Part shown: positions 1 through 64,000 of the stretch, one piece after another | Layout of the letters: each line of letters opens with the position of its first letter | How positions within the stretch are numbered: position 1 is the first letter of the stretch | Assembly (NCBI RefSeq): GCF_963514075.1 | Contig: NC_083761.1 | Span: forward strand, 49,861,777-49,925,776 | Length of the DNA stretch: 64,000 nt | Direction of reading: 5' to 3' | Origin: Conger conger | Lineage: Eukaryota | Notes under the pieces: generated by a model | The model's input: only the letters and a program-made list of their open reading frames with translations | What the model was told of the DNA's origin: nothing | The model's database searches: none | Made by a program: the position numbers and the translations under genes

Positions 1-9
1 TTGTGTGGA

Positions 10-250
10 AAATGGTAAATGGCTGGCATTTATATAGCACCTTTATCCAAAGCGCTGTACAATTAATGCTTCTCATTCACCCATTCATACACACACCCCA
101 ACAGCTATTGGCTGCCATGCAAGGCACCGACCAGCTCGTCAGGAGCAATTGGGGGTTAGGTGTCTTGCTCAGGGACACTGACACAGCCTGGGCGGGGGAT
201 CGAAGCGGCAACCCTCCGACTGCCAGATAACCGCCTGAGCCAATGTCGCC
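10..250 (-). mobile_element. tRNA-derived teleost SINE copy. The reverse-complement reads as a typical fish SINE body ('ctttggataaaggtgctatataaatgc...gctcaggcggttatctggcagtcggagggttgccgcttcgatccc').
   Basis: It matches the widely distributed teleost SINE consensus I remember, including the polymerase III box-like motifs. The ORFs at 3-230 and 77-286 are spurious translations of it. Confidence 0.6.
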
Positions 251-399
251 CCTAATGTCATGTGGTCTGGATGCCAGTTCAAACAATATTCAAACCAGGA
301 CTGCGGCCTGAAACATCACACCACAAGCTGAAACACGGACTGAATTTACACTGCAGCGTGGAAGACTAGCCATGCAAACATGTAATTACCCACACAATG

Positions 400-650
400 C
401 CGCATAGTGCAAAACTGCGGTGAGAATAAGCCTCTTGCATTCAAGGAACATCACAGCCTCACAACATTCCTAAAGACAGTACAAAGAGCCTCCTGTAGAG
501 GTGCTGGACCTCGATGCAGGTATCAGTCCGATGCAGTCACACACCAAGGACCGGGGTTCAGTCCTGCCAAAAAGCAGAGTTTGGCCAGCTCACATGGGAT
601 AACGCAACATAATGGGCCCACTGCTCCGAGGGTGGGGGGAGGGTTAGTAG
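400..650. mobile_element. Second SINE-like repeat, with a tRNA-related segment 'gggcccactgctccgagggtgg'.
   Basis: Has the sequence composition and motifs of a fish SINE and no protein-coding signal. Confidence 0.35.
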
Positions 651-904
651 AATAGCCGCATATATATCTGCGCCCTGATCGCCTCAGAATTACTGTCACG
701 GGCTGGAACGATGTGGCTTGGAGAAGGCGTGTCCTTCTACAGGTCACTAGATCTCACCGGGCCACTGATGAATGAGGATATAGACGGTGTATGGCATGGG
801 TAATCGGAATAAGACAGGGTACATTTGGCAACCAAATTGGGAGAAGATGGAGAGAAAAAAAACTAAAAAAAACTAAACGTATGCATGTATTCTGTGAACC
901 TCAC

Positions 905-1289
905 CAGTGCTGGACACGGTCTCTCTCACGAACGGCTTGTTGACAATGAGCTTGGACTTGGCAGCGAAGTTGAGGGCGTTGAAGGTGTCGAAGTAGTAGG
1001 CCTGCTCGGGGGCGATGTTGGCGATCATGACGGAGTGGGCGGAGCCGCCCAGGGAGTCCTGCAGCAGACGGGTCAGCTTGCTGTCCCTGTAGGGCACGCG
1101 ACCCACGCCCGAGTTGAGCGAGTCCACCACCTTGCTGAGGGTGAAGAGGGACAGGTTGATGGCGCCGCTCTCCTTCAGACGCAGGCCCTGGTTGCCGGTG
1201 CGGCGGTTGTCCTCGGAGCCCGCCAGGTCCACCAGGTACAGCTTCCCCGTCAGCTGACGGTGAGGGGGCGCGCGCTGGGACTTCTCCAC
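905..1289 (-). CDS. kif22: kif22 (kinesin-like DNA-binding protein, Kid) coding exon 5, the motor-domain switch II region.
   Basis: Translation gives '[129 protein letters not shown]'. This contains the kinesin DLAGSE motif and aligns colinearly with human KIF22. Acceptor is ..ccctcgag|GTGGAG. Donor is ACTG|gtgagg at 904-903. Confidence 0.9.
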
Positions 1290-1903
1290 CTCGAGGGAGG
1301 AGAGATTCGGCCACCGTTAAGGTCACAGTTCGACGCTTCGTTCGAGAGTTGGTTCTCTCGAACACAGATTAATTTGGGATTAGAAGTGAACTAACTATCC
1401 GGTAACGCTTTATTTTACAGCCCATTAATCACATACAGGGTACATACTGGGTATGTACACAACTATTTCTGTATTTATTAGGCAAGTACTACAACCATTT
1501 CAAAGGCAAGTATTACAAACCAAAGTCAGTAACTGTCATATAAAAGTTGTTTCATATTTATAGTACTCCCCTCTGAAATCAAAATAGTTACAAGTACCTG
1601 ATACTTACCCAGTAAGTACCATTTACTTAACCGGCTATAAAATAAAGTCACCAACTATCCCTTTAAAAGTACAATTAGGTCTGAGTGGATGCCAAGCCCA
1701 TATTCCACACGTACATCAAACACACTAGCCAGAAAACTATTTTCATGAGAATGTGGGTTTGGATTTGGTTCTGGACCTCACCACCCATCTGTCTGAGTCT
1801 TTAATTATAGAACTATTCTTTACAGATCATATTAAATAACATGCAAGGTGTCCGTTCATGCTGAGAGAAGATGGCTGTGATCCAGGGGGAAGGGAGCAGA
1901 CAC

Positions 1904-2113
1904 CTTGATGAGCAGAATGGCGTGACTGCGGCTTGACCGGTGGTTGAGCTTGGTGGAGGCGGTCGTGCGATTCAGACTGGCGGGAATGAAGTGAGTGTGG
2001 AAATCCGAGAAGGAGGAGAGCGACGTGTGGGTCAAGCCCGGGATGAGGATATTTCTGTCCTTGTCCTCACGGATAGGCAGGTCCTGCGTGTTCGGCGAAA
2101 GCAGGTCCAGCAC
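1904..2113 (-). CDS. kif22: kif22 coding exon 4, the switch I region.
   Basis: Translation '[70 protein letters not shown]' carries the kinesin NxxSSRSH motif. Acceptor is cttcccag|GTGCTG. Donor is ATCAAG|gtgtct. Length 210 nt, phase 0/0. Confidence 0.9.
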
Positions 2114-2205
2114 CTGGGAAGATATTAACAGTGACGCGTATAACAATGTTTTTCATTGCAGGGCTTATAGGATAAAAGCCATCGATGTCATCAGAGAATG
2201 ACTAC

Positions 2206-2360
2206 CTTCTCATTGTAGATCTCAAGGTAGGACATGCCAATTGTGTGGTCCCAGTCGCCTCCCTCCTTCTCCTGCGCTCTCACGAGATTGAACACCTCCC
2301 TCACTGCTCGTGGAATAACGCCTGGCTGCTTCTGAGTGCCCAGCATGGTGTGAGTCTTAC
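2206..2360 (-). CDS. kif22: kif22 coding exon 3, the P-loop region.
   Basis: Translation '(G)KTHTMLGTQKQPGVIPRAVREVFNLVRAQEKEGGDWDHTIGMSYLEIYNEK' carries the GKTHTM Walker A motif. Acceptor is ..cccag|GTAAGACT. Donor is GAGAAG|gtagtc. Confidence 0.9.
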
Positions 2361-2978
2361 CTGGGACAAGACAGAAGGGGAGGCAGGATAAGAACAGCAT
2401 ATGCAGGTTATGAATTGGGGCAGACAGAGAGAGGGTGCCTGGACATTATCCTGTTTCCTGTCTGAGTTTGAATCAAAGGCATGGTGTAGCTCGGGGATAA
2501 AGACAACTGGGATTTTTATTGCTAGCAGGCACAACAATAACGTTTGTCCAGGGAAAGTAATACTCGGGACTGTAAAACTTTCCAGCCACTTGCCCAGTAA
2601 GGAAAGTGACCATTTTGGGCCAATTTACAATTGAGCAATGCACAACACAAGTAACAACTCGTGGGAGACAAAAGGTCTCAATACAATAGTACCTCATGTT
2701 AGTTCACATGGCATCTCATCACCTTTTTAAGGATGAGGCTAAACCAATAGTGTAGTTAACAGCCAAACTGCATAAAAAACACTTTCACTCAATAGAAGCA
2801 GGGGATTTTATAACAGATGCACTTTGACTCAGTACCCTTGAACTGATATTACAGTGCCGCTTCTTTATGAGACAAGAGAATAGCATGGGACAATACGACA
2901 GACAGTAAAAAGTTCAGAAATAACATTAAGCTAATAAAATAAGCACAAAAGCACATAAGGAAATGTAACAAACTGTAC

Positions 2979-3106
2979 CGGCTCCAGTGGGTCCATAGGC
3001 AAAGACACTGGCATTCTGTCCGTTCAGCAGGTGAGGTAGGATGGGCTTCACTGAAGTCATAAATACCTCCGGCTGGGTTGTCTGCTCCCCATAGAACACA
3101 TCAAAC
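2979..3106 (-). CDS. kif22: kif22 coding exon 2.
   Basis: There is no ATG, so it is absent from the ORF track. Translation '(Q)[42 protein letters not shown](G)' matches human KIF22 'FDAFYGERSTQQDIY...[18 protein letters not shown]'. Acceptor is ttttag|GTTTGATG. Donor is GGAGCCG|gtacag. The reading frame is continuous with exons 1 and 3. Confidence 0.85.
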
Positions 3107-4248
3107 CTAAAAGAACAGACACTTTACTACATTTATTTTTCTGAACTCGATTCCACTAGATTTTCCTCATTTGGTTGAGCGTCTTATCAGATATGATCAG
3201 ATAATCCCTGTGCAGGAGTTATTGTGGTGTTACCTGCTTTGCCTGGGTAGCGCTCAATGCCGCAGTTTCATTGTAGTGAAGGCACTGCTCATTTGGTGAG
3301 GAACAGACATGTTTTATTAGGTCCGAAGTGTTAAGGTTTCTTAAATTGAGCCTCAAACATGTTTCACCTTAAAAAATGCATACGTTGCATTTTTGCACAG
3401 CAGTCCACAGCTAAAGCAGTGCAGGTTACATCCAGGCATGCCGTTTGATCGCGTGTCATTGATCTTTTTTTTTTTTTTAATGCATCGGTTAAAATGATAA
3501 TTCTTTGTGTTTTCATTCTTCTTCCCTGTGGATTCTGCTGGACAGACTTGATGGGCAAGAAATGTGCCCAATCTCTTGCTATTGAGAATTCTGTTACAGA
3601 CAGGGTTCTGCACACAATTCCGTGGTCACGTTAATGTCCAATATTTGCGTGATCTACAGTAAAATAACACCGTTTCATGGTGGCAACACAATAGAAAAAA
3701 ACAGTATAAATATAAAAATCATTGTGAGTCACACTACTCATGGTCTCAGTTTACTAAGAAATTAAGGCAAATAGCTAAAAATCATTTTATGCTTTTATGG
3801 TGTTAAATTGAATAAGCTTGACAAACTGCCTTGGAGTTGAGAATAACCGATAAGGTCCACTGCAAAAATCAGCAAAGTAATTACTTGAATGTGTATTAAA
3901 ACAAACTTTAAAAAATATATATTAAATGTCTGAGTGTGATGCTTGGATAATACGCCCCCCATAATCCTCCATACACTTCGTATTTAACTTCGTATTTAGG
4001 AGATTACCTACCTTGTTGCCTGCCCCTTACACTAGAGTGTTTTCTATAGTTTATATCAATGCAACTGCTGGCAGCGTGGTGTTCTGTTAAGAAAATGTTC
4101 CATGCCAAAAAATAAATAAATAGACAGCCATCAAGTTAATGTGCAAAAACAGTTTAAAAAAGACAAGACAAAAAGCAAATACCCAAACGGCAAAGACCGG
4201 AGGCAAAGCAGCTGCTGCATGGGCAGTACGAGGACAGAACATACTTAC

Positions 4249-4442
4249 TGGTACTGCAGGGTCTCTGTGGAATTTCTCCAGTTAATGATCTCCAGACTCT
4301 GTGGCCCCAGGCCCCTGACACAGGCCCCCTCGGCCTTCTCACCCTGCTTTTCCATGCAGGGCCGCAGCCGAACAGCCACGCGGACCCGAGATGGCCGCTT
4401 CGAGCCTCCAGCAGCATCGCCCACAGCCACGCGCTGAGCCAT
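4249..4442 (-). CDS. kif22: kif22 first coding exon. Start codon is at 4442-4440.
   Basis: Translation 'MAQRVAVGDAAGGSKRPSRVRVAVRLRPCMEKQGEKAEGACVRGLGPQSLEIINWRNSTETLQYQ' matches human 'RVRVAVRLRP...[25 protein letters not shown]'. Kozak context is cagccATGG. Donor is TACCA|gtaagt. An upstream in-frame ATG at 4544 encodes non-kinesin residues and is presumed 5'UTR. Confidence 0.8.
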
Positions 4443-4596
4443 GGCTGAGCAGGAGGGAAAGCAAAGCAACTGATAATCATCTGAGTAACCGCATACGTTT
4501 ACAACCGGGCAGCACTCCCAAGCTATTAAAGACACAAACAACATTAAATATGTGGGTGGGTAAACGGGTTATAAGGTCAAGGATTGAGGAATGACA

Positions 4597-4660
4597 TCAA
4601 TATGGCATGGTTATTGAATAGATACACCAATATGGCATGGTTATTGAATAGATACACCAA
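4597..4660. repeat. 32-bp tandem duplication 'atatggcatggttattgaatagatacaccaat', two copies, in the kif22 5' flank.
   Basis: Two exact adjacent copies are seen in the sequence. Confidence 0.8.
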
Positions 4661-6229
4661 TAGCATTCGCAATTTTTGATGTCGAGTATGGTCTGAAAGG
4701 GCATGTTTACACAGCAGGTCTTGATGACCAGTCGTTTTTTTGTTGTTGCATCTATCCAATTTATTTGACCGCCCGTTTACATGTACTGAGTGGTTGTGCA
4801 TACATATCATTCAAAAATACAAAAATAAGAATCTAATTTAGAATGCTGTGTGAAATTATGATCAGTGTGTTGTGACCGTAACGTCAGCAGATATATTCCC
4901 TCCTGGTTTGTGGCCCAAAATGGCTCTGAAAATAGCTGATCTCATGTGCCCAGTAATTAGCAATTCCACTGTACTGCTTTCACAGTGAAATCAACACTAC
5001 TGGCTACCTACTGGAATGCACTTCATTTATGACAAGCACTGTATAATGAAATGCATACTTGTAGCATATTATTTGGCTGTAATTAAGGGTTTGATTGGCA
5101 CTCATGAGAAGAAAATAAACAAGATGAAGCTTTCTTCAGCGAGCACGTTACATGCAGAGCACTCTGGAGTTTCTGCTCTTAGTCTGGTGAAAGCCCTCTC
5201 CACAGAATCAGGAGATTGAGTTGGAGTGGTTTGCTGCCTGTGAAGTTGTGGGAACGAGACCAAACACCATCATTAGGGTCACCTCGGGTGCATGTGCTCT
5301 TCCACTACGCGTAGAAGGATCATCAATTTCTCATAATAACATTAATAACTTGCAGGCATTGACCCCTTAAGTCTCACTAGCCCAAGGCTCCCCATAGGGG
5401 CATTGGGAAGAAAAACAAACCAAGGCAGTAGAAGGGCAGGCGAGGGGAGGCTTTTTTCCTAATCACTCAGCAATCAGAATTTCTGGTTTGCATCAATATC
5501 ATTTTTAACAGTGCAATTCTCAATCACTATGGTAACAGGATATACAATTTCAAAACATTAAAACTACATCCCACTCTCCAAAAGGTGTATAGTTTGTTAG
5601 GCTTTCATAAAACACACCTTTTTTTGCGAGCGTAAAGGTACAGTTTTGCGGGCGTAACAAAACCATAGCATCTTAAATACGCACACCAAGACTGTTACAC
5701 ACAAAAACTGTTCCCAAAATTTTATGGCCAAAAAGGCAGACGTTTTACTACAAAATTGTGATACCAACGTGCAAATGGAGCAGTAAATAGAGACTTACTG
5801 AAGAATCTCTCGTCTCTAGCCTCTCGAGTGAATATTTCTGAGGAAGAGAGTGAAAACACCTTTGGCTTCACATTTGGCATTTTAATTCTCGAGACCCCAT
5901 TTCATATCAGTGATCCTCTAAATGCATTTTCAAAAGATTGCATCATTATTCAGCAAGCTTATAAGGAGCAAACCCATTTTTGAATAATAAATACCACGTG
6001 AAATGGTGGTATGTGTTCAATCAATGGACCTCAATGGATGAATATCTTAGCAACAGGTCAAGAAGATTGCAAAATCTTGTGTACTGAGGAGAGCACAAGG
6101 AGAGGGAGATTCCATTTTTCTGAGTGTAGGGTGTCATGAAAACCACACACTTGACAAAAACCTTCAAGGGCCAAAGAGAAGTAACCATGGGAGAGACTGA
6201 AATATTGTAAAGGTTGTAAAATGAACAAC

Positions 6230-6692
6230 ATCCTTGTAAAACAATATAGGAACTGCAGTGGGCGATTCTAAGATTGTTAGCTTTAGTTCTGATCTGTATG
6301 AAGAATACTGCTTCATTCAGGTTTACCAGTCTGGCCCTTCTCCACTGGCCTCTCATTAACAAGGCGTCTATGCCCGCAGAACTGCTGCTCACTGGATGTT
6401 TTGGCACCTTTCTCTGCAACCTCTAGATACTGTTGTGCATGAAAATTCCAGGAGTTTCAGCAGTTTCAGAGATATTCAAACCACCTGTCTGGCACCAACA
6501 ATCATTCCACAGTCAAAGTCACTTAGATCTTAGAGGATTTCTTCCTCATTCTGAAAAAAAGGCTGAACCTCTTGACCATGTCTGCATGCTTTTATGCATT
6601 TAGTTGCTGCCACATGATTTGCTGATTAAATATTTGCAATAACAAAGTGGTGTACAGGTCTACCTAAAGTGCTCACAGAGTGTATACAGACT
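6230..6692 (-). mobile_element. Tc1-like DNA transposon fragment of the same family as 15966-16547. The 5' terminus (as the reverse complement of '...ctttaggtagacctgtacacc', 'ggtgtacaggtctacctaaagtgctcacagagtgtatac') is at ~6692.
   Basis: The characteristic family segments '...ccacctgtctggcaccaacaatcattccacagtcaaagtcacttagatc' and 'ttgctgccacatgatttgctgattaaatatttgc' match the other copies in the window. Confidence 0.6.
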
Positions 6693-6920
6693 CACAGACG
6701 TCACATTCCCTGAGGAAGGCCTACAGTTGAAACGCATCTTTCTCTGGTAGTTGGCTAAAATATAGGCCTGAGGTTGGTCTCTAATGTTACCCCAATTCTG
6801 TTCTCTCGCTACACCTTTTCTTACTAAAGCACTGATTTCTCCATTTCTTTACTGACAGTACCTGCAATTTTCTTTCGTGTCATGCAAGTCCTGGAAATGT
6901 GCAGTTCTGTGTTGATTCCA

Positions 6921-7867
6921 GGGGCCTCATTTATAAACGTTGCGTAGGCACAAAAGAATGCGTACGCCACTTTCTAAGCAAACTTTGACATTTATAAAAA
7001 ACTAACTTGACGGGAAAATGTGCGGTCCTCCACGGAAACTCTGACCCATGCGTACGCACATTAACTGGAGAAATGAGAAACTGTGCCTTTAATGCTCGTG
7101 ACGCAAGACCAGAAAACGGGAAGTAAAACAGGATGTAAAAAGGTATAAAGATTTGCCGGGAGTTATGGCTGGGTATGGCTGCTGTAAGGACGTGCTTCGT
7201 CCCTGTTATACTTATTAAAGTGTTGTGTTGTTGAATCTCGCTATACGGGTTCTCTCCCTTCCTAAGTGCAACACAACATTTGGCAACGAGAGAAGTCGAA
7301 AATGATATACAACAGATACCACTGTGTAAAATAAATCTAAATTGATTGTTGTTGATTGTACTCTTAAAGGGTTCTGATTTTCTGCATGTTTACACTAGGA
7401 CTCGGAACTATACTGTCCTCTCAGGTCCTCTTTGCACTGTAATGTAATGTAATGAAATATTACCTCTCACGTATCATATACGAAGAGTTAATTTGCAAAA
7501 ACGGATGAAAGCCTCTCTTACAACAAATAAACAAACAGCTGTTTGATTGATGCTCCCTCGAGTGCCCAAAAAATATGATTTAGGATGATAAATATAAACG
7601 GAGATGTTGTTGTAAAATAATCCCTCAAATATGTAGACGAATTGTTATTAAATGTATTCTCATAAATAATATTGGGAACAGTCGGACAAATTGCGCTGCA
7701 CTGATGCCGTTTACAATGCGTCAGTCGGGCAGATACGAGCATAGTTTCATATATTGTTATCATATTCATATATTATGTTTTATAATGTGTTTATTGTTAT
7801 AATTTTTTGTTTGTTTTATCTCTTAATTTTGTAACTGTTTTCAATGGTGCTAGACAAATAACGTGCA

Positions 7868-7898
<31 letters not shown>

Positions 7899-8289
7899 CA
7901 TCGTCGTCGTCACATTCGTTGTGCAGAACTGTTCGTCATTTACAATCAATCAAGATAATTCCCACACCTGTAGCTTTTCAGAGGCAATCAAATGGCTGAA
8001 ATCCCTTTTCTTGGCCTTTTCAGCGTTTGCCATTGTCGTTTTCGTGAAATGCATATTCATTAGGGGTGTTTCACTGCCTATTTATAGGCAACTGTGGGCG
8101 GGACATGAAGCTGGCAAAGTTGCGCCACATTTAGAGTTGATTGTGATTTACAAAGGAAAACTGGCGTGGGGCGTGCGTATGCACTGTTTTATAAATCAGA
8201 ATATTTTTTTTGCATACGCACGTCCTGGGTTTCATGCTTACGCAACCTTTTTACGTGAATCCTACGCACAGTTTTATAAATGAGGCCCC
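6921..8289. mobile_element. Non-autonomous DNA transposon (MITE-like, possibly hAT-type) with TIRs 'GGGGCCTCATTTATAAA' and subterminal GCGTACGC-type repeats. It carries an internal (ATT)n.
   Basis: 6921 'ggggcctcatttataaacgttgcgtaggc' is the reverse complement of 8261 '...cctacgcacagttttataaatgaggcccc'. Short 'tgcgtacgc'/'gcatacgcac' motifs repeat near both ends. There is no intact ORF; the 158-aa ORF at 7807-8283 is a poly-Ile artefact of the microsatellite. Confidence 0.55.
7869..7910. repeat. (ATT)n / (GTC)n microsatellite.
   Basis: attattattattattattattattatcatcgtcgtcgtc. Confidence 0.95.
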
Positions 8290-8311
8290 AGGTCTCCCTG
8301 ATCCGTTTCCG

Positions 8312-8645
8312 TCGGTCTGTACGGCTCAGCCAAAGGTGTTCCTTGTAAAATTGTTCACGCACGTATACACGTCGTTTTATATAGGCGGTATCAGTTTTAA
8401 TTCATCTTAATTTATCTGCATAAGAGTACAAAACTGTAGTAGTTGAGCGTGAACAAACACGGTCTTCCGAATACAGGATAGTCGTGAAGTTATTTGTCGT
8501 TCTCTATAATTATTGGTCCAATTCATATTAATCCAAGTGTTTGTTTTAGTTTATGATCATGGCCAACAAGCAACCATGATCATAAACCACATTCCTCAGG
8601 AATTGACTTATGCTGGAAGCGGCCGCTTCCACTTGTTCTTTTCGG
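8312..8645. repeat. Left arm of a ~4.1-kb inverted duplication; its partner is at 12022-12430.
   Basis: 8561-8600 'ggccaacaagcaaccatgatcataaaccacattcctcagg' is the reverse complement of 12096-12135. 8440-8530 is the reverse complement of 12150-12245. 8323-8440 is the reverse complement of 12300-12430. The arm contains a GGAAGCGGCCGCTTCC palindrome at 8616-8631. Confidence 0.7.
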
Positions 8646-9915
8646 AACACTAAGTTACATTATAGATCAAGTTACGCAAGTTAGCTAGAGCTAGCTAACA
8701 TTAGCGAACAAACTGCACGTAATTGGCTAGCTAATCAAACTTATTAGAAAACCAGTAACTTGGCTAGCTAGCTGTAGCTGAATACCTTGCTAGACAGATA
8801 TAATTCACTTAGCCCAACTAAGTTAGCTAGGTACGCGTTTAGTGAGCAACACATGACACATTTAAAAAAAGTATTAACTTAAGCCAACCTACCTAGCTTG
8901 CTACTCGGCCATTTATCTATTTATTAACAGCCAACCAAACACATATTATGAAAGGACCACGCTTACCTTAATATTGTTCTGAACAGCGGTTAACTTCAGA
9001 TGCTTTAACTGCTGTCGGTGTAAAATAACAAGCTTGGCTATCGGACAAGAAACAATTTATGAAAACGCAAACGTTTGCGGTCTATCGTTTAGATACAGCC
9101 ACTGTTGCGAGGACCTTCCATCAAATATTTTTCAAATGTTGGAGCGTGAAGCGTCGAACGCTAAAGTAACCAATAGGATCTCGTGATTAAATACGTCAAG
9201 ACGTACACTTCCGCATACACTAATTTTTTCAAGGTACATGGAAATTGAATAATTAAAACGTGCGTATGCAATTTAATTAAAATAATTCCACACGTCGGCA
9301 ACGTATATAGTTTAACAGAAACAAGTTACACCAGTATATGAAATTCTCACAGATCATAGTTAACAAGGCCATCTTCGCGTAACGTTACATAAAATGGCGC
9401 TATGTTTACATTTGTTTGGATGGCTAGACGAGGCGAAGCAGTTGGTAGTTCTGGTAGGAGAGAGCCATATTGGGGCGGTCAAGACCTCGAGTAAACAAAT
9501 ACAACATGTATTGAGAGATGCAGACTGTAACTCGCTTAATTCTGAACCGATTTCCCTGAAGTTTGATTATTTATAAACGTGAGAAATTCAACATAATTCT
9601 AGTTACTTGTTAGAATTAAATTCAGTTAGTGGGGGTGAACCTAATCAGCTACATGCGAAAACATTAACCTTCTGAATAGCAACAGCTTTCACTGGGACAT
9701 GCAGGCTCAGATCTATGAATACAACATCAAGTGTAAATTATTTAGAATTTCAGCTTTTGTGAGTTTCTCCAAAAATGTAGATTTCTATATATATTATATT
9801 GTTGTATTAATAATTAAATCAATTAATTGATAAAATAAACAAGACAATTTTTGTTCCCCAGACTCCAGTTAAGAGAAGAACATCCCGTCAGTTCATTTGT
9901 ACATCCCTAGACACA

Positions 9916-11220
9916 TACAGCCCCCTCAAAAAGTATTGGAACAGCAAGTTTCCTGTTGCCCAGATGTGTCATGTTAGATTGATTGCTTAAAAAATAAATA
10001 GTTCTGAATGTATGTTCTTTGTTTTAGCCTTGGGTTTTGCCTCATAAGACTACATTTGTGTTAGAAAAGATAAACCAATATGAAGACCAGAGAGCTGTCT
10101 TTGGAGAAAAGCAAGCCATTTTGAAGCTTAGAAGAGGGGAAATCACACAAGCATTGGGGATAGCTTGTACAACAACTTGGAATGTCCTGAAAAATAAAAT
10201 AAATTAACCGCTGGTGTACTGAGCAACAGACATCAAACAGGTTGACCAAGGAAAACAACAGCAGTTGATGACAGAAACATTGTGAGAGCTGTGAAGAAAA
10301 AACCCAAAATATCAGTGATATCACAGGGCAGGGGTGAAGGTATCTCAATCAACTGTTTTGAAGAATACTTAGAGAGTAGTAATATAGAGGTTATACCACA
10401 ACACGCAAACGACTCATCAGTAGTAAGAATTGGAAGGTGAGATTACAATTTGCAAAGAAGTACTGAGAGGAGACAGAAAAGTTCTGGAACAAAGTTTTAT
10501 GCACTGACGAGACCACGATTAACCTCTACCAAAGTGTGAGAAAGATATAAAACATACAAGCTCATCTCTGAAGCACAGTGGAGGAAGTGTCATGGCTTGG
10601 ACTTGCATGGCTGCTCCTGGAGTGGGCTCACTAACCTTTATTGATGATGTAATTCATGATGGTAGCAGCAGGATGAATTCAGAAGCCTACAAAACATTCT
10701 GTCTACCAACTTACAGAGAAATGCGTTGAAACTAATTGGGAGGAACTTCATTTTGCAGCAAGAGGAAGAACCAAAACACACTGCCAACACAATAAATTAC
10801 TTCATTAGGAAGAAAAAGTGGAAGATTTTACACTGACCAAGTCAATCACCAGACCTTAATCCAATTGAGCATGCTGCAGTAAAAGCCTGGAAAAACATCA
10901 CAAAAGAAGAATTAAACAATTTGATAATGTCAATGGATCGCAGACTTGGGATATGCCACTAAATATTAATTGTTATTTACTTTCATTTACTTAAATACTC
11001 TGTGTGCCAATAATTTTGGTCACCTAAAAATTGGGTGGTCCGATACCAAAGGTGCTATGTTCTAAGTAGTTTAACACATCTAGGTGTAAATACCACAAAA
11101 TAAAAGCTGAAATTTGGAACTCTTGTCATGTGTTCATCATTTTTATCTCAACCTCATATGTATTCAATGTATTGCAAAAACGATGGAATTAGCCTCCAAT
11201 ACTTTTGGAGGGGACTGTAT
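9916..11220 (+). mobile_element. Tc1-like DNA transposon, internally deleted and frameshifted, with both TIRs 'TACAGYCCCCTCMAAAAGTATTGGA' and flanking TA.
   Basis: 5' end is 9916 'tacagccccctcaaaaagtattggaacagc'. The 3' end at 11186-11220 '...ctccaatacttttggaggggactgtat' is its reverse complement. Internal translation shows Tc1 transposase remnants '...QQDNDPKHTA...WPSQSPDLNPIEH...'. Confidence 0.8.
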
Positions 11221-12021
11221 ATCTCGTTGTACACATCTTACATAATAAAGTGTCTGCTGAATAATTAAAAATAATCTTTGGCATTTATAGCAATGGTAAT
11301 ACATTGTGTAAGTGAAATAGAGACAAAAGACAGGATTAGAATGGTGGTGGACGCAGCAAGGGAATAACTTGTTGGGTATAACTAATGTGAGGGGATAAGA
11401 TCAAGGGAATTCTGGATAAAGGGTTTAGAGGCAGTCAGACACCGTGGAAATAGGATAATGCTAAATGAAGAATGTTGCATTAGGAACGGGAGAGAGATTA
11501 TTCTTTTATTTAATTTTCCAAAAAGAGAAACACTGTACATAATACAGTAGATAATGCATTCTTGCTTTCTTGTATACCGTCATAAAACACCAAACGAAGA
11601 AGAGTCTCAGTCCCCACTCCAGATCAATAGGTGGCGGTAATTCCCTTTTTGTTGTTATCAAACCACGTTAAACAAAACTGAAGAAAAAGAAGAAAATATT
11701 GTTTGGATACACCGGATACACATCTGCTAACAACGAATCAAATCCACTTTAATATAATTGTACGTGGACACTATAACGGATTGCTTGCTACATTTCATTC
11801 AAAAACTGCGAAAGCAACAGCAGTGTACTCCTAACGTCTAAAACGAGGTTAGTTTTTAATTTATTTATCTAAAGTTAGAGTTAACGAATGACGATGCTCT
11901 AGGCTAGCTAGTCTAACTTACTCGCAAGCCTGTCAGAATAAAGTTACATTAACGTTAGTCTAGCTAATTTGGGGGGTGTGTTGTAAAGTAAAACTTAATT
12001 TAATATGTAAGGTATACTCGC

Positions 12022-12430
12022 TGTGTTCCGAACAGAACATGGGGAAGCGGCCACTTCCACCAGAAGTTAACGTCCATTAAATGGTCATATTTCTCCTGAG
12101 GAATGTGGTTTATGATCATGGCTGCTTATTGTCTATCTCAGACACTAGAACACTGTCAGTGATGTGAATTGGACCAATAATTATATAGAAAACGACAAAT
12201 AACTACACCATTTCCCTGTTTGGGGAAGACCGTATTAGGTCACGGTGCTCCGAATAGCACCTGAAGCACAACTAACAGTTTTGCACTTTGTTTTAGAGGC
12301 AAGTCTCTAATAAATCTTTATCTGGTTAATCATAACGTGAATTAATACATTTTATAACTATAAAGCATTATACAACGATATGTATGTGCGTGAACAATTT
12401 TACAAGGAACACGTTTGACTGAGCCGTATA
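12022..12430. repeat. Right arm of the inverted duplication; partner at 8312-8645. It lies 240-650 bp upstream of the pagr1 ATG.
   Basis: See the left arm. Similarity decays beyond the arm ends ('gctagc'-rich tracts occur on both inner sides). Confidence 0.7.
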
Positions 12431-12669
12431 AGCCTGCCCGCCTCGTAGTCTCTCGTTAGCTACAACTTCCCCACCACACCGTCATGGGGAGCACCGTTAC
12501 CTTGTCACTGTAGGCTGAAACTGGTCGCGTACGTGACTCGTACCAAGATTTTATGAGGAACACACACAAAAACCAAAGCTGATCTGGAAGTTATTTCTTA
12601 TTTATTCGTCATGAAAGTTGCACTGTTCGGAACATTCTGAGCTAAACTCTTGATATTTGTATTAGGTTG

Positions 12670-12853
12670 ATGCAGTGCCAGAGTACAGAAGCAACAGACT
12701 CTTCTCTGAGAGATGGAATGGAGTCGTTGGGAGTTACGGAGGAAGACAAGGTTTCGGCAATGAGACAGGAGGAAGAGGCTAAGGGAAAAGAGGGGATGGA
12801 CACAACAGGTGGAACAAATGAGGACAAAGATGAAAATAAAGATAAAGAGAAAG
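12670..12853 (+). CDS. pagr1: pagr1 (PAXIP1-associated glutamate-rich protein 1 / PA1) coding exon 1. ATG at 12670 is preceded by an in-frame TAA at 12643.
   Basis: Translation is an acidic N-terminus '[61 protein letters not shown]'. Donor is GAAAG|gtacag. The frame is continuous into exon 2. Confidence 0.75.
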
Positions 12854-12930
12854 GTACAGTTTTGTATTGAGGGTTCTTTGTGAATACAAAATGTCTCCAC
12901 TTTCTCACCCTCTGACCTTTTCTGCATTAG

Positions 12931-13261
12931 ATGGTGACAATGATGAAGATGCCATGGATGAAGAAGAGCATAGAGAAGAAAGCAAAGAGGATGATGGGAA
13001 AGAGATGGAGAGAGATGCAGAACAAGAAGAGGATTGGGAGATTCCTTGTAGTGATGAAGAGATAGAGGAACCTAAAAACTGGACACCACCACCTGCTGAA
13101 ATCAAGCGACTATATGAAATTTTGGCTAAAGGAGAAATGCTGGAGCTGAACTGGATTCCTCTTCCCCGACGACCCCCTACCCCACAGCACACCCCTTCCC
13201 CAGAGAGAGATGATGATTCTGAGGAGGAAAGGGAGAGGGAGAGGGAGGAGAGAGCTCGCAA
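12931..13261 (+). CDS. pagr1: pagr1 coding exon 2.
   Basis: Translation '(D)[109 protein letters not shown](K)' matches human PAGR1 '[33 protein letters not shown]...LPRRPPTPE'. Acceptor is cattag|ATGGTG. Donor is CGCAA|gtgagt. Confidence 0.9.
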
Positions 13262-13489
13262 GTGAGTAATACAGTTGGATGTATTACTTCCTTGAGATGA
13301 GATGCATTTGCTTTGTATGTAATTAAATGTCATGTGCCCTCTCTCATAGCTTGAAGCTAGTTTTGTGGGACGCTTAATTGCAGATGTGATAATACATATA
13401 AATATAAACACAATAAAACACCATGGTTTTCCAGAGCTTCTTCCTTTATCGAAGCATTATCACAATGTTTTATTTTCCTCTTCTCTCAG

Positions 13490-13578
13490 AGCCCCTTCCC
13501 CCACTGAGTTTGATTTTGATGAGGAGCAAACTTCTGTGACACCCAAAAACGCCTACATCAATCGCCGCAGGACACCAG
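13490..13578 (+). CDS. pagr1: pagr1 coding exon 3.
   Basis: Translation '(K)APSPTEFDFDEEQTSVTPKNAYINRRRTP(G)' matches human '[25 protein letters not shown]'. Acceptor is tctctcag|AGCCCC. Donor is CACCAG|gtaatg. Confidence 0.9.
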
Positions 13579-13853
13579 GTAATGAGCTATGCCTCAGTCG
13601 TATCGCAAGTCCCTCTGCGCATGGCTGGAATTTCCGTTTCTGCCTCATCAACATCAACTGTCCAAAGACGTCTTATACATTTGTATGTGCCACTGTATTT
13701 TCACCAAGAACGATGCTATTGAGACTGACCGATTCAGTTTTCCAGTGCAATCAACATACAGTATAAGTTAGTGAATGCTGTGAATGTGAATGAAGTGCTG
13801 CTGTATCCTGTGTACTTGCTCTTTACCCTGATGATGTCATTTCTCTGCTGTAG

Positions 13854-14107
13854 GCTCCTCTACTCGGTCCACAGTGCGAAGGGAGGCCAGGCTGGATAAG
13901 GTGCTCTCTGACATGAAGCGGCACCGCAAGATCGAGGAGCACATCCTCAGGACAGGCCGCGACCTCTTCAAAAGTGAGAATGGGAAGGCAGCTGGCGGAA
14001 GGGAGGGGCAGGCCCTCTCCCCCAACTCCCAGAGAGAGAGAGAAAAGGAGAGGGAGAGAGACAGCGACCCCAGCACCATCTTTTCACCCAGACAAAGGCG
14101 TTATTGA
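13854..14107 (+). CDS. pagr1: pagr1 terminal coding exon. Stop TGA at 14105-14107.
   Basis: Translation '(G)[83 protein letters not shown]' matches the human C-terminus '[30 protein letters not shown]...LFPRQRKY'. Acceptor is ctgctgtag|GCTCC. Confidence 0.9.
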
Positions 14108-14206
14108 GGCTCAGAGACAAACTGAGGGAGTCCTCAGGCCTTACTTGCCAAACCTAAGGTTTGTACTTGTAAATAATGTTTTAATTATTGATATGCTTTG
14201 ATGGTC

Positions 14207-14212
14207 AAAATA
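14207..14212 (+). terminator. pagr1: Candidate pagr1 polyadenylation signal AATAAA, ~100 nt after the stop.
   Basis: 'ggtcaaaataaactttttac' is the first canonical hexamer downstream of the stop codon. Confidence 0.5.
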
Positions 14213-15965
14213 AACTTTTTACTGAAATCGGTTATGTCGTCTCTTATCTGTCAGTCCGCCATATCGTTTGGTGAACAGACAAACAAAACTCAAAAGGAGG
14301 ATTGGTTTGCTGCCATTTATTAAAGAGGAGAACCGAAAACCACCAAAAACCTTCCAACATTAAATGAGAAAATAAAAACACTAAACGGAGGGGGGAAAGG
14401 CAGGCAAAAGATCAACAGAAACCCCAAAGAAATGAGACCACGTGAATCCACCAGTCTTTCCACAAGCCAGTCCCAAACCGTCCTCTCCCTCGGCCTGTGA
14501 ACTCGGCCTCATTTGTAAAGGCCAATGATTAGGAAATGGGCCATATTTGAAGTGATTAATTTTATCAAAGCTATGGCCATATCTGCATGTAGGACCAGTG
14601 CTGCCGGTTGACAGCACTATTAATGCTGCGTTCAGGACGACTCGGAACTCAGATATTTCATGTGGGAAATGTCCGACTTACGACCACACTGCCTTCACCC
14701 TGTATAGTCTGAGAAAATGTGCTAAACATGGATGCCTGCAGTAAACTATTTTGTCCATATTTGCAGCAGCATAGGCTTCTTGCTGAACTGTTTGAAGAAC
14801 ACTGCAGATGCATCAGGTTTTATTATAAATATACATTGAAATACATTGAAATATTTTAATGTAATCTACCTAAGCTGGCTAGCACAAAAAAAAGCACTTT
14901 CCCCCCTAAACTTCTGCAGAAATTTCCAACCTATAATTCTGCAGTTGATGATCGTTCAAGAATTGTTATTGCCATTTTGAGTTGAACTCAGTAATATTCC
15001 CTTATTTTGGGTTTCAATTGAACAAGGATATGATATGCAATTAGAAGGGGTGTTCAGAGAGGTGACTATTTGTAACTAGAGGCAGCTAAATTATTTGTGT
15101 TTGTAACAGATGTGGGCGTGGTTAACCAAACATGGGTATGGATTCGCACAGGAAAAAGTACGAACTTGGTAGAAAATCCTTTTATTTATTTATTTTTTGG
15201 TTGCTGACAATCCTACTGAATCATAACAAAATACTTGTGCTATGTAACATGCAAAAGTAGACTGATAATATAGAGAACAATTTTATGACACCATGGCAAA
15301 GAAGTGGTTTCCCCCTGCAATAGGAGAAAATAGCCTGAAAGAGTGCAGCTTGGAAAAATCCTTGCCAATATTAGATACAATTGGCTCAAAGCAATCAAAA
15401 CAATATAACTTGCATATATATGTTTGGTTCCTCCGCATCTGAGTGCATTAACATGATTTGGCATTTAGAAATAACCATTTCTTCTCCATTTTAAAGTGTG
15501 TCATTAAGGTGCAAGAATACAGATGGAAAGTATCCCCCTTTCCTTCTACCTTTTTCATTTACCAAATCAATAAAGCCACTTCTATTTATAATGGCTATTC
15601 CAGTTAAGGCTTAAATGTGAGTGCATATTGTGTTCAGGGAAGTTTGGTGTTCCCATTTTAATTTTCACTAAACATTTCTCCGTTTGCGTCGAACTCTATC
15701 CCCATTTCCCCCTTTCCCTTCATCTGCACCTTCATCCTTCATTCCCCCGTTTCCCCCAGCCTCACTCTCCCTTGAGCCCCCCCAGCAGGCCATTAGCGGT
15801 AGTGAAGAGATTGATAGGAGAGGATCCATCTGTAATCAGAGTGGACTTCAGACCCAGGGATTGCAGCAGCTTCACCTGAGAAAGACAGAGAGGAGGGCGA
15901 TGCCATTGATCACAGTCCATTTTACCATATTAATGACATTCATTGTAAAATGCCAGCAGGAAAAA

Positions 15966-16547
15966 CACATATGTCCTTTGATGTACACTCACTGTGCATT
16001 TTATGAGGGACACTTAGACCTATTTATTCATGCGATTCTCTAATCACCCAGTCGCGTGGCAGCAGTGCAATGCAAAAAACCATGCGGATACAGGTCAGGA
16101 GCTTCAGTTAATGTTCAGTTCAACCGTCAGAATGGTGCGAAAAGCAAAAGACAACCAGTGAGCGGCAGTTCTGCGCACGGAAACACCTTGTTGATGAGAA
16201 GTCAACTGAAAATGGCCAGACTGATTCGAGCTGACAGAAAGGCTACAGTAACTCTGATAACCACTCTGTACAATTGTGGTGAGCAGAAAAGCATCTCAGA
16301 ATGTCGAACCTTGAGGCAGGTGGACTACAACAGCAGAAGACCATGTCATGTTCTACTTCTGTCAGCCAAGAACAGAAAGCTGAGGCTGCAGTGGGCACAG
16401 ACTAATCAAAACTGGACAGTTGAAGACTGGAAAAATTTAGCCTGGTCTGAGGATTCTTGATTTCTTGGTTTTGAGAGCAAAGGGAGGCCCTACCCAGTAT
16501 TAGAACAGTGTTCTTAATAAAGTGCTCAGTGAGTAAATGCATAATAT
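15966..16547 (+). mobile_element. Tc1-like DNA transposon, an internally deleted copy with both TIRs (5' 'tacactcactgtgcattttatgagggacacttagacc...', 3' '...cttaataaagtgctcagtgagta'). ORF 16056-16460 is the decayed transposase N-terminus.
   Basis: Near-identity over ~500 bp to the fish Tc1-like consensus I remember: 'cctatttattcatgcaattatctaatcagccaatcgtgtggcagcagtgcaatgcataaaatcatgcagatacgggtcaggagcttcagttaatgttcac...'. This is the same family as 34400-35065 and as the short copies at 21393, 23812, 29795, 49715 and 60700. Confidence 0.8.
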
Positions 16548-17169
16548 TGTCTGGAGAGCAGTGATTAGGGCAGGGGAACAGACTGAATCATATCTATAGC
16601 AATGGTATGACAGCTCTTTGAATGGAACCTAACAAGCATAGTGTGGGAGGTGAGATGCTGTGGGAGGCCTACCAGTACACTTACCTGCGTGCAATTGAAC
16701 ACACATCTTTAAATGTAAAAATACATAAATGCATCAATGCTGTATTGTATGAATATAAATATCACTTGTGTGTGAGAAAGACATTATTTTGTGTAGTGTT
16801 ATTTTTAAAAGTTTGTGTAACAGGAAAGGCTTGGTTGTTTGGTTTTCTTTTTCAAGAACTTATTTATATAGTATTTTAGAGGGATTCGTTCTGGAGGCCT
16901 GGTTCATGCCCATGCCTTGACACAGCCTGGAGCTGAAGATAAATCACCCTGCACAGGTTACTTCCTCCTCATTTGTAACTGCACAGGTTACTTCCCCCTT
17001 TTTACTTTCCCAGCTAGTCTATGGCCTCAACTGTAACCTGCTCAACCATTTAATTTGCTGTGATAGATTTCTTATTACATTCCTATTCCTGGAGGATTTC
17101 ATCACATCGCAGCATTTTGTTTTTGCCACTGTTTGAGGGCTATTCTCCTCACTGGGGAGTTTGCCTCAT

Positions 17170-17340
17170 GTGCTTACTGTTTGGGGGTTCAGGCCTGTTT
17201 TTTTAGAGGCAGTGTATGGCCACAGGCAGAAACCCATTTGTGTCAGCAACAGCTGAAAAGTATTTACCCACTGCACTGAGGGCAAGTCCTGTTGAACCAC
17301 CTTCTAGCTTAGTATTTTGATGTATGAGGCTGGGTCTTTG
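17170..17340 (-). CDS. mvp: Candidate 3'-terminal coding exon of mvp, not securely placed.
   Basis: After acceptor 'atactaag|CTAGAAGG' the frame reads 'LEGGSTGLALSAVGKYFSAVADTNGFLPVAIHCL*'. It resembles the human '[32 protein letters not shown]' tail only weakly. An alternative candidate at ~16862-16935 reads '...QGMGMNQASRTNPSKILYK*'. RNA evidence is needed. Confidence 0.2.
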
Positions 17341-17456
17341 TAAAGGCAGACAAATAACAGAAAAGGGCCAAAGAACAAAAATAAAGCATTAGTGGACAAA
17401 TGCTGTTAATACATATTACTCACAAAAGAGAGGGTTTGAATTAGTTAGGGCATTAC

Positions 17457-17645
17457 CTGCATCTCTGGTCCAGCTCTGGCCATTTCCTGAAGTGTGTCAC
17501 TGCCCAGACTAGCCACCATTTCCTTGAAGCGACCAGTTTCAATTTCTGCCAGTTTCTCCCGCTTCTCCACCTCCAGTTTATTCAGTTGCTCCTGGTATGA
17601 CAGCTCCTGTTCCCTCGCCTTTGAAAGGCGCACTAGCTCTGCTTC
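17457..17645 (-). CDS. mvp: mvp (major vault protein) coding exon 15.
   Basis: Translation 'EAELVRLSKAREQELSYQEQLNKLEVEKREKLAEIETGRFKEMVASLGSDTLQEMARAGPEMQ' matches human '...[62 protein letters not shown]'. Acceptor is ccctag|GAAGCA. Donor is ATGCAG|gtaatg. Confidence 0.9.
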
Positions 17646-18025
17646 CTAGGGAGAGGAGGATGGGATAAAAGCTTATGCACACATTGGCTGATGGGACTGT
17701 CCAATAACAAATGTACAGTTACTGAGAGTTAGATCCAAAAAAATAATAAAGACAAAAATATTTAACACATGCATTCACAGAGACTTGATAGTATTTACAG
17801 AACAAGGCACTGGATGCTTATGCACTATGGTTGGATTTTTCCAGAATATGGACAATTTTCAATTCCCACTAATTTAGCACACCCTCCTTGGAATCCCGAG
17901 ATGAAAAGTAAAAACCAGAGGCATCTTCTAGAAGCTTTGTGGGCCCACAAAAGCAAACCATTATTGTTCAAATATACGGACGCTTAAAGTAGTCTGCCAG
18001 ATTAGAATGAAGTGTCATGACTCAC

Positions 18026-18152
18026 AGCCTCAATCCTCTGAGCCTCAGCCTTCAGCTTGGCCTCGTTCACAGCTGCCTCTCCCTGAATGAGGGCCGCCTC
18101 AGCTCTGGACTGTGCTTCGGCCTTTGCTGCTCCTGTGCTTTCCACTGCAGTG
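18026..18152 (-). CDS. mvp: mvp coding exon 14.
   Basis: Translation '(S)[42 protein letters not shown]' matches human '[41 protein letters not shown]'. Acceptor is tctcttag|CACTGC. Donor is GAGGCT|gtgagt. Confidence 0.9.
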
Positions 18153-18368
18153 CTAAGAGAGAAAGACACATCACACTTGAACAAAGTGTCAACATCATAA
18201 TACAAAACAAGTTATGCTGAGCAGCATTATCTCAGTATGATACGACCATTACGCAAGTTAAGTGTACTTTACTGTATTTATAACATAGGAACATCTCTTC
18301 CTGATACCCTCTTAGCAGCACGGGTAAATATTATGGCTGTAACAGAGCAGTAAGTGCAGCAGTTATAC

Positions 18369-18485
18369 CTGAGAGCCTCCAGCTCCAGCAACTGTTTCCG
18401 GGCCTTCTCAGCCTCGGCCTGATCGGTGATCTTCTGCCTCTCCAGACGGCCCTTGGCTTCCTGCTCCAAACGTTCTGCCTCATGG
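18369..18485 (-). CDS. mvp: mvp coding exon 13.
   Basis: Translation '(R)[38 protein letters not shown]' matches human '[39 protein letters not shown]'. Acceptor is ctcctccag|CCATGAG. Donor is CTCAG|gtataa. Confidence 0.9.
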
Positions 18486-18646
18486 CTGGAGGAGAGGAAG
18501 AGAGAGAAACAATATTGGTACGACAGTGACAGAGAGAGAAATAGTAACAGAACGGCACAGGCAGAAAAAGAAAAAGAGGGAGTGGGAGAGGTAACGGTAA
18601 GTCTGAGCAACGGAGGCAGAGAAAAGAAAGCGAAATGGGCACAGAC

Positions 18647-18858
18647 CGGGCAGCAGCCTCCTGTGAGTTGGTGGTGATCTCGATGGCCAGCTGGACGCTC
18701 TTCTGCAGGGCATCCCGGGTCCTCTGGTCCACCGGTTCCACAGACTGGATGTCCACACTGCTGATAATCAGCTTATTCTGGCCGAAGAGTAAACTGGACC
18801 GCACCGCCATCTTCTCGTCAAACCCAAACACAGCCGAGGAAATGATCCGGTTTGAATT
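18647..18858 (-). CDS. mvp: mvp coding exon 12.
   Basis: Translation '[70 protein letters not shown](R)' matches human 'NSARIIRTAVFGFE...[41 protein letters not shown]'. Acceptor is ctctcctcag|AATTCA. Donor is GCCCG|gtctgt. Confidence 0.9.
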
Positions 18859-19264
18859 CTGAGGAGAGAAAGTGGTGTGTACATGTTATAAAATGGCTAG
18901 TAGCTGAGCATCCCAAAAGGAACTGCTGAAATGCAAAGCAACCTGCGCTGCATGGTATTCCGGGTAATAATCTAGATTTAGTGAACCAGTCCTTTCTCAG
19001 GCCTGCAATCCACAGGTCTGCAGCAGAAACATCCACAGGTCTGCAGCAGAAACTTGGGGCTGAACCAGCTGAAAGACTGGAAAAACCGGCACCGGTGCTT
19101 ACAGGCCTCAGATCGCTAGGGAACACTCAATTAGACAAGGGTTAGTTTGTTCAGTGCCGCAGGTATCTCGAGTAAATTGTACTCAAGAGCCAAGACGAGG
19201 AAGGGATGGAGAAAGAGAGCAGAACAATGAAAAGAAGAGCGACACAAAACAGACAGCCAGGTAC

Positions 19265-19409
19265 CTTGTGGAAGTCATCAAACTGCACGGCTGCCACTGC
19301 ACCCCTGACTCTAGAAGCGATGGCCTTGCAGGCATCCCCAATAAAGTCAGGCACAGAGAACACTGCTGCTGCTTGTTCTGGGTCTGCGTGGGGGTCAATG
19401 TCAAAATGC
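19265..19409 (-). CDS. mvp: mvp coding exon 11.
   Basis: Translation '(W)[48 protein letters not shown]' matches human '[48 protein letters not shown]'. Acceptor is tctctcag|GCATTT. Donor is CACAAG|gtacct. Confidence 0.9.
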
Positions 19410-19513
19410 CTGAGAGAAAGACAAGCAGGGCAGGAGAGGGAAACCAAAGATACCACTTTCATATTTGCCAACAAGCTTGACCAATGTGGAGATGAACAGT
19501 ACAAACGGTGTAC

Positions 19514-19711
19514 CAGTTGTAAGCCAGCTGCAGCTGCAGACGGGCGTGGTCAGCAGTCTCGATGATGATGATGTCGGTGCAAAAGTCAGGCCCCAGGAGC
19601 AGACAGACGGCCTTGATGACGTTTGGTCGTTTGGGTTTGCCTCCCGATAAAGACAGAACTGTGAACTGTTCATCTGGGCCCAACATTACCAGCTCTGGTC
19701 CAAAGACAATT
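19514..19711 (-). CDS. mvp: mvp coding exon 10.
   Basis: Translation '(R)[65 protein letters not shown](W)' matches human '[66 protein letters not shown]'. Acceptor is ctctctcag|AATTGT. Donor is AACTG|gtacac. Confidence 0.9.
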
Positions 19712-19847
19712 CTGAGAGAGGGGGAGTGTGCGCAAAAGACAAGTTTACATGTACAAACGGTCAAATAATTATCCACCCAATCTCTCCCGTAAGCGTGGAT
19801 CAGATGGCTGATCAAGACTTTGCTGAGACAGAAAAGCAATTGATCAC

Positions 19848-20086
19848 CTTGCCCTCTTCTCACGGTAGTCATAGACCTGCACTGCAGCGTTGTGGGGGAC
19901 TCTGTAGGTCACCACCCTGGTTTTGTCTCTCTCCTTCGTCTCATCTGCTTGTCTCTCCCTCTGTGAACGATCTGCCAGGGGGTCTCGGGCAGACGCCAGC
20001 AAGGTCTCTACATTGTGGGGCAGCTCCTTTTCCCACAGCTCCTCATCCTGAGTCAGGATGTAAGTGTGGCCGATCACGGCACGGAC
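19848..20086 (-). CDS. mvp: mvp coding exon 9.
   Basis: Translation '[79 protein letters not shown](R)' matches human '[30 protein letters not shown]...[24 protein letters not shown]'. Acceptor is cctcccag|GTCCGT. Donor is GCAAG|gtgatc. Confidence 0.9.
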
Positions 20087-20206
20087 CTGGGAGGGTGGAG
20101 GGTGGAGAAATTGAAATGGGATTTTGGGTTAATTGTTGACGAGTCAGTGTGAAGTATTCCAGCCAAACCAGGATGGCGAAAATCAGTGGTTCGTCCACTT
20201 TCTCAC

Positions 20207-20398
20207 CTTGCCCGTCTTGATGTCTCGGACATAGATTCCGTCATTCTCATCCAGCGGAATGGCCTGGCGCTGGAGCAAGACTTCCACTGTAGCTGGTGGG
20301 ACGTATTCCACTGGCCCACGTAACATCCAACGATCACCAGGGCGACGCGGGACTCCACGTCTTCCTCCCTCCTCTTCCTCTTCATCCTGCTCTTGCTG
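20207..20398 (-). CDS. mvp: mvp coding exon 8, which includes an acidic stretch not present in human.
   Basis: Translation '[64 protein letters not shown]' matches human '...[45 protein letters not shown]'. Acceptor is ctttatcag|CAGCAA. Donor is GGCAAG|gtgaga. Confidence 0.9.
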
Positions 20399-20824
20399 CT
20401 GATAAAGAGGAACATGAACAGAATGCAAATGCTGAGGTCACAAAGTGCAACTGACAGTTGAGTAATAAGAGAGAAGCACAAGTGAAAGCAAAAAAAGAAA
20501 GAATGGAAGAGTGAGAAACTTGGGTTGAGAAAGTTAAAGGGAGAAAAAGAAAGGACGGCAAAGTAAATTGGTTAAAGATAAACAACATTTTTGTCAGTTA
20601 AGTTCTCTTCATGTATTTCACAACTAATCTTCCTGGTGCCAAATTTTTTTTAACCCAATTATTATCTTTACCAACACTCCCCTGTCATCCAACACAAGCC
20701 TTTAATCTATTCCCAAAACAGAATTCCCAAATCCGGCTTGAAAGATCCTTTTCCATTTTAGCTACCGCATTTGTCATTCATTCTACATTATTTTTTTTCT
20801 ACTTTCCTCGTTTCTGTCTCTCAC

Positions 20825-20950
20825 CCCCTCAGTGTCAGTGAAGGCCTCCACAGCTCTCAGGACCAGCCCCTCCTCCTCTGAAAGAATATACACATCCTGG
20901 ATCCCATTTTCCAACCGCTCCCCTGGCTGCAGGAAGAATGACTTCTCTCC
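20825..20950 (-). CDS. mvp: mvp coding exon 7.
   Basis: Translation '[42 protein letters not shown]' matches human '[41 protein letters not shown]'. Acceptor is tttcctcag|GGAGAG. Donor is GAGGGG|gtgaga. Confidence 0.9.
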
Positions 20951-21118
20951 CTGAGGAAAGACAAGATTCACTTATGGCAGGGGGTTTCAACACTGGTCTT
21001 GGAGAGTTGTAGAATCACCAGCACACCCTGTGGCCCTCCTGTGGAGCCATGCGGACATACTGTACTACACTTGCACGGGCACTTACTGGTATAATTAAAA
21101 TGGCGTCATAAAGCATAC

Positions 21119-21355
21119 CTTCACAACTCTCTTTTGTCCCAGTTGTGGCTTTCCATCATGCCCGACTGGGTCCAGAATCACACAGTACTGCCGGCTGCTA
21201 AGTGTAGTCACTTTCACCTCCCCTACCACCTCTTCTGCCACAGAGGGGATGTAGGCCTCACAGTCGGATGATGTGACAAGCCACTCCTCCCCTGTACGCC
21301 TCTCCCGGCCTCCAGAGTCACGAAATGGACGAAGGGCTTGCACGTACAGAGCTTT
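21119..21355 (-). CDS. mvp: mvp coding exon 6.
   Basis: Translation '[79 protein letters not shown]' matches human '[79 protein letters not shown]'. Acceptor is gactctcag|AAAGCT. Donor is GTGAAG|gtatgc. Confidence 0.9.
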
Positions 21356-21392
21356 CTGAGAGTCAACAAATATAATACATATTGAATGGGAA

Positions 21393-21700
21393 TATACACT
21401 CACTAAGCACTGTATTAAGTAGACCTGTACACCAGCTTGTAAATGCAAATATTTAATCAGCCAATCATGTGGCAGCAACTAAATGCATAAAAGCATGCAG
21501 ACATGGTCAAGAGGTTCAGCTGTTTTTCAGACCTAATGTCGGAATATCCAAATAACCACACATTGCAACAGTGGTATGCAGAAAAACATCTCCGAACACA
21601 CGACTTGTCAAACCTCTAAGTGAGAAGGCTACAGCAGCAGAAGAACAATAAGTCTAAAAAAGAAGTCTAATAAATACCTAATAAAATACTCAATGAGTAA
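21393..21700 (+). mobile_element. ~300-bp MITE-like derivative of the Tc1-like family, with TIR-like ends 'tacactcactaagcactgtattaagtagacctgtacacc' ... 'aataaatacctaataaaatactcaatgagta'.
   Basis: Shares the family terminal segment 'aatcagccaatcatgtggcagcaactaaatgcataaaagcatgcagacatggtcaagaggttcagctg'. It lies in an mvp intron ~35 bp upstream of the exon 6 acceptor (intron side). Confidence 0.65.
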
Positions 21701-21877
21701 TAATGGAAATAAACAGAAAGTTTTAGGATTTGGAAAATTTGAAAACAAATGCAAGAACTACTTGAAGACAAAAGAAGAGCAAGAAGTGCTGCACAATCTA
21801 CAATCACCCAACCTCAACTCCATACAGTAGTTTGGTAGGACGTTGTGTGGACTGAAACAAGCAGGAGATGCTCGCAC

Positions 21878-21972
21878 CTTGTCAGTAAGGACGAAAGCCT
21901 TGACGATATCCACAACTTCCTCATGAACTCCAGGTAGGTATGCTCCCACCTTACTCACTTGCCACTCTTCCC
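21878..21972 (-). CDS. mvp: mvp coding exon 5.
   Basis: Translation '(G)[31 protein letters not shown]' matches human '[32 protein letters not shown]'. Acceptor is tgtttcag|GGGAAG. Donor is GACAAG|gtgcga. Confidence 0.9.
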
Positions 21973-22445
21973 CTGAAACAAAATAATGATTGTAGTCACA
22001 GTAACGCCTGCTGTACCATAGGCAACAGAAGTGGAATTAGCAGGGGTGCTGCAGGTGCAGCGTTTTTGAGCAGCTATTTTCCAAAACATAGACACTCAAT
22101 TTGGCTTAATTCATAACACACATTGTTGAATGGATGTTGACAATTGACTATTGTTTGCATTAAAAAAATGATATATCTTTTAAATCAGATTTTACATTGA
22201 ATGCAGGCTATCGTATCTTTTAAATGGACTTTAACTTTGCGTTTTTCCAAGCATCCTACTTAAAACAATGCAAAGATCCTCTGGGGCTGATGTGTTGTTT
22301 TTGTTTTGTGGCTACTCTGGCTACCAAAAATATGTGTGAGACCAGCCGTTGTTGTGTCTGCTAGCCACCTAGTGTTACTTGCCTTCAAGCCAGGCAGGAA
22401 TTAATCTGCGGTAACGTGCCCCTCATTAATTATTATTATTTTTTA

Positions 22446-23215
22446 CAAATGTAGGAGACCAAGATTAACCTCAACAAGTGTGATGGAAAGGCCAAAGTGT
22501 GGAGAAAAAAGGGATCTGCTCATGATCCAAAACAAAACATCCAAAAAACTCATCTGTGAAGCACGGTGGAGGAGGTGTCACGGCTTGGGCTTGCATGGCT
22601 GCTTCTGGACTGGGCTCACTAATCTTTACCGATGAGATAATCCTGCTACTACAATCATGAGTTAATTCAGAAGTCTACAAAACATTATGTCTGCCAAATG
22701 CATCCAAACTAATTGGGAGGAACGTGCAGCAAAACACACTGCCAACACAACAAAGGACTTCATTAGGGAGAGAAAGTGGAAGGTTTTAGACTGACCAAGT
22801 CAATCACCAGACCTTAACCCAATTGAGAATGTCTTTAACCTCCTGAAGAGAAGATTGAAGGGAAAACTCCGAAACAAACAACAACTGAAAAAGGCTGCAG
22901 TAAAAGCCTGGAAAAGCGTCACAAAAGAAAAATGCAACAGTTTGGTAATGGATCGGAGAATTGATGCAGTTATTGCAAGCAAGGAATATGCTATCAAATG
23001 TTATTTACTTTTATTTACGTAAATACTCTCTGTTCTAATACTTTTGCTCACCTAAAAATCGGGTGGTCTGATATCAAATGTGCTATGTTCTAAGTAGGTT
23101 AACACATCTATGCGTAAATACCATGAAATAAAAGCTGAAATTCTGAACTCTTGTCTCGTGTTCGTCTTTATCTCAATCCCAAATGTATTCAGTGTATTGC
23201 AAGAACAAAGGAATT
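22446..23215 (+). mobile_element. Tc1-like transposon 3' fragment of the same family as 9916-11220, in an mvp intron.
   Basis: Near-identical segments appear, including 'ctcatctgtgaagcacggtggaggaggtgtcacggcttgggcttgcatggctgc...gtcaatcaccagaccttaacccaattgag' and 'gttaacacatctatgcgtaaataccatgaaataaaagctgaaatt', matching 10560-11140. Confidence 0.75.
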
Positions 23216-23479
23216 TTGTCCCACCCATATAATTAAGCTAAAACTAGTTTAGCCGGAAAAATAGTTGAGTCATTTCCCTTTTGACAGGAGAGCATTATGG
23301 CACAGTACAGATCACCGGGAAAAGAAGAGGGTTGTAATATCCGCAAAAAGAAAATAAAAATAAAAAGACAGAGGGCAGATGAATGTGAGGGGTTTGAATG
23401 GTAAAATGAGGCTTTTTATAATATACCATTGTTTGGTACCAGCTAGGAAATAGATAGGGTGAGATGGATGAGCACGCAC

Positions 23480-23611
23480 CAGTAACCCTATGCACCCCGC
23501 CTCTGTCCAAGCCCTCTTTGCGGGCCTTAAGGCGGATGGCCTGGTTGTCTCGGATGACCGTGGCCTTCACCTTCTCGAGCACTTCTACCTCCTTCCTGGG
23601 GATGTAGGTCC
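23480..23611 (-). CDS. mvp: mvp coding exon 4.
   Basis: Translation '(G)[43 protein letters not shown](G)' matches human '[45 protein letters not shown]'. Acceptor is ctggcag|GGACCT. Donor is ACTG|gtgcgt. Confidence 0.9.
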
Positions 23612-23811
23612 CTGCCAGAGGTCAGAAAACATAAAATGAATTATGTTTTAAGGCCATGTTGTTTCCTTGAAAAGTTAAGAGTATAAAGAGCAATGCTGAG
23701 AAACAAAAACAAACACATTTATTAATTTAAGCTACAGTCACTCGAACCAAATATATAATGAAGATTAAATATTTCACACTTATTGCCACAGCTCACAACA
23801 AAGCACAATGT

Positions 23812-24372
23812 ACACTCAGTGAGCACTTTTAGATAGACATGTACACCAGCTTGTTAATGCAAATATTGAATCAGCCAATCACGTGGCAGAAACTAAATGC
23901 ATAAAAGCATGCAGACATGGTCAAGAGGTTCAGCTGTTTTTCAGACCAAATGTCAGAATGGGGAAGAAAAGTGACTTTGACTGCGGAATGATTGTTGGTG
24001 CCAGAAAGGGTGGTTTGAGCATCTCAGTAACTGCTGATCTCCTGGGATTTTCATACACAAACACTAGATTTTGAAGAGAATGGTGTGGGGAAAAAAAATA
24101 AATAAATTTTTTTAAAAATTTAAAAAAAGTGACCAGCAGTTCTGCAGGAAAAAATGCATTGTTAATGATAGAGATCACAGGAGAAGAGCCAGACTGGTCA
24201 AAGTTGACAGGAAGGTGACAGTAATGCAAATAACCACACATTACAACAGTGGTATGAGGAAGAGCATCTCAGAACACACATGTCAAACCACTGAATTGGA
24301 TAGGCCACAGCAGCAGAAGAAAAAGAAAAAAGAAAGGCCTAATAAATACATACTAAGGTGCTCGGTAAGTGT
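23812..24372 (+). mobile_element. Non-autonomous Tc1-like element (~560 bp) of the same family as 15966-16547, with both ends ('tacactcagtgagcacttttagatagacatgtacacc' ... 'aataaatacatactaaggtgctcggtaagtgtatatacat').
   Basis: Internal similarity to the transposase N-terminal region: 'gactgcggaatgattgttggtgccagaaagggtggtttgagcatctcagtaactgctgatctcctgggattttca'. Its 3' terminus lies ~9-10 bp from the mvp exon 3 splice donor. Confidence 0.7.
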
Positions 24373-24382
24373 ATATACATAC

Positions 24383-24506
24383 CTGGTCCTTCAAACAACC
24401 ACTGATCCCCAGCCACTCTCTTTTCACCCCCTTCCTCTTCAAAATCCAGGAGGGCCTGCAGCCGGAGAGCTGTGTCAGGAAATACAACCTGTAGAGCTGA
24501 AATATT
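24383..24506 (-). CDS. mvp: mvp coding exon 3.
   Basis: There is no ATG, so it is absent from the ORF track. Translation '[41 protein letters not shown](G)' matches human '[42 protein letters not shown]'. Acceptor is ctcttttag|AATATT. Donor is GGACCAG|gtatgt. Confidence 0.85.
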
Positions 24507-24759
24507 CTAAAAGAGAGATGAAAAAGGTCAGTTTTATTACTCAGATATATTACTACTTTTATTATTTGTACAGTTTTGACTCAAATCCAAACAAAACAGA
24601 AAGGTCTTAACAGAGCAGTCTGTAGGTATTTGGACAGGGACACAATTGTTGTTGTTTTGGGTCTGAATCTTCCTTCTTTCACTCGAAAATTAACGCCGCC
24701 GCCTCTAATCCCCGCAAACTGTTTTCAACTTTCTCCTCTCTTCCCCCTCCCCCCCACCC

Positions 24760-26690
24760 CCCTCATCACTCACACCTGATGACTTTGTCTCCTTCTTTGA
24801 AAAGAAGGTCGATGCTATTCGCAATTCCTTCTCCCAACCCTCCACCCCTGCTGACCCTCCTACCCTCCCCAACTCCCTAACCTCCTTTTCTCCCCTCTCT
24901 GACGCCGACACACTGAAACTCCTTACATCCCACCGACCGACCACCTGTCCTCTTGACCCCATCCCCTCTCCCCTCCTACAATCTATATCCGATGACATTC
25001 TCCCTTTTCTCTTCTCTCTAATCAACACCTCCCTCTCTTCCGGCACCATGTCCTCTTCCCTGAAGAGGGCCAGAGTCACTCCCCTCCTCAAAAAACCTAC
25101 TCTTGACCCCTCTGCCCTGAACAACTACCGGCCTGTCTCTCTTCTTCCCTTTCTCGCTAAAACTCTGGAACGGGCGGCCTGCTCCCAACTGTCTACTTAT
25201 CTTCTCCAGAACAATCTCCATGACCCCAACCAGTCTGGCTTCAAGAGTGGCCACTCCACTGAGACCGCCCCTGCTCGCGGTCACTGAGGCACTCCACTCT
25301 GCTAAAGCCAAATCCCTCTCCTCTGTCCTCATCTTCCTCGACCTGTCGGCCGCCTTCGATACAGTCAACCATGAGATTCTGCTCTCATCGCTGTCTGGGA
25401 TGGGTGTCACAGGGTCTGCACTCGCTTGGTTTTCCTCCTACCTCTCTGGTCGCTCCTACCAGGTGACTTGGAGGGGCTCAGTCTCCGACCCTCACCCCCT
25501 ACGAACTGGAGTCCCGCAGTGCTCGGTTCTTGGGCCTCTCCTCTTCTCGCTATACACCATGTCTCTTGGTTCTGTTATCTCTTCCCATGGCTTTTCTTAT
25601 CATTCTTACGCTGATGACACCCAACTCTTCATTTCCTTCCCCCCCGACACCCAAGTCACCACACGGATCTCTGCCTGCTTGGCTGATATCTCTGCATGGA
25701 TGACTTCCCACCACCTGAAGCTCAACCTTGCCAAAACTGAGCTTCTCTACATCCCTGCTAATCGACCTCTCATTGACTGTTGAGGACTTTGTAGTTTCCT
25801 CCTCCCGTACGGCAAAGAATCTTGGGGTGACTCTTGATAACTGCCTCACCCTGGCTCCACAAGTATCCTCCACTGCCAGAACCTGCAGGTTCTTTCTGTA
25901 TAATATACGCCGTATCCGTCATCTCCTGACTGAGAAAGCCACCCAGCTCCTAGTCCAGGCGCTCGTCATTTCCCGCCTGGATTACTGCAACTCCCTCCTA
26001 GCCGATCTCTCAGCGTGTGCCATCAAGCCCCTCCAGCTGGTCCAGAATGCTGCAGCCCGCCTGATCACCAGTCAGCCCAGGTTGGCTCATGTCACCCCGC
26101 TTCTCATTGGCCTCCACTGGCTTCCTATTGCCGCACGCATCCGTTTCAAGGCCCTAGTGTTGGCATTTCAGGCTGCTAAGGGGACTGCCCCACCTTACAT
26201 ACAATCCTTGATCACTCCCTACTCCCCAGCTAGACCACTCCGGTCTGCCAGCTCTGGTCGCCTTATGGTTCCTTCTCTACGTGCACCTGGCGGTCAAGCT
26301 GCACGTTCCCGCCTGTTTTCCGTTCTGGTTCCTCAGTGGTGGAATGACTTGCCTACCACTGTCAGAACAGCAGAATCCCTCCCCCTATTTCGACGCAGAC
26401 TCAAATCCCACCTTTTCAAACTCTACCTTAGTCCTCCCTCCTGATTTTCCCCTGCCCCTCCTTTCTGATATCCCTATCCCTGTCTAACCCCCCCCCCCAA
26501 AAAAAAGAAAATAAATAAATAAATAAAAATTGCACTTATGATGACGACTATGTTTAGAACAGCATTTCATGTGTATTTTGCTAGTTTCTGGATGTGATGC
26601 TTTGACTTGTGGAAGAACCTATGCACTTGTAAGTCGCTTTGGATTAAAAGCGTCTGCCAAATGACAAAAATGTAAATGTAAATGTACTCC
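24760..26690 (+). mobile_element. L2-clade LINE, 5'-truncated with a frameshifted ORF2 (reverse transcriptase plus C-terminal domain). It carries the conserved fish L2 3' tail and a (TGTAAA)n terminal repeat. It sits in mvp intron 2, antisense to mvp.
   Basis: ORFs at 25220-25783 and 25728-26444 show the RT motifs '[17 protein letters not shown]...YADDTQLF' and the tail '...RRLKSHLFKLYL'. The 3'UTR 'tgtaagtcgctttggattaaaagcgtctgccaaatgac' is followed by tgtaaatgtaaatgta. Confidence 0.85.
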
Positions 26691-27419
26691 AGCACACTGG
26701 AATAATAAAACAAATAAATAAAACGAATGAATGTGAGTAACAGACTGTCAGCATTAATTTGTGGCCGTTTACATCCATACTGCCTGAATGTGTAGAAATG
26801 TCAGCCTTTTTTATACATCTTATCTGCTCACATCCAAGCAAATGCCTCAAAACGCATTAGACAGCACTCTGCAGCAGGACAATGAGCCTCATACCCAAAA
26901 TCTTTTGTATTCTTATCATAAATTTCTCATACTTATTTCGAACAAAGGGCTCATATGAGTGTGCCACATTGGATTCAACAAACGCACCTAGTGAAATGAA
27001 GATTTGTCCGTTATAATACAGAATATACAGTCCTTTAGGTGGATTCCTTCGGATAGATGGCCAATGGGATTAACAAGAACAAGGGATGCCTGATTGGGTA
27101 GACTGCAGTTCCTTTGTTTTTGGGAAAACATAATACGGCGGACCTTCGATAAAACTGAACAATCACAAAAAATATTTGAGGCAAGAAATAAGCAATGCAG
27201 TTTCTGAATCTTGCAATGCCGAGTTTGAAAGACCAGAGTTAGGTGTGCCAGCTATGTTGACATGCACTGCAGGCTCTTGTGTACATGACTTGTTTGACAG
27301 GTCGGACCACCCGTTGTTCCTACCTCAGGAAAAATTTAAAGCAGAGAAAATTTGTGAATCACTCGTTAAGACACTGAAGTGATTTAACAAATATGTTTGC
27401 ATGAGGCAAGCAAGGAGTT

Positions 27420-27660
27420 TTTCCATGGCGGAATGTTCTTCACTGGCCAAGTCAATCACCTGACCTGAATCCACATTCCAACATTGCGCTACACTTGCAA
27501 GACCCGACTGAAAAAATCCCCCAGAACAAACAGTAACTGTAGTACAGGCTTGGTATAGTGTCAGCAAGGAATATAGCCAGTGTCTGGTGATGTTTATGGT
27601 CCCAGAAAATGGGGTAACTGAATAAAAAGAACTGCAATTCCAACAAGGTTCGTCCAATAT
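27420..27660 (+). mobile_element. Tc1/mariner transposase C-terminal fragment from a different subfamily.
   Basis: 'gtcaatcacctgacctgaatcc' encodes the SQSPDLNP-type motif, and the downstream frame reads like '...LVxSMPRRxxAVIxAKGGxTKY'. Confidence 0.5.
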
Positions 27661-28528
27661 TAATACCCTCAAATTAAAGTGGACAGTCTTAACCTCATAT
27701 TTAATGTTTCCCTTCTAATCAAATGCACTGTAGCACAGAGCCAAAACAAAAAGAAATTGCATCACGGTCAAAGTACAGACAGTAATGTATGGGGAGGTAA
27801 AGCGGACGTCCAGGTGAATTGCATTCCCAGTATACTGATAAATACTATGCTGGAGAATTTCATCATAGATGGCAGCAGCAATAACTTCATATAAGCAAAC
27901 AAAGCATTCAATCGTTCTGCAAGAACAGAAATACAAGGCTCCATATCCTCAGCAAACAATCGACATGCAGCTTTTCATTACTTTAAAAAAAATACATAGT
28001 TACTACGATAAATAGAGACACCACTGTCAGTGAGTGGCATTAGGATATTCCAATTGTGGAAATTTCGTATTCAGCATATAGCTACGTATTTAAACCATGA
28101 AACACACACTTTGAACCCAGACTTCAACACCAAGTAGTTTGTTTATATTCGGCACTCTACTTAATAGGGAGCAGTATACTGGAAGTAGTGTTCCCGAAAC
28201 ATCCGCTTAGTTGCATAGGGTAATTAAAATCACAATTAATGACAAGATGGGTGGATGGGACAATGTACTAAACAGGTTTATGAATATGAGTTGATCATAA
28301 CCATACTAAATGTGAAAGGAGATAAACAAACTAGAGAGGGAATGAATAAAAATGTATTCTAATAGACTGGAGAAAGGGCAATATTAACTTTATTGCGAGA
28401 CAGCAATTTCTAGAAGGCGCTCTGTAGTAAACAGGTGGGGAGGGTGACCAGTAAATGCAGACTGGCAGAAACATGCAGGATTTGGAAGATAATAAATAGT
28501 AAGAGGAAAGGAAAAATGAGACAGATAC

Positions 28529-28724
28529 CTGCTCTATCTCCTCTCCCGGGTAGAGAGGGAAGGGGTCCTGAGTGAGCCTGATCTCCAGGTCAGCATGGCG
28601 CAACTTAACCTGACCCGCCTCATCAAAGAGCACCCGGCCAGCTTCATCCCGGGCAACTGGATTCAGTATCACACAGTAGTGACGGGGCGGGACCATTGTC
28701 ATACGCACCGGCGTAAAGAGAACC
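28529..28724 (-). CDS. mvp: mvp coding exon 2.
   Basis: Translation '(R)[65 protein letters not shown]' matches human '[61 protein letters not shown]'. Acceptor is ctgcag|GGTTCT. Donor is GAGCAG|gtatct. Confidence 0.9.
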
Positions 28725-29432
28725 CTGCAGATGCAAGCCACAATGTTCTCACAAACAGAAATAAATAGAAGACTGTACAGCTGCAGTGATACGCAGACTA
28801 AAGATCAAATCTGGCACCATTTCAGAATGTGCAGAGTTGAGATTCAGCTAATGCTAATTGGATCTTATTTCCTAAATAACTGATCAAACATGGAATTGTG
28901 CATCCTACAGAGGTATTCTATATTCAGTTTTCTGCTTTTTATACCTGAATATGAACTATATTCTTGCTCCTTCTATAAAATTATGCATGACGAAATAGCA
29001 CCTAAAGGCAATGTCATATGAAAAACACCAGAAGCATATATATTGCAATATAGTGTGCCACAATGCCACGTTCACTGTTAACAGACTTGTGTTATTTTGG
29101 GGCTTAGAGCTAGTATTTCCCCTTTTTTATTCCCATCTGTTACTCTGTTGTACTTGGACTTGTGGCCTCTATCTAGAGGGAAACATCTTGACATAATTGT
29201 GCAAAATTAAACCACGTTTAGAATTGAACTACCATGTGATTAGGAATACAATTACTTGACACTTATTTCCATGTTTTCTAAATAAATTATTCTGACCCCT
29301 TTCTCCTTGCCAATTTGACCCCTTGATATTATTTACAAATAGCTTTATTTTGATTTGTGAGTCACAATACTGGGCACTGTGGATTCAACTGGAGTTTGGT
29401 GTGTTTACTGACCTCACAGCATGAACACTGAC

Positions 29433-29605
29433 CTCTCATTGTCCTGTCGGATGTAGGTGCGCGGACCCGTTTCCACCCTGGCAATGTTGGTGTTCTGGTC
29501 CAGAACGTGAATATAGTGATGAGGTGGGATACGGATGATGGACTCTACCACCGGCTCCTCACCTGCTCCCCCAGGTCCTCTACCACCTGCCTTCTTCATA
29601 GACAT
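29433..29605 (-). CDS. mvp: mvp first coding exon. ATG at 29605-29603 is immediately preceded by an in-frame TAA.
   Basis: Translation '[57 protein letters not shown](R)' matches human '[42 protein letters not shown]'. Donor is GAGAG|gtcagt. Confidence 0.9.
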
Positions 29606-29794
29606 CTCTTACAGAGAGGGAGAGACAGGAGGGGAAGCTGAAGGAACACGAGTACAGCACTGATGGAGACTGTTTATGTAGCCAAAACCGAAACTTAATA
29701 TGCAGATGCAATACTCACAAGTAAAGCAAAATTGCTTTCTGAGACTGTCAGTGAAGCAGAGAGTTCATATAGGCTACTGGAATGTTAGTTTATA

Positions 29795-30310
29795 TAGTCA
29801 CTGAGCACTTTTAGGAACACCTGTAACCCTACTTATTCGTGCAATTATCTAATTAGCCAATCGTGTGGCAACAGTGCAATGCATAAAAGCATGCAGATAC
29901 GGGTCAGGAACATTAGTTAATGTTCACATCAACCATCAGGATCAGGAAAAAATGTGACCTTTGACTGTGGAATGATTGTTGGTGCCAGACATGGTGGATT
30001 GAGTATCTCAGAAACTGCTGATCTACACAGTCTCGAGTTTGCAGAGAATGGTGCAAAAACCAAAAAACATTCAGTGAGCAGCAGTTCTGTGGGCAGAAAT
30101 GCCTCATTAATGACAGAGGGCTGAGGAGAATGGCCAGACAGTAGGTGACAGTAACGCAAACAACATTACGTAATATATATAACGGCGGCATGCTGAAGAA
30201 CATCTCTGAACACACATGTTAAACCTCTAAGCGGATAGGCTACAGACTCACTAAGTCTAAAATATAAGTCTAATAAATACCTAATAAAGTGTTCACTGAG
30301 TGTATATTTC
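29795..30310 (+). mobile_element. Non-autonomous Tc1-like element (~515 bp) with both termini ('tcactgagcacttttaggaacacctgtaaccc' ... 'aataaatacctaataaagtgttcactgagtgtata'). It lies 190 bp upstream of the mvp start codon.
   Basis: Same family as 15966-16547: 'aatcgtgtggcaacagtgcaatgcataaaagcatgcagatacgggtcaggaacattagttaatgttcac'. The ORFs at 29913-30215 and 29929-30159 are artefacts. Confidence 0.7.
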
Positions 30311-30679
30311 AATCATACACCACTGACTGGTAGAGAGAATCACTATTTAAAGCCACAAGTCAAGCATTGATTCAATTAATGGTTGCAGCCATCTCAGTGA
30401 ATCATTAAATTATCACAATCAAGAAATGAATTACAGGGCAATATTAATTTTGTTAAAATAAATAAAAATCACTAACCAGACTTTACCTATGGACAATGCA
30501 ACAATAAATTATACAGAAAGTCACACTGAAGCAGTCGTTAAGAGTAGCACTCACTTCAGCAATATGAATGAGTGAAACAAATCTTTTCTTATTGATTTCC
30601 CCCAACATGGGTAAAGTAGTGCACTTAATTAATGATTCAATGAAATTAAATAAAGTAAAATTAAAGTAAAGAAAAATGT

Positions 30680-31230
30680 ATTTCCCTAAAAAACAGGTTC
30701 CACAATTATTGGCACTCCTAGTTTAACACTTTGATGGCTGTCATCATCACCAGGGGTGTTTGCAGTCTTTTCCTATAATTTGTGATAAGGTTAGAGAATC
30801 ATTTGTTGACCATTCCTCCATGCAGAACATCATTGATATCCTTGGGATACCCCCCTCTTCAGTTCATAGGGTTTAAGTCTGGAGACTGAGATGGCCATTT
30901 CAGAACATGGTTGTTGTTTTTACTTAACCATTTCTGTGTGGATTTTGATTTATGCTTGGAGTTATTGTCCTGCTGGACAATCTACCTGTGACCAAGATTC
31001 AGCTCCCTAGCAGGGGCAACCATATTTGCAAAGATTTCCTGGTAATGATCTCAAATAGTGCCCCTGGACCACTGGCAGCAAAAAATCTCCAAAACATCAA
31101 TTTGGCATTAGGTACACCATGATCCATTGGACAGTGACACATTATTTTTGTTATTTTGTTTCTGTAATCTAGCACTTTCAGTTTGACAGGATACAATTAG
31201 GTTGAAGTTCAGACAGACTGTGGACTATAT
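30680..31230 (-). mobile_element. Tc1-like transposase fragment from another subfamily.
   Basis: The minus-strand frame reads '...MFWRFFAASGPGALFEIITRKS...', matching the Tc1 'MVWGCFSAAGTGAL..I' region. Flanking segments encode the SQSPDLNPIE-type motif. Confidence 0.55.
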
Positions 31231-32395
31231 TTTGAGAGTATTGGATGAACCATTTAGTAATTATTGAACTTTTTGTACATAGTGACAAGTGAACCAACTG
31301 TAAAACAAAGCAATTCTAAAAATGAAACGTGTTAACTCAGAGAAACAATGATAGAATATCTATTGTTTACTGAGAATATCTCTGTTGGAATTATCATTAT
31401 TGTCCGTTTTATTATCTACGTTTTGTATAGGCTCTCTGGAACAGGATGAGCCCACATACGAGCTTATCAGTATCGGTGATCCAATTGCACATTAAAAGGC
31501 GTGATCCCCATCTGTGAGCAAAAATGACAGTATAACTTAAGCTCAGCCTAGAACCGGCTAGTGGTATGGTATTTCAAGGAATGACTTGGAAACATTTCAG
31601 CGAATGACTTCCTTCTCTCGAATATTGAATACTTCTGAGGAAGACTGTGAAAACACCATTGGCTCCAAAATACATTTGGGGGGTTGATGACACTGCTGCT
31701 GCTGAGTGGGCAATGCCTTCTGATCATAGAGCCCAGGGTTCTCCCCAAAGAATTTAACACTGATGGAGCACTACTCTCTTCCCTCACTTGTGCCACTGCG
31801 TAACAAATATAGCCCTGAATATACCCGGAGTGTATTGTTGCTCCACTACCTACTCGCAATCAGGGGAGAGACCTGAGGTGCATTCAAGAGAGCTAACGTT
31901 CACGGCAAACTATGTTTGCAGCAAACGGTTATTGTTGAACAATATTAAATGAACATTTACCAACGCATTTATATTTGTATTCATTCATAAATACAAATGG
32001 ATGCGACTTAGATTTTACAATACCAGCCAGCTGATTCATTGCTTTATCATTATTTTTAAGGTAAAAACAAATATTACATTGATTGAAGTGTATTTTAACA
32101 GCCAAATAATTTAAACTTTTGTTCTCTCTGAGTCCTCCCCGTTGGCAGTCATTTCTGTTTACGGTGTACTACCTTTTGAAATAGTTAACTAATGTTAGCT
32201 AAGATTCGTGGTGAACACAAAAAGTTTTAATATGTTAGTAATCGTGAGCTAACATTCGCAATCTTGAATGCACCTCTGGTTTCTGTGAACCACTTTGTCA
32301 CTTTGAGCTGGAAAAAAATTTTTTTTGCTTCAGTAACCTATGGGATATTTCGCTTTAAAGCATGAGCGGTTAAATTCTAATTAAATGCAGAACTT

Positions 32396-33968
32396 GCAGT
32401 GCCCTCCATTAATGTTTGGTATATGAGACCCATCATTTATTTATTTGCCTCTGTACTCCACAATTAGATTTGTAATAAATAAATAAAACATATGGTTAAA
32501 ATGCTCATTGTCCGATTTTAATAAATGGCATTTTATACATTTTGGTTTCACGTTTATACATGGTCCCCTCATTTCAGGGCACCATAATGTTTGGGACACA
32601 GCAATGTTATGCAAATTAAAGTAGTCAGGCGTAGTATTTTGTTGCATATCCTTTGCTGAGTGTCTTCTCAAGTGATGCTCTACCAGGCCTGTATTGCAGC
32701 CATCTTTAGCTCATGCTTGTTTCGGGGGCTAGTCCCCTCAAGTTCTCTTCAGCATATTAAAGGCATGCTCAGTTGGGTTCAGAACGGGTGATTGGCTTGG
32801 CCACTCAAGAATTTAAAATGTTTTAGCTTCGAAAAATGCCTCCGTTGCCTTAGCAGTACATTTGGAATCATCGTCTTGCTGTAGAATTAACTTCCGGCCA
32901 ATGCGTTTTGAGGCTTGAAATTGAGCAGATGAGTGTATTGATGCATCCTCAGAATTAAATTTGCTACGATGGCAAGCGCAAAGAATGAATACAATTCACG
33001 ACATCATCAGTTCTGGAAAAAGGTGTTGTGGACAGACAAGACAAAGATTAACTTAAATCACAGTGATGGCAAGCGCAAATTATGGAGAAGAGAAGGAGCT
33101 TCCCTAGATCCAAAGCATACCACCTCATCTGTTAAACACAGTGGTGAGGGCCTTGGCATGTATGGCCTGAGCATATGGCTGTCGATGTGGTATGTATGGC
33201 ACTGGCTCATTTATAACTGCTGTGAACTTGACTCCTGAAGAGTGTTTCTTATCGTTCAGACAGGTGCTTGGGTATTTTTCTTTGTTATGGTGAGAATTCT
33301 TCAGCTGTGGAGGTCTTCCTTGGCCTGCCAGTCCCTTTGCGATTAGTAAGCTCACAAGTGCCCTCTTTCTTCTTAATTATGTTCTAAACAGTTGATTTTG
33401 TTAAGCCTGTCTCCAACCATTTTATGCTTGTCTCATAATGGCTTCTTTGACTTTCATTGGCTCAACTGTGGTCCTCATGTTGATAAACGGCAATAATAGA
33501 TTCCAAAGGTGATTGAAAGAGTACATGAATCATCACATCACAGTCCGAGGTCAGAGAACTGCTGGTTTTCCACCCTCCCTTTAGCTGGGAGACAGAGTCT
33601 GACCAATTAGTAGCACTAATTGTTCAGATAATTACCCGGAAGGGGAGGAGAAAAAAAAAAAAAAAAAAAAACAGGGCCAGTTTCAGATTCGAGGTCCAGA
33701 TTTGATGATTGCTGCACTAGCAAGGGGAAAGACTAGATGCTTGAGAGCTCTAAAACCTGCATTAAGGCAATTAAACACACCTGAGAAGCCACGTGTCCCA
33801 AACATTATGGTGCCCTGAAATGGGTTTTTTAATATAAAAATACCCGGAAACCTGAGAATGTGCACTTTAACCACATATTAATGGTGTGATTCCAGATCTA
33901 AAATTTAAGCAAATCAGAGGAAAATCAAGACATAACGGGTCCTTGTCCCAAACATGATGGAGGGCACT
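32396..33968. mobile_element. Tc1-like DNA transposon of full-length size (1.57 kb), with TIRs 'CAGTGCCCTCCAT.ATGTTTGG' at both ends. It is internally rearranged: transposase segments are in opposite orientations.
   Basis: 32396 'cagtgccctccattaatgtttgg' is the reverse complement of 33931-33967 'ccaaacatgatggagggcactgtaa'. The ORF at 32969-33238 (+) reads '...FWKKVLWTDKTKINLNHSDGKRKLWRREGASLDPKHTTSSVKHSGEG' (Tc1 DDE N-terminal part). 32560-32940 encodes the transposase C-terminus on the opposite strand. Confidence 0.7.
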
Positions 33969-34399
33969 GTAAATTCAAAACATTTCAAAGTGTTCATGTC
34001 ATGAATTGTATTCAGTCATGGATTTGGACAAAAATGAAGACACATTACAGGACTTTAAAAGGGCAGGATGGTGAACTGCATTGTAATTAATTAATCAAAA
34101 TTTAGGAGCTACTTCAAAACTGATCTCAGATCTGCGCTTTTTATGAAAGGCACTCAGTACCCCCACCATCCACACATTTGGAACTGACTTATGGGGTAAA
34201 TATTATGCATATCAGAGAAGGCAAAGGGCTATACAAATACAAAGAGACAAGATGTTTTGGACAAAAATAAAAAATTATGTTCAAGGTACCAAAGACTTGG
34301 ATACAGTCAATAATCAATAATATTGGTGATCCAATTCTGAGGTTTCTGCTGATTCACTAAACCTTCACACACCCTGAGCAAATAGTAAATAGTCACCTA

Positions 34400-35065
34400 T
34401 TATATCTAAGAAACAATATAGGCCAGTGTTTCGCAAACCAGTATTTGCAGTAGGCCAGTCAGTTGTGGGCTTAAAGGTGTGTCGCTTATTGTCAATATAT
34501 CAGGAGGGTATTTTGACTTATGTTCATCTTTCAATGAGTGACTTGCTCATCTATTACTTTTAATATATCACATAAAAGCAGCACAAAAAAACAATTTTTG
34601 TTAGCCTATATGTAGCACTTTAGTAGGAGCACTAGGCCTATACGGACGCTGGGTAGGGCCTCGTCTTTGTGGTATGGATTCCACAAGATGTTGAAAACAT
34701 TCCTTTGAGATTCTGTTCCACGTTGACATGATTGCATCACACAAGTTCTACAGATCTGTTAGCTGCACATTCATGCTGTGAATCTCCCGTTCTACCACGT
34801 TGCAAAGGTGTTCTATTGGATTCAGATTTGATGACTGGGAAGGCCACTGAAGAACACTGAATTCATTGTCATTTTCATAAAGCCAGTTTGAGACAACTTT
34901 TGCTTTGTGAAATGGTGCATCATCGCGCTGGAAGTAGCCATTAGAAGGTGGGTACAATGTGGCCATGAAGAGATGCACATGGTCAGCAACAATACTCAAA
35001 TAGGCTATGGCATTCAAGCGATGATTGGTATTAACAGGCCCAAAGTGTGCCAAGAAATACATTAG
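34400..35065 (-). mobile_element. Tc1-like transposase fragment (DDE catalytic region) of the same family as 15966-16547.
   Basis: ORF 34748-35062 reads 'MYFLAHFGPVNTNHRLNAIAYLSIVADHVHLFMATLYPPSNGYFQRDDAPFHKAKVVSNWLYENDNEFSVLQWPSQSSNLNPIEHLCNVVEREIHSMNVQLTDL'. This corresponds to the DDE/D..E region of Tc1 transposases ('FQQDNAPCHKA...WPPQSPDLNPIEHLWD'). Confidence 0.8.
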
Positions 35066-37589
35066 TTTGTAAGATGGGGAGCAGTAATATCAGCACTATA
35101 GATGAGGGTCCTCTTCTGCCTTTATTAACCATTTGATTCTCTCAAAATTAAAATGTTTAATTAGTTTTAATTTTTAATTAAATAGCTTGAATAGTCTAAA
35201 ATATGACAGAACTAAAAACAACACTACTTAACCCCTTAAATATCACCCCTTTTCTTGACACAGGCTTAAAAATGATATAGCCAAAATATAATGGTTACTA
35301 TTCTCAAACCCTTTTGATTACAGGCATAATCCTGGTGTCTTCTGAAAGATAACCTTTTGGGGTTCAGAATACTGAAATATTACAAAAACAAAGATACAGA
35401 AGCTCAACCACAAAGAAAGTGGAAGCTTTTTTCTCACAGAAAAGATTTTCTGTATTTGACTGGATACAGACTATTGTAGCTGTGGCTGATGCACTTAAAA
35501 ACATAATGAAGTAAAGTCACAACAGTAGACACTCCCCTTTCCCCTTTCAAATTTGAGGACAATACCACCAAAAATGAGCATTCTGCATAGTTTTTTCTAA
35601 TCTAGGTCTAGGCAGTTTTTCTAAAAGGATATTTGGATACTCCAAAAAGACACGTGGAAATAAAATAAAATTATGGGTCCTCCTAAGACCCGCACTCTTT
35701 TTTGGTATGCATTTTTAATTTCTCTTTGCTATTTGGGCTTATTGTCCAAGCATGTGTACGCCAGGTCTTAGGAGGTTAAGTATAAAATACAGCATTTCTT
35801 ACTAAACTTTTTATCCTGAGAAAGTGTTTACACTTCCCCAACCTCTCTGTCCCAAACTCGCTTTCCGTTTGATGCATTTTCTCTGCAATTACGTTCAGTC
35901 AGAGGCAGTTGTACTTTGGCTCCTCCTGTTCGAGAGAGCCTACACAACGCAGATAATAGAATTTCTATGTACTTTTGTAGAATTATACAACAGCGAAATG
36001 GACAACAATGATAATTCCTCGCATTTTTAGAATGAGAAACTATTATGCATTGGGTTCGCTGGACACAGGGCACTGACTACCATATTTCTTGCAGTATGTG
36101 GATTTACAAAATGCAGAGAAGGTGAGGTCCTCCCACACAAGTTTGACTGCTGATTTAAGCAAAGGCATCTAAAAATAGGTTATACAGATAGAACCGTTAG
36201 TTAACGCTTTTAAAGTGTATATCCTGCTAACATTTTTATTTCTTTATTTATTTTTTTTATTGTGCCCTTATGAAGGGAAAAAACCCCCCAAAAAAACAAC
36301 ACACAGCTTAAAAAAAACCCTGGTCAATGGGGGCCCCTTTGCATGCAGTGTCAGGTTTTGTACTATTCTCCCCACATTTCCCAATCTAAAAGCTGCAATG
36401 GTGCCGATTTTAGTGCTCTCCACGGTATAGTTGAAAATCTATTGAATTTTTTTCATAAAGAATAAAACAAAATTAAACCCAGTTCTCACACTAAAATGTA
36501 TGGTGTGTATTCTCTGGTTCTTGTATCAGTACTTACCATCATGGTTGCTAACCTATTTAATGGTTTTAATTTTTGTTTTAATCAAACATATGTGAAATTT
36601 CCAGACCTAAAGACTACAGCATTGCTCTTCACTGGTTCTTTGGACTGTGGAGTTTTAGAACTTAAGAGCTATTATTCACGCTGATCGGAAACTTTTGCCA
36701 TTTTGAATCTCCTACATTTCTTATCGCTGCACCTTTTAGACGGTCCCTAAAATCTCAGTGGGCTGATGGATTGCCATAGAGATCAATGTAATTCCAGTTC
36801 CCATAACGCAAGTAATAGTGTCGAAAAAAGTTTGTGTTTTACGGTCTACCTTGCCACGGCTCAAAATGTATCAGTTTAACAGTGATCTGATTTGGACGTT
36901 TAGTTCGTGAGCTACTGACTTCGGAATTCGGAATTCGGAATATCCCAATATAAAACTGACTATACGGCAACCCTAAAAGTCGGCTGCATAAACCATATCT
37001 ATGTTACTCAAAATACAGTAACATTAGCTAGATAACAAAGGTCGAAGTCGCGGAATACCGGGCTCGAAAAGGCTAAACTAATTTAAACTGCGAATCTATC
37101 GTAAAGCTACAAAATATAGGCTAGTTTACTAAAATGCAAGTTTGCTTCCAAACTGCCTCGCTGTGAGCACACGAGAATGGAAAAAAAAACAATCTAGCCA
37201 TGTAAAGAAAACTGTTCATAGCTACCTTCTTAAATATAATGAAAGTTCCTGTCAACTGTGTTGCGATCTTCCAGGCCTGGACTGTTTGTTCCCGTTTCCT
37301 TGTCTACCTTAGTCACCAAGGCTAAATCAAATGTTATTGGTTGACATGAAGGCGACCAATTATTTGCAGTTAGCACACCCACCCAGTTGCAACGCCGAGC
37401 CTGGATCAGCGTTATGCTTTGTGGAATTTTATTCACTTGTGAAGATGGCTGAAACGGCTGATCTTGGATCAGCGCATATCGCACGAAGCCCACATTCGCC
37501 AGGCGTGGTAGCGAATCACAGCAGCCATGTCCAACAACTGTAACCAGTGGGTCCGCTCAATTTGCCTGCGGTACGTTGGGGCGTAGTCT

Positions 37590-38050
37590 GCACATCATTT
37601 AAAGGTACAATATGTAATTTCGGACTTCTGACAAGAGCGGAATTGCAGCAACAAACATCCTCAAACTACAACACTGTTTATCCCTCCCCCTTCTCTGGGA
37701 ACATGCTGACATGCCTCGCAATCTGTTAAAAGTACAATAGGTAAGATTGTGTGAAAACATTGTTACAAATCCCTTCCTATCACTGACACGTTGACTCACC
37801 CTCTGCCTGTGTTTATAGTCCTTAAATTTGGGTTTCTAAAAATGCAGTTGACCGGCCGGCACTCTGTACCAAAACATTGCATAGCTGTACAATAATTCAA
37901 ACTCAATGGTTGAAAATTGGTTCTAATTGCCACAGCCAACGTTCAGAGAAGGGGTGGGATAAACAGTGTTGTGGCTGGAATTCCTCCCTTGACCGTTAGA
38001 AGTCCAAAATGACCCATTGTACCTCTAAGCAATATGTACACTAATAATTC
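37590..38050. repeat. Inverted-repeat (MITE-like) structure.
   Basis: 37620-37650 'cggacttctgacaagagcggaattgcagc' is the reverse complement of 37975-38010 'gctggaattcctcccttgaccgttagaagtcc'. 37670-37686 'caacactgtttatccc' is the reverse complement of 37960-37976. Confidence 0.4.
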
Positions 38051-39345
38051 TACAGTTGTAGTAGGCTAATAATGTTACTAAAATCCCACATTAATGGGAG
38101 TGTTTTCATGTAAAGAATACATTTGTATATTACAATGGATGCATTTCGCTCTTTATTGGATAGCTTAATTGCCTTTTAAATTATATTCATGAACAGACGA
38201 TTTCCTAGTCATCATGGTTTCCCAAGTCAAAGTATTAGTCCAAATTCAAATAAACAGTCTAATTCTTATAATCTTATAATTGGTGACCCCTGGTTTGCTC
38301 CTTTGCTCCACTCGTTAACTCCTCTCCTTCACTCCACATACTTCCACTGGAGCGGAGGAATGGAAGTGGCAGAATGGAGTAAAGGAGGGTGGAGTGAAAG
38401 TTAATGGGACCCAGCCAGGGTTAGAGACTGTGTAGTCAAAATCATGACCTTTGTTTGACATCATCGCCAGTCTGCATCTGCACCTGCCCTGTCGCCAAGT
38501 CTGGTGGTACACTGACATAACAATAAATCACGTCAACATATTCTCACCGGATTGTTTGACAGTTAGCTAGCTCCTTGTCTTATTACTTACTACTTACTAT
38601 CTATACAAATTGTATACGATTTAAAAGCACAATGTGGGCTATCAGTGGATATTCTTATTGACTGAGAAAGTTGTCAGGCTAGCATGACCTTGCAAATCAT
38701 GGCCGAGTAGGCGGGGTAGATTGGTATACAAGTGGGGTACGTTGTTACACATTACATATGCTTGACATACAGATGCAATCAACCAAAAACAGACATACAA
38801 ACTAAAATGATTTACTTACTGTAGTACCAGTTAGAAAAATTGCATGGAGCTTTTCTTATTTTGATTGATTTTACTCAGAGCTGACGGAGATGCGCAGGTC
38901 AGCTGAGACGGGACCCAGTATGACTGGATGACAAACTGAGGTGTTCCTGTGAGTTCAACTACAACGTAAAGTAATTTGAATAAAAACAACCAGTTACATC
39001 TCGTATTTACCCAATCTTTAACAATAGAATGAAGAAAGAATTACCTGAATACATACAATAAAAAAAAAACTGCATTTATTAATTTCCCAAACATTTACAT
39101 TTTTTAACAACTAACTGACCGAATGCATGGTAACAAACGACCTGCGGGTGGGGTCCATTGTTGCAATGTAGCTACAAGTTATGTTTTAAGTCAAACTGTA
39201 CCTTTCATGTTTCCTATCGAGTTTAATAAACATCATAAATAGCTGATAGACTGAAGATATTCCCTGCAACATATTGTCACGGTTATGCAAGCGGTCTCTT
39301 AGCAATCGGGTAAAATACAAAAAGTGCCACAACGGATCTCGAACT

Positions 39346-39501
39346 CATTACATTACATTACATTATTGGCATTTGGCAGACGCTCTTATCCAGAGCGACG
39401 TACAACAAAGTGCATACCCATAACCAGGGATAAGTTCGCTGAAAGACCCTTGAGGTAAGTACAATTTCAACTGTTACCTGTACAAGAAAGATAAGGACAA
39501 G

Positions 39502-39537
<36 letters not shown>

Positions 39538-40440
39538 AACAAACAAACAAACAGAGCAAAAGTCACCAAAGTTAACTATCCAAACACTGCTTACCTAGCC
39601 AACTAAAATACTGATACACAAGTCACAGAGACAACAATTAAGGTTCACAGGGAGGTAGGGAGGGATGGGGAGAGGTGCTGTTTGAAGAGGTGTGTCTTCA
39701 GCTTGCGCTTGAAGGTGGGGAGGGATTCTATAGTTCTGACCTCAACGGGGAGTTCGTTCCACCACCGTGGAGCCAGAACAGACGGTAGTCGTGAGCGTGA
39801 GGTGGAGGTTCTGAGAGGGGGAGGTGCCAAGCGGCCTGTGGAGGCTGAACGAAGAGGTCTGGCAGGGGTGTAGGGTCTGATGATTTTTTGCAGATAAGCT
39901 GGGGAAGACCCTTTAACTGCTTGGAAGGCTAGCACCAATGTTTTGAATTTGATGCGAGCCATGACAGGCAGCCAGTGGAGGGAAGTAAGCAGGGGGGTGA
40001 CGTGTGAGTATTTGGGAAGGTTGAAGACCAGACGAGCTGCTGCATTCTGGATGAGTTGGAGGGGTCTGATGGCAGACGCTGGGAGGCCAGCCAAGAGGGA
40101 ATTGCAGTAGTCCAGGCGGGACAGAACCATCGCTTGGACCAGGAGCTGGGTCGAGTAGGGGGTGAGAAAGGGGCGGATTCTCCGTATGTTGTATAGGAAG
40201 AACCTGCAAGACCGGGTCACCGCCGCAATGTTCTCGGAAAGGGACAGTCTGCTGTCCATCACCACGCCGAGGTTCCTTGCACTGGGTGACGGCGTGAGTG
40301 TGGTATCCCCGAGGGAAATGGAGAGATCCAGATGGGGAGAGGTATTAGCAGGGATGAATATCATTTCAGTTTTACCTGGGTTGAGCTTTAGATGGTGGTT
40401 GTCCATCCAGCTCTGGATGTCCCTCAGGCAAGCAGAGAAC
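39346..40440 (-). mobile_element. L2-clade LINE 3' fragment (ORF2 C-terminus plus 3'UTR). It ends in the conserved L2/SINE tail and a (GTAAT)n-type terminal repeat; an A-rich tract lies in the UTR.
   Basis: ORF 39645-40406 reads '...SCRFFLYNIRRIRPFLTPYSTQLLVQAMVLSRLDYCNSLLAGLP...RKLKTHLFKQHL', paralogous to 25728-26444. On the minus strand the 3' end reads 'tgtacgtcgctctggataagagcgtctgccaaatgccaataatgtaatgtaatgtaatg'. The poly-T at 39513-39536 is A-rich on the minus strand. Confidence 0.85.
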
Positions 40441-40626
40441 TCCCCTAACGTTAGTTGATTACCTAGGCTAAATGTCTTGTATGCCTGGTGTCAAACAAAG
40501 ATCATGTTCTCAAACTACTCATCGTAAAAGGTCAACTTTCAGCTTGTTGGAAATATCATTTAAAAAATATTGGATATTGTTGTCAAAAGATAGCAAATTT
40601 AGGTAAAATACCCCTATTCCCCCTGT

Positions 40627-41407
40627 TAGTCCTTGCGCCAAACCATTTTTCAGTACCATCTGGGTGGGCAAATTCTAGATGTGATTTTTTTAGTCCTATA
40701 CATCCCTAGATTATGTTTTGATATGATAGACCTTTTGGTTTGGCAGCTTATTAGTGGTTATCACCTCCTAAAGGTATGGACTGCTTTTGTTCAAAACCGG
40801 AGTTTTGCCAAAAAAAGTCCCCTGCCATATTTTGCTCCCCTTCGTGTTATTTGCTCGTAGCTCGGGCTGTGGGGGTGTTAGAGACATGTTATTGTGGTTA
40901 TTGTTATGCGCCTGAGTCTCCTGAACATGTAGAGTCGATCAGACCTTCCTAGGCCGAGCTATGGTCACTTTTCCGCACCTACCCCCTACCGGTGAATGCC
41001 TAATTTTTGCGGTTTTCCGGAGGTATTGTGCGGTAGATGCGGGAAAGTTACCATAGCTCAGCGTAGGAAGCTCTGATCGACTCGGGGTTGGTATCTACGT
41101 GTACAGGAGACTCAGGCGCATAAAGAACATGTCTCTATCAACCACAGCCCAACCACAGCCCGAGCTACGAGCAAATAACGCGAAGGGGAGCAAAATATAG
41201 CAGGGGACTTTTTTTGGCTCCACCAGAAAAGTTAAAAAGGGTAAAACATTTTACCTAATAGATATCACCATGAAACTTCCTCAGTTGGTTACTTACATAA
41301 AGACTATTATTTTTTTGTATTAAAAGTTTTCTGAATTTTTATGTTTAAATATGCAAATGATGCATTATCTACTTAAAATATGTGTTAATTTGCATAACTT
41401 TCCAGAA
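40627..41407. repeat. Left ~780-bp inverted arm of the composite element (arm A). It contains a ~350-bp near-perfect hairpin palindrome (about 40850-41215, centre ~41010, ~47-nt loop).
   Basis: A is the reverse complement of 46318-47114 over its full length, with asymmetric flanks. Within the arm, 40845-40880 'ccccttcgtgttatttgctcgtagctcgggctgtgg' is the reverse complement of 41150-41195. Likewise 40895-40975 is the reverse complement of 41045-41130. Confidence 0.8.
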
Positions 41408-42774
41408 TAGAAATCTAATCTGTAAAAAAAAATCTAAAAGTAATCTAAGCAAGTCCCCCTGTACAAACCTTTAGAATATGGATAATAACACATACAATAC
41501 ATAAACCCTTTTTGAAGGTTTTGTTTATGTCCAGGTTTCAGTTCAGTGAGTGAGTCTAGTGGCTGGTGACCGCTAGGACCATAGGCAGATGCCTTGTTGG
41601 TAAGTAATTTGTTCAAAGTACTTAAAACAAATAAAGTGTGTGTTTACCCCCTCAAATGAATTAATTTATCTCCAGCCAGATCCATATTTAGAGGTAAGTT
41701 ACCTTAGGTAACTTTAGCTAGCAAGCTAGTTTAGAGTTAGCGGTAATGTATAGCTAGCTAGTTAGCTGGCTAGTTCATAACGGGGTCATTCCTATGTTCC
41801 CCGGGTCCTATTGTCGAGGACCCGGCCCTAGGCCCCCCTGATGACAGATTGACGGGGGATGGGTTTGGAAGGAATGCATTGTTAACCCCTCGCACACGCC
41901 ATCGAGGTGGTAGTAAGAACGCCCGTAAGAAGAAAAATATGTGGTTCAGAGATAATGAGCAGCCATACTTGTCAGTAGAGGAGTCTGAAGTCGGGGGACT
42001 TAGATTTAGGGTTTTAAGGAGCAAGGTTAAAGTTCTGACTGAGAATACCCCAACCCTACAGGGGAGGGGCACAATGCCTGGCTAAAGAAAAAAAAAAAAA
42101 AAGGAAAACGGAAGGGATGTCAATACCGAAAGAAGATTAAGAGGCTTCAAGGGCCTTCCTGATTATAGCACAAATAATTTATCGGATAGATTCAAAGGAC
42201 TGACTGTAGAAGAAGTTGGGGGATGATTTACACTCAGCTATTGGCTGGATGTCCTTTGTAGATCCCTTAAGGCGCCGCGGAGAGGGGCACCTGAAGAGTG
42301 TGTTGAGATGGTGGAGGGCACTAACCGCCGGCTTGTATGAAGTCAAAGTTTGGAGAGAGTCCAAGGAGAGATTATGACAGGGAGACAAATACCAGTGATG
42401 AATAGGTTCATAAAAAAATTACATAAGAGCTAGTGTTTTTCCACTCGTATATTAAGATGGTGGAAATTCCAAAACCGGAGGGGCACATGAAATAAAATAT
42501 TGGGGAAATTTCTTTTGAGATATGAGAAAATGACAATTGGAAAAACAGAAATAATGAATATGGTCATTAAAAAACAAGTTACATAAGAGATAAATGTCTT
42601 CCCGCTTGAAATATCGGGGACATTTCTTATCAAAAAGGTAAACTTTTGTATGCAAAAAAGATATATAAGGAATAAGCTTTTAGACCTTAGGGTGGGATCT
42701 TAGAATTTTGCCTCACAAGATATCTACGAGCTGTTGAAGAGAGAGCAACGCAAGACAGCTGTAGTCAAGCTGGA

Positions 42775-43308
42775 GTGGCACGCTCCCTCTGCCCGCCACT
42801 CCAGGATATGGATATGGAGAGAGGAGTGACGTACGCGGTGCGGACTCAGCCCAAGAGTTGTGGCAGCGGGACTGATGTCGAAGAGGTGTTCATGCGCATC
42901 CCTCATCATACAGAAAAGCTGGTGAAAGAGTTAAAGGGCTTTTACGACATGCTTGGAGCCGTGAACTGCACCTGGAGGCCAACAGACGGGACGCGGGGTT
43001 CCTCCACGCTACAGAACACCTTCCTGCTGGACCCACGCAAGAACCTGAAGCCTCCCCCCCTAACCTCAGTGTCAGTGAGGAGAGGCATATGCTGCGGCAG
43101 CACTGCAAAACCCCCGACGTGTTCGAAGACATACCAGTGCACATCCCATACAACAGGCAGGAGAAGTACGAAGTGCAAAGTCACGTCTTTCGAAAGTCTG
43201 GATCCTGATCCTGCCCCAGATTCCCAAACCAATGCAGCTGTTCAAAGAGCTCATCAACAGCAAGGAGGAGGGATCAAATCCCACAGAAAACGAGATGGCT
43301 ATATTTAG
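42775..43308 (+). other. 177-aa ORF inside the composite element. It has no homology I recognise, so it may be element-encoded or fortuitous.
   Basis: Open frame 'MARSLCPPLQDMDMERGVTYAVRTQPKSCGSGTDVEEVFMRIPHHTEKLVKELKGFYDMLGAVNCTWRPTDGTRGSS...'. It has no splice-supported gene context. Confidence 0.2.
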
Positions 43309-43952
43309 GGCATGGGTGGTAATTATAATCTATATTACTTGTAAAAGTAGGAAAAGTAGTACATAGAAGTAATACATTATAAGTTTCCTTTCATTTTTAT
43401 GTCTTTTATTTTTTAGTAAGATATATACGATATAAATAAGTAGTAGACTTTAGGGGTGTTCGTACCCATTGTATTAATGGAAGTTCAGTAGCTTTTATCT
43501 CCGTGAAGGGGGAGCCATAAGATAAGGTAAAGGCCAAAGAGGAGGATGGATATTTGAGGGGTGTACCTTGACTTTTAAACACCAAGGTGGAAAGGTAAAT
43601 TAGAAAGAGCTAAAGGGGTATATGTAACTTGCATGTGATCAGCAAACTGCAAAAGATGATATGTACACTGTAATCTGTATAACTCTATTCTTTTGATTGA
43701 TTATAATAAAGTATATCTTACTATAATCATATGTGATAAAGATTCTTTAGAGGAATACATTGAATACAGGACATCAAATACCAGATTTGCATCACACCCT
43801 TCACTTCGAGACTGGGCTGGAAGTTCAGTAGAACTTACCAGGGCTCCAGGACGTTCGGAGTACTTGAGTTCGTCCCCGAGACACCTCATTGTGAGGTACT
43901 GCTCATGGGAACGTGAGGTCTGAGCTCGGCAAGGGGTCCGTGGCTCACGACA

Positions 43953-44043
43953 CTATGTTCCCGTTTCCCGAAAAAGGGTCCTATGTTCCCTTGTTTCCTG
44001 AAAAAGGGTCCTATGCTCCCCTGTTTCCCCGGGAAAGACTGCC
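43953..44043 (+). promoter_or_regulatory. Three tandem ~30-bp direct repeats ('ctatgttcccgtttcccgaaaaagggtc' and variants) immediately upstream of the nuclease-like ORF. They are followed by a palindrome 'gccatcctagg...cctaggatggc' (44041-44104) that spans the ATG. Candidate promoter/operator-like or transposase-binding repeats.
   Basis: Seen directly: units at 43953-43980, 43981-44010 and 44011-44043. 'gggaaagactgcc' is repeated at 44031-44043 and 44107-44119. Confidence 0.45.
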
Positions 44044-44099
44044 ATCCTAGGTTTGGGAAATTTGCACGCAGCTGAACCGCTGGATTTCCTAATCCTAGG

Positions 44100-45185
44100 A
44101 TGGCAGGGGAAAGACTGCCGCCGTGGACTACCATGTATGTCGTGATAAAATCATCCAGTCTGATAAAGTTCTTGGTTGAGGATTGGAAAGGACCCAATCA
44201 CAGAAATAAACTACAAGACAAGACCCTATATGTTGCCTGTGAAGAAGTCTGCTTCAAAATCAGCAAGACCCAGTGGAAGGAGGTAACACAGCTCAAATCC
44301 TCTCAGGAAGAAGCTGACACCCGCATGCAATTGCATGCTCTCCATGCAGCAGAGTCTGGCTACAAGGCGGTGATCATCACGGCTGACGACACAGATGTTC
44401 TGGTGTTGACTCTGGGTTTGAGCAAGGACATCCCATGCAGAGTGTACCAAAAATGTGGCACACAGAACAGGACAAAATTCCTGGACATCACAAAACTATG
44501 CCAATCGCTTGGCGATAGTGTTGCTGGTGCCTTCGCATTCACTGGCTGTGACACTGTCAGCGCGTTTGCAGGACGTGGGAAAGTGGGCACCCTCAAACAG
44601 TTGAAGTCAGACAGGACATACCAAGATGCCTTCCTTGAGCCCGGTCGTACTTGGGATGTCTCCGATGAGCTCTTCAAGAAGCTGCAGGAAGTCACATGCC
44701 GCATGTATGTACCCTCTACAAAAACGACATCTGTCAACCTTCTTTGGTACCAACTTTTCTGCACCAGACGTGGAGAGGTCGAGTCCAGCCAGCTTCCACC
44801 TTGTGAGGATTGCCTATTTATGCATTCCATTCGGGCCAACTATCAGGCTGCAATCTGGAGACAGTCTCTTCAAACCCAGCTATCTGTACCAAGCCCCAAG
44901 GACCACGGGTGGACCACAGATGATCAATCGCAGCTGGAAATCCAGTGGATGCGCGGTTCCCCAGCACCAGATGCTGTCTTGCAGTTTCTCTCCTGCAAGT
45001 GTGTGAGGTCGTGCAAACCACCACAGTGCACATGTATCAACAATGGCCTGAAGTGCACAAACCTGTGCAAACTACCAACCTGTGCCAACCAACACAGTGG
45101 GGAAGAGCCTGCTGCACATCTGACAGACTCAGATTGTGTAGCAATAGCAATCGTTTGGTTTATAATATATTATGTGAGAAATTAA
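44100..45185 (+). CDS. Intact intronless 361-aa ORF with an XPG/FEN-family 5'-nuclease signature and a Cys-rich C-terminus. The N-domain is atypical or absent. Putative element-encoded nuclease.
   Basis: I-domain acidic motifs 'SSQEEADTRMQLHA' (cf. FEN1 'SEAEASCAAL') and 'KAVIITADDTDVLVLTLG' (cf. 'AAATEDMDCLTFG'). H3TH-like 'FAFTGCDTVSAFAGRGKVGTLKQL' (cf. '[23 protein letters not shown]'). C-terminus 'CKCVRSCKPPQCTCINNGLKCTNLCKLPTCAN'. There are no internal stops over 1086 nt in otherwise decayed repeat-rich DNA. Confidence 0.55.
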   Translation: MAGERLPPWTTMYVVIKSSSLIKFLVEDWKGPNHRNKLQDKTLYVACEEVCFKISKTQWKEVTQLKSSQEEADTRMQLHALHAAESGYKAVIITADDTDVLVLTLGLSKDIPCRVYQKCGTQNRTKFLDITKLCQSLGDSVAGAFAFTGCDTVSAFAGRGKVGTLKQLKSDRTYQDAFLEPGRTWDVSDELFKKLQEVTCRMYVPSTKTTSVNLLWYQLFCTRRGEVESSQLPPCEDCLFMHSIRANYQAAIWRQSLQTQLSVPSPKDHGWTTDDQSQLEIQWMRGSPAPDAVLQFLSCKCVRSCKPPQCTCINNGLKCTNLCKLPTCANQHSGEEPAAHLTDSDCVAIAIVWFIIYYVRN

Positions 45186-45747
45186 ATGGGATTGGACTTT
45201 TCAAGTAATCTATTGTTAGCCTATTCCTGCAAATATCAGGACAGAAGAAAAATCAATATCACTTTTAATACAGTAAAAAGTACAAATAGTTTCTGGCATC
45301 CAACAGGTCAAGATGTGAATGAAGAGGTAACAGTGACACCTATAGTGGCCTGGAGGCTACAAGTAACAATTGATAAGTTATACAGTAGGGGCCTGTCTTA
45401 TACACAATATAATAGTACTACTTAAAGAGATGCTAGTGTGAGTGACTGGCACTGGAAAAACTTCATTAAGAAGATGTTGGTGTGCTGAAGAAGGGAGTCA
45501 TGAGGCAAATGAGATAGTGGTTTTATTAACCAAAAATAACCAACAAAAATCAGGAAACATAAATTTGCAGCCCTGGGATGCTACAAATATAATTTAAATC
45601 AAAACCACTTCCACAGCCTCACAGGACGCTGTTCTCTCACCAAGGTCAGAATGACCAGCTTATATACATCTTCCTCAGCCCTACATTGGTTGGACTGAAC
45701 CATTATCCCAGGTACAGGGTAGGCTATACAAGAGGAGGTATCATAAA

Positions 45748-46120
45748 TGTTCTTAAGATCCATCCATCCATCCATTATCTTAACCCGCTTATCCTGAACA
45801 GGGTTGCAGGGGGGCTGGAGCCTATCCCAGCATACATTGGGCGAAAGGCAGGAATACACCCTGGACAGGTCGCCAGTCCATCGCAGGGCACACACACCAG
45901 TCACTCACACACTCATACCTACGGGCAATTTTATACTCTCCAATCAGCCTAACCTGCATGTCTTTGGACTGTGGGAGGAAACCGGAGTACCCGGAGGAAA
46001 CCCACGCAGACACGGGGAGAACATGCAAACTCCGCACAGAGAGGCCCCGGCCGACGGGGATTAGAACCCAGGACCTCCTTGCTGTGAGGCGGCAGTGCTA
46101 CCCACTGCACCATCCGTGCC
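45748..46120 (-). mobile_element. tRNA-derived teleost SINE with the common body 'tgtggagtttgcatgttctccccgtgtctgcgtgggtttcctccgggtactccggtttcctcccacagtccaaagacatgcaggttaggc...gataagcgg...(GGAT)n'. It is nested inside the composite element.
   Basis: The reverse complement of 46040-46118 gives a tRNA-like head 'ggcacggatggtgcagtgggtagcactgccgcctcacagcaaggaggtcctgggttctaatcc' with A- and B-box-like motifs. The body matches the copy at 49214-49495. Confidence 0.75.
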
Positions 46121-46317
46121 GCCTGTTCTTAAGATGTAAATGAAAAATATATTTTCAAACATTATATAGGTTGACTGTTGGGACTCCATACACCTACAGG
46201 TTTCACTGCCTTGTGGGCTAAATAAATGTATCTGTGGTCCGTGGATAAACCAACAAGGTCTATCACATCAAAAGATAATCTAGGGATGTATAGTAATTAA
46301 TTACTGGCTTTATCCAA

Positions 46318-47114
46318 TGTTCTGGAAAGATATGCAAATTAACACATATTTTAAGTAGATAATGCATCATTTGCATATTTAAACATAAAAATTCAGAAAA
46401 CTTTTAATACAAAAAAATAGTCTTTATGTAAGTAACCAACTGAGGAAGTTTCATGGTGATATCTATTAGGTAAAATGTTTTACCCTTTTTAACTTTTCTG
46501 GTGGAGCCAAAAAAAGTCCCATGCTATATTTTGCTCCCCTTCGCGTTATTTGCTCGTAGCTCGGGCTGTGGTTGGGCTGTGGTTGATAGAGACATGTGAG
46601 ACATTCTTTATGCGCCTGAGTCTCCTGAACACGTAGAGACCAACCCCGAGTCGATCAGAGCTTCCTACGCTGAGCTATGGTAACTTTCCCGCACCTACCG
46701 CACAATACCTCCGGAAAACCGCAAAAATGAGGCATTCACCGGTAGGGGGTAGGTGCGGAAAAGTGACCATAGCTCGGCCTAGGAAGGTCTGATCGACTCT
46801 ACATGTTCAGGAGACTCAGGCGCATAACAATAACCACAATAACATGTCTCTAGCACCCCCACAGCCCGAGCTACGAGCAAATAACGCGAAGGGGAGCAAA
46901 ATATGGCAGGGGACTTTTTTTGGCAAAACTCCGGTTTTGAACAAAAGCAGTCCATACGTTTAGGAGGTGATAACCACTAATAAGCTGCCAAACCAAAAGG
47001 TCTATCATATCAAAACATAATCTAGGGATGTATAGGACTAAAAAAATCACATCTAGAATTTGCCCACCCAGATGGTACCAAATCGTCCAATTTTGGGGTT
47101 TGGCCCAAGGACTA
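46318..47114. repeat. Right inverted arm of the composite element (arm B), also containing the ~350-bp hairpin palindrome (about 46540-46900). A 37-bp direct repeat of its terminal segment lies at 46250-46286.
   Basis: It is the reverse complement of arm A. 'ggtctatcacatcaaaagataatctagggatgtata' (46250) is a direct repeat of 'ggtctatcatatcaaaacataatctagggatgtata' (46996). Confidence 0.8.
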
Positions 47115-47116
47115 TG

Positions 47117-47192
47117 TGTTATGTCTACCCCCTTTTTTGTGTGTGTTATGTCTACCCCCTTTTTTGTGTGTGTTATGTCTACCCCCGATAAG
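47117..47192. repeat. 29-bp tandem repeat 'gtgttatgtctacccccttttttgtgtgt', ~2.6 copies, immediately abutting the outer end of arm B.
   Basis: Seen directly. ORF 47028-47258 translates it as repeated 'CVMSTPFFV'. Confidence 0.85.
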
Positions 47193-49213
47193 GGAAGTGG
47201 CTACGGCGGTGACGCGTTTCTGGTCTGGTGTATTGCCGCCTGGAGTATTTGGAATTGATGGCTAGATCTGATGGCGACCGCTATTAATCCAATCGATATA
47301 ATCCAAACTATAATGTTACCGTTAATCACATCTCCCTAATTTATTTGCCGTCTGGTTATCGATCATTTTGCTAATGTAGCAATGAGCTGAACTTATCTTG
47401 TGTAAATGCTGGCGATTGTAACGTTAGGCCTACTTTATTCTCGAGACTGCTATAAGGTTACTTCAGCAAAAAGAAACTATCGATAATGTTATGCGTCAAC
47501 ATCGGTTATCTATAACGTTAGTGTCCTAAATTGTAGGCTACCGGTATATGACGGTATTACTATTACGTAGTGACGTTCTGCAATTAAACGAATCAAGCCT
47601 ACATATCACGTTAAACTCACCTCCCCAATTTACCTGATGACTGCCTATCGATATTGCAATCTGCTAAGATATGAGCTGTTCTTTTCATTATTTGTCCATC
47701 TTGTCTAGCTAGCTGATGAGTTTACTTTATTCTCTTTATACGGCTCAATATTGAAAACACTGTTATTGCTTTAATCGATTGCCATTGTCATGGTCGTACG
47801 ATAACTAGGTACCGCTGGGAGTGAGCGGCCCGGGCTGTCAATCAAAAGTGAATGCATAAATAAATGAGAACACTGTTTTGAGTCGGCTATATGAAGAAAT
47901 TCAGGTTCTACACCAAAGCAGGTGTCTATTTCTAATTCAAAGTCTAATAAGTAGAAAAACAATATAGTCATTTCTAAATTACTAACTAAATGTAACTAAT
48001 GGAAAAATTAAAATGTAAGAAAAGGGAGGCTGCACAGGGACTTTAAGCACAACTGTGCAAAACCCCAGATTTAAGGCGGATATCCTGTACTCAGGCAATA
48101 CTCAGTACTCAGGCAATATAAATCTTTTTCCCCCCAGAACGACAAGATGTTTTAAGGCCATCTTTAGTGAATAAAAGTTCAATGCAAAACGAAGCGAATC
48201 CTGGAGATAGAGCGCGAAATACAGGCACATTTTTAAATGCCCTTGGCGACGCGGAAAATCTCCCCGCGCATGGGAAGCCATAATAAATTATAGAATTTAA
48301 TGTGTCATTGTACTGGCATTACACCAATTAGAAAGCAAGTCTTGTTACGAATTTAATTTGTGCAAAAACCTGCCAGTTCCCATCTCATTTGGCCGCTCAG
48401 CCTGTGTTTGATTTGCGAGTAAAATACAGGTTACGTTATGTGAGTTCGAAATAGCCAATTACTTCGTAACGAGCCCCAGAATAATAAATTTAATTAATCA
48501 GATAATTTGACATTGCTCACATTATACAAATGTTGAGGTGGCATCAGTTGATATTTGGCCATCTTTAGTGAAAAGCTGCAGTATATTAGTGAAGCACCCT
48601 TTATGCTGAGGAAAGTAAGCTTTCTCCATGTCACACGCCGTGACACACCCCTGGGCGGGACAGAAGCGATTAACACAGGGAGGTAGAATCAGTATTCACC
48701 AGCGTTGTATTACTCCACAGTCTTGGTCACACGGGGAAAGGAGAGCAAGAGAGAACTCATATAAACAAAAACAACTAAAGTATAAGATGGTAGCTTCTCA
48801 GCGTCCTTTGGGTACGCACCTCTCGCTTCCACGACTCTGTCCCCGGTCTCACGCGCCTACTGCGGGAAAGAGCACACATTTAACAACCTGGACTAATTAG
48901 GCCTACTCATGTAGACCAGGTATGCGTCTACTTAATCAGTAGGCGGGGTCCTCGGATTGCCCTGCCTCCTTCCCACAAACCGAGCCCCACCTGCCACAGT
49001 CCAGTTTTGCTAGATCTCCTGAACGGTCAATGTAATTGAAATTGAACAATGTCCTTTAGAAATGCAATGAAAAACAGCAATCATTGAATGAACCAGAGAA
49101 AATATGAGTCAGGTAATTTATTGAAATGTATTCAAGGAAATGTACGTGGAGAATATCCATGTCAATGGGAATGGTTCATCAAAGGTTAAATGGTTAAATC
49201 AATTTGTAGAAAT

Positions 49214-49495
49214 CTCTGTGTGGAGTTTGCATGTTCTCCCCGTGTCTGCGTGGGTTTCCTCCGGGTACTCCGGTTTCCTCCCACAGTCCAAAGACATGCA
49301 GGTTAGGCTGATTGGAGAGTCTAAATTGCCCGTGGGTATGAGTGTGTGAGTCAATGGTGTGTGTGCCCTGCAATGGACTGGTGACCTGTCCAGGGTGTAT
49401 TCCTGCCTTGCACAATGCATGCTGCCTTTCATCCCCCTGCGACCCTGTTCAGGATAAGCGGGTTAAGATGATGGATGGATGGATGGATTTGAAGA
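49214..49495 (+). mobile_element. 5'-truncated copy of the same SINE family as 45748-46120 (lacks the tRNA head), ending in (GGAT)n.
   Basis: 'ctgtgtggagtttgcatgttctccccgtgtctgcgtgggtttcctccgggtactccggtttcctcccacagtccaaagacatgcaggttaggctgattgg...ggataagcgggttaagatgatggatggatggatgg'. Confidence 0.75.
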
Positions 49496-49714
49496 AATCG
49501 AGTGGTGTCTTAAAATGAATTACATTCTGCAATGTGATGAGAAGAAAAGGCTACAACGGGAGATAGAATTCAGAAAAGGCCTTGGGAATTCAGGAAAAGC
49601 TTTGGAATTTTCTGCCAATTAATTATTCAGATCATTTATTGCCATTCTTGTTAAGCAATCCCATGTTGGCCATCTCTTTGTTTTTATAATTTCATAATCA
49701 TTATAGGCTACATG

Positions 49715-50110
49715 CACTTATAGTGAGCACTTATTAGGTATTTATTAGACTTATGTTTTAGACTTCTGCTGCTGTAGCCTATCCACTTAGTTATGATGCA
49801 TTGTGTGTTCAGAGGTGCTCTTCGGCATACCACTGTTGTAATGTGTGGTTATTTCTGTCACCAGTCTGGCCATTCTCCTCTGACGTCTCTCACTAACAAG
49901 GCTTTTCTGTCTGCAGAACTGCTGCTCACAGGATTTATTTTTGCTTTTTGCACCATTCTTTGCAAACACTAGAGACTTGTGTGTGAAAATCCCAGGATAT
50001 CAGCAGTTTCTGAGATACTCAAACCACCCTGTCTGCCACCAACAATCATTCCATGGTCAAAGTCACTTAGATCACATTGTTTCCCCCATTCTGATGGTTG
50101 ATATGAACAT
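49715..50110 (-). mobile_element. Tc1-like family fragment (terminal regions, internally deleted) in minus orientation.
   Basis: 'cacttatagtgagcacttattaggtatttattagactt' is the 3'-end segment reversed. 'ccaccctgtctgccaccaacaatcattccatggtcaaagtcacttagatc' matches the copies at 6450 and 60730. Confidence 0.6.
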
Positions 50111-53100
50111 TAACTGAAGCTCCTGACCTACGGTATTTTACGTAACTGAAGCTCTACGAATGTAAGCACAGAAACATTTCTGGAGGCCAATAGTTTTTAA
50201 TGTCTTTATTATTTTCCTTGTTAACCTCTGTAACATCAACAGTACCATCAAATCTAGGAAAACCTTCAGGCTTGTGAAGAAATTGCAAGCCATATGAAGC
50301 AATTGAGATGTATGGTGGCACAGTTACAACAAAAGCCCCTGCATTGAGTTTGGCCTAGATGTGAAATTTTGTAATTATGTCCTACTCATGAGTCATGACC
50401 AGGGTCACCATGCAAATAGATGTATAATTAGAAAATGGTGTTATTTTGGTTGACTAGACTGAACCATTAATAAAGTGCAATATTTTTCACGTGGGAAAAT
50501 CACACCATGGTCTCTACTGAAAGTTGGTATTTTTGGAAGCACACAGCTCACGGCGTGTGCCACAGATGGCAAATGGGCTGAATTTAGCTAAATATTTTCG
50601 TTCGTAGACGTTCTTTTGGGAGGTGCAGAGTTGGTGCACTACTTTTAAAACATTTGATGATTATAACGCTTGAATAAATCATACCAATAAATAGAACACT
50701 GAACTGAATGATTTCCTTTAGAGGGGAAAAAAAGGAAGTTGATGTTCGCACATGTTGCAGGCAGCTTTCTCCTTATTATTTGCATGACCCACACTTTGAC
50801 CTTTATGTTTAGGCTACCTAATGTCATAATGCCCTCCAGACAAAAAACAAAAACAATATGGCTTGGCAATATAAACTTGTTGTTTCTCTCTTCAGATGAT
50901 GTTAAGTTAGCTTGGGAGGAGATGGCCTAGCTAATGCACTTAAAGCATATAGCTTGCACATACAGTAGCTACAAATTGGAAACACTTTGCAGTTTAGTTC
51001 TCTTAACAGTAAGATACATAAAACTGCCATTGGTATGAACCAATAGCCTACATAATGGTAGGCATAATGATTATTGCTTTTTTAACACAAACAGCAATTA
51101 TGTTTATTTGTTTTCTCTTGATAGTACATTTATTACATATTACATTTATTGTTGCAAAATATTGCATTGTCAAACTATATATAAATGTAGTCCATTGATA
51201 ATTTGTGCCAGTACTGTACCTATTATTTTAACTACAGTCACGCAATTAAAGTGAAAATATTGTTCAAGTTGCATTCATCATTCTTCTCATTACAGATGGG
51301 TGTAAAAAAAACTATGAACTACAGTACCCCAAGGATCATAGTTTAGTCACAGCCACAAACAATTAAAAACAGAAATAAATACAAGAATGAAAATTAAACC
51401 AGTGAAGAATAAATGCAATGTGTGCATTTGTTCCGCTTGTGGGATTTGTATCAAAGACAAGGTGAACAGCATACCATCTACAAAAATTGGCTTTTGAGTA
51501 GGCTGGTCATGCACACACCACATGGAAAAGCCCCAAAATGAGCAATATGCCATAGACTGGGCTTCGACTTGTGCAAGTGGCTGACTTGTCTGACTGGAAA
51601 ATTGCAATAAGCTTCACGAAAATCGCAATGAGCTGCTTGTTATGGACTGACACGACCCTAGCTGCAGCGATCCCCCAGGCAAGTTCCAAAATTACCAGAG
51701 GGGTCAGGATTGTTTAAATCAATGAAGAAAATACGAAGTTGCTAGTAACACACCAGGTACTGGCCATAAAATGGAGCCATATATCTCAGTAATGTTGTAA
51801 TTTGTTTTCTAGAGTATTTTATGCATCTTTGTCAAGGGTGCCAAATAATTTTGGACCTTACAGTATTAACTCACAATTTCTTTAATGGTCTGTCATGGTC
51901 TATCAGATAGTTGAAATGAAACTTGTCATCAGTTTCACTGAGTTTAATTTGGACCACCTGTGTAACACAGCCCATACAAAAATCGAGATCACAGCCAAAG
52001 GGAGGACATCAGAGTATATTTTTGCCAAGAGAATTAGTGTTACAGTACAGCCTTTAGGTAGCAATCAAGGAACAGAAGCAGACACAGTATATTCAATAAA
52101 TATGTATAAATATGTACATTCAAAACCTTCCAAAATAAATAAATTAAATACATAAATAGATTATGGAAGATACAGTCTATGCGTTTCAATACTTTTCATG
52201 ACAAGCACCAATATCATGGTAACTTGGCAAAATGAGGGGATTTTACAGGTAGATAAATTCCTCAGATGGCAACAGCAGATAGAGAAATACAGGAGCAGTC
52301 TCAATGTCATCGTGCAAATTGCAGAGTGCAAAGCAGTAACGGGCAGTATTGTACAGTCGGTTATTATTCAGTTAGCTTTAAGATGGAGGTTTCCCTTGTT
52401 TCTGAGAGCGCTACAGTGTATTCTTAATGAAATAAACAAAAGTTAATTGGTTAAAATAGTATGCACCTGACAGGAAATGATGCATTATGTTTTGTGGGTC
52501 AGATCAATCAATCGCTTTGGCTCCATCATTAAGATATTCAAATATCCACATTGGGCAGTTTGCACAGAACAATTTTAGTATTCATACCAAACTAATGAAA
52601 TGTAACATTAAAAAATGTAAGAAAACACATTTTTGTCATATTCTGAACAGTTCTATGAGTTATATGCTTGAAGTGTTGCATGAACGATAAGAGTAACAAA
52701 GTAATTACTCCATTAGTTGGTTAAGTGGAATCCAACACGGTTTTATAGCTCTTCGAACACTGTATGACCTTGGGAAAGGTAATAATTTTTGTTTTAATTA
52801 TGAATGCTCAGTTAAATCACATGGTTTCGATGTACCTAGCTGGAACAATGCTTCTGGACACTAGTCATCAAGTACAGTTTCAGATTTTTTCCCCCCAGCA
52901 TACCGTGAAGTCCAATAGACATAGACAGTGAACTTTATTTACGGCAATTCATTTTCTCTCATTTGCTACATAACACTGCATTATTTTACAATGACATCCA
53001 CTGTATCAGAAGTTTAGGTGTAGTCTTTCCCCCGGGTTAGGTATAGCTTTCCTGAGGAAGCCAATTATAACACCATACTTTAGTACAGTTTTGCAGCGGA

Positions 53101-53970
53101 AAACCTGTAAATAATCGGTTGCCTCTAAGATAGAATTCAGTTGAAATTGTGCCTTATTCCTCCTTCCAAGTGGGTTCCCTTCCCTCTGTGTCCCGACCTT
53201 GTGTTAAAATAATGGAGAGCATGGCGCATGGATAAGCCTTGAGTACTAAAATGACTACCCGTACTAAAATCCTTTGAATCCATAAAAAACAAATAAATAA
53301 TGTGTATAAATTAAACCTCACATAAAGTCTTTACATTAATAAAAACAAATAAAAACAATGGACACAAACAATAACTATACAATAACAAATGCCATGTACA
53401 CTTGTCACATGCCCAGAAAAATACATTTCAGCCTAATTGTCCAAATAAAACAATGCAACAGCCAGAGTGAAACAGAGAACGAAAGGGTTAGGAAAATATA
53501 AGGAGGGATAAGGCAGCATAATATGGAATCATTTGAGATTATATTTTTCCTGCAGAGAACAATAATCTTGACGGCAACTGACATGAATTACGGTGATTAC
53601 ATAAGAAATAAACACTAAAATGATGAAATACTGTTTGTTTTCTTCTTTGTTAATTAAGCTGAATTGGTCATCTACAATAATTTACCATCATATACAATAT
53701 AATACATTCCTAAATCCTGAACCCCCCCCCCCTTACATCTCTAACAGGATTTTATCTTTTAAAAGAATACAATCTGTTGGCTATTCTAGTGTTCCTTAGA
53801 CCATCTATCATACTCATCAACGCACTTGCCTTTCAATCATTTTCCAATGTCAGCATTCTAGTACTGTATCACCCCATCAGTCCATATGGAACCTCCCAGT
53901 TTGAAGGCTCAGCATAGTATTCCACAATTAGGCCATTTTGTTCTTCTTACCCATAGCAATTCTTCTCATT

Positions 53971-53976
53971 TATTTT
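53971..53976 (-). terminator. tlcd3b: Candidate tlcd3b polyadenylation signal (AATAAA on the minus strand), ~255 nt past the stop.
   Basis: Forward-strand 'tttatt' at 'catttattttcag'. Confidence 0.35.
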
Positions 53977-54230
53977 CAGTTGCATGATGAGCATCACGTG
54001 TGTGCCCCCTCTGAATCTAGTCTAATAGTGATTGCTAAGAAGAAAGAAGAGTGAGAGAAAACATAATTTTCTGCTTCTACATACCTTCCATTTCTTCTCC
54101 TCACTCCTATTAGCGTCGTAACAGCTTCCCCTCCTCTGGATACAAGCACCAGTTACAAAACCCAAAATACAGTACAACGCCACCTCCCCTCCTGTCTCTC
54201 TCCCACTTCACACCCCCGCCTGCCCTCTCC

Positions 54231-54486
54231 TCAGTGCGTGTCCGTCTCCTGCTCCGTCTCCCGGGGGCTGTACCCGTTGGCTGGAGGGGGCAGAACGTTA
54301 CCCTCCGAGTCAGCCTTAGGCGGAGGAGGGAGGCGGCGGGACCGCATAGAGCCGGTGAAGAGGCGGAAGGCCCCCCGGCAGATCAAGGAGAACCAGTAGA
54401 CCTGAGGGGCCATGAGCAGGCCTGCTCCCAGGTTACACTGCCAGGGCACTGAGAAGGGGACCATGTAAAATGGGATTGAGGCATAC
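54231..54486 (-). CDS. tlcd3b: tlcd3b (TLC domain-containing 3B / fam57b) terminal coding exon. Stop at 54233-54231.
   Basis: Translation '(R)YASIPFYMVPFSVPWQCNLGAGLLMAPQVYWFSLICRGAFRLFTGSMRSRRLPPPPK...*' matches the human TLCD3B C-terminus 'HAGLPLLAVPLAIPAHVNLGAALLLAPQLYWFFLICRGACRLFWPRSRPPP'. Acceptor is tctgttccag|GTATGC. Confidence 0.85.
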
Positions 54487-56669
54487 CTGGAACAGAGCAA
54501 ACAGAGGCAGGTTTTATGGGGTACAAACCTGCAGTTAAAGTTGACACTCCAGAGTGCTAAATATTACATCGCATTTATTGAGTGGATCATTTATCCAAAG
54601 CGACATGAGTGCATAACAAAGGCCATAGTAAGAACTACGGAACACAGGTTGGACAAGGTACAATTTGCATAAAGGAACATATGTCTACAGCCCTGAACAT
54701 CTTGTTCACATGATAAATGGCCAAGTCAGTAGGTATGGCATGTCAGACTAGAAGCAAGGCATAATGCAATAGATATGGTAGATAATACAGTAACAAGATG
54801 GATACAGAAATACATGCAGGACTCTACCGTCAGTTAGTATTGATGCTGGGACATATGGACTCATAGTTTAGTGCTTTCACAAATGCATATTCATTAACCA
54901 TTTGTAGACAATGTTCTAAGAATTGCACTGCATTAACTTGGATATGGAAAATTATCTTTTGTAAACCTGTAATCTGTAAACCTGTCAGATAAGTGCTTTT
55001 GATTAGGTTGAGAAAAACACATAAAAAGGTTGAGAAATACATACAACTTAAATGCCACTCAATTTTGTGATTGCGGCACCTTAAAAAAATCTCTAATCAT
55101 AGCACTAACAAAGAAATGCCTTTTATTTTCTCATTTATGCAAATTTACATTCACAACAAGCAAAAAATGTACATTACATTGGAACTGATAATAAAAAATA
55201 CTGACTTAAACAATCAGCTCCATATAGTACCCCGTTTCAGGGTATAATGTGGCATTCTTTACTTGTAGAACTAATTATAATTCTGTTCTGTAGCACCATT
55301 TACAGTCATATCCATGCAACAGCTCAGTAGGTATTTTCCTGTGAGACTCAAAAATATAATTCTGAAAATGTGTTATGGGGCTGTTCATCTAAACGGGTGA
55401 TGTTGCTGAGTGACATTTAAAACCAGTGCGGAATTCCACCAGAAACATTATAGTCTCAACTGACTAGTTGTGATTACACTTTAACAAGTAACACTTTGAC
55501 AGTTTGAAGTCAGAATGTGGCATTGTTAAAACAGTACATCATTTGAATTTTCTGAGAGCATATATTAACCTATTTTCAAAAACATTATTAAGCTCAAAAA
55601 AGAGGAAAGTTAAACGGCTTCTGGAGTTTATACTAGCCAAGTTAACATTGGTAGCTAGCTACAATAATTTAGGGTAAACTTTACAAAGTACAGCCAACTT
55701 CGCAAGCTAACAATACTTAGTTCATATTTCTTATAGCTTTGAATCTTTGAAGTTCCTTCACATACCATTTTAAGTAAAAGTACCTCAATTAGAAAATTCA
55801 CAATTTTAGCCAGCCAGCTAATGACCATTACCATGTATATTTTAAGTGCTGGTTCTAATGAACACAGACAAATGTAAGTAATGTGTTCAACTATAAGTCC
55901 ATAAAATTATAAGGATTAATTTAATCACATAGCGATATTATCTAAGCACTGTACAAGATGATACTAGAAAAATTGTTGTTGTTTTTTTTGCCGGTGTTGC
56001 AATGTTTGGTCCCCTAAATATACCGAAATATTTTTTTCTACATTTTTCTTTTATAAATTTGCAGGCCAACATAGGGCAGTGCATGTTCAATTACCACTCT
56101 AATTAGAAATGGCCAGTTGTTTGCAGAATTCATACAAAAACCACAGTTCTCCAAAACACGTGGTGTCACCAATCTGCTTCTTTACATATTCTTTACAGAC
56201 TACTTGCACAGAGAGTTGGAGGAAGAGCTGTCATCTGTGGCTTCAAAGACAAGCGCAAATTGACTCTCCACCCTTCAAAAATGTCAAACGCTGAAAGATT
56301 TGTTCTACTTAAGGACAAGGATCAAACTGCATTACCGTGACACAGTGTAAACTGCAAGGTATCGCTTTCCCATGAAGAACGACTTTAGTCCACAAATTCT
56401 AGGATGTAGCATTCTTACTGAAATGTGCATATAGAAATACTGCAAGTTATATTGTAGGCAGTCATTATGGTTGCAGTCTTGAAAAACCCACAATTATAGT
56501 CTGTTCCATATCACTAAAACTGCATCGGTCTTGGTCTTGAATCAAATGTGCTTGAGGCATTCAACATTACAGCTCTGCTGTGCAGTTCCAACTCCACCAA
56601 GTACTGTACATCTCAAAACTGTAGTTATGAATAGGTGCCACTTCAGGATGGCAACACAGCCAATTTTCA

Positions 56670-56960
<291 letters not shown>

Positions 56961-57314
56961 TTAATATAGTGTGTGGGAAAGGGTTAATATACTAAGGGGG
57001 GAAAGGACAAGCTACCCTGTAAAATAAAATGTCCAATTCAGCATGGTCTTCTTATCGGAATAGTTTCACAAATTAACAGTCAAGCCACAAACGCAACGAG
57101 GTGTCGACTGATCAGTGGTTGCATCAGGCGCCAAAAGACACAATGTTTGCATGTCATTAAAACCTAAGCAATTTTAATCCAAATTGTCTTTTTTTTTTAA
57201 TATTAATTTACTGGTGGTATACATAAGTTAAAGTTTTTTTTGCCAGATTTGAGACATATTCCCACTGGAATTTCTCTACCAATGACAATTGCATTGTTTA
57301 ATTAAGCAATATCT

Positions 57315-57640
57315 CATGACGGGCAGTGGTACATTGTCCTCCAAAAGTATTGGAATGGCAAGGTCAATTCCTTTGTTTTTGCTATACACAGAAGAGAATT
57401 GAGTTTCACGTCCAAAGATGTACATGACACGACAGATTCAAATTCCATTAGTTTTATTTCCTGGTATTTTTATCGAGATTTGTTAAACAACTGAGAACAT
57501 ATCAACTTTTGTATCAGAGCAAGAGTTCCTTTTTGACCAGATGTGTCCTGTTAGATTGATTGGTTCAACAATAAATTGTTCTGAATGTCTACTCTTCGTT
57601 TTAGCCTTGGGATTTGCCTGTGAAGACTGCATCGGTGTAA
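57315..57640 (+). mobile_element. Tc1-like transposon 5'-end fragment, of the same family as 9916-11220.
   Basis: 'cattgtcctccaaaagtattggaatggcaaggtcaattcc' is the TIR. '...ccagatgtgtcctgttagattgattggttcaacaataaattgttctgaatgtctactcttcgttttagccttgggatttgcctgtgaagactgcatcggtg' parallels 9950-10065. Confidence 0.7.
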
Positions 57641-60600
57641 GAGTAGTCTAACACATCTCACTTCACAGAACAAATACACACAGATCTAGCTAAATAGATC
57701 TAGTAAAACACCACCTGCACATTGCACATCAGCCACAAGTGTCTGGGGGGGTTGAACGCACCAGTAGAACAATTAAGATGTCATTGAAAAAGATGGTCCT
57801 GGACAATGGTCCAAATTGGGCACAAAACCTTCCGAGCATTCTAATGTCCTTCAGAGGTGTAAGTCATAAAACCACTGGCTACAGTCCATAGGTTGATGAT
57901 GGGAATAAAAATGCAGATGCCAGAACATTTGTGGTTAGAAATGCCAGGACCCCTAGCAGAGGGGTGGAATACAGAAGCATTTCTAAAAAATCTGTGCTCA
58001 TCTCTCCCCACTGTTTATCATCTAGCTGCCCAACAAATAGGATTAAGCAAAAAATACAAGAAAATGTACTAAAATGTGAAAGAACAGAAATTTGAGTTGG
58101 GACACGAAGGTCCATGGTCAGCCAACTGGAGAGGATTGTACACTGTGATTGATAAATGTGGAGAATCAATTTACAAGGTTGGTATGTAAAGGAAAAAAAG
58201 GACGTCTCTCAAACTTGATGCAAATATGAAAGGTTTATTCTGATATCAGCAGTGACAAAGTGCACAAGTGACACTCAGGATTCAGCAGAGTCAGACTGAA
58301 CCCCCAAACCTTTCCAATGACGACTTTTCCAGCGTTGATCAAGAGTTTGTAATACACATAATGGGAGGATGCGGCCATTTCCATGGTATCTCAAGTTAGT
58401 GTACTGAATTAGCATGTCTTGTTGACTTGTTGACTGATCTTCAATCCCGGGTGCTGTTCTACCATTGCACCAACTCAATTATAAGATGCTGATAAGAGAC
58501 CATCATTCAGCCAGCAGTCTGCCCAACATATCTTTCAAAGCTTTGGGTATATGTACTGGACAGGGTTTTATGCTGGAGATGGGTACGTAAGCATGTACGC
58601 TGGCCCATTATGGATGAAGTTCATATGAAATGCGATGGTTATCTATCTAATCATAGTAAGACGAGCCATCACCTTTGACTCTTACAGGGGAATAATATAT
58701 ACTGTAGTGATAGTTAAAATCAGAAGAGCACGTCAGTCGTATAAAGTCTCTTCTCGGCTGCCCCTCTCGCAAGTGTGTGAGTGTGTGTGTGTTTTCAGCT
58801 CATCTAAAGTACGTGGTTTGCATATACGTCAGCCGGAGTGTGCATCTCTGCAATAACCACACAGGGTATTGGTCTCATATATGGTTTTGTTGTAACACCG
58901 TTGGGTTACTCACTGGGCATATTGATACTCTCACTAACCGGATGTGCAGCTGCTCCAGAACCCAGGTGGATCCTAGTATTATTTCATATAAATAATAAGT
59001 GGGTCATAGTCTGGGATATTTAGATAGGTCACTCCCGGTGAGAGAAAGTTTCTCTCACCGGGGGGCTTTCTGATTCAGCACTCCGGTACCCGGACAAGAA
59101 AAATGGTCGGGTTATCCCCTTAAGTATCGCCACTTATCACACAAGCTTAAAAATGACATACCCAAAATAAAACGGTTACTATTCTTGAACCCTTTTGACT
59201 ACAGGCATAATCCTGATCTCATAAGAAAGGTAACCCTTTGGGGGTTGTTTTTCAACACATTGAAGGTTTATTTTTTCTGATTTTGACTGGATCCAGATTA
59301 TTGCAGCTGTGGCTGTTGTGCTTAGAGATACAATGGCGCTAACTCACAACACTGGACAAATCCCCTTTCAAATTTGAGGACCAAATCACCAAAATTAGCA
59401 TTCAGCATTGTTTTTGTAATCCATTTATAGGCAGTTTTCTAGGCATTTGCACACTCCAAAAGGACACATGGAAACTAAATGATATTATGGGTCTTATGAA
59501 GTGTAAAATACTGCATTTTGCTTACTAAACTATACAACACTTGTTTGCACTTCCCCCTGCCTGTCACCCTCCCCTACCTCTCTGTCTAAAATGCCCTCTC
59601 CTTGCAGCTATCATCAGACAGCAACGAGAAGATCATAAAAAATAAGTAGAATAATCACAATGATACCATCTAGTATACTAATATATTCATTGAGGTCCAT
59701 TGATTGACCCCCATCAAAGTCAAACACATTCCATAATTTCACATACTATTTATTATTCAAAAGCTCCTTATTTATAAGCATACTGAATAATACAAGTTTT
59801 AGAATGTATTTAGATGCTCACAAATAGAAAATGGGGTCACTTCATGAAAATGCCCTCTATTGTGTTGTCAATGGTGTTTTCACTGTCTTCCTCAGAAATA
59901 TTCAATCAGATGAGAGATCAATTGGAACTCATCCAAAGCAAGTCCTCTATTGATGTAGGCATCACAAAATATTTTTTGTTGTTGTAACACCTTCTACCTT
60001 TGTTGGTATAAAATCTCAAGAACTGTTTTTTTTCCGAAGCGCAACAGACTCCGCATGCGTAATGAAAATGCTAGTTTCTTTTGCATTTTTTATGCAAGTC
60101 TAACAAATTATACAGCGTTGGAAAAATGTAATTACCTAAAACACATTTTCTTCGTCACTTCAATGACATGCCCATAGTTGGTTCTTTGATGAGCTGAAGT
60201 TATACTGAACTTTCTTCCACACGGATGGGAGCAACGCATTTTCTCTGAAACTATGTTACAAATACTGGTCAGAGACGGTTGTACTTTGGCCGGTGAGAAT
60301 TCGCTACTTCATGGCGCAGAAAGAGTATATGCAAAATGTTCATTATTTCAGCACACTCCAGCCAATGCACATATATCCGAACCCGTATTCACACAAATCT
60401 TCATATTACAGGATTAAAAATTAGTGTCATGGAAACATATTTTTATCCCAGGAACTAAATCAAATTCCTTACAGTACCACTGTCCAAATACTTGTTGACT
60501 GCACTGTATATATTTATGAAAATAAAATCCAAAAGGAAATATTAAAAGTGAAATATTAATCTCTCCAAGTTTTTATACTTAATGTATAAACTTAAAAAAA

Positions 60601-60699
60601 AACTACTGGGACATAATATGAAATATGTTATAATGTGACATTTTGTTCGGTTTGCAGTGTGTACTGAACAGAAAGTCCCCAATTGCTAGTAGGTACAGT

Positions 60700-60930
60700 G
60701 GCTTCACAGTTTCCAAGATACTCAAACCACCCTGTCTGGCAACAACATTCATTCCATGGTCATCGTGACTTGCATTTCATTTCTTCCCCATTCTGACATT
60801 TGGTCTGAAAAACATCTGAACTTCTTGACCATGTCTCCATGCTTATATACATTTTGTTGCTGCCACATGATTGGCTGATTCAATATTTGCAACAGGTTTA
60901 CCGAATAAGGTGAACACTGAATCTACAGAT
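60700..60930 (-). mobile_element. Tc1-like family fragment in minus orientation; the 5' terminus is at ~60930.
   Basis: 'ttgttgctgccacatgattggctgattcaatatttgcaacaggtttaccgaataaggtgaacactgaatc' is the reverse complement of the family 5' end. 'ccaccctgtctggcaacaacattcattccatggtca' is the 3'-region segment. Confidence 0.6.
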
Positions 60931-60980
60931 GTGTATATTATATATAGAAGAGATATGATGCAAGAGAAAGAGGTCTTTAC

Positions 60981-61076
60981 CTGAATAAGAATTTTTCCCA
61001 AACAAACGGAAGGTGTGCTGAGTTCAGCCAGAAACATGACACCCTGAAAATAATCTCCCTTTCCCTGACGCCAGAA
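60981..61076 (-). CDS. tlcd3b: tlcd3b coding exon.
   Basis: Translation '[32 protein letters not shown]' matches human '[32 protein letters not shown]'. Acceptor is ctcctttcag|TTCTGG. Donor is ATTCAG|gtaaag. Length 96 nt, phase 0/0. Confidence 0.9.
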
Positions 61077-63277
61077 CTGAAAGGAGACAGACAGTACTGT
61101 TAGGAGAAGCAATCAATCAATCCATGTAATAACACAAATACACACACACATAACTCACATCGGCAACCTTGATAAAACTTTTTTTTAAATGTAGAAACGA
61201 TATAGTTTTATTTCAATACATTTACTCTCAAGCTTTAATGCTTTTTATAAAGTAATCTCAGATGTCTCTGACAGACTAATACAGAAAATGATTTGTTCAG
61301 GTAACTGCAATCTGCTGAATCATGGGGTGCAGTTACTGTTTCACAGCAGCTGTATGCATGTTGGCTTATTTTTGGTTGAATAAATAATGACAGTAAGTAA
61401 TTAAATCATAAATAATGAAAGTGACTATTGTGTTATTTGTCACGAGGGAAATATTTTCAGTATGTGTTGGTTAACTGGCGAAAATGTATTTTCTCTATTT
61501 TTAGAACCCTGGTAATAGGCTGTATAGGCTGGACCACAGCCAAAACATAAAAATTCTGTATAAGCACAATAGATATGTTAATGCACAACAGGGGCATCAT
61601 TTCAGGAAAAACTTGGGGGTGGCAGAAAATAAATGAATTTGATTAAAATGTATTTATGGTTAAGCTGAGGAACAACTGCGTGGAACAACGGCGTGGCTCC
61701 CGGGAGACAGAGTTGCCCGCTCGCCGCTGCCTGCTGTTGGGAAGTCGCGGGTTTGCGGTTTACAAAATCTGGTGGCTTGGATGGAAATGTAACAAGCAAC
61801 CTGTTTTTATGGCTAGCCTACTATTCTTCTTTAATTTTACAATTGATTTAAGATATTCAAGTCTGCAAGTGCAAAACCACTGCATTTCCCCCATTTTACC
61901 TTTTTTTGTTTCACTTCATTTCAAAGACAATAAAAATGCAAGTGACGATTCTCATTCTGATTCTAATCAGATGAAAGAGTTGCAGTGTTTTTCGGACGTG
62001 TGCCTCTCATCTATGCATGCAGCACAGCCGTTTCAATTTCCCATCCAACATGTAACAGTCACGTAGCCTATGCCGCCGACGGTGGAAAAAGCAATGTTAC
62101 TGACAGCAAATTTAACTCCACTGTTACCTGTTCCTTCTAAACCTACGCTGTCCAGGTCTTGTGCACTGGTATATTCTCACTTTAACAATTCCATGGGATC
62201 AAGAACATTGTATTAAGCTAAATAAAAGCTATGAGGCAACATATCCTTAGTAGGCTAATCATACAAGTGACAAGTAACTTAACTTGCGGCACAGCTCATG
62301 TTTATATATTATATACCTGTTACAGGCAAACTAAGTTTGATGCAACATATTTTACATATGTATATTTTTTACATATTTTTAGCAGATTATTCTCTTCAAA
62401 ATGTTGCCATAAGTTACACTGCCTTCTTGAGTTGGTGGGGCTGCAATGCCGCAAAATCCTACTGCTGTTGGCTACCCACAACTTCAATCAAAATATAGAA
62501 CACAAAATGTAATGTTTTTAGAAAAGTTAAGCCAATTATAAATCCTATAATGCAGTATTTAGAATAATACAAATATTAAAATATGAAATATAAAAAAATG
62601 TAATATTAAAAAAAGTTAGCTGGTTGAGACATTGGCCCATTTGGGTAGGTGTCCATTTCGGTTAACCGGTTAAATTGATTGACCATGCCCATCCCTATTT
62701 AGAACTGGTGAGCATTAGATGAAGGTTGTCATGCCTAAACATATGAAACCATTGAGGTAAAAGAGCATGCATCACTATACGTCACTGATATCACGACACA
62801 CACAGACACAAACACCCTTTCTTTTTGCAGTTTAACCTTACTCATCATTTATCTCACCCTGTCATGACCTCCCTTTTCCCTATCTATTGAAAACATTCAC
62901 ATTATAATCACGCTGATACTTGGTTGCTATGCAGCCACTAACAGCAACAGTTACCACGGACACAGGGAACCAGATGGTGGCCATTATGGTTCACCAAGGG
63001 GAGCAGACTATGGCAATGTCTTGCAGACACTCTAGTATCCATCTCTAATACATGGAGATGGATGCACTTACATTGTGCAACATAACCTCTTCTTCTTTCA
63101 ATGTAATAGGAGTTTATTTCTCACCATCTACCTAATCAAGTACCGGTTTTCTCTCATGTACACACTTAATCAGACATATGTATGTGTCTATATGATTGTG
63201 TGTAAATATAAACATGGTTACATCACGCAATAGAAATGTAATCAGATAATGATCACATTTCTGAAATATCAGAAACA

Positions 63278-63303
63278 GCATCAGCATCAGCATCAGCATC
63301 AGC
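63278..63303. repeat. (CATCAG)n hexanucleotide microsatellite.
   Basis: gcatcagcatcagcatcagcatcagc. Confidence 0.9.
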
Positions 63304-63654
63304 CCCACTCACAGGCATGGCAGCAGCTGTGGTTTATTGCCAGTCAGAGAAGCTGATACCAATTGGCCAATTATTAGGCTCTATTAAAGGCCTAGGGCTC
63401 AGGCCCACAGAGAGACCTTTTTCCCTGCAAGGCAAATGTGTGAGCTAGCTGCTCAGTCCCTCTGGACCTTTTGTTCTCTTTCTGGCGTCAGTACCTTTTT
63501 GTTGATGTTTCAATTATCTTGTTTTCGTGTCCCTTTCATTTAAACGGTGAATAAAAGGCAGTCAGACAACTTTTCCCCTTCATTCATCTTGTCTGTTCAT
63601 AGATAAAATGGGTACACATACATAATAAATGTATATATAACCCCCCTTGACATG

Positions 63655-63658
<4 letters not shown>

Positions 63659-63745
<87 letters not shown>
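63659..63745. repeat. (CA)n dinucleotide microsatellite (~43 units) in a tlcd3b intron, ~45 bp from the exon at 63791.
   Basis: Seen directly. ORF 63584-63973 reads through it as (CV)n. Confidence 0.95.
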
Positions 63746-63747
<2 letters not shown>

Positions 63748-63790
63748 CTAATAAATAAACATTATTTAGAAATTCCATTTTGATAATTAC

Positions 63791-64000
63791 CACAGAAACA
63801 GGGAAGCAGACAGTGACCATGACAACATGGTGTAGAACCATGAGGAATTCTCTTCGTAGGTAGCTGATCAGGGCTGCGCCAATAGGCTTGGGTCCATCTT
63901 CATGACCTTTTACCTGCAGTTTGTGCCAATAGCACATGAACATGGCATAGATGTCATAGACAAAGTAGGGCACTGCAAAGAGGATGTAGGTGGTCGTTAG
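63791..64000 (-). CDS. tlcd3b: tlcd3b coding exon (TLC domain core). Partial: it continues beyond the window end.
   Basis: Translation 'LTTTYILFAVPYFVYDIYAMFMCYWHKLQVKGHEDGPKPIGAALISYLRREFLMVLHHVVMVTVCFPVSV' matches human 'FAVPYFIYDIYAMFLCHWHKHQVKGHG...YLHKEFLMVLHHAAMVLVCFPLSVV'. Donor is TCTGTG|gtaatt. Confidence 0.85.

Follow-up and report, generated by a model that had tools for sequence, protein, structure and literature searches.

A very probable non-autonomous AcademX transposon, decayed and with unusually long inverted arms, in Conger conger

The segment 40627-47114 of the window (the whole 64-kb stretch of Conger conger DNA that was analyzed) is very probably a decayed non-autonomous AcademX element, i.e., a cut-and-paste DNA transposon of the Academ superfamily. 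It is one unit bounded by inverted arms, with TAGTCC...GGACTA as its outermost bases and TGT/TGT directly outside both ends. Apart from its unusually long arms, which here belong to an Academ element, it is ordinary repeat DNA. A preliminary description had read the segment as transposon-like, with inverted termini and a short target-site duplication (TSD); this is borne out, the TSD being 3 bp, and the tentative mention of Academ in that description proved correct. The features are as follows.

40624-40626, no strand: left TSD copy TGT, in direct reading, equal to 47115-47117
40627-41407, minus strand: left arm, reverse complement of the right arm; a 3'-type end in the 5' position
40627-40644, plus strand: terminal motif TAGTCCTTGCGCCAAACC; family consensus 5'-TAGTCCnTGrGCC
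40696-40741, minus strand: subterminal block including ATGATAGACC (40723-40732), with stretches invariant in the window element, L001, L005, and L006
40807-41218, no strand: imperfect palindrome of ~412 bp in the left arm, 73% identical to its own reverse complement (inverted pairs I5, I7, and I10)
41408-41811, no strand: non-coding segment common to the window element and L001
41812-43952, no strand: 2.1-kb segment of the window copy only, missing from L001, with a 177-aa ORF
42775-43308, plus strand: the 177-aa ORF, inside the 2.1-kb segment
43953-44099, no strand: shared non-coding segment directly upstream of the ORF remnant, with a tandem repeat of 2 x 30 nt
44100-45185, plus strand: 361-codon ORF remnant (1086 nt), C-terminal part of a putative XPG/FEN-like nuclease and a predicted Cys8 finger
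45760-46123, minus strand: nested tRNA-derived SINE with a 12-bp TSD, TGTTCTTAAGAT, at 45748-45759 and 46124-46135
46247-46293, plus strand: additional copy of the subterminal block, in the interior close to the right arm; also found in L001
46320-47114, plus strand: right arm, the native 3' terminal region, which terminates in ...GGCCCAAGGACTA
46506-46924, no strand: imperfect palindrome in the right arm, counterpart of 40807-41218
47115-47117, no strand: right TSD copy TGT, in direct reading, which opens a TG-rich 27-nt tandem repeat

The two inverted arms, previously given as ~800 bp, are ~790 bp long and mutually reverse-complementary, with 95.9% identity over 798 aligned columns and 97.0% over ungapped columns. 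Homology is cut off precisely at tgt/TAGTCC and GGACTA/tgt, the sharp termini already noted from the sequence, and a search for further copies with identical termini found one more, at an unlinked C. conger locus within a histone cluster (L001, CM056190.1, 8403-12309), that stops at the same bases. This second copy is 92-97% identical to the window element over its full length, including both arms and the internal segments; its interior segments (41408-41811, 43953-44159, the ORF, and the region downstream) are collinear with those of the window. Because an independent copy elsewhere ends on identical bases, the boundaries stand far above chance and the element must be mobile. The long-armed family is known from these two copies.

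The second locus also bears on whether there is one element at all. A local segmental inversion or duplication, or two ~790-bp repeat insertions bracketing unrelated DNA, would agree with the fact that the 64-kb window holds only the two arm copies plus one 47-nt fragment, and with an interior that is a mosaic including a SINE and a unique 2.1-kb segment. However, the unlinked locus has the same arms, interior order, and end bases, a search for the terminal motif at the inner arm ends found none, and the outer ends carry both the family motif and a TSD, so that we regard this reading as exceedingly improbable.

The terminal motif occurs, inverted, at both ends of the elements in L001 and three further loci (L002, L004, and L005), and also at the element ends in L006; L005 and L006 are Logan assemblies. 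Further inward, ATGATAGAC(C/T) is located 96-107 nt from every tip in the window element, L001, L005, and L006, and the block that contains it is a candidate transposase-binding site, judging from its sequence conservation. At 93.6% identity, the extra copy at 46247-46293 matches both 46990-47035 and, in reverse complement, 40696-40741. In L002, L005, and L006 the 5'- and 3'-type ends are distinct and the TIRs span merely 13-56 bp, whereas the window element and L001 have 3'-type sequence at both ends. Over its outer ~125-155 nt the right arm shares homology with the 3' ends of L005 (75%) and L006 (84%). Going inward from its tip, the left arm corresponds to the 3'-type subterminal sequence in these two loci and not to their 5'-type. 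Since the relatives have differing ends and this element has two of the 3' type, the left arm appears to have arisen by inverted duplication of the ~790 bp at the element's 3' end.

Perfect 3-bp TSDs flank the window element (TGT/TGT), L002 (TAT/TAT), L004 (ATA/ATA), and L005 (GTT/GTT), and in every case extension to 4 bp breaks the match; that of L001 is imperfect (AAT/AGT, two of three bases). At least four perfect 3-bp TSDs out of five are expected by chance with a probability of ~3e-7, while the TGT of the window sits in a TG-rich tandem repeat and is therefore weak evidence taken alone.

The superfamily was identified through autonomous relatives with the same termini, which match Academ transposases with E values down to 1.5e-157. 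In tblastn comparisons with the core of Academ-4_BF, L003 gave 4e-107, L004 5e-144, and L005 1.5e-157; L004 and L005, with the same tips as the window element, encode Academ transposase. In the relatives the transposase lies immediately upstream of, and contiguous with, the protein family of the window ORF, and has a catalytic D-to-D spacing of 163 residues with GxFH (GVFH or GTFH) behind it, to be compared with 138-192 residues and then G/A/E/QxxH in published Academ elements (PMC7165386). The AcademX features are likewise present, namely an XPG-type nuclease domain downstream of the transposase and a putative C-terminal Cys8 finger, and animal AcademX elements are reported to have 3-bp TSDs (PMC7165386).

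Neither the window nor L001 showed any remnant of an Academ transposase at a threshold as lax as E < 10, and the superfamily placement is therefore based on three features, namely ORF remnant, termini, and TSD. Non-autonomous members are recognized by termini homologous to those of Academ-encoding autonomous elements (PMC7165386), and the TAGTCCnTGrGCC tip plus a subterminal block of ~125-155 nt are common to the window element, L005, and L006, the block at 75-84% identity (E 2e-17 to 2e-20). A copy without transposase is therefore a non-autonomous member, as allowed under the family definition, and the "non-autonomous" reading proposed at the outset holds; "uncharacterised / new-family element" does not, as the element fits AcademX on all features that a non-autonomous copy can display. 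Among the loci recovered, none was an autonomous AcademX from Conger.

The missing transposase leaves room for another superfamily with 3-bp TSDs, CACTA/EnSpm or PIF/Harbinger, that captured a fragment of an Academ gene. Such TSDs are not exclusive to AcademX, and the PIF/Harbinger TSD is typically TWA. EnSpm TSDs measure 2-4 bp (PMC7165386). Against this, L004 and L005, in which an Academ transposase-nuclease fusion is the sole long gene, share the termini too; the tips do not look like those of CACTA; the TSDs observed (TGT, GTT, TAT, and ATA) are not confined to TWA; and, with respect to the 3' end, the ORF remnant is placed and oriented natively, just as in L005. Such a capture has hardly any probability left, and AcademX is preferred.

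The 1086-nt ORF has EEAD, DDTD, FTGCDT...GRGK, and the Cys-rich tail, all as first described, but it is not the "intact nuclease ORF" that it was taken for: it has lost its native stop and the catalytic motifs of the N-terminus, leaving an open frame that is 5'-truncated and has a non-native 3' end. Its 361 residues align to residues 269-617 of a 625-aa protein (P0026) of the family, whose members have ~620 aa, and represent the C-terminal ~56% of the nuclease/Cys8 part of the AcademX polyprotein; compared with L005 4605-5578, nucleotide identity is 82%. The ATG, aligned with an internal residue that is not Met in the family, is a fortuitous start. At the other end, a 257-nt deletion relative to L001 took away the native acidic tail and stop, so that reading continues into non-coding DNA and the last 16 codons are non-native. 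Of 127 conserved positions, 43 are missing, including two acidic motifs, and six more are substituted, among them the nearly invariant H417 and R488; within its span the ORF retains 78 of 84, including EEAD, DDTD, GCD, and all eight cysteines.

The family protein has, in a predicted model, an XPG/FEN-type 5'-nuclease fold with an H3TH region, followed by the Cys-rich finger. This fold supports the XPG/FEN-like protein of the preliminary description, while the Pfam check that it proposed was negative: neither the window ORF nor five family members matched XPG_N, XPG_I, or 5_3_exonuc at E < 1. A PDB sequence profile search gave no significant nuclease match and hhalign against FEN1 was not significant (E 0.17), so the assignment as an XPG/FEN-fold 5'-nuclease, with putative activity, comes from the fold of the predicted model. 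Carboxylates conserved in the family are D201, D238, D242, E339, E340, D342, D365, D367, and D423. The window ORF is devoid of D201 (IIDGM) and D238/D242 (DVVFD), and also of E253/R254; without the N-terminal half of the nuclease domain, the full predicted active site cannot form. The Cys8 finger, CKCVRSCKPPQCTCINNGLKCTNLCKLPTC, predicted from its pattern CxCx3Cx4CxCx6Cx3Cx4C, occupies residues 299-328 of the ORF, with hardly any variation at its eight cysteines across the family. It agrees with the "putative Cys8 zinc finger" of published AcademX (PMC7165386).

A "domesticated nuclease gene" had been suggested, in which case the frame would be kept open because the truncated H3TH and Cys8 protein serves the host or the transposon family, perhaps as a regulator that binds DNA or by repressing AcademX transposition. 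In its favor, the frame is open while other transposon ORFs in the window are broken, and the conserved positions that it covers are mostly retained. Nevertheless, both ends are non-native, the 43 missing positions are N-terminal, and two near-invariant residues are replaced. Compared with L001, nine nonsynonymous and three synonymous differences give a neutral ratio (a small sample of 12 codons) in place of purifying selection on an intact domain, and in L001 this ORF has another internal deletion, distinct from that of the window copy. In addition, the ORF lies within a mobile unit with TSDs, and by our own estimate the survival of a ~1.1-kb frame by chance at ~4-6% divergence is not rare (~0.1-0.2). 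The exact 361-aa protein is absent from the gene collection searched. A functional gene is most improbable on this evidence, and the remnant protein is presumably without function.

Window positions 40626-41811 and 43953-44159 are 94.2% and 95.7% identical to L001 8402-9599 and 9596-9803, respectively, and the tandem repeat at 43963-44022 belongs to repeat family D8. The 2.1-kb segment between them is either an insertion in the window copy or was deleted in L001 between CTAT/GGGTCCTATGTTCCC short repeats; no further copy of it occurs in the window or any fetched locus. The 177-aa ORF noted earlier is present, with zero homologues among 5.8 billion proteins and no match in Pfam, and since it lies in a segment absent from L001 it is probably not a gene. 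The SINE, with a tRNA-like head and a (GGAT)n tail, has a second copy (90% identity) at 49213-49496, and its insertion site is uninterrupted in L001.

Each arm was also said to contain a "~350-bp near-perfect palindrome". A palindrome is present, but it measures ~412 bp and, as its halves are just 73-75% identical (BLAST) with blocks of 88-97%, near-perfect was an overstatement. As single-stranded DNA it is predicted to fold with -171 kcal/mol (z = -26 vs shuffles).

The history that best explains these observations is as follows. The ancestor was very probably a ~6.5-kb element with short inverted tips, 5'-TAGTCCnTGrGCC, and subterminal regions that differed between its 5' and 3' ends. Its single long gene coded, in this order, for an Academ DDE transposase, an XPG/FEN-fold 5'-nuclease, and a Cys8 zinc finger. 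The 5' end, the entire transposase, and some 270 N-terminal residues of the nuclease part appear to have been replaced by an inverted copy of the 3' ~790 bp, with two 3'-type ends enclosing a headless ORF as the outcome. This derivative was then mobilized at least twice, with a 3-bp target duplication each time, presumably in trans by an autonomous AcademX transposase. Later, the window copy received the SINE, gained (or did not lose) the 2.1-kb segment, and lost the native stop of the ORF.

A further scenario, very unlikely as a whole, combines three elements: the AcademX with two 3' ends is still mobilized, its arms recombine with each other and flip the interior, as proposed from a tip marker that has changed sides, relative to the ORF, between one copy and the other, and the headless ORF is possibly expressed and dampens transposition. 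If true, the AcademX transposase would require the 3'-type end only, and the H3TH and Cys8 remnant might, by analogy with truncated P-element repressors, be a competitor that binds DNA ends.

Among known nucleases, the structure-specific FEN/XPG (Rad2) 5'-nucleases (EXO1, XPG, FEN1, GEN1, T5 exonuclease, and Xrn1) are the closest group. The family motif order D..., VFD, EEAD, EDTD, GCD, with a helix-hairpin-helix-like GKGK, parallels the FEN carboxylates, a putative correspondence that follows the motifs of FEN1 and the register of the non-significant hhalign alignment. Pfam XPG_N/XPG_I, the PDB profile search, and hhalign gave no significant sequence or profile similarity to these nucleases.

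The nearest published transposase is Academ-4_BF of amphioxus, to which that of the relatives is 47-63% identical, and the teleost family Academ-1_GA stands in the same alignment. The gene order of the relatives is that of AcademX, in one direction from DDE transposase to XPG-like nuclease to Cys8 finger, and the 3-bp TSDs and short inverted-repeat tips of the family are also AcademX-like; some published Academ families likewise end in TAGTCTC...GAGACTA. Unlike autonomous AcademX, the window copy is without transposase and has only the C-terminal nuclease/Cys8 region, and unlike its relatives it ends in ~790-bp arms from two 3'-end copies, each with a 412-bp imperfect palindrome. No mention of long-TIR Academ derivatives was found in the Academ paper (PMC7165386). 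The element resembles non-autonomous derivatives of TIR transposons that were rearranged or internally deleted and have long inverted arms (foldback-like elements and long-TIR precursors of MITEs), in which the transposase is lost, one end is duplicated in inverted orientation, both recognizable ends are kept, and mobilization presumably occurs in trans.

The element at window 40627-47114 is bounded by two inverted arms (40627-41407 and 46320-47114), which a repeat search of 39000-49000 resolved into three collinear inverted pairs and which BLAST joined in a single alignment of 798 columns at 95.9% identity, bearing out the ~800-bp arms of the preliminary description. The sharp ends reported there are also present in the sequence, with flanking tgt meeting TAGTCC on the left and GGACTA meeting tgt on the right. 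Each arm does contain an internal palindrome of ~412 bp (40807-41218 and 46506-46924), but "near-perfect" was too strong a term, as the overall identity between its two halves is 73-75%, with individual blocks reaching 88-97%. The palindrome folds as single-stranded DNA at -171 kcal/mol (z = -26 against shuffles), and an Rfam scan of 40000-50000 matched no family. Both proposed open reading frames were found:

44100-45185, plus strand: 361-aa ORF
42775-43308, plus strand: 177-aa ORF

Outside the left arm, a 253-aa open frame on the minus strand (39645-40406), ending ~220 bp from the element, resembles the C-terminal post-RT part of a LINE ORF2 (RLDYCNSLLAGLP, compare the tail of the RVT_1 ORF at 341-1762 of L003, a contig with a related element), and a Pfam scan of this frame gave no match. 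Directly to the right lie ~2.7 tandem copies of a 27-nt unit, tgtgttatgtctacccccttttttgtg (47115-47187), whose first three bases are the right TGT copy of the target-site duplication (TSD).

The best database match of the 361-aa ORF is a 212-aa protein of Conger conger, with 96% identity. A second copy of the element was located in this species at L001, a locus inside a histone gene cluster of chromosome CM056190.1, where 8403-12309 aligns to window 40627-47114 at 92-97% identity. The two copies have in common both arms, the segments 41408-41811 and 43953-44159, the ORF and the downstream region, and all four termini start with TAGTCCTTG(G/C)GCCAAACC, where the similarity ends. Histone genes (H2A and H2B/H3-type calls) occur on both sides of the second copy, within L001 3328-16787. 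Because both arms and these interior parts recur there between the same ends, the structure cannot be explained by a local inversion or by two repeats that were paired by chance. No paralogous empty site for either insertion was found in the flanking repeats. A tip marker, consisting of a 10-nt indel with adjacent substitutions (CCAAACCATTTTTCAGTACC versus CCAAACCCCAAAATTGGACGATTTGGTACC; window sites 40645-40662 and 47069-47096, L001 sites 8421-8450 and 12280-12291), is found on the left of the element in the window but on the right in L001, and the ORF has the same orientation in both copies. This single marker fits an exchange between the ~790-bp arms, by recombination or gene conversion, in which the interior was turned around.

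The tip motif TAGTCCnTGrGCC occurs, inverted, at both ends of the related elements, which were compared at the following positions:

Elements and their 3-nt flanks (left / right)
Window, 40627-47114: TGT / TGT
L001, second Conger conger copy, 8403-12309: AAT / AGT
L002, Aldrovandia affinis locus, 8096-12715: TAT / TAT
L004, contig with a related element, 5179-12619: ATA / ATA
L005, contig from a Logan assembly, 31-6617: GTT / GTT

Perfect 3-bp duplications thus flank four of the five elements, none of which extends to 4 bp, and at least four matches in five would arise by chance with a probability of ~3e-7. An alternative reading, in which the duplication is TA and the element begins with GTCC, was rejected since the 3 nt outside TAGTCC match in four elements. 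[quoted passage not shown] In addition, the motif ATGATAGAC(C/T), a candidate binding site, recurs at 96-107 nt from each tip of L005, L006 (also from a Logan assembly), the window and L001. A 74-nt inverted repeat in L003 (6782-6855 / 12084-12157, 76% complementary) was considered as the TIR but proved subterminal, the true left tip lying ~430 nt further out, at 6354; the right tip of this AcademX element is beyond the contig end.

Membership in Academ was determined from these relatives. In the unrelated contigs L003 and L004 a conserved large ORF (ORF1) precedes a full-length homologue of the window ORF, and when published Academ transposase cores (Data S3 of PMC7165386) were run by tblastn against the loci, the amphioxus transposase Academ-4_BF matched L003 (E 4e-107), L004 (E 5e-144) and L005 (E 1.5e-157) with 47-63% identity. 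The same cores found no match in the window, L001, L002 or L006, and tblastn with ORF1 detected no transposase remnant in the window or L001. In L005 and L003, the spacing from the first catalytic D to the second is 163 residues, and GVFH or GTFH comes next; published Academ transposases have 138-192 residues and G/A/E/QxxH (PMC7165386). The 6.6-kb contig L005 connects the two parts:

2369-3634: transposase core (tblastn)
3737-5578: region of the ORF family, directly continuing from the core

The latter region has 82% nucleotide identity to window 44155-45133. The window element is therefore very probably a decayed, non-autonomous AcademX transposon; the tentative assignment to Academ was right, given that relatives with the same tip (L004 and L005) encode an Academ transposase, and the suggestion of a new family is unsupported. 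A literature search for Academ in eels matched mostly "academy", with no mention of Academ in the paper checked. The L002 element is a further, independent AcademX of the non-autonomous kind; its 5'-type and 3'-type ends are normal, and it retains a 579-aa ORF for the nuclease and the Cys8 finger without the transposase. Many database proteins of the family also consist of the nuclease/Cys8 part alone, so the transposase may have been lost repeatedly while this part was kept.

The ORF family comprises >770 members from fishes, lamprey, hagfish, crabs and shrimp, with a full length of ~620 aa. The window ORF, described at first as intact, covers just residues 269-617 of a 625-aa homologue, its ATG aligns to a non-Met position, and four residues ahead of FTGCDT are deleted. 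When conserved columns were defined as those kept in at least 88% of 25 homologues, 43 of the 127 were missing, all N-terminal, among them IIDGM (D201), DVVFD (D238, D242) and E253/R254, and six further conserved positions were substituted, including H417F and R488W. Moreover, a 257-nt deletion relative to L001 removed the native acidic tail and stop, and the last 16 codons therefore read into noncoding DNA; L001 has a separate, different deletion within the same ORF. The two copies differ by nine nonsynonymous and three synonymous codon changes, a small sample whose ratio appears roughly neutral. With this count and with conserved positions missing or substituted, a domesticated gene is unsupported. 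An exact look-up of the window protein returned no record.

Nothing reached threshold when the window ORF, the 177-aa and 253-aa ORFs, five full-length homologues and ORF1 were scanned against Pfam, the profile search proposed for the 361-aa protein included, and the sole signal was a subthreshold TCR/CXC match (E 0.09-0.3); the ORF tail has eight cysteines, CxCx3Cx4CxCx6Cx3Cx4C. No nuclease emerged from PDB sequences, whether these were searched with the ORF or with a profile of 26 sequences, and aligning the family profile to human FEN1 by hhalign gave no significant match (E 0.17). The XPG/FEN reading holds for the family at the level of a predicted fold and lacks a significant sequence or profile match. 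The window fragment should be inactive as a nuclease, because the N-terminal acidic clusters are missing.

The sole mildly unusual feature of the window element is its long 3'/3' arms. The TIR measures 13 bp in L005, ranges over ~23-56 bp in L002 and L004, and reaches ~790 bp in the window and L001 only. Read from the tip inward, the 5'-type and 3'-type subterminal sequences of L005, L006 and L002 are clearly distinct, whereas in the window and L001 elements the 3' type is found at either end. Since the right arm, downstream of the ORF, occupies its native position as in L005, the left arm would be an inverted duplicate of the 3' end, which would have taken the place of the 5' end, the transposase and the N-terminal nuclease region. 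The long-armed derivative probably transposed after this rearrangement, because two copies at different loci have the same architecture, presumably by means of a transposase supplied in trans.

Later changes distinguish the window copy from L001:

41812-43952: 2.1-kb segment, missing from L001 (inserted here or deleted there)
45508-45605: 98-nt difference from L001
45760-46123, minus strand: tRNA-derived SINE with 12-bp TSD TGTTCTTAAGAT, its empty site preserved in L001

The nested SINE (GGCGGCACGG...GGTTCTAATCC..., (GGAT)n tail) has a second, 90% identical copy 3 kb downstream, outside the element (49213-49496). The 2.1-kb segment is bordered by CTAT microhomology within repeated GGGTCCTATGTTCCC motifs; a TIR/TSD search added just a 5-nt TGTCG match, and no further copy was found in the window or the compared loci. 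The 30-nt unit GTTTCCCGAAAAAGGGTCCTATGTTCCCTT is present twice directly upstream of the ORF remnant (43963-44022), and together with the GGGTCCTATGTTCCC motifs (41790-41811) it borders the segment; the deletion or insertion by which the two copies differ may have arisen through these repeats. The 177-aa ORF is most likely not a gene, as it has no homologue among 5.8 billion proteins and no Pfam match.

The importance of these results is mainly for annotation. Hundreds of family proteins carry no label beyond "hypothetical" or "Tesmin/TSO1-like CXC domain-containing", as in the UniRef and NCBI entries of P0001, P0009 and P0012, and no Pfam model reaches threshold for the Academ transposase or nuclease part in the scanned sequences, so ORFs like that of the window keep being flagged as possible new genes; here such ORFs are recognized as AcademX fragments. 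One vertebrate/crustacean AcademX clade gains as markers the TAGTCCnTGrGCC tip, the subterminal ATGATAGAC block and the 3-bp TSD. The known picture of how such transposons work is unchanged; the long-standing "XPG nuclease" label of Academ proteins gains backing from the fold of a predicted model, and a non-autonomous derivative provides a worked example of how ~790-bp arms may form by inverted duplication of one end.
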